From Eledone cirrhosa (lineage: Eukaryota), in the NCBI GenBank assembly GCA_964016885.1, contig OZ024756.1:38936001-39000000 (forward strand): DNA of 64,000 bases. Direction: 5' to 3'. Of this stretch, positions 1-64,000 are shown in pieces. The translations under genes were made by a program, and so were the position numbers. Below the pieces are notes generated by a model. The model was not told the origin of the DNA and did not search any database. It saw nothing but the letters and a program-made list of their open reading frames with translations. Each line of letters begins with the position of its first letter. The first letter of the stretch is position 1.

Positions 1-1
1 A

Positions 2-3000
2 ACACGACACATCCAGTTGAAGCATCGAAATGAAGAGCGTGTGATGAAAGCTCTTCTACTGCCAAAACCACTGCAACGAGATGCTTTCAATAAATTTAAG
101 AAAGAAGGAATTAACAATGCTGTATCATTTCGAAAATCCCAGAATCACAGTCGCATTGGTAATCTGGTATCTAAAGCGTTCTACAAGAAACTACCGCGGC
201 CTTGTATTTTCTGTGGGGTGATGCAAACCAATTTAACTCGTCATATCCGATTGAAACATAAAGATGAAATACGGGTTCAAGAGACTGAGCCAAAGATATT
301 CCAGGAGAATGTCTTTGAGGAAATGAATGAAGATGGCATTAAAAAAGAAAATAGCCAACGCCTATCTGAAAACAAACTGATGAAAACTTCTATTACTGCT
401 GATCTTGATATTTCAAACCTCCCTGATAATGTTATTTTATGCTGTCCACACTGTAACTATTCTGTACACAGGGATGTCTTATCGCAGCATATGAAGACTT
501 GCAGATCACTTGCAACTTCAAATGGATCTGTGTTGACATTAGATTTAGCTGCTAAGCAAGGTTGTGAAAGTAATTCTTCTAAACAGAGTTTACATTGCCA
601 AGTTTCTAGTTTAGATGCAAATTTGGTTAAGGAACAAAATATTTACGGAGCTGGTGTACTAAGGAAGACAAGGTCTAGGAAGAAAGAATTAACAAACATA
701 TCAGATGTAGTGGATACTAAGTCAACAGGAAATGCTGAAAGTTTGCGATTACCTTCAACTCTTGAGAGAGATTATTTTAATACCAAAGTTTATCCCGATA
801 ATTTGGAAGGATATTGTGAGGGCGAAGGAAGTGGTTTAGTAGAAGTGTCTTTTTCTGTGAAAAATACAAATCATGAAGATAAATTGAAAGATGTGCTTAA
901 ATTTAGTGATACTGACTCTATTTATGTGGATAAGATTCTGATTGAGCAAAGCAAAGACAAGGTAACACTGAACTTTGGTAAATCAGATTCTGACCTATAT
1001 AGTAAAACTGAACAGATTCAAAAGAACAAAAACCCTAAAGTTGTTAGTTCAGATTTTGGCCCACTCTATAACAAGTCAGACACTGTTATAATCAAAACTC
1101 CATGTTATAAAGAAAGTCTGAAAGGGTTGCATGCTTCACCTAATTCTAACAACACAAATAATGTCGAAACTGTTGCCTTACCACTTTTTTCTACACCATA
1201 TTCCTCTCAAGATGATAGCAGTTTGCTGAAACAGAAAACAAGTAATTCCCAGAATAGTGATAGTTTAAATGATATCTATTTCCAACATCATCCAGAAGAC
1301 AAAGACATTTCTTTAAAATCATCAAATATAGCCCCTCGGTTTGGTAATGGTCCATACAAGTTACCTTTGGAAAATATTGATGAAAGCAAAACTTACAAAC
1401 GTCCTGCTCGCCCCTGCCCATTTTGTGGAATAATGCAGGCAAAACTTAGTCGTCATATAAAGCTGAAACATAAACACGAAGAATGTGTGAAACGGGCCCT
1501 GAAGTTGCCGCTTCATGAACAACGTAGTGCTTTTAATGAATTCAAACGTGAAGGTATTTTAAAGGAAAATATGCGTAGAATTAACAGCCTTTCTGAATCT
1601 GATTGCCTTATCATAGAGAGAATTCCTTATGGACATACTGTGTGTCCTTATTGTAAAGAATCTCAGCCTAAGGAAGACATTAATCAACATATTGTTACTT
1701 GTAAATCTGCTCCATACTCCCTTGATACTTCCAATCAGCTTTCTAACGATGGAGTACGCTCTGACAATTGTATTACTAAATCTTCTTCCGACAATGTTGA
1801 CATCCAACCATCTTCTTTAGCAGCTATGTCTCCTTCTTCATCAACGTTTGTATCTCTCTCTGAAAGAAATGATGAGAATGATAGTCATTGTGCTGTTATA
1901 GAAAATATCAGTGATTCCCAGGACATAGAAGAGTGCAATTCTGCTGCTCCAGTTAATAGCAAACAAATCAAAACTGTTTTAACTGCATCAGAAGAAGGAG
2001 AAGGTAAAACTTCTGATAATGAAGAGAACTTGTTAGATGAAGTAGATAAAACAGAATTAAGTAATTCCTCAAATAGAAAATGTAATCTAAATTCAGATAC
2101 TATTGTATTAAAAGAAGAATTTCCTGAAACATCAGCTCCTCCTTGTGAACACCCTGGTGGTGGAACTGACTTCATCGTCCATGTTTCTGATTCTAAAAAG
2201 ACAACAGGTTTGTTTCTTATGTCTGATTTAAACAAAACTATATTCCAGCAGACAAGAGACGTTAACTGTGAGAATCTACTCTCTTCATCAGTTTCAGAGG
2301 AAATCAAAAGCTACAACAATAATAGTGACATTGTGAAAGAAGAAGTCACTAACGAAGATATCCAATTAATGTCTCCAGTTTCAATTTCTGACACATCTGA
2401 TGAAGATGTTACCAGTCACAACAGCAACACTGACACTTTAGGTTTTGAGAAACATATTTCAATTAAGGGTCAGACAAATGTCATAATGTTAGGCGAACAA
2501 AGAGATTTTGCAAGGTGCTCTAGGAATAAACAAAGGACATACAAAAAACCATCACGACCTTGTTTGTTCTGTGGTATTATGCAAGCCAAACTAACGAGAC
2601 ATATTAAACTAAAACACAAAGATGAGGAACGTGTTAAAGAAGCATTACAACTATCTCAGTTGATGCAACGAAGAATTTTTAACCAGTTTAAAAAGGAAGG
2701 AATTATGAAAGAAAATGCCAAAAGATTAAATGAACAAGACCAATATCAAGAATTAATTCCAGAGCATACATTCCACACTGATTCTTCTCCCTGGCTTGTC
2801 TGTAATAACTGCAATGTATTTGTAAAGAAAGATGCAATGAAGGAACATATGCAGTGTTGTAGTCTTGCACTTTCTAATTTTAATACAACTGATTGGTCCT
2901 ATGAGCAAGAAATGTTCACACATTCCCCTGATGAAAACAATTTTTCTGATGACGGACCAAACAAAAATATTTCCATGTCTTCTCCATTAAAAGAAACTGA

Positions 3001-6000
3001 TCAATCTTTTAATTCTGCTTGGCAATATCAACAAGAAACAAATGTTCCTTGCTCTGATGATGCCAAGGAGCCAAACCATGAGTCGCTTATCAATCTAAAA
3101 TTGAAAAAAGAAGTTGAAGATTTAGAAGATGAAAATTACAGTGTAGAAAATACATTGCAACATCAAGATGATATGAATTATTGTAACAAGTTTAATAACC
3201 AAAGTATCTCAGTCAGAAATCAACTGGTAACTACTTTTTCAAGTGATGATTTCGAGGAGAAATACAGACCTAATTTAGATGAGAATTCTTTTGAAAATGG
3301 AATCTCTGGAACAGTCTGTGATCCCCATCTTAAAACAAACCATGAAATAAATAACACTCAGGAAAACCACTCTCCCATTCCCGAAACAAATACAATGAGA
3401 GACTTCGAACAATCTCTAAGCAACACGGAATGTAAGTCTGAAAATTTAGAAACTAAAGAGTCTAGTGAAGCCCATATTGTTCTTAAAGAGGAAATATCTA
3501 TGTCACTCTCTGTTTCTGATACTCTTGATGATGATAATGAAGGTGAAGTTGTTCCTCTTGATAATCAATCTAAGCCAGATTCTCCATTGAATGGTCCAGA
3601 ACTGTTAAGTACTTCCATTGTTAAATGTAATCAAAGTTATTTTGGTAAATCTTACAAGAAGCCATCCCGTCCATGTCCATTTTGTGGTGTAATGCAAGCT
3701 AAACTCACTAGACACATCAAACTGAAACACAAAAATGAAGAGAGAGTGAAGGAGGCGATGTGTTTATCTCAGCCGTCACAGAGGCATGCATTTAATCAGT
3801 TTAAGAAAGAAGGTATTTTAAAAAACAAATTATCTCAAATGGAAACTTGGTTTGACAAAGAACACAAGATAATCGGTCAAGTGTTGCCATCTTCTCAACA
3901 GAATGCTGTTTGTAGTGGTTGTGATCAAATTATACCAGTGGAAAACCTCAGTGACCACATGTTTCTCTGTGGTCGTGCACACTTGCAGCTAACCGACCAG
4001 GTTACAGTTCAGCCAACAACGGAATCCCCGTCAAAATCTGATACAATAGATAATTACAAAAATGGTGCAGATAAAAATATTGATGATGATAATGATTCAG
4101 TAATTGAATTGAATGATGATTTACTCCAAACATCTATTGAAGTTGTTAATGATGATGAAACTAACGAGGTGTATGTTATTCAAGTGGATACACCATTGAA
4201 ATCAAAGACTGACTGTAGCCATGATACCATCAAAACACCTTGTGATACTTCTGACAACAACCACAGAAATATAGATTTTGAAAACAAAAAGGAAGTTTCA
4301 GACATTACCATAATTGAGGAGTCCTTAACCATTGTGGATCCTAAAAGAGTTCCTGAAGTGACAGATGCTGTAAGAACACCTGTAAGTTTATCTGATTATT
4401 CAGATAATGATTGTAATATCATTTCAGATAATAATGAAGAAAATACCTCTGAATTGAAAGCTAAATTTAACTTGTCTTTGGAAGAACATTCATTAATTCG
4501 AAAGAAAGACCCCAACCAACAGTTGAATAATGCTCTAAGAGTGTATAAGAGGCCTTCACGGCCTTGTCCATTTTGTGGGGTGATGCAGGCGAAACTGACC
4601 CGTCATATCAAATTAAAACATAAAGGAGACAGGAGGGTAAAAGCTGTCTTACAGTTACCTCAACTTTTACAGTTGAGAGTGTTTAGTCATTTTAAAAGAG
4701 AAGGCATAATGAAAGATAAACTCCGTCGAATGGGAGAATCTTCCATGTTCATGGATAGTGATGCTATTGAAGACATTGAGAGAAGGACATCCAGAAAGCT
4801 TGTTGGTGGTGGAAGACCTTTACATTCACAAGGTTCAAACTGTCCACACTGCAAGAAGCCTTTTGCGAAAAGCACACTGAGAAGACATATAGCAAAGTGT
4901 AAGTTTAAATGTACAGACAATGCAACTGTACCCACTTTACAGTCAAACAGAAACATAAATAGCAGTACTAGTGGCGGCAGCAGTAGTAGTGTCATTAATA
5001 ATTGTGGTAGTGGCACCAGCTTATCTCCATTTGCATCTGTATCAACAGATTGTTATCAGTTAACAAACAGTGTTACCAGTTCAGCGAAGAAAGCCACTGT
5101 CCTTTTACAGAAGGGGAATTCTGCCAGATCTGTTAAGAAAACTGCTAATGAAGGAGATAGAAATGTGGAAAATATTATGTCTGTAGTTTCTGACTTTGAT
5201 TTTAAAAGAAATGCTTCTAGTTCTGTTTTTAGAAATCAACAAGAATCATCTTGTTGCAGTGCTGATGTCCCTGGTGATAACCAACACGAAAGACATAAAG
5301 AGGATAGACATGAACAAGATAATCAGAAGTTTCTGACCTTTCATTCTAACCATCATGATAATCAGGAACAGAAACCCTTCAGTAGCAGAAAAATTGACAA
5401 AGCTGAAGATGATGCCAATAGAAACTACAGTTTGTCTGCTACGACTGGCACCGTTGGTTTAGATATAGACTGTAGGCAACAGCATAAACAAATCAGGGAA
5501 TTTGATGAAAACCTGTTAAAATCAACAGCATCATCTGTAAAGACAAAAAGGTCTCCCTTTGAAAACGAACCACTTGCTCAAAATAGAGAATCCTCAAAAA
5601 TGATATGTTTGAATGAACGAATTATTCAGAGTCATCCCCTAATTGAGAGATTTCCTGAGAAGCACATCTCGAATGAAAGCCTTGTTCATCCTGATATGAA
5701 GAGTATTTCAAATCCATCATCGGAAGGATGGTCGGGCCAGACTGAGTGTAATAGACAAAACAATTCAATTGAAACTCCATTTGGAACAAGTCTTGACAAC
5801 GCCAGAAATCAACAGTTCTGTTCTTATCAGATGAGCACAAGTAAATCTAGCCACGAATCTCTACCGAAACTTATGGAACCAATGAATAACTCTGATGTGA
5901 AGAATAATAAGTTTACCTGCCCTTCTCAAGACACTTTTTTTCTAAATAATATTTCCATCAAAACAGAAAAACCATGTTCTCCAGTTGAAGACTTAACTTT

Positions 6001-9000
6001 TAGTGCTTTGGCAATGGAACAAATGTCTTCCCTTATTCAAGATGATTCTGGTCGAGATAACCACTTTTCTAAATATCCTGAGCTGAATGCTATGGTTGAC
6101 TCAAAGGTAAATTCTTCTTTTATATCTCAACCAGATATCAGCAAGAGTGAGTCCCAAATAACACTTTATGGTTTAGAAACACAACCATCCTATGGCTTGC
6201 CACCAATGTTCCCATCTAAAGATAGCAATACATCTTTGTCACCTGTTGCTTCAAACAAGACCAGCATATTGCCACCACTCCCAGATGAAGATTTTAAATT
6301 TGATCCTGCAAATATGTATTTATCATATGATTCTCAGGGAATATCCGTCGTAAACTATCAACCAGTTACTGACAGCATCACAGCTGCCGGAGGTAGTTCT
6401 GGAGGCAGTGGATGCAGTGGTACTAGTGGTCCAAAAACTTCACAGTCATCACCTAGACGCATGGGAGCAAACACTGGTGGACGTAACAACGTCGGTCTTA
6501 ATTCGGGAAGAGGGACCTCTTCAAATCGAAAACCTCCCACACCATGTCCATTCTGTGGTGTAAAACAGGCCAAATTAAAGCGCCATATTCAACTGCGGCA
6601 TAAAGAAGAAGAACGTGTCAAGGAAGCTCTAAAGTTGCCCCCAAACCTTCAGCGAGATGCATTTCACCAGTTTAAAGAAGAAGGGCTGGCAAATGAATTA
6701 AAGAGGGCCAGTGAAAGTAACATAGTGACCAATGCTAGTTCTACTGTTCGAAATGACATCGGCAACCAAAAAGGTTCGGTTTCAAAGGTTCTCTGTCCTC
6801 TCTGTGACACCTACTATGAGAAGGATGTCTTACAAATGCATATGATTGGCTGCAGTTCAGCTCTATCTAATTTCAATGCTTCTGATTGGCTGACAAATTC
6901 TGTTCCAGATCTTGAACTCAATACCGAGACAGATCCGGAACAATCCTCTGAAAATCTGGCGTCTTTGAATCAAATATCACTGCCAACATCTTTACTGAAA
7001 GAGGAATTTGATGCCCCCCCTGGTCCTAACCCTGATGCTATGATGTCTCCCTATAAAGATTTCTCATCTTATATTACTGCTTCCAGTCAACCAGAACAAG
7101 AATCACAACAGCCCCAGCAGCATCAACAGCCCCAGCAGCATCAACAGCAGCACCAACATCAACACCAACAGCAACAACAACACCATCAGCAGCACCATCA
7201 GCAACAGCAACATCAGCAACAACACCACCAACAACAACAGCAGCAGCAGCAGCATCAACAACACCAGCAGCAGCACCAACAACAGCAGCAGCAACATCAT
7301 CAACCACAACAGCAGCAGCAGCAGCACCAACAACAACAACAACAACAGCAGCAGCAGCAGCAGCAGCACCAGCAACATCATCAACCACAACAGCAGCAGC
7401 AGCAGCAGCAACATCATCAACCACAACAACAGCAACACCACCCACAGCAGCAGCACCACCAACAACAACAACACCAACAGCAACATCAGCAGCTACAAAG
7501 CCAACAGTATATTCCAACACAAGAGAGCGATATGTTTGGCGGTAGCAATCCATTTTCCTCGAATGTCGACGAATGTCATATGGACTTTAGAATGGAATCG
7601 GTGGAGAACAGCTCCAAGAATTCTTCTATGCAACCATTTAATGTCTCGACTTTCAGTTGTGGCTCTGTAGAGGAGAACACACCTTGTGACACCTCTTGGA
7701 ACCAGAAGAGACCAAATTTACTGAGTCATCACCCCCCGCCGCCTCCTCCTCATCATCATCATCAACATCAACAACAACAGCAACAACAGCAACACCATCA
7801 TCATCATCAACAGCAGCAGCAACATTACCACCACCAGCAGCAACAACAGCAACAGCAACAATATCTTTCACAAGAAAACTTATATCAGGGTGGAGCTCAG
7901 CAACAGTCCTTATATATGAAGGTCAACAAACTTGAGACTATGGCCAGTCTGCCATTCTCTGGTTCTGAAAACTTTATGTTGCTACCCCCACCACCGGCAC
8001 CACAGCCCCCGCCAACCCCACAACCATCACCATCACCATCATCACAGTCCCCAATAAATATGCCTTCTTCATCTCCAGCAATAATGTCATCTCCAATGTA
8101 TGAGATTAAGAATGTCCAAAATAAATGGCCTCATATTGAAGGTAACCAGCCTTGCGCTATTGGAGCTTTAGATGAAGGGGCCACATCTACAAAGCGACAA
8201 AAGTTCAATAGCACATCTCCAGCCCCTTCATCTACATCTCCCCTTGATTTTAGCCCTTCACCTTTTAACCCTCCATCAAACAGTTCTGTGGTCGGTCGAC
8301 ATTGTTCACAGACACTGCAACCACCACCTTTACTTCAACAACACACAGCACCACCACCACCACCGCCGCCGCCAGCACCACCACAACAACCTCTGCCGCC
8401 GCCGCCGCCACCACAACTTTCCTCAAGAAATTGCCAAAGTTTTACAAACGCTGAGGATGGCTTCTCGTCTGTGATGTCGTACAATATTCCAGACCCGAAT
8501 GTTATGGGGCCCACGATGCCACGAAATCGTGCTGCCCTGTTGCCCACTGAACATGGACACACTGACAGTTTCTGTGACAACAGTACTGGGTCTGCTTACT
8601 TCACTGGGCAGGGAGGCACCATTAGTGCTACTAACAACAATACAACAAACCAAAGCAGTATACCAGGTCAGAACTATACACACAGATCCCCAATGTATCA
8701 GAAGATGGCTACCAACACCATTTCTCCATCTCCGAACACTTTTAATTCCCCTTCTCCTTCCCCTACATCCTCTTCGGCATCTTCAAAGAGCAGTGCCTAT
8801 CATCATCCTTCAGCTGGTCTGCAAATGTCTCCACTTTACGGGTTACCAGATCTGTCACCTTCCGCTATTGGGGAAACATGCAACCTTCCTTATAAAAACA
8901 ACAGCAGTGTTAGTAGTGCTAGTAAAAATAGTAGTAGTAGCAGCAGCAGTAACAACAACAACAGTAGTAGTTGTAGTAGTAGTAGTAGTAGTAGTAGCAG

Positions 9001-10060
9001 CAGCAGTCAGCGATGTGGACTCAATACTGACAATGGAGTTGCCAGTGGTGCTGGGTGTGTAACTGCTAGAGTTCAGTCAACACCACCGCCACCACAACTA
9101 CCACTACAACCACCACCACAACTACAACCACCACCACAGCTACAACCACCACCACAGCTACAACCACCACCACCACCACCACCACCACCACCACCACCAC
9201 AGCCATCAGTACCACCAGTAGTGCCATCATCAACATCTCTACCTCCAGCCTCATCAATGCTGTCATCTTCTCTTTTGCCACCCCCCTCTCTACCGCCACC
9301 ACCACCATCACCACAACAACAGCCACAAACTTCCCAAATACTCGGCTCAGCCTCCACAATGACTTTATCGTATTTACCATTTGGGAGCAGCAGTAGTACT
9401 AGTAGTAGTAGTAGTAGTAATAGTTGTATTATTACTTGTAGTAGTAGTAGTAGTAACAGTAGTACTACTGTTAATAGTATAGCAGGGAATATTAGTACCT
9501 GTTGTAGTGGCAGTAGTAATAGTAGTAACAGTAGTAGTAGCAGTAGTAGTAGTTGTAGCAGTGGCAACTGCAGTGGTAACTGTAGCAATAACAGCAACAG
9601 TGGTGAGCTGTGTCATACCAGTGTTAGACTGGGGGTAGTCTGTGGTTGTAACAGCAACAGTGGAAGTTACAGTTGTGAGAGCTGTGAACAAGATCAAACA
9701 ACTAGTTTGGAAGATAGTGAAACTATTGGTTTTGATAGTGGCGGTCAAGGTACTGAGAAAGGTGAGGTACCATGGGACTGCCTTAATACCAACACAGACA
9801 TTGGTGGCAACTGTGACCTTAGTGATTTCAGAAAACTGAAGAGCTACAAAAAGCCGTCCCGACAATGCCCCTTTTGTGGGGTGATGCAGGCAAAGCTTAC
9901 TAGGCACATTAAACTAAAACATAAGGAAGACAAGCGTGTTGTGGAAGCGCTCAGCTTGCCGCAGCCCCTAAAGAGGCAGGCATTCAGCCAGTTTAAAAAA
10001 GAAGGTATAATGAAGCAAGCAAGGGACTTTGGTCATCATCAGAATGAACCTTCGCCCTGA
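2..10060 (+). CDS. Giant (>10 kb) terminal coding exon, 5'-partial, of a >3350-aa protein with >=8 repeated C2H2-like zinc-finger modules and polyQ/P/S low-complexity regions; probable nuclear or chromatin regulator
   Basis: No stop from position 2 (T-R-H-I-Q-L-K-H-R, i.e. mid-module) to TGA at 10058-10060. The module YKKPSRPCPFCGxMQAKLTRHIKLKHK-x-EERV...FKKEGI starts at 182, 1394, 2540, 3653, 4544, 6527 and 9845, plus a partial copy at the left edge. Synonymous codon differences between the copies indicate protein-level constraint. Confidence 0.93.
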   Translation, partial: TRHIQLKHRNEERVMKALLLPKPLQRDAFNKFKKEGINNAVSFRKSQNHSRIGNLVSKAFYKKLPRPCIFCGVMQTNLTRHIRLKHKDEIRVQETEPKIFQENVFEEMNEDGIKKENSQRLSENKLMKTSITADLDISNLPDNVILCCPHCNYSVHRDVLSQHMKTCRSLATSNGSVLTLDLAAKQGCESNSSKQSLHCQVSSLDANLVKEQNIYGAGVLRKTRSRKKELTNISDVVDTKSTGNAESLRLPSTLERDYFNTKVYPDNLEGYCEGEGSGLVEVSFSVKNTNHEDKLKDVLKFSDTDSIYVDKILIEQSKDKVTLNFGKSDSDLYSKTEQIQKNKNPKVVSSDFGPLYNKSDTVIIKTPCYKESLKGLHASPNSNNTNNVETVALPLFSTPYSSQDDSSLLKQKTSNSQNSDSLNDIYFQHHPEDKDISLKSSNIAPRFGNGPYKLPLENIDESKTYKRPARPCPFCGIMQAKLSRHIKLKHKHEECVKRALKLPLHEQRSAFNEFKREGILKENMRRINSLSESDCLIIERIPYGHTVCPYCKESQPKEDINQHIVTCKSAPYSLDTSNQLSNDGVRSDNCITKSSSDNVDIQPSSLAAMSPSSSTFVSLSERNDENDSHCAVIENISDSQDIEECNSAAPVNSKQIKTVLTASEEGEGKTSDNEENLLDEVDKTELSNSSNRKCNLNSDTIVLKEEFPETSAPPCEHPGGGTDFIVHVSDSKKTTGLFLMSDLNKTIFQQTRDVNCENLLSSSVSEEIKSYNNNSDIVKEEVTNEDIQLMSPVSISDTSDEDVTSHNSNTDTLGFEKHISIKGQTNVIMLGEQRDFARCSRNKQRTYKKPSRPCLFCGIMQAKLTRHIKLKHKDEERVKEALQLSQLMQRRIFNQFKKEGIMKENAKRLNEQDQYQELIPEHTFHTDSSPWLVCNNCNVFVKKDAMKEHMQCCSLALSNFNTTDWSYEQEMFTHSPDENNFSDDGPNKNISMSSPLKETDQSFNSAWQYQQETNVPCSDDAKEPNHESLINLKLKKEVEDLEDENYSVENTLQHQDDMNYCNKFNNQSISVRNQLVTTFSSDDFEEKYRPNLDENSFENGISGTVCDPHLKTNHEINNTQENHSPIPETNTMRDFEQSLSNTECKSENLETKESSEAHIVLKEEISMSLSVSDTLDDDNEGEVVPLDNQSKPDSPLNGPELLSTSIVKCNQSYFGKSYKKPSRPCPFCGVMQAKLTRHIKLKHKNEERVKEAMCLSQPSQRHAFNQFKKEGILKNKLSQMETWFDKEHKIIGQVLPSSQQNAVCSGCDQIIPVENLSDHMFLCGRAHLQLTDQVTVQPTTESPSKSDTIDNYKNGADKNIDDDNDSVIELNDDLLQTSIEVVNDDETNEVYVIQVDTPLKSKTDCSHDTIKTPCDTSDNNHRNIDFENKKEVSDITIIEESLTIVDPKRVPEVTDAVRTPVSLSDYSDNDCNIISDNNEENTSELKAKFNLSLEEHSLIRKKDPNQQLNNALRVYKRPSRPCPFCGVMQAKLTRHIKLKHKGDRRVKAVLQLPQLLQLRVFSHFKREGIMKDKLRRMGESSMFMDSDAIEDIERRTSRKLVGGGRPLHSQGSNCPHCKKPFAKSTLRRHIAKCKFKCTDNATVPTLQSNRNINSSTSGGSSSSVINNCGSGTSLSPFASVSTDCYQLTNSVTSSAKKATVLLQKGNSARSVKKTANEGDRNVENIMSVVSDFDFKRNASSSVFRNQQESSCCSADVPGDNQHERHKEDRHEQDNQKFLTFHSNHHDNQEQKPFSSRKIDKAEDDANRNYSLSATTGTVGLDIDCRQQHKQIREFDENLLKSTASSVKTKRSPFENEPLAQNRESSKMICLNERIIQSHPLIERFPEKHISNESLVHPDMKSISNPSSEGWSGQTECNRQNNSIETPFGTSLDNARNQQFCSYQMSTSKSSHESLPKLMEPMNNSDVKNNKFTCPSQDTFFLNNISIKTEKPCSPVEDLTFSALAMEQMSSLIQDDSGRDNHFSKYPELNAMVDSKVNSSFISQPDISKSESQITLYGLETQPSYGLPPMFPSKDSNTSLSPVASNKTSILPPLPDEDFKFDPANMYLSYDSQGISVVNYQPVTDSITAAGGSSGGSGCSGTSGPKTSQSSPRRMGANTGGRNNVGLNSGRGTSSNRKPPTPCPFCGVKQAKLKRHIQLRHKEEERVKEALKLPPNLQRDAFHQFKEEGLANELKRASESNIVTNASSTVRNDIGNQKGSVSKVLCPLCDTYYEKDVLQMHMIGCSSALSNFNASDWLTNSVPDLELNTETDPEQSSENLASLNQISLPTSLLKEEFDAPPGPNPDAMMSPYKDFSSYITASSQPEQESQQPQQHQQPQQHQQQHQHQHQQQQQHHQQHHQQQQHQQQHHQQQQQQQQHQQHQQQHQQQQQQHHQPQQQQQQHQQQQQQQQQQQQQHQQHHQPQQQQQQQQHHQPQQQQHHPQQQHHQQQQHQQQHQQLQSQQYIPTQESDMFGGSNPFSSNVDECHMDFRMESVENSSKNSSMQPFNVSTFSCGSVEENTPCDTSWNQKRPNLLSHHPPPPPPHHHHQHQQQQQQQQHHHHHQQQQQHYHHQQQQQQQQQYLSQENLYQGGAQQQSLYMKVNKLETMASLPFSGSENFMLLPPPPAPQPPPTPQPSPSPSSQSPINMPSSSPAIMSSPMYEIKNVQNKWPHIEGNQPCAIGALDEGATSTKRQKFNSTSPAPSSTSPLDFSPSPFNPPSNSSVVGRHCSQTLQPPPLLQQHTAPPPPPPPPAPPQQPLPPPPPPQLSSRNCQSFTNAEDGFSSVMSYNIPDPNVMGPTMPRNRAALLPTEHGHTDSFCDNSTGSAYFTGQGGTISATNNNTTNQSSIPGQNYTHRSPMYQKMATNTISPSPNTFNSPSPSPTSSSASSKSSAYHHPSAGLQMSPLYGLPDLSPSAIGETCNLPYKNNSSVSSASKNSSSSSSSNNNNSSSCSSSSSSSSSSSQRCGLNTDNGVASGAGCVTARVQSTPPPPQLPLQPPPQLQPPPQLQPPPQLQPPPPPPPPPPPPQPSVPPVVPSSTSLPPASSMLSSSLLPPPSLPPPPPSPQQQPQTSQILGSASTMTLSYLPFGSSSSTSSSSSSNSCIITCSSSSSNSSTTVNSIAGNISTCCSGSSNSSNSSSSSSSSCSSGNCSGNCSNNSNSGELCHTSVRLGVVCGCNSNSGSYSCESCEQDQTTSLEDSETIGFDSGGQGTEKGEVPWDCLNTNTDIGGNCDLSDFRKLKSYKKPSRQCPFCGVMQAKLTRHIKLKHKEDKRVVEALSLPQPLKRQAFSQFKKEGIMKQARDFGHHQNEPSP
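7106..7862 (+). repeat. Coding CAG/CAA/CAC/CAT repeats (polyQ/H tracts with a short polyP)
   Basis: Mixed-codon Gln/His runs at about 7106-7500 and 7750-7862, in frame with the large ORF. Confidence 0.95.
8345..9605 (+). repeat. Coding polyP (CCA/CCG) and polyS (AGT/AGC) tracts
   Basis: In-frame (CCA)n runs at about 8345-8415 and 9080-9310; (AGT/AGC)n runs at about 8925-9008 and 9385-9600. Confidence 0.9.
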
Positions 10061-11175
10061 AGACACACACAAATACATAATACCTAGAACAATTTCAAAT
10101 AAAGCATATTAGCTCACTATTATATAAAAATATTACAAATCTTTCTTGGAAATTCAAAATTTGTCAGTAAGTTTTTTTTTTTGAATTTTTTTTTTTAAAG
10201 TCTTTATCATATTTAACTTGAACTTTTCTTAAAAAAAAAAAAAAAAGAAAAAGCTGCTGTAATATGAATTCCAATTTTTCTTTACCCAAATATATTCATT
10301 CAGATTTTCCACTTAACCCTCTCCTCCTCCTCCTCCTATCTCTCCATTTCTTTTTATCCTGGATTATTTTGTAAAAACTATTTTTATAAGCAATTATTAT
10401 TCCACCACTGATAATGTTTTTTTTTTTTTTTTGATTATTTTATTTTCATTTTGTGGTATAGAACAGGTGTTTAATGAAGCAAATTGAACTTTTCTTAGAG
10501 ACATTGATTTCTTCAACACTTAATCTTCAATACTCAATAACTATGTTAATATATGCTTATTTTAGTTTAATCCCTGTGTATAACCTTTTGAAGGAGCCAG
10601 AAAAAAACAAAAAAACAAAACAAATACCTTCATATTTATTATTTTTCACCCTTTTAATGGCTAAAGGATAAAATGTTAGCAAGTATACCCATTTCTCTAA
10701 GTGTGGGACGTTTACACGCATATAATTGTATATACAGTTTACATTTTATAACATGGGGCAGGTCCTATTGGTAGGGAACAGATCTCAAATGTCCATCATC
10801 ATTATTATCCTTGATATATAAATTCCTGAGATTCTGTAACAGTTTATCAATGTTTCTTAACATCCATCATATCATTAAAGTATGATGTGTATGTGAATGT
10901 GTATATATATATGATTTAGTATAAGCTTTCATCAATGGGAACTATTCGTATGAGTATGAGGAAGTAAGATAAAAAAATGAAAAAACAAACAAACAAACAA
11001 CAACAAATAAAAAAAAATTGAACAAAATGAAAGTCGGTAGTAAGATAAGACAACTCTTACCTCTACATATCTTAATACCAAACGGAAGAGGAACTTTTCA
11101 GTGATTCATGCTTTCAGCTGACTCCTTCAATTATGTAAACATGCTTATAAATAAATAATAATTCCATTTGTTACT
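10061..11175 (+). other. Probable 3' UTR with candidate polyadenylation signal
   Basis: U/A-rich non-repetitive sequence after the stop codon; AATAAA at about 11150-11155, after which microsatellite- and TE-rich DNA begins. Confidence 0.4.
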
Positions 11176-11247
11176 TCAAACTATAAAGTTACAAACACGA
11201 TGTTTTAAACCAAAAATTTAAGAACGATTTATTTGGAGGCCCACATA

Positions 11248-11292
<45 letters not shown>

Positions 11293-11942
11293 CATATATA
11301 TATATACACACATAGAAACACCAACCAACACATACATATAACCTCTGTTCTATAGAAATATACTTCTTCACAATGTATTTCATATTATTTTCATAAAATA
11401 GTAAGATTACTCATGTGTTTGTTTGTGTGTGTGTTTGTGGTTGTGTTTGTGTGTGGTTGTGTTTGTGTTTCTGTGTGTGTTATGACCATTGGAAACTATA
11501 AAGTAACCTTTGGTCAGTTTTACTTAGTTTCAATTGCTGATTAAAGTCATTTCATTTACAGTATAACAGTAATAATGATAATGAAAATTATTGTGTAAAT
11601 TAAAATAAAAATTCAGGTGCACTACAACTCATCAAAAGTGCATGTATAGTACATAGAATAATATACAAATGACAGAAAAGTGAACAGTTTATGAGTTATG
11701 ATATACACACAGACACACACACATATACATGCATGCATGTGTATGGAGGAGGAATATCAGGTGTAGTGTGGCGAATTTCAGGAAGCATGGACGTTTTGAA
11801 TGATGCAGTGTCCTGACAGCTAACAACTGAGGCAGGTAGTTTGTTCCATGCTTCAGCAATAACAGTCATATTCTAGGGTAGTGAAGGAATGTTGCAGCAT
11901 TCCATTGTGCTTATATCATTGCCTAGTCATATGACACCGGTA

Positions 11943-11945
<3 letters not shown>

Positions 11946-12010
<65 letters not shown>

Positions 12011-12427
12011 TATATATATATATGTACATATATATATATATGTACATATATATATATATATATGTACATATATATATATATATATATATGTACATATATA
12101 TATATGTACATATATATATATATGTACATATATATATATATGTACATATATATATATGTACATATATATATATGTACATATATATATATGTATATATATA
12201 TATATGTACATATATATATATGTACATATATATATATATATGTACATATATATATATGTACATATATATATATATATACATACATATATATATATATGTA
12301 CATATATATATATATATACATACATATATATATATATGTACATATATATATATGTACATATATATATATATATACATACATATATATATATATGTACATA
12401 TATATATATAAATGTACACATACACAC

Positions 12428-12458
<31 letters not shown>

Positions 12459-12478
12459 AATGTACACACACATGTATA

Positions 12479-12517
<39 letters not shown>

Positions 12518-12536
12518 CTATATATATGTATCTATC

Positions 12537-12586
<50 letters not shown>

Positions 12587-12627
12587 TGTATGTACATACA
12601 TATATATATATATGTACATATATATAT
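11946..12627. repeat. (TA)n and compound (TA)n-TGTACA microsatellite
   Basis: Direct reading; the unit is self-complementary. Confidence 0.95.
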
Positions 12628-12805
12628 TAACACCATATAGTCTTTACAGTGTGTGTCAGACATGATAAATGGTATGTGAATTTCTGTGTACAGATGGTTT
12701 ACTCTGGTGCTTCTGGCATATTTCTCATTGTCCATAATCTTGAGTAAATTCTTACAGATTATACAAGATTTTTTGTGGAACAGTAATATATATTACTGTC
12801 TTCTA

Positions 12806-12848
<43 letters not shown>

Positions 12849-12856
12849 TGTGTTCT

Positions 12857-13035
12857 ATCATCATCATCATCATCGTTTAACGTCCATCTTCCATGCTAGC
12901 ATGGGTTTGGACAGGAATTGTCCTACTTGAGGCAAGATTGGTTGTCTTGCTCGTATAGGACTGTCTGACGGGTTTTCTACGGCTGGATGCCCTTCCTAAC
13001 ACCAACCACGTTTACAGTGTGGACTGGGAGATTTT
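12857..13035 (-). mobile_element. SINE/LINE 3' tail ending in (ATG)n
   Basis: Reverse complement matches the tail at 16960-17088 (GGTTGGTGTTAGGAAGGGCA..CAGC.GTAGAAA...TGGACGT.AAA.GATGATG). Confidence 0.65.
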
Positions 13036-13141
13036 TACCGTGTTACTTACACGGCCACATTACAACGTGGACTGTGTTTTTTTGTTGTGACACCAACACG
13101 ACCTCATTTATTTAGGACTGGATGTTGTGGTACCAACATAA

Positions 13142-13176
<35 letters not shown>

Positions 13177-13399
13177 TCATCATCATCATCACCCTTTTAC
13201 ATCCATTCTTCCACGTCAGCATGGGTTAGACGTGTTATCCTGTTATGGGCAATATATATGTATATATATATTATAAAACAAATCATACACAAAACGCCAG
13301 CACCAACAGTTTTGCAAGAGATGTCAACATGAATGGACCTATTATTTTTATCTAAATACATTTTTTCCAATTCCATCCCGCCCATCTCCTCAATCTATT

Positions 13400-13535
13400 T
13401 TATTTCTCATTCTTTCTTCTGATGAAGGACTAGCGTCCGAAACGTTAAGACTCTCTTCCTGTTATATCAAGCATTAACCTAATATATACCTTCTATATAC
13501 TGTACCGATTGTGTTATTTCTGTTTACCTTTTACA
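13400..13535 (+). mobile_element. Family A Penelope-like terminal repeat with a minimal hammerhead ribozyme
   Basis: TCTT-CTGATGA-A-GGAC-TAGC-GTCC-GAAAC-GTT-AAGA at 13415-13450; ends in (TA)n; related copies at about 15105-15210(-), 50568-50680(-), 59862-59920(+) and 62521-62650(-). Confidence 0.75.
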
Positions 13536-13538
13536 TAT

Positions 13539-13577
<39 letters not shown>

Positions 13578-13578
<1 letters not shown>

Positions 13579-13771
13579 GAGGATTGACTAACTAGTTCAT
13601 AAGCTGACCAAGATACTCTCATGGAATGACCAAATGAGGTTTATTTTTCGACATAGTCCCTGGAAAGAAACAATGCAGTTATTAATAAGAAGAGTTGAAA
13701 TTAATGGATGCAAGATATAGCTCTCACATCACTTCTTCATAGTCAGCCTATGAACATTTCAGCTGATCCTC

Positions 13772-13772
<1 letters not shown>
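13578..13772. mobile_element. Tc1/mariner-type MITE
   Basis: Imperfect ~30-bp TIRs CGAGGATTGACTAACTAGTTCATAAGCTGAC / GTCAGCCTATGAACATTTCAGCTGATCCTCG, flanked by TA-type microsatellite. Confidence 0.65.
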
Positions 13773-13827
<55 letters not shown>

Positions 13828-14163
13828 ATATATATATATTTATATATATATATATTTATATATATATATATTTATATATATATATATTTATATATATATA
13901 TATTTATATATATATATATTTATATATATATATATTTATATATATATATATTTATATATATATATATTTATATATATATATTTATATATATATATATTTA
14001 TATATATATATATTTATATATATATATATTTATATATATATATATATTTATACATATATATATATTTATAACTGTTCTTAGCTGTATATATATTATGTAA
14101 TGGTATAGATAGTATATGTAATGGTTTCACAAGGCCAGCAACCTTTTGAGAAGGAAATATATA

Positions 14164-14746
14164 CAAGGTATCCACAAAGTCACAAGACATATATATACAC
14201 ACACACACGAGCTTGAGATCGGTGTGGAAGTTGGACCTTCGTAAAGACCTGAAAATCTGCCTCTTCATTGCTGTAGTGGAGTCTGTGCTGCTGTACGGGT
14301 CTGAGACTTGGACACTGACCAAGAAACTCACTCAGATGGTGGATGGCTGCTACACGAGAATGCTGAGGATGGCTCTGAATATTAATCAGTATACACTGAG
14401 GATGAAAAACTCAGAGCTGTATGGGAGCATCCCAAAAGTCAGCTCAAAAGTGACAGAGAGGAGACTGAGGTTAGCTGGACATGCTCACCGACATCCAGAG
14501 TTGACATTGCACTCAGTGCTCCTGTGGGAGCCCCTACATGGACACACTGGAAGAGGAAGACCAAGGTTAACGTATCTTGATGCCCTAAGGACAGACACTG
14601 GTCTGTTGGAGACGCAGGACATGGCAGCGATAATTAGGTACAGAGACCGCTGGAGAGATCTCGTCCATGGATCTCGGGAATTTTACCCGCCCTATATATA
14701 TATATATATTTGTATAAAATTATCTTGTGACTTTTGGGACACCCTG
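14164..14746. mobile_element. Tc1/mariner-type TIR pair enclosing an RTE fragment
   Basis: CAAGGTATCCACAAAGTCACAAGA (14164-14187) and TCTTGTGACTTTTGGGACACCCTG (14723-14746), each bounded by TA. Confidence 0.65.
14208..14692 (+). mobile_element. RTE-clade non-LTR retrotransposon, 5'-truncated 3' end (post-RT C-terminus)
   Basis: Translation LLYGSETWTLT...DGCYTRMLRMALNI...RRLRLAGH...LLWEP..G..GRGRPRLTY.D.L..DTGL is typical of the RTE C-terminus. Confidence 0.85.
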
Positions 14747-15598
14747 TATATATTCTCACTGGATGGTAACATAGTGTTATAATTAGCTTATGTATTAGTA
14801 ATATTTTATACATTTCCAAACAAGTTGAAGTATTCAGTTAGCTCACTTTATCTATATTGAGGTTTGTGATGCATACACAGACATATACACACAGACCATT
14901 TTGGTTGTCTCCTGTAAGGTGTTGTTGGTCTGATTTGCAAGGGGAAAGAACTAATACATGTCTAAGAAGACTGCAATAGCAATGCTGTGTGTGTGTATTT
15001 GTAGTTAGACTTGAAGTGGAGATAGAAAGCTACTATATATATACACACATTTATATATATATTTGTGTGTATATATATATGTATGTATTTAAAAGTGATA
15101 TCAAAACAAACAGCACAGTACCTGGAAGAAATATATTAGTTTAATGCTTGAAATAGCAGGAAGAGAGTCTTAATATTTCAGGCACACTACTCCTTTGTCA
15201 GAAGATAGAATTGAAAGTAAAGAGTGACGAGAAGAAGAAACGGGGAAAATATATAATGTTTGTGTGTTTGTGCGTATATATATATATAAAATGATGATGA
15301 TGATATATATATATATATATATAATGATTCACCATTTTGATCAATATATTTTATTTAACAAATTTCAATCCCGCCAAACTGTTGACTTATCTAATCTATA
15401 AATCTTATTTTACTGATTCACCTAATTGTGCCCCCGCCCCCCTCAGGCCCTGGTCTTTTCTAGTAAAAGGATAATTTCTTGTAAAATATGTCTCCTACTA
15501 GAACAATGTGATTCAATGCTATTTGCTATGATAACATCTTTTATTATTATTATTATTATTGTCCCCTACATGTCGGCCCTTGTGGCCAATAAATGAAA

Positions 15599-15630
<32 letters not shown>

Positions 15631-15960
15631 TCCTCTCTGTTTTCCTCATACCGTCCCATAATAAATATTAAAAATAAAAATAATAAAAAATGTATGTCTA
15701 ATAAACATAGACAAAGTTACATAAAATTTGTTGAAAAGTGATGCCTCTCCTCCCCCCTGTCACCTGAAATGGTTTGACCAGACCTGTCAACTCTCCCCCG
15801 TCCCTTCGGGAGATTTGCAATAGCCTTTGGGGTGGGTGAGAGATGTCTTCTCTTGTGTAAATGGGTATAGCTTTCATTATGTAAAATCTCCCCATTTTTA
15901 TCTCATTCCTCCTCATTTTGGGCAGTTTTTTTTTTATGGTACAAGTAGAAACAATTATAT

Positions 15961-16026
<66 letters not shown>

Positions 16027-16691
16027 GCACACACATATATATATATACACACACACGCACACACGAATAAACATGGGACATAACTCTTCCATTTTTCCTT
16101 TTTTTTTTTTTTTGCTACTACTTCAAGTCACACTTGAAAATATGGATAATTTAGTTTTTCTGTTCAGACATTAGTTATAGTAAATTATCCAGTGTGTTTA
16201 CTTCAACAAGGAAGAAAGACCGACATGATAATTAAAAAAGAAAGAAAGGTTGTATTAAATCTTTGATACTCTAAAAATATCAACTAACGACATTATTTTG
16301 GCTAATACAAGATGGTATCAGTTACCTCCCTTAGACTACACACACAGTTTTGTATTGTCTGTAACTGACTTTCACACATCTATGGCAGACAGTTTGACCT
16401 AATATTCACCGTTCCACCATTCCTAACACCATCAACCCCACTCATAATCGTAAATAGATTTTATTTAGATACACTCAACGTTCTGTCTTCTTTCTTGTAT
16501 GACTAATCTTCTTCATCTTTGGATTAAAGAGAATCTCCCCTCGCATTCTCTCTCTTTCTCTCTCTGTCTCTCTCTCTCTCTATATATATATATATACACA
16601 CACACACACATATATATATATATGATCCATGAAGCCAGATGTAATACTTTGGTCTGAAAGGATAAAAAAGAAGATAACCCTGATTGGATTA

Positions 16692-16753
<62 letters not shown>

Positions 16754-16756
16754 GGA

Positions 16757-17088
16757 GGCACATGGCTTAGTGGTTAGAGCATTGGCCTTGTAATCGAAAG
16801 GTTGTGAGTTCAATTCTCACACCAGCTGATGTGTTGTTTCCCTGAGCAAGACACTTTATTTCACATTGCTCCAGTTTACTCAGCTGTAGAAATGAGATGA
16901 TAGGGACTGGGGGTCCTTATCAATCCACTGTAAAGTGGACGTGTAGGCGCCACGGAAAAAAAGCACCCAGCACTCACTGTAAATGAGGTTGGTGTTAGGA
17001 AGGGCACCCAGCTGTAGAAATCAAGCCAGAATCAGTTCCCGTCCCACCCTTGCAAGCAGGGAAAATTGGACGTAAAATGAAATGATGA
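16757..17088 (+). mobile_element. tRNA-derived SINE, family S2 (CORE-like centre), with an alternative LINE-type tail
   Basis: A box TGGCTTAGTGG, B box GAGTTCAATTC, central CCCTGAGCAAGACACTT...TTGCTCCAG. Confidence 0.8.
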
Positions 17089-18582
17089 TATATATATATA
17101 TATAATGATACGAAACGAAAGGAGCTGTGTGGTTACTAAAAACAAGGTTTAGGATGGTGGTTAGGACGGAACAAGAGGAGAAAAGAAAGAATCCTTCGTC
17201 AGCTGTAAATTCGCGATCCAGATGTTTCGGCGCTTATTTAAAGGACATCTGTAGTGATCGGGTGCGCCCGAGGTTTTTCCGAATCAAAAGACTAGGAGGA
17301 AAAGGAGAGAAAAAAAAGGAAGGGAAAAGAGGAAGAAGAACAAAGGGGGAAAGGTGGTGAAGAGAAAGGAAGAAAGAGAAAAGGAAAAAAAAGGAGAATA
17401 AAACAGGTGAACAGATCCCATCGTGGGAGGACACAGGACAAAGAAACAAGCAAATGAGTGACTGTGAAAAAAAGGATAAGTAAGTTATAGCAAACCTGAT
17501 AGACTTAAGCCTGGCTCTAACTAGAAGACGGTATTTTGTGTGTGAGTATATATATATATTCTGCTTCCTAGAATCAAGACGTATCTGAGGACCTTGCGAT
17601 TTTCAAAGTCAGGTTCGATCATCACGTCGATCGTGCCTCGAGCTGGTCGCCAGAGAAACGATTGTAATATGTCCAATAAATTCCATTCGTCACAACACTG
17701 ATTCTCCTTTTTTCTGTGATATATATATAAGCAATGAGTTATTTAATTTGTTGGTTATTCAACAAATTTAGTTTGTAACAGATTAGAAGCACTCTACAGT
17801 ATTTCTTCTGGAGTATAATATCAATAATATTAATAAATGATGTTTTCGAACTTACTTTGGATGTCTGTAGAATGTCTTCCTAATAGACTCTATAGACATA
17901 TAAATACTTAATATCATTAACCTATGCATATATATAAGGAATGCTATCAAAATACATATATAAACATTTTTATCTTAGAAAATATGTAATATATGATACT
18001 ATAAAATCATATATAAAATAATTTCTCATAATTAGAATCTTTTTTTAAAAGTAAATTCTAGAATAAGCGGTAAATATAAATTAACTACTTCCATTTTCTT
18101 AAAACATATATTGAAAGTGTAAACAAAAATTTATCGTAATTCTTCACATATAAAAAAATATTTAAATTATCTATCTATTAAAAAACAACATATATACTCA
18201 CCCAAATTATTTATATATAAATAACCTGTCGTAATATAATAAAATAAAATATACTTACAACTCTAATCTTCATAAAATATACTTACAAATACTATCTTTA
18301 TAATATTAAAACACACCAATAGAATAGACCCAATCATATATATGAATACAATATATCTCTCACTTTTTAAATTATTATTCTCTCACTTTAACAAATTTAT
18401 AATTTTCACATTATATTATAGATACCCCCAAAATATATAATTAAATAATTAAATATAATTATTTCACTCTTTCTTCACCCCCACAAATATGCTCCATGCA
18501 ATTTATATACATATATTAATATTAATAGTATACTTTTAACTCTAATTTTTCTTATATTCTTTCCTTAAATTTCTTCCACCCT

Positions 18583-18765
18583 AATAATTGTTTCTACTTT
18601 TGGCACAAGGCCAGCAATTAACCAGTACATTACTGGTACTTTATTTTATCAACCCCGTAAGGATGAAAGGCAAAGTTAACGTCGACGGGATTTGAACTCA
18701 AACCGTAAAGGGACGTAACTATGGTAGAAAGCATGGCGTCCAACCTTCTACTTCCACCCTAATAA
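18583..18765 (-). mobile_element. tRNA-derived SINE, family S1 (Meta-domain-like)
   Basis: Reverse complement contains GAGTTCAAATCC and GCCTTTCATCCTTACGGGG.TGATAAAATAAAGTACC; tail ...GGCCTTGTGCCAAAAGTAGAAACAATT. Confidence 0.8.
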
Positions 18766-19318
18766 TAATCTCTATCTCCCTTTCCCTTAAAAAAATAATC
18801 CTAATAATTAATTAAATTTATCCAGCGTCTAAATATAACGATCTTTTTCAATTTTAACCTTACCCTCATTAGCATATTCATCCTATGATTTGAAATTCTT
18901 TTTCACTATTCAAACAGAACGCAAAACGTTAAGTTCTTGTTTCGAATATGTCACTCTGTAAAACAACTTTTGTATTTTATCTGATGAGAGATAGATATGT
19001 TTCTTTATTAGCCACAGGGGCACAAAAGAAGGGGACAAATACAAAGGGGGAAGTTTACATACAATAAAAACGTGTAAAATATTATCACAAATGCAATTTA
19101 AAAAATTAGTCGATTTTCCCCAATAGGGGAGACAGTTCATATGGGTAACACATACCCCCGAAAAAAAAATGTGCAACCCTCATCTCCAGGAGTGCGAAGA
19201 GTTTGTACTCCTTTCCTCTCCTCCTCCTTTTCCCCAACCTACAGGCTGATATAGAGAGAAGGCCCATTCACTCGGGCCATTCTCGCCACTTTCACCCACC
19301 TTTCATAAAACTATCTGA

Positions 19319-19396
<78 letters not shown>

Positions 19397-19404
<8 letters not shown>

Positions 19405-19598
19405 TAAAATAACAGACTAAAGTTTAAGCAAAGAATCGCTGCTTTCACCCTTAACCGTTAAGGGTGAAAGCAACGATTCTTTGCTTAAACTTTCGTCTGT
19501 TATTTTAATAAATATTTGCTCTACGGTTCTTATATATTTGATATATATTTATCCTGATCGAACCCTCTTTGGATTTTAGTCTTCAAATTTATTATTAT

Positions 19599-19602
<4 letters not shown>
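19397..19602 (+). mobile_element. Family B fold-back element (palindrome plus unique 3' tail) in (TA)n
   Basis: Arms of ~58 bp around a 1-nt spacer at 19456, then a unique tail ending ATTATTACTA. Confidence 0.8.
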
Positions 19603-19626
<24 letters not shown>

Positions 19627-19634
<8 letters not shown>

Positions 19635-19855
19635 TAAAATAACAGATTAAAGTTTAAGCAAAGAATCGCTGCTTTCACCCTTAACGGGATCTTCTGAAGT
19701 TTCAGAAGATCCCGTTAAGGGTGAAAGCAGCGATTCTTTGCTTAAACATTAATCTGTTATTTTAATAAATATTTGCTCTACGGTTCTTATATATTTGATA
19801 TATATTTATCCTTATCGAACCCTCTTTGGATTTTAGTCTTCAAATTTATTATTAT

Positions 19856-19860
<5 letters not shown>
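19627..19860 (+). mobile_element. Second family B fold-back element
   Basis: Arms of ~72 bp around GT (19699-19700); same tail as the first copy; hammerhead-like CAGAAGA-TCCC-GTTAA-GGG-T-GAAA. Confidence 0.8.
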
Positions 19861-19914
<54 letters not shown>

Positions 19915-19925
19915 GAGAGAGAAAT

Positions 19926-20343
19926 GAGAAACAAAACGAGGATGTAGTATATGAAACGCCCAAATGATTTAGAAGTCGACCTTAAGTAGGAGCAATAACA
20001 TTAAGAAAGACATGAACTACACCACAACACTTTGTTTTGAAAATGTTGAAAGTAGTTTTATAAGTATGAATTTTCATAAAATTTTCGTAGTCGTCTCTGT
20101 GGTCTAGCGGTAGGAACTAGAGAGGGTGGAGGTCCTGGTCTGGAGTTAATCCTGGTTAACATTTTTTCAGTTTTTATTTTACAACCAATAGAAAAAAACT
20201 GAAAAGGTTTACCGGGAACCCTACTCCCGGCCAGGATCGAACTTCGAACCAGGATCACCAGCGTCTATGATCCCTCCAGCTAGGCCACCGAGACAGCTAC
20301 AAAAGTATAATGAAAATTAATATTTATAAACCTACTTTGAAAA
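19926..20343. mobile_element. Dispersed palindromic element with two convergent tRNA-like units (copy 1)
   Basis: Matches the reverse complement of about 41120-41548; A box TGGTCTAGCGG at 20100 on +, and TGGCCTAGCTGG/AGTTCGATCC on -. Confidence 0.75.
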
Positions 20344-20411
20344 TCAGAGAGAGAGAGTGAAAGAGCCGGAGAGATAGATAGATAGGTAGATAGGTATATA
20401 TATTTATATAT

Positions 20412-20448
<37 letters not shown>

Positions 20449-21489
20449 AGATTGAGACACTCCGATAATCACATAAGGGGAAAGATCGATTTCATTTTTT
20501 AAAAAAAGAAACCTAAAAAAAACGTAAAATTTCTCTCTGAAGACATTTCTAAACAAAAAACAAAGAAACATAACAGGAATTTCCTGTGACATTTACAGAC
20601 AACCTTTCGTAAAGAAACACTATTTTATTCCTACGAAATGTCAATTAAAAAAAACTCAGTGTAATTTGTCACCAGTCAATTCTTCTTAAAGTGAAACTTC
20701 CGGATTTACAGCTTATTTTTTTTTAGTAGATACTTGTGAATGTCATTTAATATATATATATATTTTCCAATACAAATCTGTTACAGAAGAATACACACAG
20801 CACGATGCGTGTTTTGTAGTCCTGACAAATTAGTGGGCTGTAAATAAATGAATATATTTATATATAGATCTAAAAAAAAAATCCAAAAGCTAAAAATCCA
20901 AAACGAAAAATCAAAAACTAAATTCAAATAACGTAAAAAAAAAAAAAAATCAAATCTAGAACAATACTTTTACTCTTTTAATGTCATTAGGTAGATGATG
21001 TGTAAGAACTACTTCAACTGGCATTAAAAATATCCGTTATTATACCACCACCACCACCTCCACCACGACCATCATCATCATCATCAAATCAACAGCACCA
21101 ACAGCCAACGCTAAACGTGAAAATACATGTGAATTTTCCATCTTATTAGAGATGTTGCTTTTATAAAAAAACATATATTTATATATATTTAAAAAAATGT
21201 TCGTATATCGACTATATTGAGGTAACGTGTCTACAGGCGTCACAAACTTAGTTTCTTACTAGCAAAAAAAAAACAAAACTGGATCATAAAGAGATGTTTT
21301 CTGTGGTGGGTTTTGTTTTAATAAAAATGTTTTAAATACATTTTGAACTCTTCCTATCTTCGACACATTTCGCAGTAATAATTAGTTCTCTTTTGTGGTT
21401 ATAAACCCGGAGAAGGAAGGGAAGGTAATGGCTTTAGGGTCACAGAAGAATGGGAGTGGGGAGAGGGAGGGTGATAGGCTCTAGGGCCT

Positions 21490-21585
21490 AGGGCTCGGCG
21501 GTATTGTGGCTGCGCGGCACGGACAGGACTGCAAAAGTATTCCCGCGGACAATGGCCAGCGACACCCGCTGCAACAGCCACCCTA
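21490..21585 (-). mobile_element. CRE-type (restriction-like endonuclease) non-LTR retrotransposon 3' fragment
   Basis: Translation WLLQRVSLAIVRGNTFAVL resembles the QRxSxAxxRGN C-terminal motif. Confidence 0.55.
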
Positions 21586-21639
21586 CCTCACGGGTATATT
21601 TCAAAGCTTTACTGCTTTCACTATAATGCTCCTTTGTGA

Positions 21640-21692
21640 ACACAGTGTAACACAGTGTGACACAGTGTGACACAGTGTGACACAGTGTGACA
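21640..21692. repeat. 10-bp tandem repeat (CACAGTGTGA) x5
   Basis: Direct reading. Confidence 0.9.
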
Positions 21693-21904
21693 TAGTTTCG
21701 CCATCATTAAGTTCTGGGTTCAATTTTACTGCGTGGCATCTTGTGGGGAATGTCTTTTACCATTGCTTCGGGTTGACCAACAAGTGAAACCAAACAAACA
21801 GAAAACTGTTGGAAGTCCATCGGGTGGACAATATCTGTATTTCAAACGGCCAGTCATGTATAAAATGATTCCAGCTTCCCTGGAACTATTCTCCCAGGAT
21901 CATT

Positions 21905-22100
21905 ATAATAGTTGTTTCTACTTTTGACACAAGGCCAGCAATTATCTCAGTGCATTACTGGTACTTTATTTTATCGACCCCGTAAGGATTAATGGCAAAG
22001 TTAACTTCGGCGGGATTTGAACTCAGACTGCAAAGGGGCATAACTCTATGTTGCAGAGCATGGTGTCCGACCTTCCACCGGTACGGTCAATCCACCGCCA
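21905..22100 (-). mobile_element. SINE family S1, full length
   Basis: Head GGCGGTGGATTG..., B box and Meta-like centre on the minus strand. Confidence 0.85.
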
Positions 22101-22486
22101 TCATAATAGTGGCAATGTCTTTAGAGTCGAATAAGCAGCTTGGAAAAATAGTTAGGGGATGTGCTGAGCAATTACTAATTAACCTTTTGTGTCTCCTTCA
22201 CACATCGTCCCTTCAGATTGAACTCTGTTGTTGGTTTTTAGTGGATGGGGTCCTTGTCTGTTAAGGGGTTTGTTCAGTTTGAGTTATTGTTGAAGAGATG
22301 AGAGATGAGAGTGCCATGGAGGAAGCGATTAACATCTATCGAGCACAAGAACTGTCTGTTGTGGTTGTCTTCATGTAATTCCTTGTTGCCAAAGGGACTC
22401 CCTGCTTTTGCAGAGGGTGGAAACTAACTGTTTTCTTTAGGTAATTCTGTGGGTACATGAAAGATATATACGACCACAAATACTGC

Positions 22487-22572
<86 letters not shown>

Positions 22573-22607
22573 TCTCTATGTATCTATATAATTTATTGTT
22601 ATTTATT

Positions 22608-22826
22608 AATTGTTTCTACTTTAGGCACAAGGCCAACAATTACCCAGTGCATTACTGGTACTTTATGCACTGGGTTATTTATTAATGTTATTTATTAAGT
22701 TATAATATTATAAGTTCAAATTGCCGCCCAGGTTGACTTTGCCTTTCATCCTTACGGGGTCGATAAAATAAAGTACCAGTAATGCACTGGGTAATTGCTG
22801 GCCTTGTGCCTAAAGTAGAAACAGTT
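22608..22826. mobile_element. Head-to-head pair of SINE S1 3' portions
   Basis: 22608-22666(-) and 22713-22826(+) are mutually complementary. Confidence 0.75.
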
Positions 22827-22945
22827 ATTTATTAAGTTATATGATTTTTATGTAAAACCCCCGCCGTCACGTCTTGTAATGTCCCCCTTTTGTACGCCCC
22901 TGTGGCAAATAAAGAAAGATATCTATCTATGTATCTATCTATCTA

Positions 22946-23016
<71 letters not shown>

Positions 23017-23158
23017 CAGTATATATATATAGACACATATTTATTATATGTATGTATATGCATATATATTTATACATACACATAAAAACGGTGCCCCATC
23101 ATGGCACCAGTCCAATGAGAGAAACTAGTGAAAACGATAAAAGAATTAGCAAACACAC

Positions 23159-23224
<66 letters not shown>

Positions 23225-24028
23225 GATACAACAAAATATATAGATAGAAAATTGGATACAAAATTTGTTTCAAATGGCAAATTGGGGGGAGGGGGGAGAA
23301 CCCATAAAAAATCGATATTTCTGTCTGATGCTTGAAATATTTTCACTTTTATTCATTTTAACTTTTTTTTTTTTAAATAGAGAAATTATTTAAATTTAAT
23401 TTGTTGGTAGATTAACAACATTTAAACAAAAGTCTTCATTTCATTGATTTAACATAATTACAATAAAATTTTGATAAAAGAAAAAAAAATCCTGTCTATT
23501 CTAAATTTTACTCAGAAATTTCCAGTTTTTTAATTTTAATTTTATTTTTATTTATTTTTATTTTTATTCATTTTTAACTTTTTAAATTTTAATTTTATTT
23601 TTTAATTTAAAAAAAAATTCACTTTTTATTTTTATTTTATATATATATTTTTGAGGATTTGGTCTCGTAAGTCTAAAATAATTTTATTTGAAAGTGTTGT
23701 GTAAAATTACTTCTCTCATTTTTCATCCAACGTTTGTAATTAATTATTTAATTCTTTGCTTGATTAATATCTACTGTCGACATCCAGTGTCTGAATTTAG
23801 TGTGAAATTTACTGTTTTTGGTTGGTCGGTCTTTTTTATAAGTGAAACATTTCGACAAGTGTAAAATATTCTATCTCGCGCTCTCTCTTTCAACACACAA
23901 CACAGACACACACACACAGACATATACACATATATGTACATACATACATATATGATATATACATACATACATGATATATGATGGCTGCCCCCTCGTTATC
24001 GAGGATGGCCATTGCACGATATACCATT

Positions 24029-24292
24029 AAGGTTTTTGATATGAAATCGTGTGTCGAAACAAATATTGTTATACTTGGGGAGGGTCATATTGTTATAATA
24101 TTGCCAGAAACAATAACAGGACACACTCACTGTTTGGTTTGGTTTTCGCTTCTGTATCTTTTATATAGCGAAAGCCAACCCAAACCAAACAGTGAGTGTG
24201 TCCTGTTATTGTTTCTGGCAATATTATAACAATATGACCCTCCCCAAGTATAACAATATTTGTTTCGACACACGATTTCATATAAAAAACCT
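24029..24292. mobile_element. Family E palindrome (~120-bp arms)
   Basis: AAGGTTTTTGATATGAAATCGTGTGTCGAAAC...CGCT / AGCG...GTTTCGACACACGATTTCATATAAAAAACCTT; single copies at about 42433-42652(+) and 40375-40520(-). Confidence 0.85.
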
Positions 24293-24321
24293 TGCAAAAC
24301 AAGTATGTATATATATGTATG

Positions 24322-24477
<156 letters not shown>

Positions 24478-24484
24478 TGTATAC

Positions 24485-24558
<74 letters not shown>

Positions 24559-24559
24559 G

Positions 24560-24641
<82 letters not shown>

Positions 24642-24762
24642 GGTTGGTGTTTGTGTACGTCCGAGGTTGTAGAGTTTGAAAGAGAGTTAAGAAGAAGAAG
24701 AAGAAGAAGAAGAAAAGGAGAAGACGAAGAAGAAGAATAATGTGAAGAAGAAAAAGAAGAAT

Positions 24763-24815
<53 letters not shown>

Positions 24816-25035
24816 CCACCACTACAACAACAACAACAAAAACATTTCCACATTACAACTTTTCGTGAAAGACATGAAATGTTCAAGATCGTTAAATATG
24901 GCTGAAATATTCATCAATCTAAATTAGTGGAATTATTTGTTAGAATATTATCGATGAATCAATTAAAGCTAAGTATGAAGGAGTGCTTATCGATTTTTAT
25001 TTTTATTTCACAAGATATTCAGAAAGATGTATGAT

Positions 25036-25137
25036 TTGATTGGGTATTTTATTGATGACGTCAGCACGTTACGACAGGGTTCTTCCGAGTACACATCAAA
25101 ACAGCTTTTTAAACAGAGCAATACCAAACATGGCGAT
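25036..25137. promoter_or_regulatory. Promoter- or enhancer-like cluster: reverse CCAAT, CRE, YY1-like motif
   Basis: GATTGG at ~25038, TGACGTCA at 25056-25063, AAACATGGCG at ~25126-25135; locally CpG-rich unique sequence. Confidence 0.4.
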
Positions 25138-25873
25138 TTTCTATAACACAACACAAATATCTAATTCGTCATTCTAGAATGGTTATTCCCATATTCCCCA
25201 ATCAGGTATCATTGCGTTTGTTAATCGGCTGTTAAATAAATCATTAAGCAACATAAATCGATACACATTCATCACAGGAATTGTTGTTTAGCTAGAATAT
25301 TCTCGTAGTTCAGAGTTTCAATTCTCCAACAGTGTCACACCTCAGCTCAAAGTCTTCCACCTTAAACTTGGTTTAACTTATAAATATATATATAAACATG
25401 CATATTATGGCTGCAACTCGATTTCGAGTAATGCCATAGCTTGATACTTAAGCTTGAGCATCACAGACGTGGCTTTTTAGTCCTGCTAGGGACTTGCCTA
25501 TGGCCAGCAATACCATACATCACAAAACATGTCACATGTCAAGCGATGCCTGTGCTTGAAGCTTGTTTAAGTGAGGAAAGTCTCTGAACGGGACCAATGC
25601 CACTCTCTGAACGTGGAATTTATTTCCCCCAAAAGAAGAACTGGTCTATATCATTGGATGCAAACGAGTAGTCTTCTCCTAGAGAGATGTCTTAATGGAG
25701 ACTAGGAGTCTCCCCCCCAAAAAAAAACCCCTCCCCCACTTTATTGGTAACATGTAACCCAGTACAACCTATGCATGGTCGGGTCGCCGTTGACTAAACC
25801 GGCTTGATGAGGAGGGTGATTTTGGACACACTGTGGGATAAAAAAGAAAACCCTTCAAAGGACAGAGGAACGT

Positions 25874-25941
<68 letters not shown>

Positions 25942-25943
<2 letters not shown>

Positions 25944-26058
25944 GAAAAGAGTCAGGACCCCGACGGCTGAGCTCCGGTCGCTTCGACAGCTAGATCCGAA
26001 CTCTACTACCCTAAGTATTGAGTACTCTGGTGAGTTATAGTCCACCTGGTATCTTACC
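25942..26058. mobile_element. Family D element in inverted, non-duplicated configuration
   Basis: A minus-strand piece (GGAAAAGAGTCAGGACCCCGACGG...) is joined to the plus-strand 3' piece (ACTCTACTACCCTAAGTATTGAGTAC...); (TA)n on both sides. Confidence 0.75.
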
Positions 26059-26539
26059 ATATATATATATACACAGACAGACAGACATATATACATTTAT
26101 ATTTACATATATTTATTCCAATAGTAAAATATTTGAGTAGGAAGTTCTTCAGGATCTGAAGGCGGAGATGAACATTTATTTATTTTTTATAATTACATTC
26201 AATGTTTTTTGCCCCAAAATAGATAAATTGTTCCGCTTGCCATTATTTTAAATGAATCATTCTATAAAACGAATCTCACCTATCAGTCTAAATATAGAAT
26301 TATAAATATTGGTATCTGCTGATGTGAACCTATCAATAATCGATAAATGATGAATCTAGACGTATTTCTCCTCCTCCATCAGCGTAACATCCTATTATTC
26401 ATCACGTATTAACAGAAGTAAGAACAAATATAAATAGCTGTAAATATACTCATGTACATTTTTACACTTCGGTCGACTTCCATTGGTGTATATCTCAGCA
26501 ACTATATATCTGTGAATATAATCTCCCTAATAAAGTATC

Positions 26540-26867
26540 CTATGTCTTCTTGGGACGACCAGCGTTTCTTGCTCCATGAGATGGACTCCATAGCAACACA
26601 TCACCTGCTATTTCTTCCTTGCTGCGCCAACAGTGGCCAGCAAATCTGAGTCTCTGTCCACGTATTGACCTGCTGATAGGTGGTATATTGCCATAGAAAT
26701 CCATATTTGTTGGGTGTTCCCTCCAAGACACGTTTAAAGCAGCGCGGAGCATACTTGAGGACGATACTGGATGCACTGCGGAAGAACTGGCAAACGCTAT
26801 GAGAGACAGAGATGGATGGAGGAAACGTGTCGTAGTAAACCGAGCAAGCTCGACCTGATGATGATGA
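26540..26867. mobile_element. RTE-clade LINE insertion with a 5' inversion
   Basis: Minus strand 26540-26752 encodes MLRAALNVSW...RLRFAGHC...LLWSPSHG.RNAGRPKKT; plus strand from ~26753 encodes the continuation LEDDTGC..EELANAMRDRDGWRKRV and ends in (TGA)n. Confidence 0.85.
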
Positions 26868-26873
26868 ATATAT

Positions 26874-26907
<34 letters not shown>

Positions 26908-26999
26908 TCAATATATAGAGGGGAAAGACACAGAAGAGTGTGTTTTTCATTACAGGAGTTTCAAACCACCAACGTGAAGAGAATATAAGTTACTAGAGG

Positions 27000-27350
27000 C
27001 ATTGGTAAAACATTAAAACAGATTTGTAGCTCGGAGATGAGAGAGTCACTCCAGGTAGAGCCGCCTCTTCTCCGAATTGAGAGATCACAGCTGTGATACT
27101 ATGGGGCATGTGGTTAGAATGTCTCAGGTAAGAATCGCTGGACAGATTTTATGGGCAAAACCAACTGGCAGGAGACCCAGGGGTAGACCCACCCCGAGCA
27201 AGATGATTGGATAACATCCATTAGCTTGGCTGGTCTCACTTGGGAGATCTAGCCGGATCAGTTGGAGATGGTTGCTTCTGACAGGACCTGTTGGAAGGAG
27301 TGTTTGAAGAATAAGTGGGCGAAGAAGAAAACGCATAAGAAGAAGAGGAT
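27000..27350 (+). mobile_element. RTE-like LINE 3' fragment (second family), frameshifted
   Basis: VEPPLLRIERSQL..GHVVRM...RIAGQIL.AKPTGRRPRGRP; homologous pieces at about 29640-29905(-) and 52325-52395(-). Confidence 0.75.
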
Positions 27351-27744
27351 AGAAAATAGGAAGTTATAATGCTTCCCAAGAACATTAGCTCCATAATTGC
27401 TGTAACTTCCCACTTTTATTCTAAGGATCTAATATCTATTTACATTAATTAATGTTCTCATTTTCTCAATTTTAACTTTCCTTGTTTAATTTTACGTTTG
27501 ATTTACCAATTGAACTTTTATATTTGTATTTTTACTTCCACAGAGAAATAATTGGAGTTATATTGAAGAACTCTAATATATCTTATAACAAAATGTAATG
27601 AAATATTTCTACAATCGTACACCGAAATATCCAATTACAATAGAAATATCCCAATGAAAATTGCAATGAGTTATTTCATATCAAATTTTTTAAAGTTATT
27701 TCAAATCAATTAGTGTGTTATTTCACATAGGTTTGCAATCGAGT

Positions 27745-27935
27745 TCGTAGCAGTGAGGACTTCTGGTGTCCTTGGGTCTAGGGCCTAGGGCTACCTCCCT
27801 ACTCATCACCATCGGCCCAGAGCTGGCTACCCGTAGGTGTGAGCCTCGCTAGGAGCTGGAATGGCTCTTCCAGCGCGTCTCCCGCACCATCCTCCGAGGA
27901 AACGCCTTCTCTATTCTGTCCGTCAGGGCCGCGTG
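27745..27935 (+). mobile_element. CRE-type LINE 3' fragment
   Basis: Nucleotide similarity to the reverse complement of 60290-60465; AV.TSGVLG...ELEWLFQRVSRTILRGNAFSIL. Confidence 0.7.
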
Positions 27936-28010
27936 GCGTCCAGCGCGTTTGCACCCATTTGCTCATAATATTGAGTGATATAAAGCAGCTGTTCATAATG
28001 TTGAACCCGA

Positions 28011-28220
28011 CACTTGAGTGGTGGATTGGCAGTGTGAGTATAACGTCAGACAACTTGAGTGGTGGATTGGCAGTGTGAGTATAACGTCAGACAACTTGAG
28101 CGGTGGATTGGCAGTGTGAGTATAACGTCAGACAACTTGAGCGGTGGATTGGCAGTGTGAGTATAACGTCAGACAACTTGAGTGGTGGATTGGCAGTGTG
28201 AGTATAACGTCAGACAACTT
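28011..28220 (+). repeat. 41-bp tandem repeat x5 containing the SINE S1 head
   Basis: GACAACTTGAGTGGTGGATTGGCAGTGTGAGTATAACGTCA with period 41, followed by a decayed SINE body (28230-28295). Confidence 0.9.
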
Positions 28221-28454
28221 AGAAATATTTAGTTTCGGCCATTTATGTTACGAGATCAAATCCTGCCGAGGTCATCTTTGCTTTTCATCCTTCCGAATAA
28301 CTCACTGGGGTTTGATTTTATCGAATTTCTCCTTCCCCTTCAAATTGCTGACCTTGTGTCAAAAGCAGAAAAAATTATATTTAAACACACATCTTTAGAC
28401 TGTATTTCTCTGGGAAATATTGCTTTCGTGAGTTTAATATCGAATATTATTAAA

Positions 28455-28788
28455 GGTTAGCTTTGCCTTTCATCCTTTCGGGGTCGATAAAATAAGGTAC
28501 CAGTAATACACTGATGTCGATTTAATCGACTTTCCCCCTTCCCCCCAAATTGTTGGCCTTGTGCGTTAATCAGAAAGCATTATTATTATTCGGCAGTGGA
28601 TTGGCAGTATCGGTAGAGGGTCGGAGGCCATGCTTTGCAGCATAAAGTTACGGCCCTTTATGATCTGAGTTCAAATCCCGTCGAGGTTAACTTTGCCTTT
28701 CATCCTTATAGGGTCGATAAAATAAAGTACCTGTAATGCACTGAGTAATTGCTGGCCTTGTGCCAAAAGTAGAAACAATTATTATTAT
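28455..28788 (+). mobile_element. Two tandem SINE S1 copies (truncated plus full length)
   Basis: Full copy at 28591-28788: GGCAGTGGATTGGCAGTATCGG...GAGTTCAAATCC...GCCTTTCATCC...AGTAGAAACAATTATT. Confidence 0.85.
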
Positions 28789-29639
28789 TCGATGTAAAAG
28801 TCACAAATGCATTTACGTATCCATCGCTATGTTAGAGCGAAAACTAAATTCTAATTATGATGTTAGAATTACCTCAAAATTTCTATTTCACTTTAACCTT
28901 ACTAAACATATTCTTCTGTTGCAGTATTTTCACTGTTAAGCTCTTTTGTATATTTACTGTAGTTTCTCAATAATTGTATTTAAAATAATTGTAATAATGT
29001 TTTTAAAATACATTTTTTTTTTTTCAATTTTTAATCTCAAGGGCAAATGTATTTAAAAAGTAGAACAACGACAACAAAATTCTATTACAGTACTTGATGG
29101 ATAAAATGTCCTGAGAAATATTAAATGAAATATTATCAGAAACGAGTCAATAACACAGCTAATAATTAATTTTACTATCATTTATCAATTCTGAGAGCCG
29201 TGCAATTACATGAATATCAAAACAAGATTATTTATACTTTCTTTCTAAGACTTCAACATCTTCAACCATCACTAGTTGTCAATGATCAGGTTAACATAAA
29301 TTATTCGGTTTGAAATAGAGTACTAAAAAAGCTAAATATAATTAATATTGCAACGAAATATGATATTAAATTCATCAGATCACATTATTTCATTCTGGCC
29401 AAAAGATTATGTATATTTGCTTAAATATTGTTTTTTTCTTCTTGGTCAGTAGTCAGTAAGCAATGTTATTTCTGTCACCTTTAAAATGGAAACCAGACCT
29501 CCCACCTTAAGTATCGGATTCAACTTTATTAGCGGCTGTTTTACAACCAAATATAGAATGCCATACACCAATAGTTTAATATTTAAGGACGCCTAATGCA
29601 CATTTTCTCCACTGTCCTTGCCCTAAATTATGCAAATAT

Positions 29640-29905
29640 CTTCTTCTTTGCCCCCTTATTCATGGGAGGGTCGTAGGGCCGATAGAGTCTTCAATTACTT
29701 GTTCCAGCGGGTCTTGTCAAAAGCAACTGTCATCAATCGATCCCGCTGGTGGTGGTCGGATCCCCAAGCGAGACCAAACCAACCGAGCTCAAGGATGTTA
29801 TCCAACCACCTTGCTTGAGGAAGGGGTCTACCTCTGGGTCTCCTGTCGGTTGGTTTTGCCCGTAAAATCTCTGATGCGATTCTTTCCTGTATTCTCTCCT
29901 TTATT
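29640..29905 (-). mobile_element. RTE-like LINE 3' fragment
   Basis: ERIASEILRAKPTDRRPRGRP...RWLDNI.ELGW..VAFDKTRW. Confidence 0.75.
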
Positions 29906-30023
29906 GACTTCGAGAAAACCAATGATGTTATATTTTCCAAAAAGACAAAAAGAAGTTGAAGATAAATCAAAGTTGATATATTTTGTTAATATATTATAAA
30001 TATACTTAAATTATATTAACACT

Positions 30024-30312
30024 TTGGTTTCTAATATAGGCACACGGCCCGCAATTTTGGTGGAGTGGGAAAGTCAATTAAATCGACACCAGTGCATTAC
30101 TGCTACTTTATTTTATCGACCCCCGTAAGGATGAAAGGCAAAGCAGCCTCGGCAGGATTTGAGCTCAGATCGAAAAGGGGCGTAACACTATGCTATAAAG
30201 CATGTTGTCGGACGCTCTACCGATACTGCCAATCAACCGCCCTTACCAATAATTGTTTCCACTTTTGGCACAAGTACAGCAATTACTCCAGTGCATTACT
30301 GGTACTTTATTT
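30024..30312 (-). mobile_element. SINE S1 full copy plus an adjacent 3' fragment
   Basis: Same diagnostic motifs on the minus strand. Confidence 0.8.
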
Positions 30313-30460
30313 GTTAAAATATTAAATATATTAACATATTTTGAGCATACACTGTTCGATAGTTGTAGCAATTATCCCAGTGCATTACTGGTACTTTATT
30401 TGTTAAAATATTAAATATATTAACATATTTTGAGCATACACTGTTCGATAGTTGTAGCAA
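30279..30460. repeat. 89-bp tandem duplication spanning a SINE-fragment junction
   Basis: GCAATTA..CAGTGCATTACTGG...GATAGTTGTA starts at 30279 and again at 30368. Confidence 0.85.
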
Positions 30461-30886
30461 GTGTATTTTACGAAAAACTCTTCTGAGGTTTGGATTACGA
30501 ATATGCACCGAGTGACCGGTAAGCCTCCAGGTATTTCGTAAGCTCCGACATAAAATGCGAAACTAAATTGTTTTGTTATCTTCTCACGAAGAAAAGAAAT
30601 GACTACAGAGAAATGCAATGAAAATGAAATAATAAACAAGAAGAAAAGTAGTTGGCAACAACAATAATAACAACAACAAACAAAAAATGAAAGAAAAATA
30701 AAAGAAAATCTTCCGGAAATCTAATTCGCTAAAGACGTTTACACACCTGGATTTTTTCTCTATTGTTTCACTAAGATCTAATTTCTGTCTCTTTGCATAA
30801 ATGCTTACTTACTTACATATGTATGTGTGTGTGTAGATGGGGGAGAGAGAGTGTGTGTGTGGGGGGAGTGTGTGGGGGGAGTGTGT

Positions 30887-30929
<43 letters not shown>

Positions 30930-31016
30930 TGTGTGTGTGTGTGGGAAAGAGAGAGAGAGAGTTTTGTGTGTTTGTGTGTGTGGGAGAGAGAGAGTATTTG
31001 TGTGTGTGTATGAGTT

Positions 31017-31103
<87 letters not shown>

Positions 31104-31261
31104 AAGAGTGTATCTATGTGTATATTTATTAGTATGCTGGTGTGACTAAGCACGTGTTGCCAAATTTCTACCTCTTTCTTTTAAAAGGTTACCTTACCTC
31201 ACTTGTTCTGTCTCACCTAATATTTTGACACACTAAAAAAACCCAGATGATGGTAAGTCGT

Positions 31262-31312
31262 TCTCTGACGTCATCATAGCTTGTAGCCAATGATAAGAGA
31301 ATACGTCATCTC
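31262..31312. promoter_or_regulatory. CRE + CCAAT + half-CRE cluster
   Basis: TGACGTCA at 31266-31273, AGCCAATGA at ~31285-31293, TACGTCAT at ~31302. Confidence 0.45.
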
Positions 31313-31707
31313 CTTCAGGACTTGGTGAGGATGGTAAGTGGTGCATCATTCCATACTCTAACATTTAGTGATCACTCACTAAACTCTTCTCAGTACTTTC
31401 GTTCACCCTCGACTTTATCATTGCACCAGATCATGATAGGCAGTGCATTACCGCTGTGTCAACACACACACACACACAGACACGCATACATATACACACA
31501 CACACACACGCATACACACACATACACACACACACACACATACACACGCACATACACACAAACACACTCATATATATGTATATGTATGTATATGTAAATG
31601 TATACACACAAACAGACATGCACACATACACACAAACAAAGAAACACACACACACACATATATATATGTATACATACAAACACACATGCACACATACACA
31701 CGCACAA

Positions 31708-31750
<43 letters not shown>

Positions 31751-33630
31751 ACCACAAACTGACATGCACACATGTACACACAAATACGCACACACACATA
31801 TATACACATACATACATGTATATATATATACGTACTTACACACTCCACACATATTTAGTTATTTACCTAAACATTTTTACAAGAACTCAAGCAGATGCGA
31901 ATATGTGTTCTATAGACTATCAGACTTTACCAACCTTATGTTACCATTATTATGGCACCCTGCTGTGTTAGTGATAACTAGTACAAAGTAAGATCACATT
32001 GGTGATTGGTCGTCTTCGAATTGACGACACATTGCACTACCAAAGTTCACCAGAATAGAATTCTGAGGTTATTGCTTTAGCTGTACCAAACGTATCACGG
32101 ATATTTTCCGTGAATCTTTCGCTACGTATGTGTTACTTTCTTTCTTTCTATCTCTCAATAAATGAACTTTAGTTCCAAGAATTAGTACTAAATCCTCGTT
32201 GCCAAATAGGTCATTATATTTCTGTAATTAATCTTTATCATCTGTAAGACACGAACAGATCACGAAAGAAAGATCAGAGATATGGCATAACTGTATTTGA
32301 TAAAATATTGGCCTACCCACTCATAGCTCAGGTGTTCCGTTATCTGCAATCTGGGCGGAACACCTTATTCCATATTGCTTCAGTTCACTTAGTACCTGGA
32401 ATAGGTATTAGGTTACTTTTGGATACTAACCACAAGAAAAACTGACACCCTATACAGGTGGACATTTCCATCATCAACTACACACTATAACCGGATCTCC
32501 ATAGATCTATCATTTCCCAGGAAACAAATGACAAAAAAAACGAATACCAATAAATCAGAACTGACAGAGACATGACAACAACAAGAGAAGTTTGTAAAAA
32601 GGAACTACAAAATGTCGAACGTTCTTTAGCTAAAAAGCCATGATAAAAGATTTACTATGAGCAGATAAATACCAATGTATTTTAGACACAAAAATATGAA
32701 CTACTCGAATAAACATGGAGAGATTTCTTGTTTCTACGTCAATTTATTTCATTAACAGCTCTCTTGCATCACCAAACACCCCCAAAGACATCTGGTATTA
32801 CAATAAACATGTTAAATGAAAGCTTTCTAGATTTTATACAAAATAATGCTTACGGCTTACTTTAAAGTTTCAACAGCTTTATTTGATTCTAATGGAAAAT
32901 ATTCCCCCCTTAGTTATTATTTAACACCTTCCTACGCTGTTATATTCTGGCTTATTGCATATTTTAATAGGATTGTGGGATGTTCAGATGTTCAAAATCC
33001 TTATAATTGTATAAAGCAATGAAACCAGGATAGAAATAAGATTTTTGAAAAAGAAAATTATTTTTAATTGCAGTAAATTATTGAACCAAATACTACTATA
33101 GTTAATTCGATCATTATTAAATGATTGAATCATCCGATTATTTTTGTCACCATATATTTGTTTTAAAAGTAGAGAATACTTATTGTTTCAGGATATTGGC
33201 ATTGTGATTCACTGGTAAGACGGTCGCCCACACCTTTGTCAAGTTGATGTAATGTTATTTTACTTAAGAACATACTCGTTCTAATGTACTGCTGAGCTGA
33301 TGTGCTGATGTGCTGATGGAAAGAACTTCCTTTCAACAGCATTATACATGTTAATCGACTAAAAAACGACGAAACTTTATGTCAGCTAGTAATTTCTGTA
33401 ATTTTAGTATAAGCTGATACAAAGTAGCAAGGACCTGAAAGGTACATCATTGGCTGACTAATGTTTGTAAGACAGCTGTAGAAATAATTACGATGAGCGG
33501 TGGAGACTGTGACTATGTTGATGTCTATTAAAGTATTTATGTAATATTGAGAAAACAATTATCAACTAAATCTTATTACAAAATACATGCTATTGTTCTT
33601 TATATCTAGTCAATATGGAATTGACTAGAA

Positions 33631-33885
33631 GGCACATGGCTTAGTGGTTAGAGAATTGGGCTTGCAATCGAAAGGTTGTGAGTTCAATTCTCGGACCGGG
33701 TGATGTGTTGTTTCCTTGAGCAAGACACTTTATTTCACGTTGTTCCAGTTTACTCAGCTGTAGAAATGAGATGATAGGGACTGGGGTCCCTATCATTAAA
33801 TTACCCAAGACACCTCCAACGAGATATACCTTGGAGGAGGCCAGCTAAACCTGCATAGGTATGAGCTGTCACAACAACAACAATA
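33631..33885 (+). mobile_element. SINE family S2, full length
   Basis: tRNA-like head with A and B boxes, CORE-like centre, tail ...GAGCTGTCACAACAACAAC. Confidence 0.85.
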
Positions 33886-34488
33886 AGGAATTACAATATA
33901 TTTTCCGAACAGGCCCTTCTATCTAAGGTCTGAACGTGTCCCTTGTTAACACAAGTGAAGGACGATGTGGCATGGTTCTTTTTGCTACCTCTCACCATAT
34001 TGTAGTTTTGGTGGTCTTATTCGCACCAGTCTCCAATCTGGTACTTATTCAGACCTGCGAAGACAAGGCTTTTATAGAGGCGGCTTTTACTCACCTCGTC
34101 AGTGGGTTGTGAGTGTTTTCTTGGGAGCTAAAGGTGTTACCTATTGTTCCATCTTCTCAAGTAGTTTACCCTTGTTGGTCCAATGTTACTTATTCGACCA
34201 GCTGTTGCCTAATTATATCGCAACTAACCATCATATCTGGTGGCCGGATCGCTACCCACCACATGCGACCCGTTCTCTAGCAGAACAGCTCTGCTGAAAA
34301 AGGTAGTAGTTCTAAAAAAAAAAATGTTTGGGGCACATTCAGTCCAATGTTGTAATTACAGAATATGTGTGGTGAGAAGAGGTGAAACAGACGAATTAAA
34401 TGAGTGTAGTTAGGGGTGATATACAGACCTCTAGTTTAGAACTGCAGGGGTTGTTATAGTATAGTGGATAAAAGGTGGTTATAGTGAA

Positions 34489-34738
34489 GGCGCATGGCTT
34501 AGTGGTTAGAGTATTGGGCTTGCAATCGAAAGGTTGTAAGTTCAATTCTAGGACCGAGTGATGTGTTGTTTCCTTGAGCAAGACACTTTATTTCACGTTG
34601 CTCCAGTTTAATCAGCTGTAGAAATGAGATGATAGGACTGGGGTCCCTATCATTAAACCACCCAAGACACCTCCAACGAGATATACCTTGGAGGAGGCCA
34701 GTTAAACCTGCATAGGTGTGAGCTGTAACACACACACA
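34489..34738 (+). mobile_element. SINE family S2, full length
   Basis: Near-identical to 33631-33885. Confidence 0.85.
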
Positions 34739-34876
34739 CATAGTGTACTGGCTAGAATATGGTTCTAGCATGTTAATGAGTGAATGTTTCACAATCAACC
34801 CGATGGAATTCTTTTGAAAACATTCTTGAATGTTAGTGAGTGTAGCGGATAATATTAAGACATTGCCCTTTACGGA

Positions 34877-35020
34877 CTGAGTTCAAATCTCACCGAGGTT
34901 AACTTTGCCTTTCATCCTTACGGGGGTCGATAAAATAAAGTACCAGTAATACACTGGGGTAGATTTAATCGACTTTCCCCTCCCCCAAAATTGTTGGCCT
35001 TGTGCCTAAATCAGAAACCA
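34877..35020 (+). mobile_element. SINE S1, 5'-truncated, long variant
   Basis: B box through tail, with the extra GATTTAATCGACTTTCCCC segment. Confidence 0.8.
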
Positions 35021-35172
35021 TGATTTTATTAGAATCCATACATGTGGCTTCTGTAGAGTCAACAGATGTTTTAAAGCTGGAATTGGTTCTGAGCCTGAAG
35101 ACAAAAACCTAGGATTTGAGACAGAGTTTTGGCAGATATTCAAGGGAGTAAACCAAGGTATAAGTTGTAAAT

Positions 35173-35208
35173 TGTGTGTGTGTGTGTGTATGTTTGTGTG
35201 TGTGTGTA

Positions 35209-35275
<67 letters not shown>

Positions 35276-35359
35276 TTACATTGTGTCTGAATGTATGTGT
35301 GTACTTATGTCTGAGAAAGTGGGCAACAAATGTAAGAAAAAGTTGTATATATGTGTATT

Positions 35360-35411
<52 letters not shown>

Positions 35412-35424
35412 TGTCTGTATGTGT

Positions 35425-35461
<37 letters not shown>

Positions 35462-36125
35462 TGTCTGTATGTGTGTGTGTGTGTCTGTCTGTATGTGTGG
35501 GTGTGTGTGTGTGTGTTTGTCTGTATGTGTGTGTGTCTGTCTGTATGTGTGTGTGTGTGTCTGTCTGTATGTGTGTGTGTCTGTCTGTATGTGTGTGTGT
35601 GTGTGTGTGTGTGTCTGTGTGGGTGTGTGTGTGTGTGTGTCTGTCTGTATGTGTGTGTGTCTGTCTGTATGTGTGTGTGTGTGTGTCTGTCTGTATGTGT
35701 GTGTGTGTGTGTGTGTGTGTCTGTCTGTATGTGTGTGTGTCTGTCTGTATGTGTGTGTGTCTGTCTGTATGTGTGTGTGTGTGTGTGTCTGTCTGTCTGT
35801 CTGTGTATATATATGTGTGTCTGCCTGTCTGTGTATATATGTGTGTCTGTCTGTCTGTCTGTATATATGTGTATGTGTGTGTCTGTCTGTATGTGTGTGT
35901 GTGTCTGTCTGTCTGTATATATATGTCTGTCTGTCTGTCTGTATATATATGTGTGTGTGTCTGACTGTATATATATATATACATATATATATGTGTGTGT
36001 GTGTATGTGTGTGTATATATATGTGTGTCTGTCTGTCTGTATATATATATGTGTGTCTGTCTGTCTGTATATATATGTGTGTCTGTCTGTCTGTATATAT
36101 ATGTGTGTCTGCCTGTCTGTATGTG
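35173..36125. repeat. Compound (TG)n/(TCTG)n/(TA)n microsatellite
   Basis: Direct reading. Confidence 0.95.
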
Positions 36126-36320
36126 AGTAGGGAATGAAGTGTGTACGAATGTGTGTATAATAGACAGATAATATATACACACCGTAATTTACAGTGATGT
36201 TTATTTAACTATATTATACTATATACTAATGAAATAGTAGTAACCACCAGACGAGATAAATTGTGTATAATATACAGATATATATATATATATATACACT
36301 GTAACCCACAATGGTAGATA

Positions 36321-37665
36321 CTAAACTATATTAAACTATATTAAACTATATTAAACTGTACTGAACCATATTAAACTATACTAAACCATATTAAACTATA
36401 TTAAACTACACTAAACTATACTAAATTATATTAAACAATACTAAACTATATTAAACTATATTAAATTACACTAAACTATACTAAATTATATTAAACAATA
36501 CTAAACTATATTAAACTATATTAAACTACACTAAACTATACTAAATTATATTAAACAATACTAAACTATATTAAACTATACTAAACTATATTAAACTATA
36601 TTAAACTATACTAAACTATATTAAACGATATTAAACTATACTAAACTATATTAAACTATATTAAACTATACTAAACTATATTAAACTATATTAAACTACA
36701 CTAAACTATACTAAATTATATTAAACAATACTAAACTATATTAAACTATACTAAACTATACTAAACTATATTAAACTATACTAAACTATATTAAACTATA
36801 TTAAACTATACTAAACTATATTAAACGATATTAAACTATACTAAACTATACTAAACTATATTAAACTATATTAAACTATACTAAACTATATTAAACTATA
36901 TTAAACTACACTAAACTATACTAAATTATATTAAACAATACTAAACTATATTAAACTATATTAAACTATACTAAACTATATTAAACTATATTAAACTACA
37001 GTAAACTATACTAAATTATATTAAACAATACTAAGCTATATTAAACTATACTAAACTATATTAAACTATATTAAACTACACTAAACTATACTAAATTATA
37101 TTAAACAATACTAAACTATATTAAACTATACTAAACTATACTAAACTATACTAAATTATATTAAACAATACTAAACTATATTAAACTGTATTAAACTATA
37201 CTAAACTATATTAAACTATATTAAACTACAGTAAACTATACTAAATTATATTAAACAATACTAAGCTATTAAACTATACTAAACTATATTAAACTATATT
37301 AAACTACACTAAACTATACTAAATTATATTAAACAATACTAAACTATATTAAACTATATTAAACTATATTAAACTATACTAAACTATATTAAACTATATT
37401 AAACTACAGTAAACTATACTAAATTATATTAAACAATACTATACTATATTAAACTATACTAAACTATATTAAACTATACTAAACTATAGTAAACTATATT
37501 AAACTATATTAAACTATACTAAACTATATTAAACTATATTAAACTACAGTAAACTATACTAAATTATATTAAACAATACTATACTATATTAAACTATACT
37601 AAACTATATTAAACTATACTAAACTATATTAAACTATATTAAACTATACTAAATTATACTAAACT
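36321..37665. repeat. 10-bp satellite (YTAAACTATA)n, ~1.35 kb, with higher-order blocks
   Basis: CTAAACTATA/TTAAACTATA units; recurring cassette TTAAACTACA-CTAAACTATA-CTAAATTATA-TTAAACAATA. Confidence 0.95.
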
Positions 37666-37844
37666 AATACAATAGCAGTAAGTAGCAGTATAAGAGATAC
37701 TCTGTGTAATAGTTTGGCAATTCTCCCACTTAACGTTTTTACACCCTGTGTCCATCTGACGTCACTAACAAGTGCTGCTGACTATAGCCGTCATCAATAT
37801 CCAGTACAGATTTCTCAAATTCTCTATTTTAGTTCTTGTTACAT

Positions 37845-38160
37845 CTCTTTCTCTCTCATCTCTTTCTCATCTCTCTCTCATCCCTCTCTCATCTCTTTCT
37901 CATCTCTTTCTCATCTCTCTCTCATCTCTTTTTCTTCTCTTTCTCATCTCTCTCTCATCTCTTTTTCTTCTCTTTCTCATCTCTCTCTCATCTCTTTTTC
38001 TTCTCTTTCTCATCTCTCTCTCATCTCTTTTTCTTCTCTTTCTCTTCTCTCTCTCTCTCATCTCTTTTTCTTCTCTTTCTCTTCTCTTTCTCTTCTCTCT
38101 CTCATCTCTCTCTCATCCCTTTCTTTTTCTCATCTTTCTCTCATCTCTCTCTCTCATCTC
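37845..38160. repeat. Pyrimidine-rich (CT/CAT) minisatellite
   Basis: Repeating TCTCTTTTTCTTCTCTTTCTCATCTCTCTCTCA-like units. Confidence 0.85.
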
Positions 38161-38256
38161 TGTTGCTGCTCATTCTACTCTTGTTTGTTCAGTTGTTTCA
38201 GCTCCTACATTAAATCGGCGTCACCAGTTTATTGAGACACTTATTTATTATTATTA

Positions 38257-38900
38257 TTCAAATCCCGCCGAGGTTAATTTTGCCTTCAAATCCCGCCGAG
38301 GTTAATTTTGCCTTCAAATCCCGCCGAGGTTAATTTTGCCTTCAAATCCTGCTGAGGTTAATTTTGCCTTCAAATCCTGCTGAGGTTAATTTTGCCTTCA
38401 AATCCCGCCGAGGTTAACTTTGCCTTCAAATTCTGCTGAGGTTAATTTTGCCTTCAAATCCCGCCGAGGTTAATTTTGCCTTCAAATCCCGCCGAGGTTA
38501 ACTTTGCCTTCAAATTCTGCTGAGGTTAATTTTGCCTTCAAATCCCGCCGAGGTTAATTTTGCCTTCAAATCCTGCTGAGGTTAATTTTGCCTTCAAATC
38601 CTGCTGAGGTTAATTTTGCCTTCAAATCCCGCCGAGGTTAATTTTGCCTTCAAATCCTGCTGAGGTTAACTTTGCCTTCAAATCCCGCCGAGGTTAATTT
38701 TGCCTTCAAATCCTGCTGAGGTTAATTTTGCCTTCAAATCCTGCTGAGGTTAATTTTGCCTTCAAATCCCGCCGAGGTTAACTTTGCCTTTCATCCTTAG
38801 AGGGTCGATAAAATAAAGCACCAGTAATGTACTGGGGTCGATTTAATCGACTTTCCCCTCACCCCCAAAATTACTGGCCTTGTGCCTAAATAAGAAACCA
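38257..38900 (+). repeat. 19 x 28-bp tandem array derived from inside SINE S1, followed by the SINE 3' half
   Basis: TTCAAATCCCGCCGAGGTTAATTTTGCC with period 28 from 38257 to 38788, then TTTCATCC...GTCGATAAAATAAAG... Confidence 0.95.
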
Positions 38901-38927
38901 TTATTAATATTATTATTATTGTTATTC

Positions 38928-39004
<77 letters not shown>

Positions 39005-39554
39005 ATCTCTATCTCTATCTCTATCTACCCCCCCCCCCCCTATATCTCTCTCCCTTTCTTATCTTTTACAACGATGGCTAATAGGTTATATAGCATACAG
39101 TTCACCATTGTCCGTTGCACCTAGAAATCGTTGAATCAGAACGGTGTGCTCTGACGTCAATGGTTTTAAAAGCACCCAATAGATTATCTCACAAAAAACA
39201 AAAGAGGAAGGAAGGAAGACAGAGAGAAAACGAACTCTGCGTAAAATAGGCGGAAACAGACGAATGCAAGGTGATGTCAACAGGTAGAGAGATGTTTACT
39301 GTTAAGAGTGTACCATGATGTCAACTGGTAGATAGATGTTTTCTGTTAGAGTGTGCCATGATGCAAGAACAACGAACGAACAAAATAGGAAAACAATTAT
39401 ATTCCATGGTGTATTAACCGGCTTGTACTTAGATATTAGTGTTAACATGAAACATGCCTGCTCTGAAGAGCGACCCGTGTCATGATAGTCCTGCATACAA
39501 ATGGCGGCAGATATATTCGGAGGTAAGGAATCCATTGTGGGAGTATGAAATGAG

Positions 39555-39958
39555 ACAAGTGTGTGAGTGTATGTGTGTATGTGGTGTGTGTGTGTATATA
39601 TATATGTGTGTGTGTGTGTGGGGGGGTCATGTGTTTGTATGTGTGTGTGAGTGTGTGAGAGGGTGTATGTATGTATGTGTGTGTATGTGAAGATTGGTCA
39701 TGTGTGTGTGTATGTCTATGTGGTGTGTTTGGGTGTACGTGTGTGTATGTTGTGTGTACGTGTGTGTGTCATGTAAGTGTGTGTATGTCGTGTGTGTATG
39801 TTGTGTGTATGTGTGTGTGTGTGTGTATGTGTATGTGTGTGGTGTGTGTCTGTGCGCGTGTCTATGTGATGTGTGTGTATGTACGTGTGTGTGTCTATGC
39901 AGTGAGTCTATGTGTGTGTGTCTATGTGATGTGTGTGTATGTATGTGTGTGTGTGTGT

Positions 39959-40041
<83 letters not shown>

Positions 40042-40052
40042 TCTGTGTGTGT
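39555..40052. repeat. Degenerate (TG)n microsatellite
   Basis: Direct reading. Confidence 0.9.
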
Positions 40053-40582
40053 ATCTGATGAAAAGTAATTACGGGTATGATGGGGTATATATGTAATGTG
40101 AATATCTTAATAGCGGGAAATAGGTGTAACGAAAGAGTTGATGGGAAACTGCAATTAAATGTATTTTAAGGATAATATAGAAGGTGAGCTATTTTTGGCT
40201 CTGGATAGAAGGGTGTGGTGTCGAACTGGATGAATGAAGGAAAGAGAGATGTAAATAAATGTATGAGAAAAATTACAAAAAAAAACAAAACAAAACAAAA
40301 CCTTGATGCAGATTAAAGCAATTATTTGCACCAAGATATACATCACAGGCAAAAATTGAACCTAAAAAAACTATATTTATATTTATATTTTTAACTGTTG
40401 GTTAATCAATGATAAATATTGATTGCCAGCTAAATTATTTATAGAGATATAAAAATATACTGTAGTGAAAATCAAACCAAACAGTGAGTGTGTTTTACTA
40501 TATATTTCTGGCAACATGATGTTAGACTGTTTACTTGTGGTAGTGACACTGCTAGTGTTAATATAAAGATGGACAGGGTATA

Positions 40583-40663
<81 letters not shown>

Positions 40664-41052
40664 CAAATAGTGAAAACAATGAAATTAAACAAAATACGGG
40701 TAATTCATAGTAAAACTCATTATTTTACGATCGTTTCTGGGGGTAATTCTCCGTATGTTCATTCTATAGTGATCTATGAGTTCTTCATACGGCTTGGACC
40801 CTACCATTAATTGGTAGATTTATCTGTGTGTGTATATATATAAATAGTGGCGGACTGGGTCTAAAAATATTGGTTGCCAGGAGATGAAGGGGCCCACCTA
40901 CATCATTTAATTTTTATAATGAATAAAGAACATTTTCGAAAAATACATAAGTGGAAACAACACAATGCAATCAGATTTTTGCAGGAAAATATCTTACGTT
41001 CTCCAATAAAAAATATGTATTTTGCGAAATCCAGAGACTTTCAATAATGACC

Positions 41053-41548
41053 AGAAGTCGACCCTAAATATTACTAATAGCTCTGGGGAAGCCATGAACG
41101 ACACCAGATCTTTTAAACTTTGAAAGTAGGTTTATAATTATCAATTTTCATTATACTTTTGTAGCTGTCTCGGTGGCCTAGTTGGAGGAATCATAGACGG
41201 TGGTGATCTTGGTCTGAAGTTCGATACTGATCGGGAGTAGAATTCCCGGTAAACCTTTTCAGTTTTTTTCTATTGGTTGTAAAATAAAAACTGAAAAAGG
41301 TTACATGCACCTCTTAACCAGGATTGAACCCCAGGCCAGGATCTCCACCCTCTCGAGTTCCTACCGTTAGACCACAGAGACAACTACGAAAATGTTATGA
41401 AAATTCATACTTATAAACCTACTTTCAAAATGTTCAAAACAAAGTGTTGTTGTGTCATGTCTTTCTTAATGTTATTGCTCCTACTTAGGGTCGACTTCTA
41501 AATCATTTGGGTGTTCCATAAACTACATCCTCGATTTGTTTCTCGTCT
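41053..41548. mobile_element. Dispersed palindromic element with two convergent tRNA-like units (copy 2)
   Basis: Perfect 15-bp inverted repeat AGAAGTCGACCCTAA (41053-41067 / 41485-41499). Plus unit: A box 41174-41185, B box ~41218-41227. Minus unit: A box 41364-41374, B box GGTTCAATCC 41321-41330. Confidence 0.8.
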
Positions 41549-41657
41549 ATCTAGATTATATTTTAACCTGTAATCCATCTTTCCTTTCTGTTGCATCTCA
41601 TTTCTCTCTCTCTCTTCCTCTCTCACTCTCTCTGTGATATTTGAATCTCCTATGATT

Positions 41658-41740
<83 letters not shown>

Positions 41741-42432
41741 ATATATCTATCTGTATATACTGTTTACCTTCCCTAAGCGTCATTGACCTCAACAATTTAT
41801 TAAAGAAATCAGGAATTATTTTCTCCAATCATTAGAAAATTTCGAAATCACTTTCAGCGTCAGAGTTAAGCCTCAGTTGACTTTCATGACGGGAAATGTC
41901 GTTAAATATAGAGTCAGCTTTAGATATAAACCACATGCTGCTGCAAGTGATCAACAAACTTGTTGCGGTGATTGAACTCTGCAATGGTAGTAGAGTTCAG
42001 CCACTAATCAGTCTAAAGTGCTAAGATTAGAAAGGCGATTTAAACAAAAGGGTGAATGAACTTGATTGGAATTTAAATTTTATAGAACTCTAAACTAAAT
42101 ATGATGATTTCTAAACTGATATCGGCTCCAAGAAGAAGATTTGTCTCGTTTACGTTAGACAGTTTCCAAGGAGAAGTAAGAACCTAAATAGAATGAAATA
42201 AGAACAGCTAAGTATTTTGATTTCCTACAGAGATTAAATAATGGATGCTTTTAAGAAGTAAGGAGCATGGAATGTCTTTGTAATAATTTCTTTCTGTAAT
42301 AACGAAAGAGAATGAAAAGCAAAGCGAAATCGAAACTGCATACACACACACACACAAAGACAGACAGACACACACAGGCAGACATACACACATACACACA
42401 CACACACACACACAAATGATATATATATATAT

Positions 42433-42652
42433 TAGTTTACAAGGTTTTTGATATGAAATCGTGTGTCGAAACAAATATTGTTATACTTGGGGAGGGTCAT
42501 ATTGTTGTAATAATATTGCCAGAAATAATAACAGAACACACTCACTGTTTGATCGGTTTTCGCTTCTGTATCTTTTATACCTCCATAGTTAATTTATTTG
42601 GCCATCAATGTTTATCATTGACTGACCAACGGTTAAACATACAGATATAAAT
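42433..42652 (+). mobile_element. Family E single copy in (TA)n
   Basis: Matches the arm of the 24029-24292 palindrome and extends beyond it. Confidence 0.8.
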
Positions 42653-42956
42653 ATATATATATAGTCTATCAAAGTTCTTTCGTCGCACATCTGGAACATC
42701 ATCAGTGGTACTATTTTATGTTCCCTCCTATTGTATTGTATTGTAATGTTTACCCTTATAGGGTTACTCCCATTATGAAGGGAGTAACCCTGGTCAAGGA
42801 CAGCCGGGAAGGATATGGGTCCGGCCCATTCCTTCAGAACAACCTGATAAAAGTACATTAAATCAAACATAGAAAAACCAATGTAAATGTCTGAAGGTGG
42901 ATCAATATATAACAATCGTGTGGCATAAACAGGCGAATAGTTACAGCCGTAAGAAC

Positions 42957-43265
42957 TATCATCGTCATCGTCATCGCCATCATCGTCGTCATCATCATCA
43001 TCGTCATCGTCATCGCCATCATCGTCATCATCGTCATCATCGTCATCATCGTCATCGTCATCGTTGTCATCATCATCATCGTCATCATCATCAACATCAT
43101 TGTCAACAACAATAACTGCTACATCAACAACAACTTCAACAACCCGAACAACAACAGCAACAACAATAACAACAATAACAACAACAACAACAGCAACAAC
43201 AACAATAACAACAACATCAGCAACAACAGCAGTAACAACATCAACAACTACATCAAAACTACATC

Positions 43266-43296
<31 letters not shown>

Positions 43297-43530
43297 CCAA
43301 CAACAACAGCAACCACAACACCAACAACAACACCAACAACAACAACAGCAACCACAGCACCAACAACAACAACATCAACAATATCAGCAGCATCAAATAC
43401 AATGTACAACAGGCAATAACAATATTATTAAAATAATAGAAGCGATAGTAGTGCTACTGACAACAGCAACAACAACAACAGCAACCACAGCAGCAGCAAC
43501 AACAGCAACAACAACAACAACAGCAACATC

Positions 43531-43571
<41 letters not shown>

Positions 43572-43958
43572 CCACAGCAGCAACAACAACAGCAACAACA
43601 ACAACAACAACAACAGCAACCACAGCAACAGCAACAACAACAGTAACAGCAACAGCAACAAACACCACCACAACAACAGCAACAACCACAACAGTAACAA
43701 CAACAACAACAACAGTAACAACAGCAACAACCACAACAACAACAACAGTAACAACCCTAACAGCAACAACCACAACAGTAACAACAACAACAGTAACAAC
43801 AACAACAGTAACAACCCTAACAGCAACAACCACAACAGTAACAACAACAACAGTAACAACAACAACAGTAACAACAACAACAGTAACAACCCTAACAGCA
43901 ACAACCACAACAGTAACAACAACAGTAACAACAACAACAGTAGCAACTAAAGTAATAA
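42957..43958. repeat. Compound trinucleotide repeat (ATC/GTC)n, then (ACA/GCA/GTA)n
   Basis: Direct reading; includes short higher-order duplications near 43700-43930. Confidence 0.9.
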
Positions 43959-44114
43959 CAGCTTCTGTTTACTCTATAACTAACAACACACTGTTGGCCG
44001 ACATATTGTTGTGACGTCATTATTATTAAGCCACTCAATCTACAGTTTGGAAGATTAAAAGTTATTTCTTTTTTTCTTTCCCAATGTTTATTTTGTCTAA
44101 TTCTTTCTCTATAC

Positions 44115-44117
<3 letters not shown>

Positions 44118-44186
<69 letters not shown>

Positions 44187-44526
44187 GTATATATATATAC
44201 ATACACATATATATATGTATGTATTTTATATATATATACATATATATACATATGTATCTATATATATATACATACATATATCTATGTATTTTATATATAT
44301 ATACATATATATATGTATGTATTTTATATATATATACATATATATATGTATGTATTTTATATATATATACATATATATATGTATGTATTTTATATATATA
44401 TACATATATATATGTATGTATTTTATATATATATACATATATATATGTATGTATTTTATATATATATACATATATATATGTATGTATTTTATATATATAT
44501 ACATATATATATATGTATGTATTTTA

Positions 44527-44562
<36 letters not shown>

Positions 44563-44580
44563 CATATATATATATGTATG

Positions 44581-44616
<36 letters not shown>
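44118..44616. repeat. (TA)n with an embedded ~30-bp TA-derived minisatellite
   Basis: ATGTATGTATTTTATATATATATACATATAT units. Confidence 0.9.
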
Positions 44617-44619
<3 letters not shown>

Positions 44620-44670
44620 AACTTTTAGTGAACAAACAACAACAATGTCTAGTCAGGAACATTTAAAATG

Positions 44671-44975
44671 CCACTGCCAGTACCACCACCACTACCACCA
44701 CCCAAACCACCACCTGTACCACCACCCAAACCACCACCTGTAGCACCACCTGTACCACCACCACCTGTACCACCACCAGTACCACCACCCAAACCACCAC
44801 CTGTACAACCACCACTACCACCACCACTACTACCACCTGTACCACCACCACTATTACCTCCACCACTACCACCACCCAAACCACCACCTGTACTACCACC
44901 ACTACCACCACCACTACCACCACCACTACCACCACCAGTACCACCACCTGTACCACCACCCATACCATCATCCAC
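44671..44975. repeat. (CCA)n-rich degenerate repeat
   Basis: ACCACCACCTGT / ACCACCCAA / ACCACCACT units. Confidence 0.9.
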
Positions 44976-45061
44976 AGCACCACGTCTTCATCACTTCTAA
45001 CATCAAAGAAAAGTCTTATGTTTTATTGTTTCTACAAACACACCATAGCATGGTACTTTTA

Positions 45062-45225
45062 AATAATTGTTTCTACTTTAGGCACAAGGCCAGCAATTAT
45101 CCCAGTGCATTACTGGTACTTTATTTTATCGACCCCGTAAGGATGAAAGGCAAAGTTAACCTCGGCGGGATTTGAACTCAGATCGTAAAGGGACGTAACT
45201 ATGCTGGAAAGCATATCCGACCTTC
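45062..45225 (-). mobile_element. SINE S1
   Basis: Diagnostic motifs on the minus strand. Confidence 0.85.
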
Positions 45226-45371
45226 TTAAAAAATTATTTTTTAAAAAAGATTTAAAAAAATTTTCGCAAAAATTTTTTCAAAATTTTTCTCAATATATTT
45301 TCAATATTTTTTCAATATTTTTTCAATATTTTTTCAATATTTTTTTTTTTTTTTTTCAATATTTTTCAATA

Positions 45372-45520
45372 TCGAACTGATAAGGTATGATTTTTCTCTA
45401 TTTATAAAACAAACTTTGTATTTTATCTGAAGAAAGCGTATCAAAGTCTTTTGGTACCCTTGAAATATATATAATAAAATAAATATGGTTTTATAAATAT
45501 AGTTTCCATTTATTTAATAT

Positions 45521-45527
<7 letters not shown>
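45372..45527 (+). mobile_element. Family G-related Penelope-like terminal repeat with a hammerhead core
   Basis: CTGAAGA (45427-45433), 12-bp imperfect stem AAGCGTATCAAA/TTTGGTACCCTT, GAAA (45462-45465); flanks match 48630-48752. Confidence 0.7.
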
Positions 45528-45569
<42 letters not shown>

Positions 45570-45584
45570 ATATTTATTTAATAT

Positions 45585-45647
<63 letters not shown>

Positions 45648-45712
45648 TATATAGAGAGAGAAAAAGCTAGATAGATAGATAAATATATAGATAGGTAGAT
45701 AGAAAGACAGGC

Positions 45713-45780
<68 letters not shown>

Positions 45781-46234
45781 CTAGATAGATAGATAGATAG
45801 GCAAACAGATAGATAAATAGACATAGAAATGTATATATATATATATATATAGTATATATATAGTCATATTTATATCTAAATCCAGTAACATCCAGTAATA
45901 TCTTCCAAGTGTGTACTTGTACATATATTAGAAATTCTATATTTGAAACCAAGACGCCATAGATTATATGTATTGTTCGTTGTTGTTGCTTTAATTATAT
46001 CCGGAAGCTCTAGTTGACATTTTATATATTTCTTATAGTCAGTCTCATTTGTGAAATGAAATGATTGCTGCATTTTCTAACACTTATACCACGAGTGTCG
46101 ACATGTGCTTTCGTGCAAAATAACATGATGAGAAAATAACTGACGGTTTTTTTTTGTTTTAGTGGAAAAAAATACACAAAACAAACATTTCTAATATTTG
46201 AAGTGTATGTATGCGATTCGTGTAGTAGCTATTT

Positions 46235-46272
<38 letters not shown>

Positions 46273-46273
<1 letters not shown>

Positions 46274-46442
46274 GTTATTCCGGGTTGAATCGGAGGTAAC
46301 CACAGTAAGTAAGGTACTCAATACATAGCAGAGTATAAAAGTTTTAATATAGATGAGATTCTACAGGACTAGAACTGTTTCATTCTTTAGAAATCATCAG
46401 GAATGAAACAGTTCTAGTCCTGTAGAATCTCATCTATATTAA

Positions 46443-46445
<3 letters not shown>
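46273..46445 (-). mobile_element. Family C fold-back element with a hammerhead core
   Basis: Minus strand reads CCTGATGA-TTTC-TAAA-GAAT-GAAAC-AGTTC; 45-bp arms 46341-46385 / 46401-46445; (TA)n on both sides. Confidence 0.8.
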
Positions 46446-46480
<35 letters not shown>

Positions 46481-46539
46481 GAATCATGTAACCTCAGCAT
46501 CTTATTTTGTTATTTATATATATATATATACATATATAT

Positions 46540-46738
46540 AACGAAGGAAGTGTGGTAAGGAACCAGGTAGATCATAACGCACCAGAGTACTCAATACTTT
46601 GGGTAGTAGAGTGGGTAATAGGAAAATGTTCAGGACCCCGACGCAGAGCTCAATCCGTTTCGACGGCTATTTCTGGACGTCCAGAAATAGCCGTCGAAAC
46701 GGCTTGAATTCTGCCATGGGGGTCCCGAACATTTTCCT
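46540..46738 (-). mobile_element. Family D fold-back element
   Basis: Palindrome centred on GGAC|GTCC (46678/46679) with ~60-bp arms; unique tail to the left; (TA)n flanks. Confidence 0.8.
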
Positions 46739-46750
46739 ATATATATATAT

Positions 46751-46908
46751 AGTAATAATAATAAATGTGAAGACTAAAATCCGAAGAGGGCTCGATAAGG
46801 ATAATATATATATATAAAAATATATAAAACCATAGAGCAAATTTCAGAAGCTCCCGTTAAGGGTGAAAGCAGCGATTCTTTGCTTAAACTTTAATCTGTT
46901 ATTTTAAT
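46751..46908. mobile_element. Family B element in inverted, non-duplicated configuration
   Basis: Reverse-complemented tail (46751-46842) joined to the plus-strand TTCAGAAG...ATTTTAATA segment. Confidence 0.8.
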
Positions 46909-46932
46909 ATATATATATATATAGCTAACTGA

Positions 46933-47375
<443 letters not shown>

Positions 47376-47856
47376 TCTCTGAGAGAGATCATGCTAGCAC
47401 GTTTATCTTCTACCCACGATTTGACATATCATTATCAGGCAGCAGACTTTATGAAAGCAAGCAAGCACATTTACAAACCTATTGGACTGTGTAATATTTA
47501 TTTAAGCAAATAAATATTATCCGATGAATTCTAAATAATTCAAAAAAACATATATATTATATTCGTATATTCTTCAAATTAATAAATCAACCGAGTCATG
47601 AAAATGTCGTTTGTAAGAATTTCATAGGACACTATTGTTGAAAAAATGTTATATGTGAAATGGCACGTGAAATAGAATCACAATTAAGTTTATTGGTATT
47701 TATATATGAAACTTTGTAGTATTTTTTTGCTATAAACAACATAAACAGTATAATTACATAAATAATATTATATTCCTAGGTAGACATATCATAACACCTT
47801 TGGAATTATTGTCAGATGGCTAAGATGTAATCAACTGGATTGCTGTATTCAATTAA

Positions 47857-48042
47857 ATAATTGTTTCTTCATTTGGCACAAGGCCAGCAATTACACAGTA
47901 CATTACTGGTACTTTATTTTATCGACTCCGTAAGGATAAAAGGCAAAGTTAACCTCAGCGGGATTTGAACTCAGATCGTAAAGGGACGTAACTATGCTGG
48001 AAAGCATGTCCGACCCTCTACCGATGCTGCCAATTCACCGCC
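47857..48042 (-). mobile_element. SINE S1, full length
   Basis: Diagnostic motifs on the minus strand. Confidence 0.85.
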
Positions 48043-48071
48043 CTTATAGTAATATCGTACAGATAGATACG

Positions 48072-48125
<54 letters not shown>

Positions 48126-48140
48126 TATATACATATATAC

Positions 48141-48186
<46 letters not shown>

Positions 48187-48187
48187 G

Positions 48188-48322
<135 letters not shown>

Positions 48323-48325
48323 GTA

Positions 48326-48389
<64 letters not shown>

Positions 48390-48391
48390 TA

Positions 48392-48845
48392 TACAATATT
48401 AAATAAATGGAAAACTATATTTATAAAACCATATCTATTTCATTATATATATTAACAATATGCTATGCCTTCATCAGACAAAATACAATATAAACAGTTT
48501 TATAGATAAATATATTCGACATACCGTAATAAACATCAACTTCATTTGAAGAGGTTCACTCTAGCAGTGAACCTCTTCACATGAAGTTGATGTTTATTAC
48601 GGTATGTCGAATATATTTATCTATAAAACTGTTTATATTGTATTTTGTCTGATGAAGGCATAGCATATTGTTAATATGATATCCCCGAAATATATATATA
48701 ATGAAATAGATATGGTTTTATAAATATAGTTTTCCATTTATTTAATATTGTAAATATACTCCAAGTATTTGTCGAGTGCTTTTATATCAGTTATAAATAT
48801 TTACTAGTTGTAACCCAACAATTTTAAATATAACTTTACATGTAT
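48392..48845 (+). mobile_element. Family G fold-back element (~360-bp palindrome) with a long-stem hammerhead core
   Basis: Arms 48392-48560 / 48566-48752; CTGATGA at 48649-48655, stem GGCATAGCATATT/AATATGATATCCC, GAAA at 48687-48690; unique tail to ~48845. Confidence 0.8.
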
Positions 48846-49765
48846 ATAAATATATATATATTAGTAAAAAGGAAGAGAAAATGGTGACAGATGTTTTCCA
48901 GGAAGGGGTCCTTTCCTTATTGTATTCTCTTAATGTATATGTATACTTACCCACAGCTGTGTGTTTTACAACCCCCTCTATTCTCCGCTATATTTTACTT
49001 CTCCTAATATATTCTCACGGAGACACTATTTAAGACTATTGAAATGAGATCAATAACTTTTGTTTGGGTTTAATACTACTTTTTATATCGATTGAACCAC
49101 TATCTAGTTATAATTAGCAGGCTAATTGTAATGTGTTTCTAATTACAAATAATTAGAGCTACATTGTTTGGAAATATACTAAAACACTAGGTAGGTGGAA
49201 CGAATTAGTCTTTCTTCTCATATTTCGCAATTACATTGGATATGTGTAAGTTAAGTACAATAAGTACACTTAAAGCACTGAAAGTGATGCTCTGGAGAGA
49301 AGCAAGATAAAAAAGGTAATATGAATTCTATAATTGACTCCCACATTACACAGTAAAATTACAACTGTCGTTGGAAAACAATATGTTTTTCGACCTCAGA
49401 GGTCCCAGAGAGCTTTGAAAAAACAACGAGGGCAACAGTTTCTTCCACAGTAAACTAATAAAAAATAAACTACTATGTTAAAGTTATATAATTATATGTT
49501 TACAGCACCGTTTGTTGTTCTTGAAAGCGATATCATATACACCCGAGTGTATTTATTGTAAAGAGACGTACTAACTAGTAAAGCGGATATTGAGTACCTT
49601 ACTTACTGTGGTAACCCCCCCCCCCCGATTGAACCCGGGATAAACTTATATATATATATTTATATATATATATATATATATGTACAAAAAGTCAGAACCC
49701 CGACGGCTGAGCTCTGGCCGTTTCAAGAGCTAGATCCGAACTAAGCCGGCGATACTGCTGGCTTA

Positions 49766-49770
<5 letters not shown>

Positions 49771-49800
<30 letters not shown>

Positions 49801-49868
49801 TGTATGTATGTATGTATGTATGTATGTATGTATGTATGTATGTATGTATGTATGTATGTATGTATGTA

Positions 49869-49901
<33 letters not shown>

Positions 49902-49972
49902 ATGTATGTATGTATGTGTATATGTCAGTATGTATGTATGTATGTGTGTGTGTATGTATGTATGTATGTATG

Positions 49973-50005
<33 letters not shown>

Positions 50006-50108
50006 GTGTGTGTATGTATGTATGTATGTCAGTATGTATGTATGTGTGTGTGTATGTATGTATGTATGTATGTATGTATGTATGTATGTATATATGTATG
50101 TATGTATG
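49771..50108. repeat. (TATG)n microsatellite
   Basis: Direct reading. Confidence 0.95.
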
Positions 50109-50528
50109 TCGGTATAGGTTATAATATTTGGATCAATAATTATGTCAAGCAGAACTGAATGAATTTCGTTTGCATCTAATCATTGAGAAATCAACATTTA
50201 TATTATTTTTTCTGTTTTAGTTTGTTTTAAAACATTTATGAAGAAATGACATTTTATTGTAACTTAGTAATATAAAGTAAGAAAAAAAATTGAAGCTAAG
50301 TACCTTTAAATATCATCTTACCTACTTGTAGAAAAGAAATGATTCTATCATTTAAATGAAGCAATCCAAATACCCCACCCCCACCCCCACCCCCACCACC
50401 ACAATAATGTACTGCCATATTTAATACTGTCCAGACAGTAATAAAAAATTAAGTAATGGACACTGATGAAAATAAAATTACAAAACGAAGAAAAGTTTGG
50501 AAATTATTCTATTTTTAGAAAAGATGTG

Positions 50529-50571
<43 letters not shown>

Positions 50572-50729
50572 AAAGATATTCAGAAATAACAACACAATCG
50601 GTACAGTATATGGAAGGGATATATTAGGTTAACGCTTGATATAGCAGGAAGAGGGTCTTAACGTTTCGGACGCTAGTCGAAGAATATAGACAAAAATGTT
50701 GATAATAATTTTGAAAGAATATTTATTGA

Positions 50730-50912
50730 AATAATTGTTTCTACTTTTGGCACAAGACCAGCAATTACCCCAGTGCATTACTGGTACTTTATTTTATCGA
50801 CCCCGTAAGGATGAAAGGCAAAGTTAACCTCGGCGGGATTTGAACTCAGAAGGGAAAGGGCCGTAACTCTATGCGTCAAAGGATGGCGCCGACCCTCTAC
50901 CAATACTGCCAA
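50730..50912 (-). mobile_element. SINE S1
   Basis: Diagnostic motifs on the minus strand. Confidence 0.85.
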
Positions 50913-52898
50913 GAATTTCGAGGTATATTTTCAGAAAAAATTGGTGAACGTTTGTATGGTATAGATTATTGATATAGTATTTCATCGATACCTATGTTTA
51001 TCGAGCTATCCAGCTTGGGTGAAATGGAAAGGCAAAATTTGAAATATTGAGAATTGAACTAACTAAAAAGAGAATCTTGATACTAAATACTGTAAGTAAT
51101 TTAGTGTGGATATCTGACATTTACGACACATCATCCCCAACAAAATATTCAGACTCTACACGACAAAAGAGAAAGATAAACAAGTATTATTGGATGTTTT
51201 GATCTACTTAATATTTTCTAAATAAATAAATAAATAAATAAATATATAGACAAATAAATATATAAATAAATATATAAATATATAAATAAATATATATATA
51301 AATAAATATATAAATATATAAATAAATATATAAATAACTAAATAAATATATATATATAGATATATAAATAAATATATATATATATAAATATATATATATA
51401 TAAATATATATATATAAATATATATATATATAAATATATATATAAAAAAGTTTTTCTTTTTATATATAAATAAATATATAAATAAATAAATATATATCTA
51501 TATATATAAATATATAAATAAATAAATAAATATATATATATATATAAATATATATATATAAATATATATATAAAAAAGTTTTTCTTTTTATATATAAATA
51601 AATATATAAATAAATAAATATATCTAAAAAAATAAAAGTTTTTCTTTTTATCGAAGGAAAAAAAAATACATCAGCATTATCGTTGAGGCTGGAGAACATT
51701 TCATAGTCGTACAACCAGTGAAATCATCTCAGTAGCTCTAAGAAGAGCCAAAATACTTGACATTTGATTATTTTTTTCCGTAATTATTTCTCCAACTTTC
51801 CTGAAGGCTAATATCCTTTAGTTGTTCTTATGCCTGATTCAAAGCATTGTATTTTCACTCCTAGTCCGAAGCAGACATCTTTGACAGATTTTAATCTTAC
51901 AGTTATTTTATGTTTTCCCAAGGTTCCAGTTTTATGTCAAAACTACGTACTTGAGATTTTTTTTTTTTTAATATTAAGTGTATTTTACTTTATTTACAAG
52001 ACTATCTACTACATAGCATCCTTGGTGTCGAATATTAAACAAAACAATCCAAGGCTTTAATTTCCTACTGAGGTATTACATTGGCTGTGTTAAGCACCTC
52101 CACACAACACAAGTAGTTTGCAAATAGTAATCGCTCTCTGGATAAACCATGAAACCATAACTTATTTAACAATAAATTCTCACAGATACGGGCAATGACT
52201 TTAGGAATGGCTTGAATTTTAAAACATTATGTCACAACTTCTCCCCTTCCCCAGCAAATCTGAGTTCTTTGCCAAGTAAAAAACTCACAACATTTCAAAA
52301 TTAAGAGGTTTTTTGTTGTATAGGATGTCTAAACATTGCCTGTAAAATCTGTCCAACGATTCTTTCCTGAGATATTCTAACCCCATGGCCATAACTGTGT
52401 GTGAGTGTGTGTGTATATATATATATGTATATATATGTATGTATGTATGTATATATGTATATATCCGGGAGAGATGACCCCTTAGCCTTTGTCAAGGCAG
52501 AATTCTAGGAGAAGGAAAACTCTGATATAACACCTGCAACCCTGATGGTATCCAATGATGTTGACTTGTTCTTCTTTTTGGTAAATATCATCTTGGTTAA
52601 GAGAGTGGGACTGGCTTTGTGCAGTGGCTTTGCTCACTATAAAAGCTTCATGGCACAGGCATTGCTTTATATCTGGAGATCTCTCTGCACTTGTCGTCAC
52701 ATGGTACCATGGGCCCAGCACTATGTGTCAATAATTGTCACAGGTGTAGTGTTTGTACCAGAGTTTTCAAGTCGCTGGCTGGACTAAAAAGTCACTCGTT
52801 CAGCGCATCGGTAGGGGTTCTCCTACATGGATATAAAGTAGTGGCCGTACTCGAAAACGAGTTGGCACCCACCATATATGTATGTATATATGCATGTA

Positions 52899-52941
<43 letters not shown>

Positions 52942-53320
52942 CCCGTAAGGATGATAGGCAAAGCTAACCTCGGCGGGATTTGAACTCAGAACGCAAAGGG
53001 CCATAACTCTGTGCTGCAAAGCAGGGTGTCCGACGCTCTACAGATACTGCCAATATACTGCCTGTTAAGTTCGGAATTAATAATGCTTTCTGATTTCGGC
53101 ACAAGGCCAGCAATATTAGGTGTGGGGGGGGGGGGGGGGTGTCGATTAAATCGACCCAGTGCATTACTGGTACTTTATTTGATCGACCGGGTAAGGACGA
53201 AAGGCAAAGCACAAGGCACACGGCCAGCAATATTAGGGGAGGGGAAAGTCGATTAAATCGACCCAGTGCATTACTGGTACTTTATTTGATCGACCTCGAA
53301 AGGATGAAAGGCAAAGCTAA
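52942..53320 (-). mobile_element. Cluster of three SINE S1 fragments
   Basis: Fragments at 52942-53052, 53080-53210 and 53215-53320. Confidence 0.75.
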
Positions 53321-53361
53321 TATGTTAATTATTATTTCCAGGGTATTTTGTTTTAATTGAT

Positions 53362-53610
53362 GGCGCATGGCTTAGTGGTTAGAGCATTGGACTTGCAATG
53401 GAAAGGTTGTGAGTTCAATTCTCGGACGGAGTGATGTGTTGTTTCCTTGAGCAAGACACTTTATTTCACGTTGCTCCAGTTTACTCAGCTGTAGAAATGA
53501 GATGATAGGACTGGGGTCCCTATCATTAAATCACCCAAGACCCCCCCCCCATGAGATATACCTTGGAGGAGGCGAGCTAAACCTGCATAGGTGGGAGCTG
53601 TCACACACAC
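53362..53610 (+). mobile_element. SINE family S2, full length
   Basis: Near-identical to the 33631 and 34489 copies. Confidence 0.85.
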
Positions 53611-53879
53611 ATTTTGTTTTAAGTGGTTTGACAGATAAGCTGTAGTTGGTGCGGTTTATCTCAATCTTACATTTGAAGAACTCATTAATCTTCCTGGACA
53701 GACTAACTTTCTTAAGTGTCCTTAATATAGTATGTCCACTGATAATAAATCATGGTTTTGGCATAGCAAGGATTCGTTCAGAGAGGATTTGACTAAAGAT
53801 GTGTAGATACACGTATACGTACATAAATAATGAAGGTATGTAGTGATAGATAAAACTTTGGAGAGAGATGTAAAGAGAG

Positions 53880-54200
53880 GGGAGAGAGAGAGAGCTAAAG
53901 CATCCCAGAGAGAGGGAGGGTGAGAAGGAGAGCGAGAGACGGAGAGAGAGAAAGAGAGAGTGAACGAGAGATAGAGAGAGAGAGAAAAAGGAAAGAGATA
54001 GATAAAGCATCCCAGAGAGAGAGAGGGGGGGTGGGGGTGGGGGGGGGGGGGGGGGAGGGAGAGAAAGAGAAAAAGAGGAAAGAGATAGATAAAGCATCCC
54101 AGAGAGAGAGAGAGAGAGAGGGGGGAGGGAGAGAAAGAGAAAAAGAGGAAAGAGATAGATAAAGCATCCCAAAGAGACGGAGAGAGAGGAGATAGATAGA
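53880..54200. repeat. GA-rich tandem repeat with a recurring GATAAAGCATCCCA core (x4)
   Basis: Core at about 53896, 54001, 54088 and 54158. Confidence 0.8.
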
Positions 54201-54682
54201 TATATATAGAGAGAGAGGGGGAGCGAAAGAAAGAAATAAAGAAAGAGAGAGAAGCTATAATGAAAGTAAAAAGACGAGAATGAGAAAAAGAAATGGTACA
54301 AGAAATTAAAGTCGTACATGGTTCAGTCTCAACTGTTGCCATAGTTACGTTAAGTTGAACGTGTTTTTATGACCAAACTAATGAGTCTAATAAGCCAAAC
54401 TGAAGAGGAAATTCACAGACTTATCTGCAATTAATTGAAACAAAATTAAAACCAAACCTAATGAAAATATCAAAATGTTTGTCTAGATTTAAAGTTAACA
54501 TGCTAGAAGTATCATTAACAATTTGGTGGATGTTTTCTGTCACAAAATAGTCAAGGTCGTATGATATACGGTTTCGTTTTGCAAACAACTTTTTCAAGAT
54601 CACTATCTGTCGTAAACGATGTCATTGCAACCTCACTGATCTTAGATTGCAGATTTCAAAGCAATTACTATGGCTGTGTGAA

Positions 54683-54785
54683 GGCGCGTAGCTTTCTGGT
54701 TAGTGGTATTCGGCATACGATCGTAAGGTTATGAGTTTGATTCCCAGCGGTGCGTTGCTCCAGTCCACTCTGCTGGCAAAAAAAA
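54683..54785 (+). mobile_element. Old, diverged tRNA-derived SINE related to S2
   Basis: GGCGCGTAGCTT...GAGTTTGATTCCC...TTGCTCCAGTCCACTC. Confidence 0.55.
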
Positions 54786-55060
54786 AATGTGTTTTACCTG
54801 AACCTGTAGTTCGAATGGATGGCCAGTCTTGTCACATTCTCGTTCGGATTCCAAACTAATGTCTTTTAAAAGCGAGACATGTTAGATGATGCAGTTCTGG
54901 ATAAAGTATATGTTGTTGGATCTCCGTCAGTACTGATGATGAGCATTTCGATTGTTTGCTCAACGAAACTGCCTACGCAGAGACATGCGTACTCTTAAAG
55001 GAATTCTCACAGAATTGCAACAAATGTTCTTATTCATAAGAAGATTTTAAAAAGGCATCT

Positions 55061-55117
<57 letters not shown>

Positions 55118-55295
55118 TATATATATATATATACATACATATATATATGTATATGTATTTATATATATGTATATATGTATATATATATGTGTATATATAT
55201 ATGTGTATGTATGTATATTCGATGTAAACAATTTGGTATTAAATATAGATTAAAACAGTTTCATAACAAACACAATTTCTTATATATATATATAA

Positions 55296-55358
<63 letters not shown>

Positions 55359-55814
55359 TATGGAAATGCTAAAGTTCCTCCTTGAAAGAACATGAGTAAA
55401 TAGAAATGAAAAAGCATATCTAAATGTCAACAAATATATACGATATATTGAAATATATATTGCTTAAGCTAATGTATATTAAAGTATGTTTATGGTATAT
55501 AGAGCTAAAGTACAAATCAAGATGAAGTATATGCAGATAAAGTATACAGTTAACATACGTAAGACAAGGAGTACTTTTGATACAAATAATGGTTGATAAA
55601 ATGTACCATACAATGACAATAGCTGAATACAATGTTATATATAGTTTGTATACCTTACGGTTTGATATTGGTATTACACACATGTATGTATTTAAAGGAA
55701 GACCAAAGCTTTTTATTTTAGAAGTTTAATATCTCTTTTTATTTTTCTACACTCGTTTTAGTATTACAAAAGTCAATCTCGTTTAGTCAAAAACTAAGTG
55801 GATATCTCAATGTA

Positions 55815-55944
<130 letters not shown>

Positions 55945-56144
55945 GTTTCGGAGACGAAGCAAGTCAAATACAATGGAGATAACTTCGGCCGTTTCTTCAC
56001 TCAATCTCTGAAAAACTAAGTTCGTATTATTAAAATTCGAAACCATATTTGGTAAAGGGCTAAAACACGTCGAAATACTGAAGTGCTTTTTCTCATCATT
56101 AAAGCATTAAACCATCAAAACATATGAATTTCTTTACATTACTG

Positions 56145-56312
56145 CAGGGTTCCCCAACATTTTTCAAACGCGGAACCCTTTTTGGATCAGAAACGTTTGG
56201 GGGAGCTCCAAAGTCTAATACTGTTATATGGTCGTAATATAAATATACTCCTCTACCTTTTTTTCACAGAACACTAGACATTCGTTTGTGGAACCCACTT
56301 TAGAAACCACTG
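56145..56312. mobile_element. hAT-type MITE with an intact 8-bp target-site duplication
   Basis: Termini CAGGGTTCCCCAAC / TTTAGAAACCACTG; CATTACTG duplicated at 56137-56144 and 56313-56320. Confidence 0.85.
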
Positions 56313-56576
56313 CATTACTGCATATATTCATGTTAGTATATCATTCCTGGGATATATCTATGAAGCAATGCAAAGCTACATGTGTTAACACACATTTCTC
56401 TGGAGACATCGAAACCTGTAAAAAATGTTTTAATCTCGTGAACACAGGACATTATTTAATTCATGCCAGAAATATCATGTTATGATATTTCACCCACACA
56501 GAATATTATTAATGTATGTGTGTGTGCATGTAGGTATGTTTCCGTGTACATATACTCTTACACACATACATAAATC

Positions 56577-56611
<35 letters not shown>

Positions 56612-56675
56612 ACATATGCATATATATACATATATATACACTCACACACACACACGAAAGCATACATATGTATTA

Positions 56676-56724
<49 letters not shown>

Positions 56725-56726
<2 letters not shown>

Positions 56727-56921
56727 CAAAGGAATTGTGGTAAGGAACCAAATGGACCATAACCACCAGAGTACTCAATACTTAGGGTAGTAGAGTGGGA
56801 AATAGGAAAAAGTATGACCCCCGACGGCAGAGCTCAAGCCGTTTCGACTGCTATTTCAGGCCTAGCCCTGAAATAGCCGTCGAAACGGCTTGAGCTCTGC
56901 CGTCGGGGTCATACTTTTTCC

Positions 56922-56922
<1 letters not shown>
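56725..56922 (-). mobile_element. Family D fold-back element
   Basis: Arms of ~56 bp around 56861-56866; (TA)n on both sides. Confidence 0.85.
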
Positions 56923-56972
<50 letters not shown>

Positions 56973-57079
56973 ACATACATATAAATAGATGTGTATTGAT
57001 ATATTCATATCCAATCATAAGTATATGTGTATATATATATATGTATATATATATGTATATATGTATATATGTATATATG

Positions 57080-57112
<33 letters not shown>

Positions 57113-57449
57113 GTATGTATATATTTATGTGCATGTTATAAATATGTATATCGTGAATGTTTGATATATGTGATTTCAAATGGGAAGTATTTGACAGGAA
57201 CTGTCAAAGAGTTGGATTCATTGAATTCCGTGAAGCCATATTGAACGGAACACGTGATAAATGGGTCGGTGACATGACAGTTGACCTTGAATGTCTTTCC
57301 GGTTATTACAAAGAGGGCATCAGGCTACAACATTCATTCACTTCTAAAACGACGAGGAACCATATAGATTGTTTTGTTTGTTGTTGTAATTGTTGTTGTT
57401 GTATAGTAAACAAATTCTGGAATGTAATATGTTTGTATGTATATGTATG

Positions 57450-57510
<61 letters not shown>

Positions 57511-57529
57511 ATATATTCTATCCTATCTA

Positions 57530-57686
57530 GGGTGGGTAAAATTCCCGAGATCCATGGACGAGTTCTCTCCAGCCGTCTCTGTCCCTCATTATCGCTGCCA
57601 TGTCCTGCGTCTCCAACAGACCAGTGTCTGTCCTTAGGGCATCAACATACGTTAATCTTGGTGTTCCTCTTCCAATGTGTCCATGT
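57530..57686 (-). mobile_element. RTE LINE 3' end, same family as 14208-14692
   Basis: Reverse complement matches 14535-14690. Confidence 0.8.
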
Positions 57687-57790
57687 ATATATATATGAAA
57701 TAGTTAGGATCTAGGTGTCTAAATGGCCGGAACTCAGCCGTCGGGGTCCTGAATCTTTTCCTATATATATATATGTGTTTGTGTGTGTGT

Positions 57791-57972
57791 ATCCCGGGTT
57801 CAATCTGGGGTAACCACAGTAAGTAAGGTACTCAATACATAGCAGAGTATATACAATATTTAATATAGAAATGGCTTCTACAGGACTAGAACTGTTTCAT
57901 TCAAAGGAAATCACCAGGAAGGCTTTCCTGAAGATTTCCTTTGAATGAAGCAGTTCTAGTCCTGTAGAAGCA

Positions 57973-57980
<8 letters not shown>
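57791..57980 (-). mobile_element. Family C fold-back element
   Basis: Arms of ~57 bp around GGCT (57921-57924); both arms contain the hammerhead-like core, each with one substitution (CTGGTGA...GAAAC; CTGAAGA...GAAGC). Confidence 0.8.
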
Positions 57981-58272
<292 letters not shown>

Positions 58273-58430
58273 TATATATTCACACAGTAGAATATCAGTC
58301 TTTCTATTTGGTAAATTGGTTGGTTATTTATTTTCAGCTTCTCCACGTTGATTTCTTACTCCCTCCTCTCTCTCACACACACATATACTCTTTTTATCTC
58401 TGTCTCTCTCTCTCACACATACTCTTTCAA

Positions 58431-58497
<67 letters not shown>

Positions 58498-58540
58498 TAC
58501 TCTCACACACTCCCTTTCACTCGCTCACTCTTTCTCTCTC

Positions 58541-58571
<31 letters not shown>

Positions 58572-58586
58572 CACACATACTCTTTC

Positions 58587-58637
<51 letters not shown>

Positions 58638-59185
58638 CACACACATACTCTTTCACCCTCTCTCTCTCACACACACATACTCTTTCACCCCCTCTCTCTA
58701 TCATACACATACTCTTTCACTCTCTATCTCTCTTACACGCACGCATACACTTTCACCCCCCCCCGCTCTCTCTCTCTCTCACACACACACACGCATACTC
58801 TTTCACTCGCTCACTCTCTCTCTCTCTCTCTCACACACACTCTCTCACCCCCCCACACAGATACCCTTTCACCCTCTCACCCCTTCTCCCTATCAGGAGT
58901 TACAGGTTGCTGGCTCCACAGACATTGGAATATTAGGATATCAAGGTGAGCAAGTCTCAACTATTACATCTCAAAACTTCAAACAATATTCCTTACATGT
59001 TCTTCTATTATTTCACCTGTTCCAGAAAGCTGGTCATCGCCCTCCTTTGGCACCGTCGTATAAACATGAAAGAAAACTATTTTCTACTTGTTAACCATAT
59101 TCTTTAGGATTAGATCTTATGACGTCAAATTGACCATCATATTTCTTTAAATACCTTTCTTTTAAACTGTCATTAAACTTATGAC

Positions 59186-59283
59186 GCCGACGTTAACTTT
59201 GCCTTTCATCCTTACGGGGTCGATAAAATAAAGTACCAGTAATACACTGGGTATTTGCTGGCCTTGTGCCTAACGTAGAAACA
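59186..59283 (+). mobile_element. 5'-truncated SINE S1 with a 14-bp TSD
   Basis: ATTAAACTTATGAC at 59172-59185 and 59284-59297. Confidence 0.85.
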
Positions 59284-59470
59284 ATTAAACTTATGACAGT
59301 CGTCAAGTGTAACACCTCGTCTCTTAACACCGGATGTCAGAAGAAATTAGTGCTTCGTACGTGAATCTTATTAGTATCTGAAATACGACTTAATTTCATA
59401 TTTTACTATCATTATAATAGAATAGATTCTCTGTAAACAATCTTCAAATTACCCCCCCCCCCCGTCTCTA

Positions 59471-59527
<57 letters not shown>

Positions 59528-59666
59528 ATAGTAGAACACAGGAGGGTTATATCTGTAGTAGTAGAGCACTCAGTCCATGGGACGAGTTTGGTAGAAGTAG
59601 TTCCATAACAGTTAGTTCACCATACCGAGAACAAATGTTTCACATGCGAATCCTCAGCTTGGTCTG

Positions 59667-59745
<79 letters not shown>

Positions 59746-60289
59746 CAAGATGATCAACTAAATACACACTTGTATGTTTTTTCTCCCAATTTATTTTCTC
59801 ATTTCTCCTGCTCCTCTCTGTCACCACTATTTACTTTCTATTTTATCTTCTATTTCTAACTCTATCTTCTGATGAACGACTAGTGTTCGAGAGGTTAAGA
59901 TTCTCTTCCTGTTATTTCAAGTAGATGCAAGAAATATATATATAATAATCGACTTTCCCGAGGGTCGATAAAATAAAGTAACAGTAACGCACTTGGGGTC
60001 GATTTAATCCACTTTCCCAGGGGTCGATAAAATAAAGTACCAGTAACGCACTGGGGTAGATTCAATCGACTTTCCCCTTCCCTTCAAATTGCTGGCCTTG
60101 TGGCAAAAGTAGAAACAAGTTACTAATAATTACCACGGGGATTTCCCTGTCGTGGCCAACGGAATGAGAATAATCTAGCTCTGTGGCTACATTGAAGGAT
60201 TCTGTTACAAACTTTGTGTTGCAACTATTTTTTTTTTAATCTGACTGATAAAATGACAAGTCAATCAATCATATTGGTGGCCTCCCCAC

Positions 60290-60735
60290 AGCCCCGGCGG
60301 ACAGAATAGAGAAGGTGTTTCCCCGGAGGACGGCAAGGGGAAAAGCGCTGGAAAAAACCATTCCAGCTCGCGAGGTTCACACCTGCAGCTGGCCAGCTCA
60401 GCATCTATGGTGGTGAGTAGGGAGGTAGCCCTAGGGCCGAGGACACCAGAAGTCTCCACTGCCAAGGGTACAACCGCAAACCTGTCGGAGAGCGACCGGT
60501 ATTTGAAGGGCTTGGCCTCCTCAGCCCGACGTGCAGCAGAACCTGGGTTAGTCGCACGGCTGCAGAAACTGTCGGTGCAAGTGGCATCCCAGACGAGGGG
60601 ATTGCCACCGCGGAATGGGAAGATGGTCATGCCATTTGGCCTTTTGCCCGTCCCTCGGTCCAGCCCCACCGGCTCAAGCTGGAAAGGGAAGCCTGCAGCC
60701 TCCAAGCCATGTTGGAGAACATTACTGAAGCTGAC
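60290..60735 (-). mobile_element. CRE-type non-LTR retrotransposon, restriction-like endonuclease domain (decayed)
   Basis: EPVGLDRGTGKRP(N)GMTIFPFRGG.PLVWDATCTDSF...AARRAEEAK.FKY..L...VVPLAVETSGVLG matches the RPD-G...D-xT...K.xKY...P.xVE REL signature. Confidence 0.85.
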
Positions 60736-60833
60736 CTTCAGTTGAAGAAAGCAACAATGGTAGAACGGCTGGAACTCTGTGATTATAACAGCCAAAACAA
60801 AGACAGTAGTTTGAATAAATCAGTGTATAATAA

Positions 60834-61242
60834 AGGTTTCTGATTTAGGCACAAGGCCAGCAAATTTTGGGGAGGGGAAAGTGGATTAAATTGACCCCAG
60901 TGCGTGACTGGTACTTTATTTTATCGACTCTGTAAAGATGAAAGGCAAAGCTAACCTCGGCGGGATTTGAATTGAGAACGTAAATGGCCATAACTCCATC
61001 CTACAAAGCATGGTGTCTGACGCTCTACCGATTACTGTCAATCCAATCAGTGTATAATAATTGTTTCTACTTTTGGCAGAAGGCCAGCAATTACTCAGTG
61101 TATTATTAGTACTTTATTTTATCGCCCCCGGCGGGATTTGAACGAGGTTAAATTTGCCTTTCATCCTTACGGGGTCGATAAAATAAAGTACCAGTAATGT
61201 ACTGGATAATTGCTGGCCTTGTGTCGAAAGTAGAAACAATTG
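60834..61242. mobile_element. Full SINE S1 (-) plus an adjacent fold-back SINE S1, sharing a triplicated target site
   Basis: CAGTGTATAATAA at 60821, 61048 and 61243. Confidence 0.8.
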
Positions 61243-61483
61243 CAGTGTATAATAATTTTAATTACTCATCTCAGAAATTAATCTTCTTTTCTTTCTTCAT
61301 CTCTCTCTCTTTCTCTCCTTCCTCTTTCTCTCTAACTATCTGTGTACCTGTATGTATATGTCTGTTTGTGAGTGTATAAGTATAGTATATATATAACAAA
61401 CATACTAATGTAGAGGCATCAATGTATATTATTTGTTTACAAACAATAATTTAGTGATACACTTTCATCATCATTTTATTCTG

Positions 61484-61833
61484 TTAGATCGCTTCTACGG
61501 CTAATATCAGTCTATTTCTTATGTTGAAATCTTCACACAGATCCAAGATCCATTCAAGGATATGTTTTAGTGATATTCTACGGTTAATATATTCCAGTAC
61601 GCTGCACAGTCGATTTGTATTTTTCAGTATACCGAATTGAGTAAAATGTTCGAAGAAACCTGAGGGTGAGACTGGACATATTGAACGCTGCGCAAACTCC
61701 AAAGTTGAATCCAAGAGTAATAGCAACACCAGAAACAAGAGTGACCGGAAGCCTAGTCGTACTAAAGCAAAAAGTAATGCAAAATAAAGAAGATAAACGA
61801 CAAGAACCGAAAGTGTTTCAGGTAGAGTCAAAC
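61484..61833 (-). other. Possible terminal exon of an unknown minus-strand gene (hydrophobic peptide)
   Basis: Non-repetitive 155-codon ORF; acceptor-like TATTTTCCATTTAAAG|G at ~61834; AATAAA immediately after the stop; no recognisable homology. Confidence 0.2.
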
Positions 61834-62360
61834 CTTTAAATGGAAAATAGTATTTTGAATTTTCCAGTAGTTGCACAAACATTTCGTTTTTTTTGTGTGC
61901 AAAAATGCAACGATGGTATATGTGTACGACTCTCTCGTTGTATAGCAGCAAAAGTTAATAATATATTGAATATCTTCTTCTTAAAGGAGGAAACCTCTTA
62001 TTTGAAAAGGGCTTCTCTTTAAAAAAATAGCCTCCGTTTGATCTCCAACATTCCTTCAAAACAATCTCCTACCTCATTACGTCAGACAACGAAAATTATG
62101 ACGTTTGATGATAATAAAAAACAAAGAAAACAATCACCAATCAATTAACATGACCTTCGAGACATTCCAATTATCCTGTCATTCTAGAAATACTATTTTT
62201 CTTATTGGGGCCAACATCTTTTAAATTTTTACTTCTGAAAATACCTTCGTGTATCATATATTAAGTAGCTTTGTTTTCTCACGAACACTGGATTTGTCTG
62301 TCTATCTATCTATTTATCTATCATCTATCTATCTACTTCTTTTCTCTCTCTCTCGCGCTC

Positions 62361-62442
<82 letters not shown>

Positions 62443-62471
62443 CCCTCTCTTTCTCTCTCTTTCTCTCTCTT

Positions 62472-62516
<45 letters not shown>

Positions 62517-62520
62517 TGTA

Positions 62521-62650
62521 TGTAAAAGGTAAACAGAAATAACAACACAATCGGTACAGTATAAGGAAGGGATATATTAGGTTAACGCTTGATATAGCAG
62601 GAAGAGGGTCTTAACGTTTCGGACGCTGGTCTTTCATCAGAAGAAAGAAT
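62521..62650 (-). mobile_element. Family A Penelope-like terminal repeat with a minimal hammerhead
   Basis: Minus strand reads TCTT-CTGATGA-A-AGAC-CAGC-GTCC-GAAAC-GTT-AAGA (62609-62644). Confidence 0.75.
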
Positions 62651-62758
62651 GATATACACACTTAATAAAATTAAAAAAGGGGAGAACAAGACAACGAACG
62701 GAAACAAAACAAAACGAAAAACATTTTTTTTAAAAGGGGAAACCTTAAAAAATTGTTT

Positions 62759-62849
<91 letters not shown>

Positions 62850-62850
<1 letters not shown>

Positions 62851-63038
62851 ACGAAGGAAATGTAGTAAGGAACCAGGTGGACCATAACGCACCAAAGTAC
62901 TCAATACTTAGGGTAGTAGAGTGGGTAATAAGAACGAGTAGGACCCCGACGGCTGAGCTCAAGCCGTTTCGACGGCTAATTCAGTCCAGAATTAGCCGTC
63001 GAAACGGCTTGACCTCAGCCGTCGGGGTCCTACTCGTT

Positions 63039-63041
<3 letters not shown>
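62850..63041 (-). mobile_element. Family D fold-back element
   Basis: Arms of ~51 bp around AGTCCA (62983-62988); (TA)n on both sides. Confidence 0.85.
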
Positions 63042-63087
<46 letters not shown>

Positions 63088-63162
63088 CGATATTTCAAAT
63101 AATTAAATGACCAAAAGAATGTATAATAAGAATTAAAGGTGTTTTATTTCAAAGTTTTCAGT

Positions 63163-63302
63163 CTGGTACTTTATTTTATCGACTCCGTAAGGATGAAAGG
63201 CAAAGTTAACCTCGGTAGGATTTGAACTCAGATCGTAAAGGGACGTAACTATGCTAGAAAGCATGGCGTCCGACCCTCTACCGATACTGCCAATCCACCA
63301 CC
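63163..63302 (-). mobile_element. SINE S1, lacking its 3' tail
   Basis: Head, B box and Meta-like centre on the minus strand. Confidence 0.8.
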
Positions 63303-63725
63303 ATTCACTGCCCTTAATAATGATAACAATAATGATGATTATTATATACATATCTCCTCTTTCTGTTTCTTAGACATTCACCTATAATTGACCTTTCTCC
63401 CCCTCACGTATGCCAGAAACGGGGGTAATATCGACTCTATAATCTATTTCTAACACATTATATATTGTTATTTTGCCAGTTTTTCCTCTATATATCCTTT
63501 TCTATAGATCTCTCTACTATCATCTAAAATTGATCATTTTTATTTCGTAATTGTTGTCTTGTTATCGATTTGTGAGTTCCTTTATTCTTGTATCTCGATT
63601 CCTTCTCCACCGCCAGATACCAATTTAAAATTCTGTCTTAGATTAATTCCTTCCTTATTCACATATCTCTCTTTCTCTCTGTGTGTGTATGTATATATAT
63701 ATGTGTGTGTGTATGTGTGTGTGTG

Positions 63726-63764
<39 letters not shown>

Positions 63765-63779
63765 GGGTGTGTATATATG

Positions 63780-63869
<90 letters not shown>

Positions 63870-63872
<3 letters not shown>

Positions 63873-63967
63873 AGTCCCCCCAAAAATGTATACACACTTC
63901 AACAGCATTCTAATAGATATTGCCTGTACAGGTAATCAAAGTGTGTATACATTTTTTGGGAAACCCT
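63870..63967. mobile_element. ~100-bp Tc1/mariner-type MITE
   Basis: TIRs ...CCCAAAAATGTATACACACTT / AAGTGTGTATACATTTTTTGGG..., flanked by TA. Confidence 0.75.
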
Positions 63968-64000
63968 ATATATATATATATATATGTTTGTATGTATATA

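Follow-up and report, generated by a model that had tools for sequence, protein, structure and literature searches.

The window, that is, the whole stretch of 64 000 nt of Eledone cirrhosa DNA analysed herein, contains numerous copies of two families of short inverted insertion, B and D, each typically built from a tail arm and a shorter, inverted arm (Table 1). Positions within the elements are numbered such that 0 is the first base past the inner end, E2, whilst the outer end, E1, lies at +89 in B and +77 in D. Both families are present as palindromes, in which the arms are duplicated about a centre, and as pure inversions, in which they are not. The four D copies singled out by the first-pass annotation, being that at 25942 and the palindromes ending at 46738, 56922 and 63041, indeed share one internal end of the short arm. 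In addition, the long arm of the copy at 25942 lacks approximately the segment held by the short arm, as had been claimed: it begins at +6, leaving about 6 nt missing, and ends some 11 nt before E1. The C that follows the short arm of this copy may represent a copied cap. The description of family B as palindromes at 19397 and 19627 together with a pure inversion is similarly borne out, and the centres of these two palindromes differ.

Two further palindrome families in the window, at 46273–46445 and 48387–48757, harbour a canonical hammerhead core. In B and D the GAAA, the stems and the cleavage triplet of a putative hammerhead can be made out by eye, but the cores are variant. An Rfam scan yielded no hammerhead in the best 150 of 259 matches, all of which were to miRNA-like hairpins or tRNAs, and minimum-energy folds of B and D did not recover the motif.

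Table 1. Positions of B and D arms, and of a third family of like layout, within the window
Feature	Position	Strand	Remarks
(TA)n target tract, left of D pure inversion	25883..25940	.	
D short (inverted) arm, element −62..0, E2 to putative transcription start	25942..26002	-	Ends TTTTCCT beside TA tract
D tail arm of pure inversion, +6 to about +66	26000..26058	+	4-nt overlap (ACTC) with short arm
D palindrome	46541..46738	.	Tail arm 46541–46678 (-), short arm 46679–46738 (+), both to about −59
D palindrome	56726..56924	.	Tail arm 56726–56864 (-), short arm 56863–56924 (+)
D palindrome	62851..63043	.	Tail arm 62851–62982 (-), short arm 62979–63043 (+)
D short arm without tail partner	49682..49750	-	
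D short arm without tail partner	57700..57763	+	Ends TTTTCC at TA tract
B tail arm of pure inversion, +2..+89	46752..46842	-	
B short arm of pure inversion, −69..E2	46842..46908	+	Hammerhead-like fold (variant core CAGAAG, stem II, GAAA), read by eye
B palindrome	19397..19601	.	Short arm −55..+3 (-), tail arm −57..+89 (+)
B palindrome	19627..19858	.	Short arm −68..+3 (-), tail arm −71..+89 (+); centre at putative transcription start
Third family of like layout (tail arm and shorter inverted arm)	46273..46445	.	Canonical CUGAUGA...GAAA hammerhead core

Their sequences mark B and D, both lying inside (TA)n, as stumps of Hydra-clade Penelope-like elements (PLEs) that retain the pLTR and the tail. 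Two near-full-length B copies, L161 and L162, were recovered as pLTR-tail-ORF-3′UTR-pLTR units of ~3.3–3.6 kb, both frameshifted, in which a single ORF carries RT followed by a GIY-YIG endonuclease (EN), with homologues bearing PF26215 and PF01541. Both of these copies, the two examined, stop at E2 and are without a tail. The upstream extension of B is coding sequence for RT (YRDDG) and a GIY-YIG-like EN, that of D encodes a related EN, and the D tail leads into the start of an RT gene (L256). Other features held in common with EN+ PLEs are a pLTR arranged as a partial tandem, continuation of pLTR and tail into the ORF (in B, and in D via L256) and, in both families, an inverted 5′-truncated copy with the tail at one end only. 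In B, the putative transcription start at −71 is followed by E2 at 0, E1 at +89 and the ATG at +134, such that the ORF begins downstream of both sites. Protein homologues number 136, of which, among the matches listed, most are 700–760 aa in length and many contain PF26215; a GIY-YIG cluster is present among the look-alike proteins. Pfam and PDB scans of the ORF pieces gave no significant match. The Hydra clade is defined by an RWK motif, DKT replacing DKG, a CxCX5C linker and (TA)n insertion (Craig et al. 2021, PMC8557442). Compared by eye with section 11 and the supplement of that study, B displays RWR, DKT and CNCRNRVDC, and D displays RWR, DKT and CNCPDGSIC, with TA tracts on the flanks of most copies viewed; placement in this clade rests on these motifs and on the by-eye likeness to the supplement proteins. 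A MITE or SINE origin was rejected, as an RT-EN ORF is attached, and an assembly fold-back artefact was likewise set aside, given that the arms differ, the tail is asymmetric and the centres are varied.

The inner end is strikingly constant. Among paired, unselected insertions beyond the window, 54 of 72 in D have a short arm that stops precisely at 0, and 16 of 33 in B have one that stops at +2/+3, nine more B arms having been mis-extended by the aligner into TA-like tail words. The sharing of this end in both families is far beyond chance. By eye, E2 is the end point of ~58 of 102 B arms, whilst none of 51 ends at the longer TA words (7–8 nt) found 18–38 nt beyond it. The inner start is a fixed site, not selected by length of TA homology, and the earlier suggestion that TA microhomology sets it fails on both of these observations. 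Nor is the outer start the RNA 3′ end, as had also been supposed, since the tail continues into the ORF in both B and D. Nearly every paired insertion has one end per site, and it is likely, as first proposed, that both ends of a (TA)n break prime reverse transcription. Descent from one palindromic master was rejected, as junctions vary between copies; the differing centres had already been taken to argue against a single pre-formed palindrome, and this variation indicates that the insertions are made afresh.

With regard to where tail arms begin, the first 60 loci, chosen for long arms, were kept out of all position counts. Before counting, ten start positions were amended by inspection, and 12 rows were removed as tandem duplicates, as TA-confounded or weak, or for internal deletions. 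For the unselected B loci, 17 starts fall within −10..+10, against three in −45..−11 and four in +11..+45 (n=47; p ~1e-6), the same counts before correction being 15/5/7 (n=51). If intact short arms alone are counted, 11 of 15 starts lie at E2, a figure that omits tail-only fragments and forms with 10–17-nt short arms because hairpin deletion can produce both. Genome-wide, pattern counts give 169 B tail arms stopping at E2 versus 84 and 55 in equal windows, both upstream of E2, and this 2–3-fold excess becomes ~3.4–4.5-fold once corrected for the share of control matches seen by eye to be in comparable orientation (9/20 and 18/20 checked). Such an excess would follow from the use of one RNA by both copies. 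Available microhomology displays no enrichment at E2. In the B subfamily reached with the tail query, there is no E2 peak (2 vs 8, n=23; Fisher p 0.005 vs the other subfamily), and in D, with 11 unselected tail arms at E2, 14 upstream and three downstream (n=83), 1 vs 5 in the tail-query set (n=22) and 7 vs 6 in the distal-tail set (n=55), the peak is at most a weak step. The proposal that the first cDNA stops at the second primer finds support in the B peak, though not in one B subfamily, and D adds at most this step. Most tail arms read through E2 and intermediate stops are common, such that the two clean outcomes originally envisaged give way to a continuum.

Further 5′ lies a run-off zone, in which 14 of 47 B tail arms begin at −75..−66 and 38 of 83 D tail arms at −65..−56. 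Palindrome centres cluster at an initiator-like A, that of TTAGT at −71 in B and at −60 to −62 in D, preceded by an extra G, which is present in 11 of the 14 B arms ending there, three of these 11 being such that it could derive from the partner arm. Genome-wide in B, the extra base on the cDNA strand is C in 35 cases versus G in six (first 100 of 169 rows, by eye). From these sequences, the extra G at the centres is likely to be a copied cap. Of 40 non-templated bases in front of the start A in D1, 22 are C and 15 are G, which counts against a simple cap reading. A recurrent TTC|AGTCC junction, for which the cap reading does not account, was also observed in D1.

The probable origin of the B and D stumps is, in our view, that both 3′ ends of a cut (TA)n prime one RNA at two fixed internal sites. 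The enzyme of the element would cut both strands of the tract, and each 3′ end would then prime reverse transcription of what is likely a single RNA, at internal sites 78–90 nt apart, the template presumably being a capped transcript that starts at the initiator-like A in the pLTR. Both cDNAs would be short and would run off the RNA 5′ end, in many cases with an extra G as a copy of the cap, and the joining of their 3′ ends with 0–4 nt of overlap or filler would generate a head-to-head palindrome. Stalling of the E1-primed enzyme where the E2-primed one began would give a pure inversion, stops between these points would give lopsided palindromes, and read-through transcripts of tandem copies, in which the downstream repeat again presents both sites, would give long or full-length insertions. 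Chances appear evenly poised for a broader statement, namely that Hydra-clade PLEs, and perhaps EN+ PLEs as a whole, integrate by default through two priming events on a single capped RNA, both close to its 5′ end and at sites defined by signals. An enzyme dimer would here make tandem cDNAs, the one behind displacing or running into the one ahead, and this single mechanism would account for the inverted pLTR and the tail, for mini-palindromes as well as pure inversions, and for the fact that a whole element requires a tandem read-through transcript in order to move.

Alternatively, each DNA end could be extended on its own RNA, with dimer or cut geometry assigning the sites and tail copies stalling at E2 on protein or RNA structure, an explanation that we deem possible, if rather unlikely. 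Palindromes would then require no displacement of the first cDNA, and genomic data cannot part priming on one RNA from priming on two, as has been said for L1 (PMC2837659). The E2 peak is, moreover, subfamily-dependent, and in the peak-bearing subfamily a stem is predicted to form immediately behind E2; such a hairpin is, however, expected to halt the enzyme at its 3′ foot, near +50, and not at 0. Independent choice of site should also yield many tail/tail and no-tail/no-tail pairs, whereas a tail at both ends is present in just 3/72 (D) and 1/33 (B) paired unselected insertions. Private variants are mostly common to both arms: D palindrome arms tend to share a subfamily variant, differing by ≤1 edit in 63 of 85 cases vs 22 % between insertions, and the few discordant pairs, which favour separate RNAs, amount to ~8/85 at ≥3 edits with four mis-picked segments set aside. 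Concordant arms can also be the product of gene conversion, or of a single source being active in each cell, and the E2 peak would likewise be seen if the enzyme stalled on a separate RNA at a position occupied by protein.

The other explanations fare less well. It is improbable that self-priming of the cDNA, or of antisense RNA, follows one such event, with the tail produced by endonuclease resolution, even if self-priming (PMC3846280) and EN-mediated tail resolution (PMC8557442) have both been proposed and symmetric centres, with the two arms agreeing to within 10 nt in 78 of 135 D pairs, are the most frequent form. A copy cannot hold sequence absent from its template, yet in 26 of 46 B pairs and 44 of 135 D pairs the short arm extends >10 nt beyond the 5′ limit of the tail arm. 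For pure inversions this route is refuted, as the arms are non-overlapping in at least 169 B insertions, and L161 pairs an E2 arm of 3.6 kb with a tail arm of ≤9 nt. There is also little likelihood that all insertions start as palindromes, with pure inversions formed later by loss of the duplicated part of one arm. Palindromes are unstable, which speaks for such deletion, and tail-only fragments starting near 0, together with the forms having 10–17-nt short arms, fit deletion of a hairpin. The B pure inversions, in addition, look slightly more diverged, at 1.5 edits per 45 nt (n=12), than the palindromes, at 0.6 (n=8), and some later change is compatible with this. Hairpin slippage, however, takes both arms, whereas the inversions counted retain an intact short arm up to the extra end base, and many E2 junctions contain short filler, not a direct repeat. 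The model as literally set out at the start, in which the RNA 3′ end and a chance internal TA microhomology are used as in L1 with two discrete outcomes, is highly improbable: all four ends do adjoin a TAT word, a ~3 nt match to a (TA)n primer, but as stated it is refuted by the entry of the tail into the ORF, the lack of arms at 7–8-nt TA words (0/51) and the frequency of intermediate stops.

Comparison with known systems places double priming of one RNA in context. Hydra-clade C-terminal EN+ PLEs (PMC8557442) are alike in their single ORF of ~700 aa with RT then a GIY-YIG-like EN, RW(K/R), DKT and CxCX5C motifs, (TA)n insertion, and inverted 5′-truncated copy with a tail at one end. The pLTR hammerhead of such elements would have a counterpart in the putative hammerheads of B and D, although the cores of the latter deviate from CUGANGA. 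The B and D tails of 78–90 nt contrast with the 30–40 nt quoted for PLEs, and, unlike here, neither junction counts nor non-overlapping inversions are described in the parts of that study considered. In vitro, Poseidon PAc (Frangieh et al. 2024, PMC11167929) similarly cuts and extends both target strands, with two internal RT starts that delimit the tail, no long target-RNA homology and a predicted dimer; it belongs to another clade, and the main text of that report neither assigns its sites one per strand nor proposes a one-RNA inverted pLTR, inner-site collision or capped-end run-off. Pen2a_Av and relatives (Arkhipova et al. 2013, PMC3846280) share head-to-head inverted pLTRs, junction palindromes and a one-side tail, there explained by self-priming on an antisense template, which the pure inversions seen here contradict. 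L1 twin priming (PMC2837659, bioRxiv 10.1101/2024.12.14.628481) is alike in that the second target end primes inside the RNA, giving an inverted 5′ part with a short overlap, deletion or filler at the junction. In L1, however, priming starts at the poly(A) 3′ end, and the second, inner site varies with chance homology to the target; neither is the case in B and D, where both sites are fixed and internal and the commonest outcome is read-through to a duplicated centre. A target site duplication, which in L1 accompanies twin priming, would be hidden within (TA)n. The novelty initially proposed is accordingly reduced, the fixed short-arm end being the published PLE ‘tail’ signature (PMC8557442, PMC3846280, PMC11167929), whilst our literature search, with subscription literature out of reach, found no paper applying twin priming to PLEs. 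Nor was PLE work on untemplated G or cap copying found, and for mechanism literature from 2023 on, PMC11167929 alone was relevant among the matches listed.

The origin of PLE inverted repeats and tails has been termed undefined (PMC8557442) and was left open in the main text of PMC11167929. Twin priming of one RNA would explain this long-known, unexplained shape, and the E. cirrhosa genome, as a very large natural sample of PLE junctions, provides evidence contrary to self-priming as published. Three predictions follow for the in vitro system now available: that each strand has one start site, that the enzyme stalls at the inner site, and that it runs off, copying the cap, where transcription begins. 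Twin priming would also account for genomes filled with 150–250-bp palindromes that annotation tools would read as MITEs or microRNA hairpins.

On sequence grounds, families B and D, which form the short palindromic and inverted insertions in (TA)n, are stumps of Penelope-like elements (PLEs), each comprising the end repeat (pLTR) plus a tail, and protein marks point to the Hydra clade. This identity follows from several features. Reverse transcriptase and endonuclease coding sequences lie upstream of B, and an endonuclease related to that of B lies upstream of D. Numbering elements from the inner site E2 (0 being the first base behind it), with the outer site E1 at +89 for B and +77 for D, the B tail runs into an ORF with its ATG at +134, and the D tail leads to a similar one 93 nt past E1. 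From this layout, whole elements that keep the tail in their 5′ repeat were predicted to end at E2, which was true of both copies examined (L161 and L162, loci elsewhere in the genome). Both proteins carry the Hydra-clade marks as defined in the accessible text of PMC8557442, and 136 homologous proteins were retrieved, of which the listed ones are mostly 700–760 aa long and many carry PF26215; direct Pfam and PDB scans of ORF pieces gave no significant match.

The genome measures 3.0 Gb, and the window is AT-rich with abundant (TA)n tracts. We sampled 1.18 Mb of unselected DNA beyond the window (1.244 Mb with it), adding bystander copies that flanked search matches and excluding matches from two long-arm queries as biased. 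In all, 302 tail arms were called; before positions were counted, 10 starts were adjusted by eye and a further 12 rows removed, with raw counts kept alongside.

Nearly every paired insertion ends at a different fixed internal site on either side, the inverted short arm at E2 and the longer tail arm at E1, and the junctions between arms are fresh. Upon inspection of the sequence, all five named copies, the D palindromes ending at 46738, 56922 and 63041 and the B palindromes at 19397 and 19627, and both pure inversions agree with their first description, and the stereotyped end of the D short arm is borne out in unselected DNA, falling at exactly 0 in 54 of 72 pairs. The suggestion that chance TA homology selects the inner site does not hold, as B arms leave longer TA words unused: about 58 of 102 arms passing −13 end at E2 (by eye), and none of the 51 passing +16 ends at the 7–8-nt TA words of +18 to +38. 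A TAT word stands at all four ends, with GCTC or ACTC within about 8 nt after it, and folds predict a stem starting at this word behind E1 of B and, in one B subfamily, behind E2, with no such stem behind E1 of D.

Where the tail arm begins is more variable. Among 47 unselected B starts, 14 lie at −75 to −66 and 17 at −10 to +10, against 3 at −45 to −11 and 4 at +11 to +45; uncorrected counts at E2, upstream and downstream are 15, 5 and 7 of 51, and when the count is limited to intact short arms, 11 of 15 are at E2. Genome-wide, 169 places have a B short arm that extends to the start site and then, no more than 8 nt on, the word at +3; the same count gives 84 and 55 for control words at −37 and −28, both upstream of E2. 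Orientation was comparable in 9 and 18, respectively, of the first 20 matches to each control (by eye), and E2 stops therefore exceed controls 3.4–4.5-fold; control junctions lean on microhomology, whilst those at E2 are varied and the microhomology available there is no richer. The first-pass annotation had proposed two discrete outcomes, inversion or palindrome. A second mode at E2 is indeed present in most of B, but the clean dichotomy is contradicted by a B subfamily recovered with a tail query (2 vs 8 of 23, no E2 peak) and by D, where unselected starts at E2, upstream and downstream number 11, 14 and 3 of 83, with 1 vs 5 of 22 in the tail-query and 7 vs 6 of 55 in the distal-tail sample. 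A fair reading is that tail-arm starts form a continuum whose main mode lies at the 5′ start, with a second at E2 in most of B. The B subfamily with the peak has GAGC within +44 to +50, a predicted pairing partner of the GCTC close behind E2 (L162 compared with L301), and the one without has GAAC; four unselected B tail arms begin at +55 to +61, near the 3′ foot of this predicted stem.

At the 5′ side, arm ends cluster on the A of TTAGTT in B and of TTAGTC and TTAGTT in D, words resembling an initiator. We infer that this A is the transcription start. The Drosophila Penelope element starts transcription at an initiator near its 5′ repeat, according to the accessible part of PMC2377424. In 37 of 54 B arms containing the start A, the templated T comes next, and in 17 it does not; with three of the latter set aside (a long copy with a point change, a mis-hit and a double-counted strand), 11 of 14 carry an extra G, possibly derived from the partner arm in 3. 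In the first 100 of the 169 E2 junctions, 35 show an added C on the cDNA strand and 6 an added G (by eye). In L1, the cap is copied as an extra G. The picture in D is more mixed, the base being C in 22, G in 15 and A in 3 of 40 cases, with a recurrent, unexplained junction. Several D arms begin at −19 to −21, at or beside a predicted hammerhead cleavage site (GUC; L278, L265, L099 and copies on contig C17), a possible sign that a variant ribozyme may cut there.

We consider it reasonably probable that a (TA)n target would be cut on both strands, that two enzymes would work on one capped RNA, that one cDNA would be displaced by, or collide with, the other, and that the cDNA ends would then be joined. 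In the accessible account of PMC11167929, both strands are cut and extended, and the two internal sites at which copying starts mark off the tail. Fold-back of the cDNA after a single priming would also yield inverted arms, but appears highly improbable, as in 26 of 46 B pairs and 44 of 135 D pairs the short arm extends past the 5′ limit of the tail arm by more than 10 nt, and folding back the tail copy cannot produce such pairs. Just 3 of the 72 D pairs and 1 of the 33 B pairs have tails at both ends, and the two sites are thus dealt one per DNA end; rare insertions of this kind, expected from two outer-site primings, were seen at L115, L139, L317 and L332.

Two separate RNAs, one per DNA end, are an unlikely source of the arms. 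A subfamily variant is common to both arms in 63 of 85 D palindromes, against 22% between insertions, although gene conversion could add to this concordance. That pure inversions arose by later deletion is very doubtful.

Other repeats share this setting (table). Where several insertions are nested, younger ones seem to have gone into TA flanks left by their predecessors, and the tripled B piece is likely a slippage amplification. Elsewhere, the 10 kb of L091 (G000:C7:30000001-30010000) consist entirely of a satellite with a period of about 277 bp, which matches the B 3′ UTR weakly over 47 nt.

Insertions and other repeats in the window
Feature	Position	Character
D pure inversion	25942	Tail arm begins at +6, overlapping short arm by 4 nt
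B pure inversion	46752-46908	Tail arm begins at +2
B palindromes	19397, 19627	
Third family	46273-46445, 57790-57977	Canonical hammerhead core; tail-arm/short-arm layout like B and D; several arms begin AGATTC after G, long copies having C or T
Nested insertions	46237-47372	At least 4 palindromic/inverted, different families, back to back, TA tract between each
B piece, 29 nt	58012-58272	Three copies between long TA tracts
Tandem array	38257-38790	28-bp units from part of an interspersed repeat common in the window
tRNA-headed SINE family	16749-16922, 33628-33873, 34485-34736, 53358-53611	Rfam tRNA match 16763-16820
Hammerhead repeat	13385-13574, 50531-50678, 62479-62652	Canonical minimal (CTGATGA-stem-GAAA); copies not palindromic
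Repeat of about 430 bp	19918-20344, 41053-41552	Imperfect long inverted ends; MITE-like more than PLE stump

With regard to novelty, the mechanism had been suggested as possibly undescribed for these elements. This is not so for the architecture, as an inverted, 5′-truncated copy with a tail at one side is reported for PLEs in the accessible text of PMC8557442 and PMC3846280. It may still apply to twin priming, as our search, which covered literature outside subscription, turned up no work that invokes twin priming or cap run-off for PLEs. The B and D elements are newly found members of a known clade whose architecture is already in print, to which the present analysis adds a genome-wide count of inner-site stops and the extra-G evidence.
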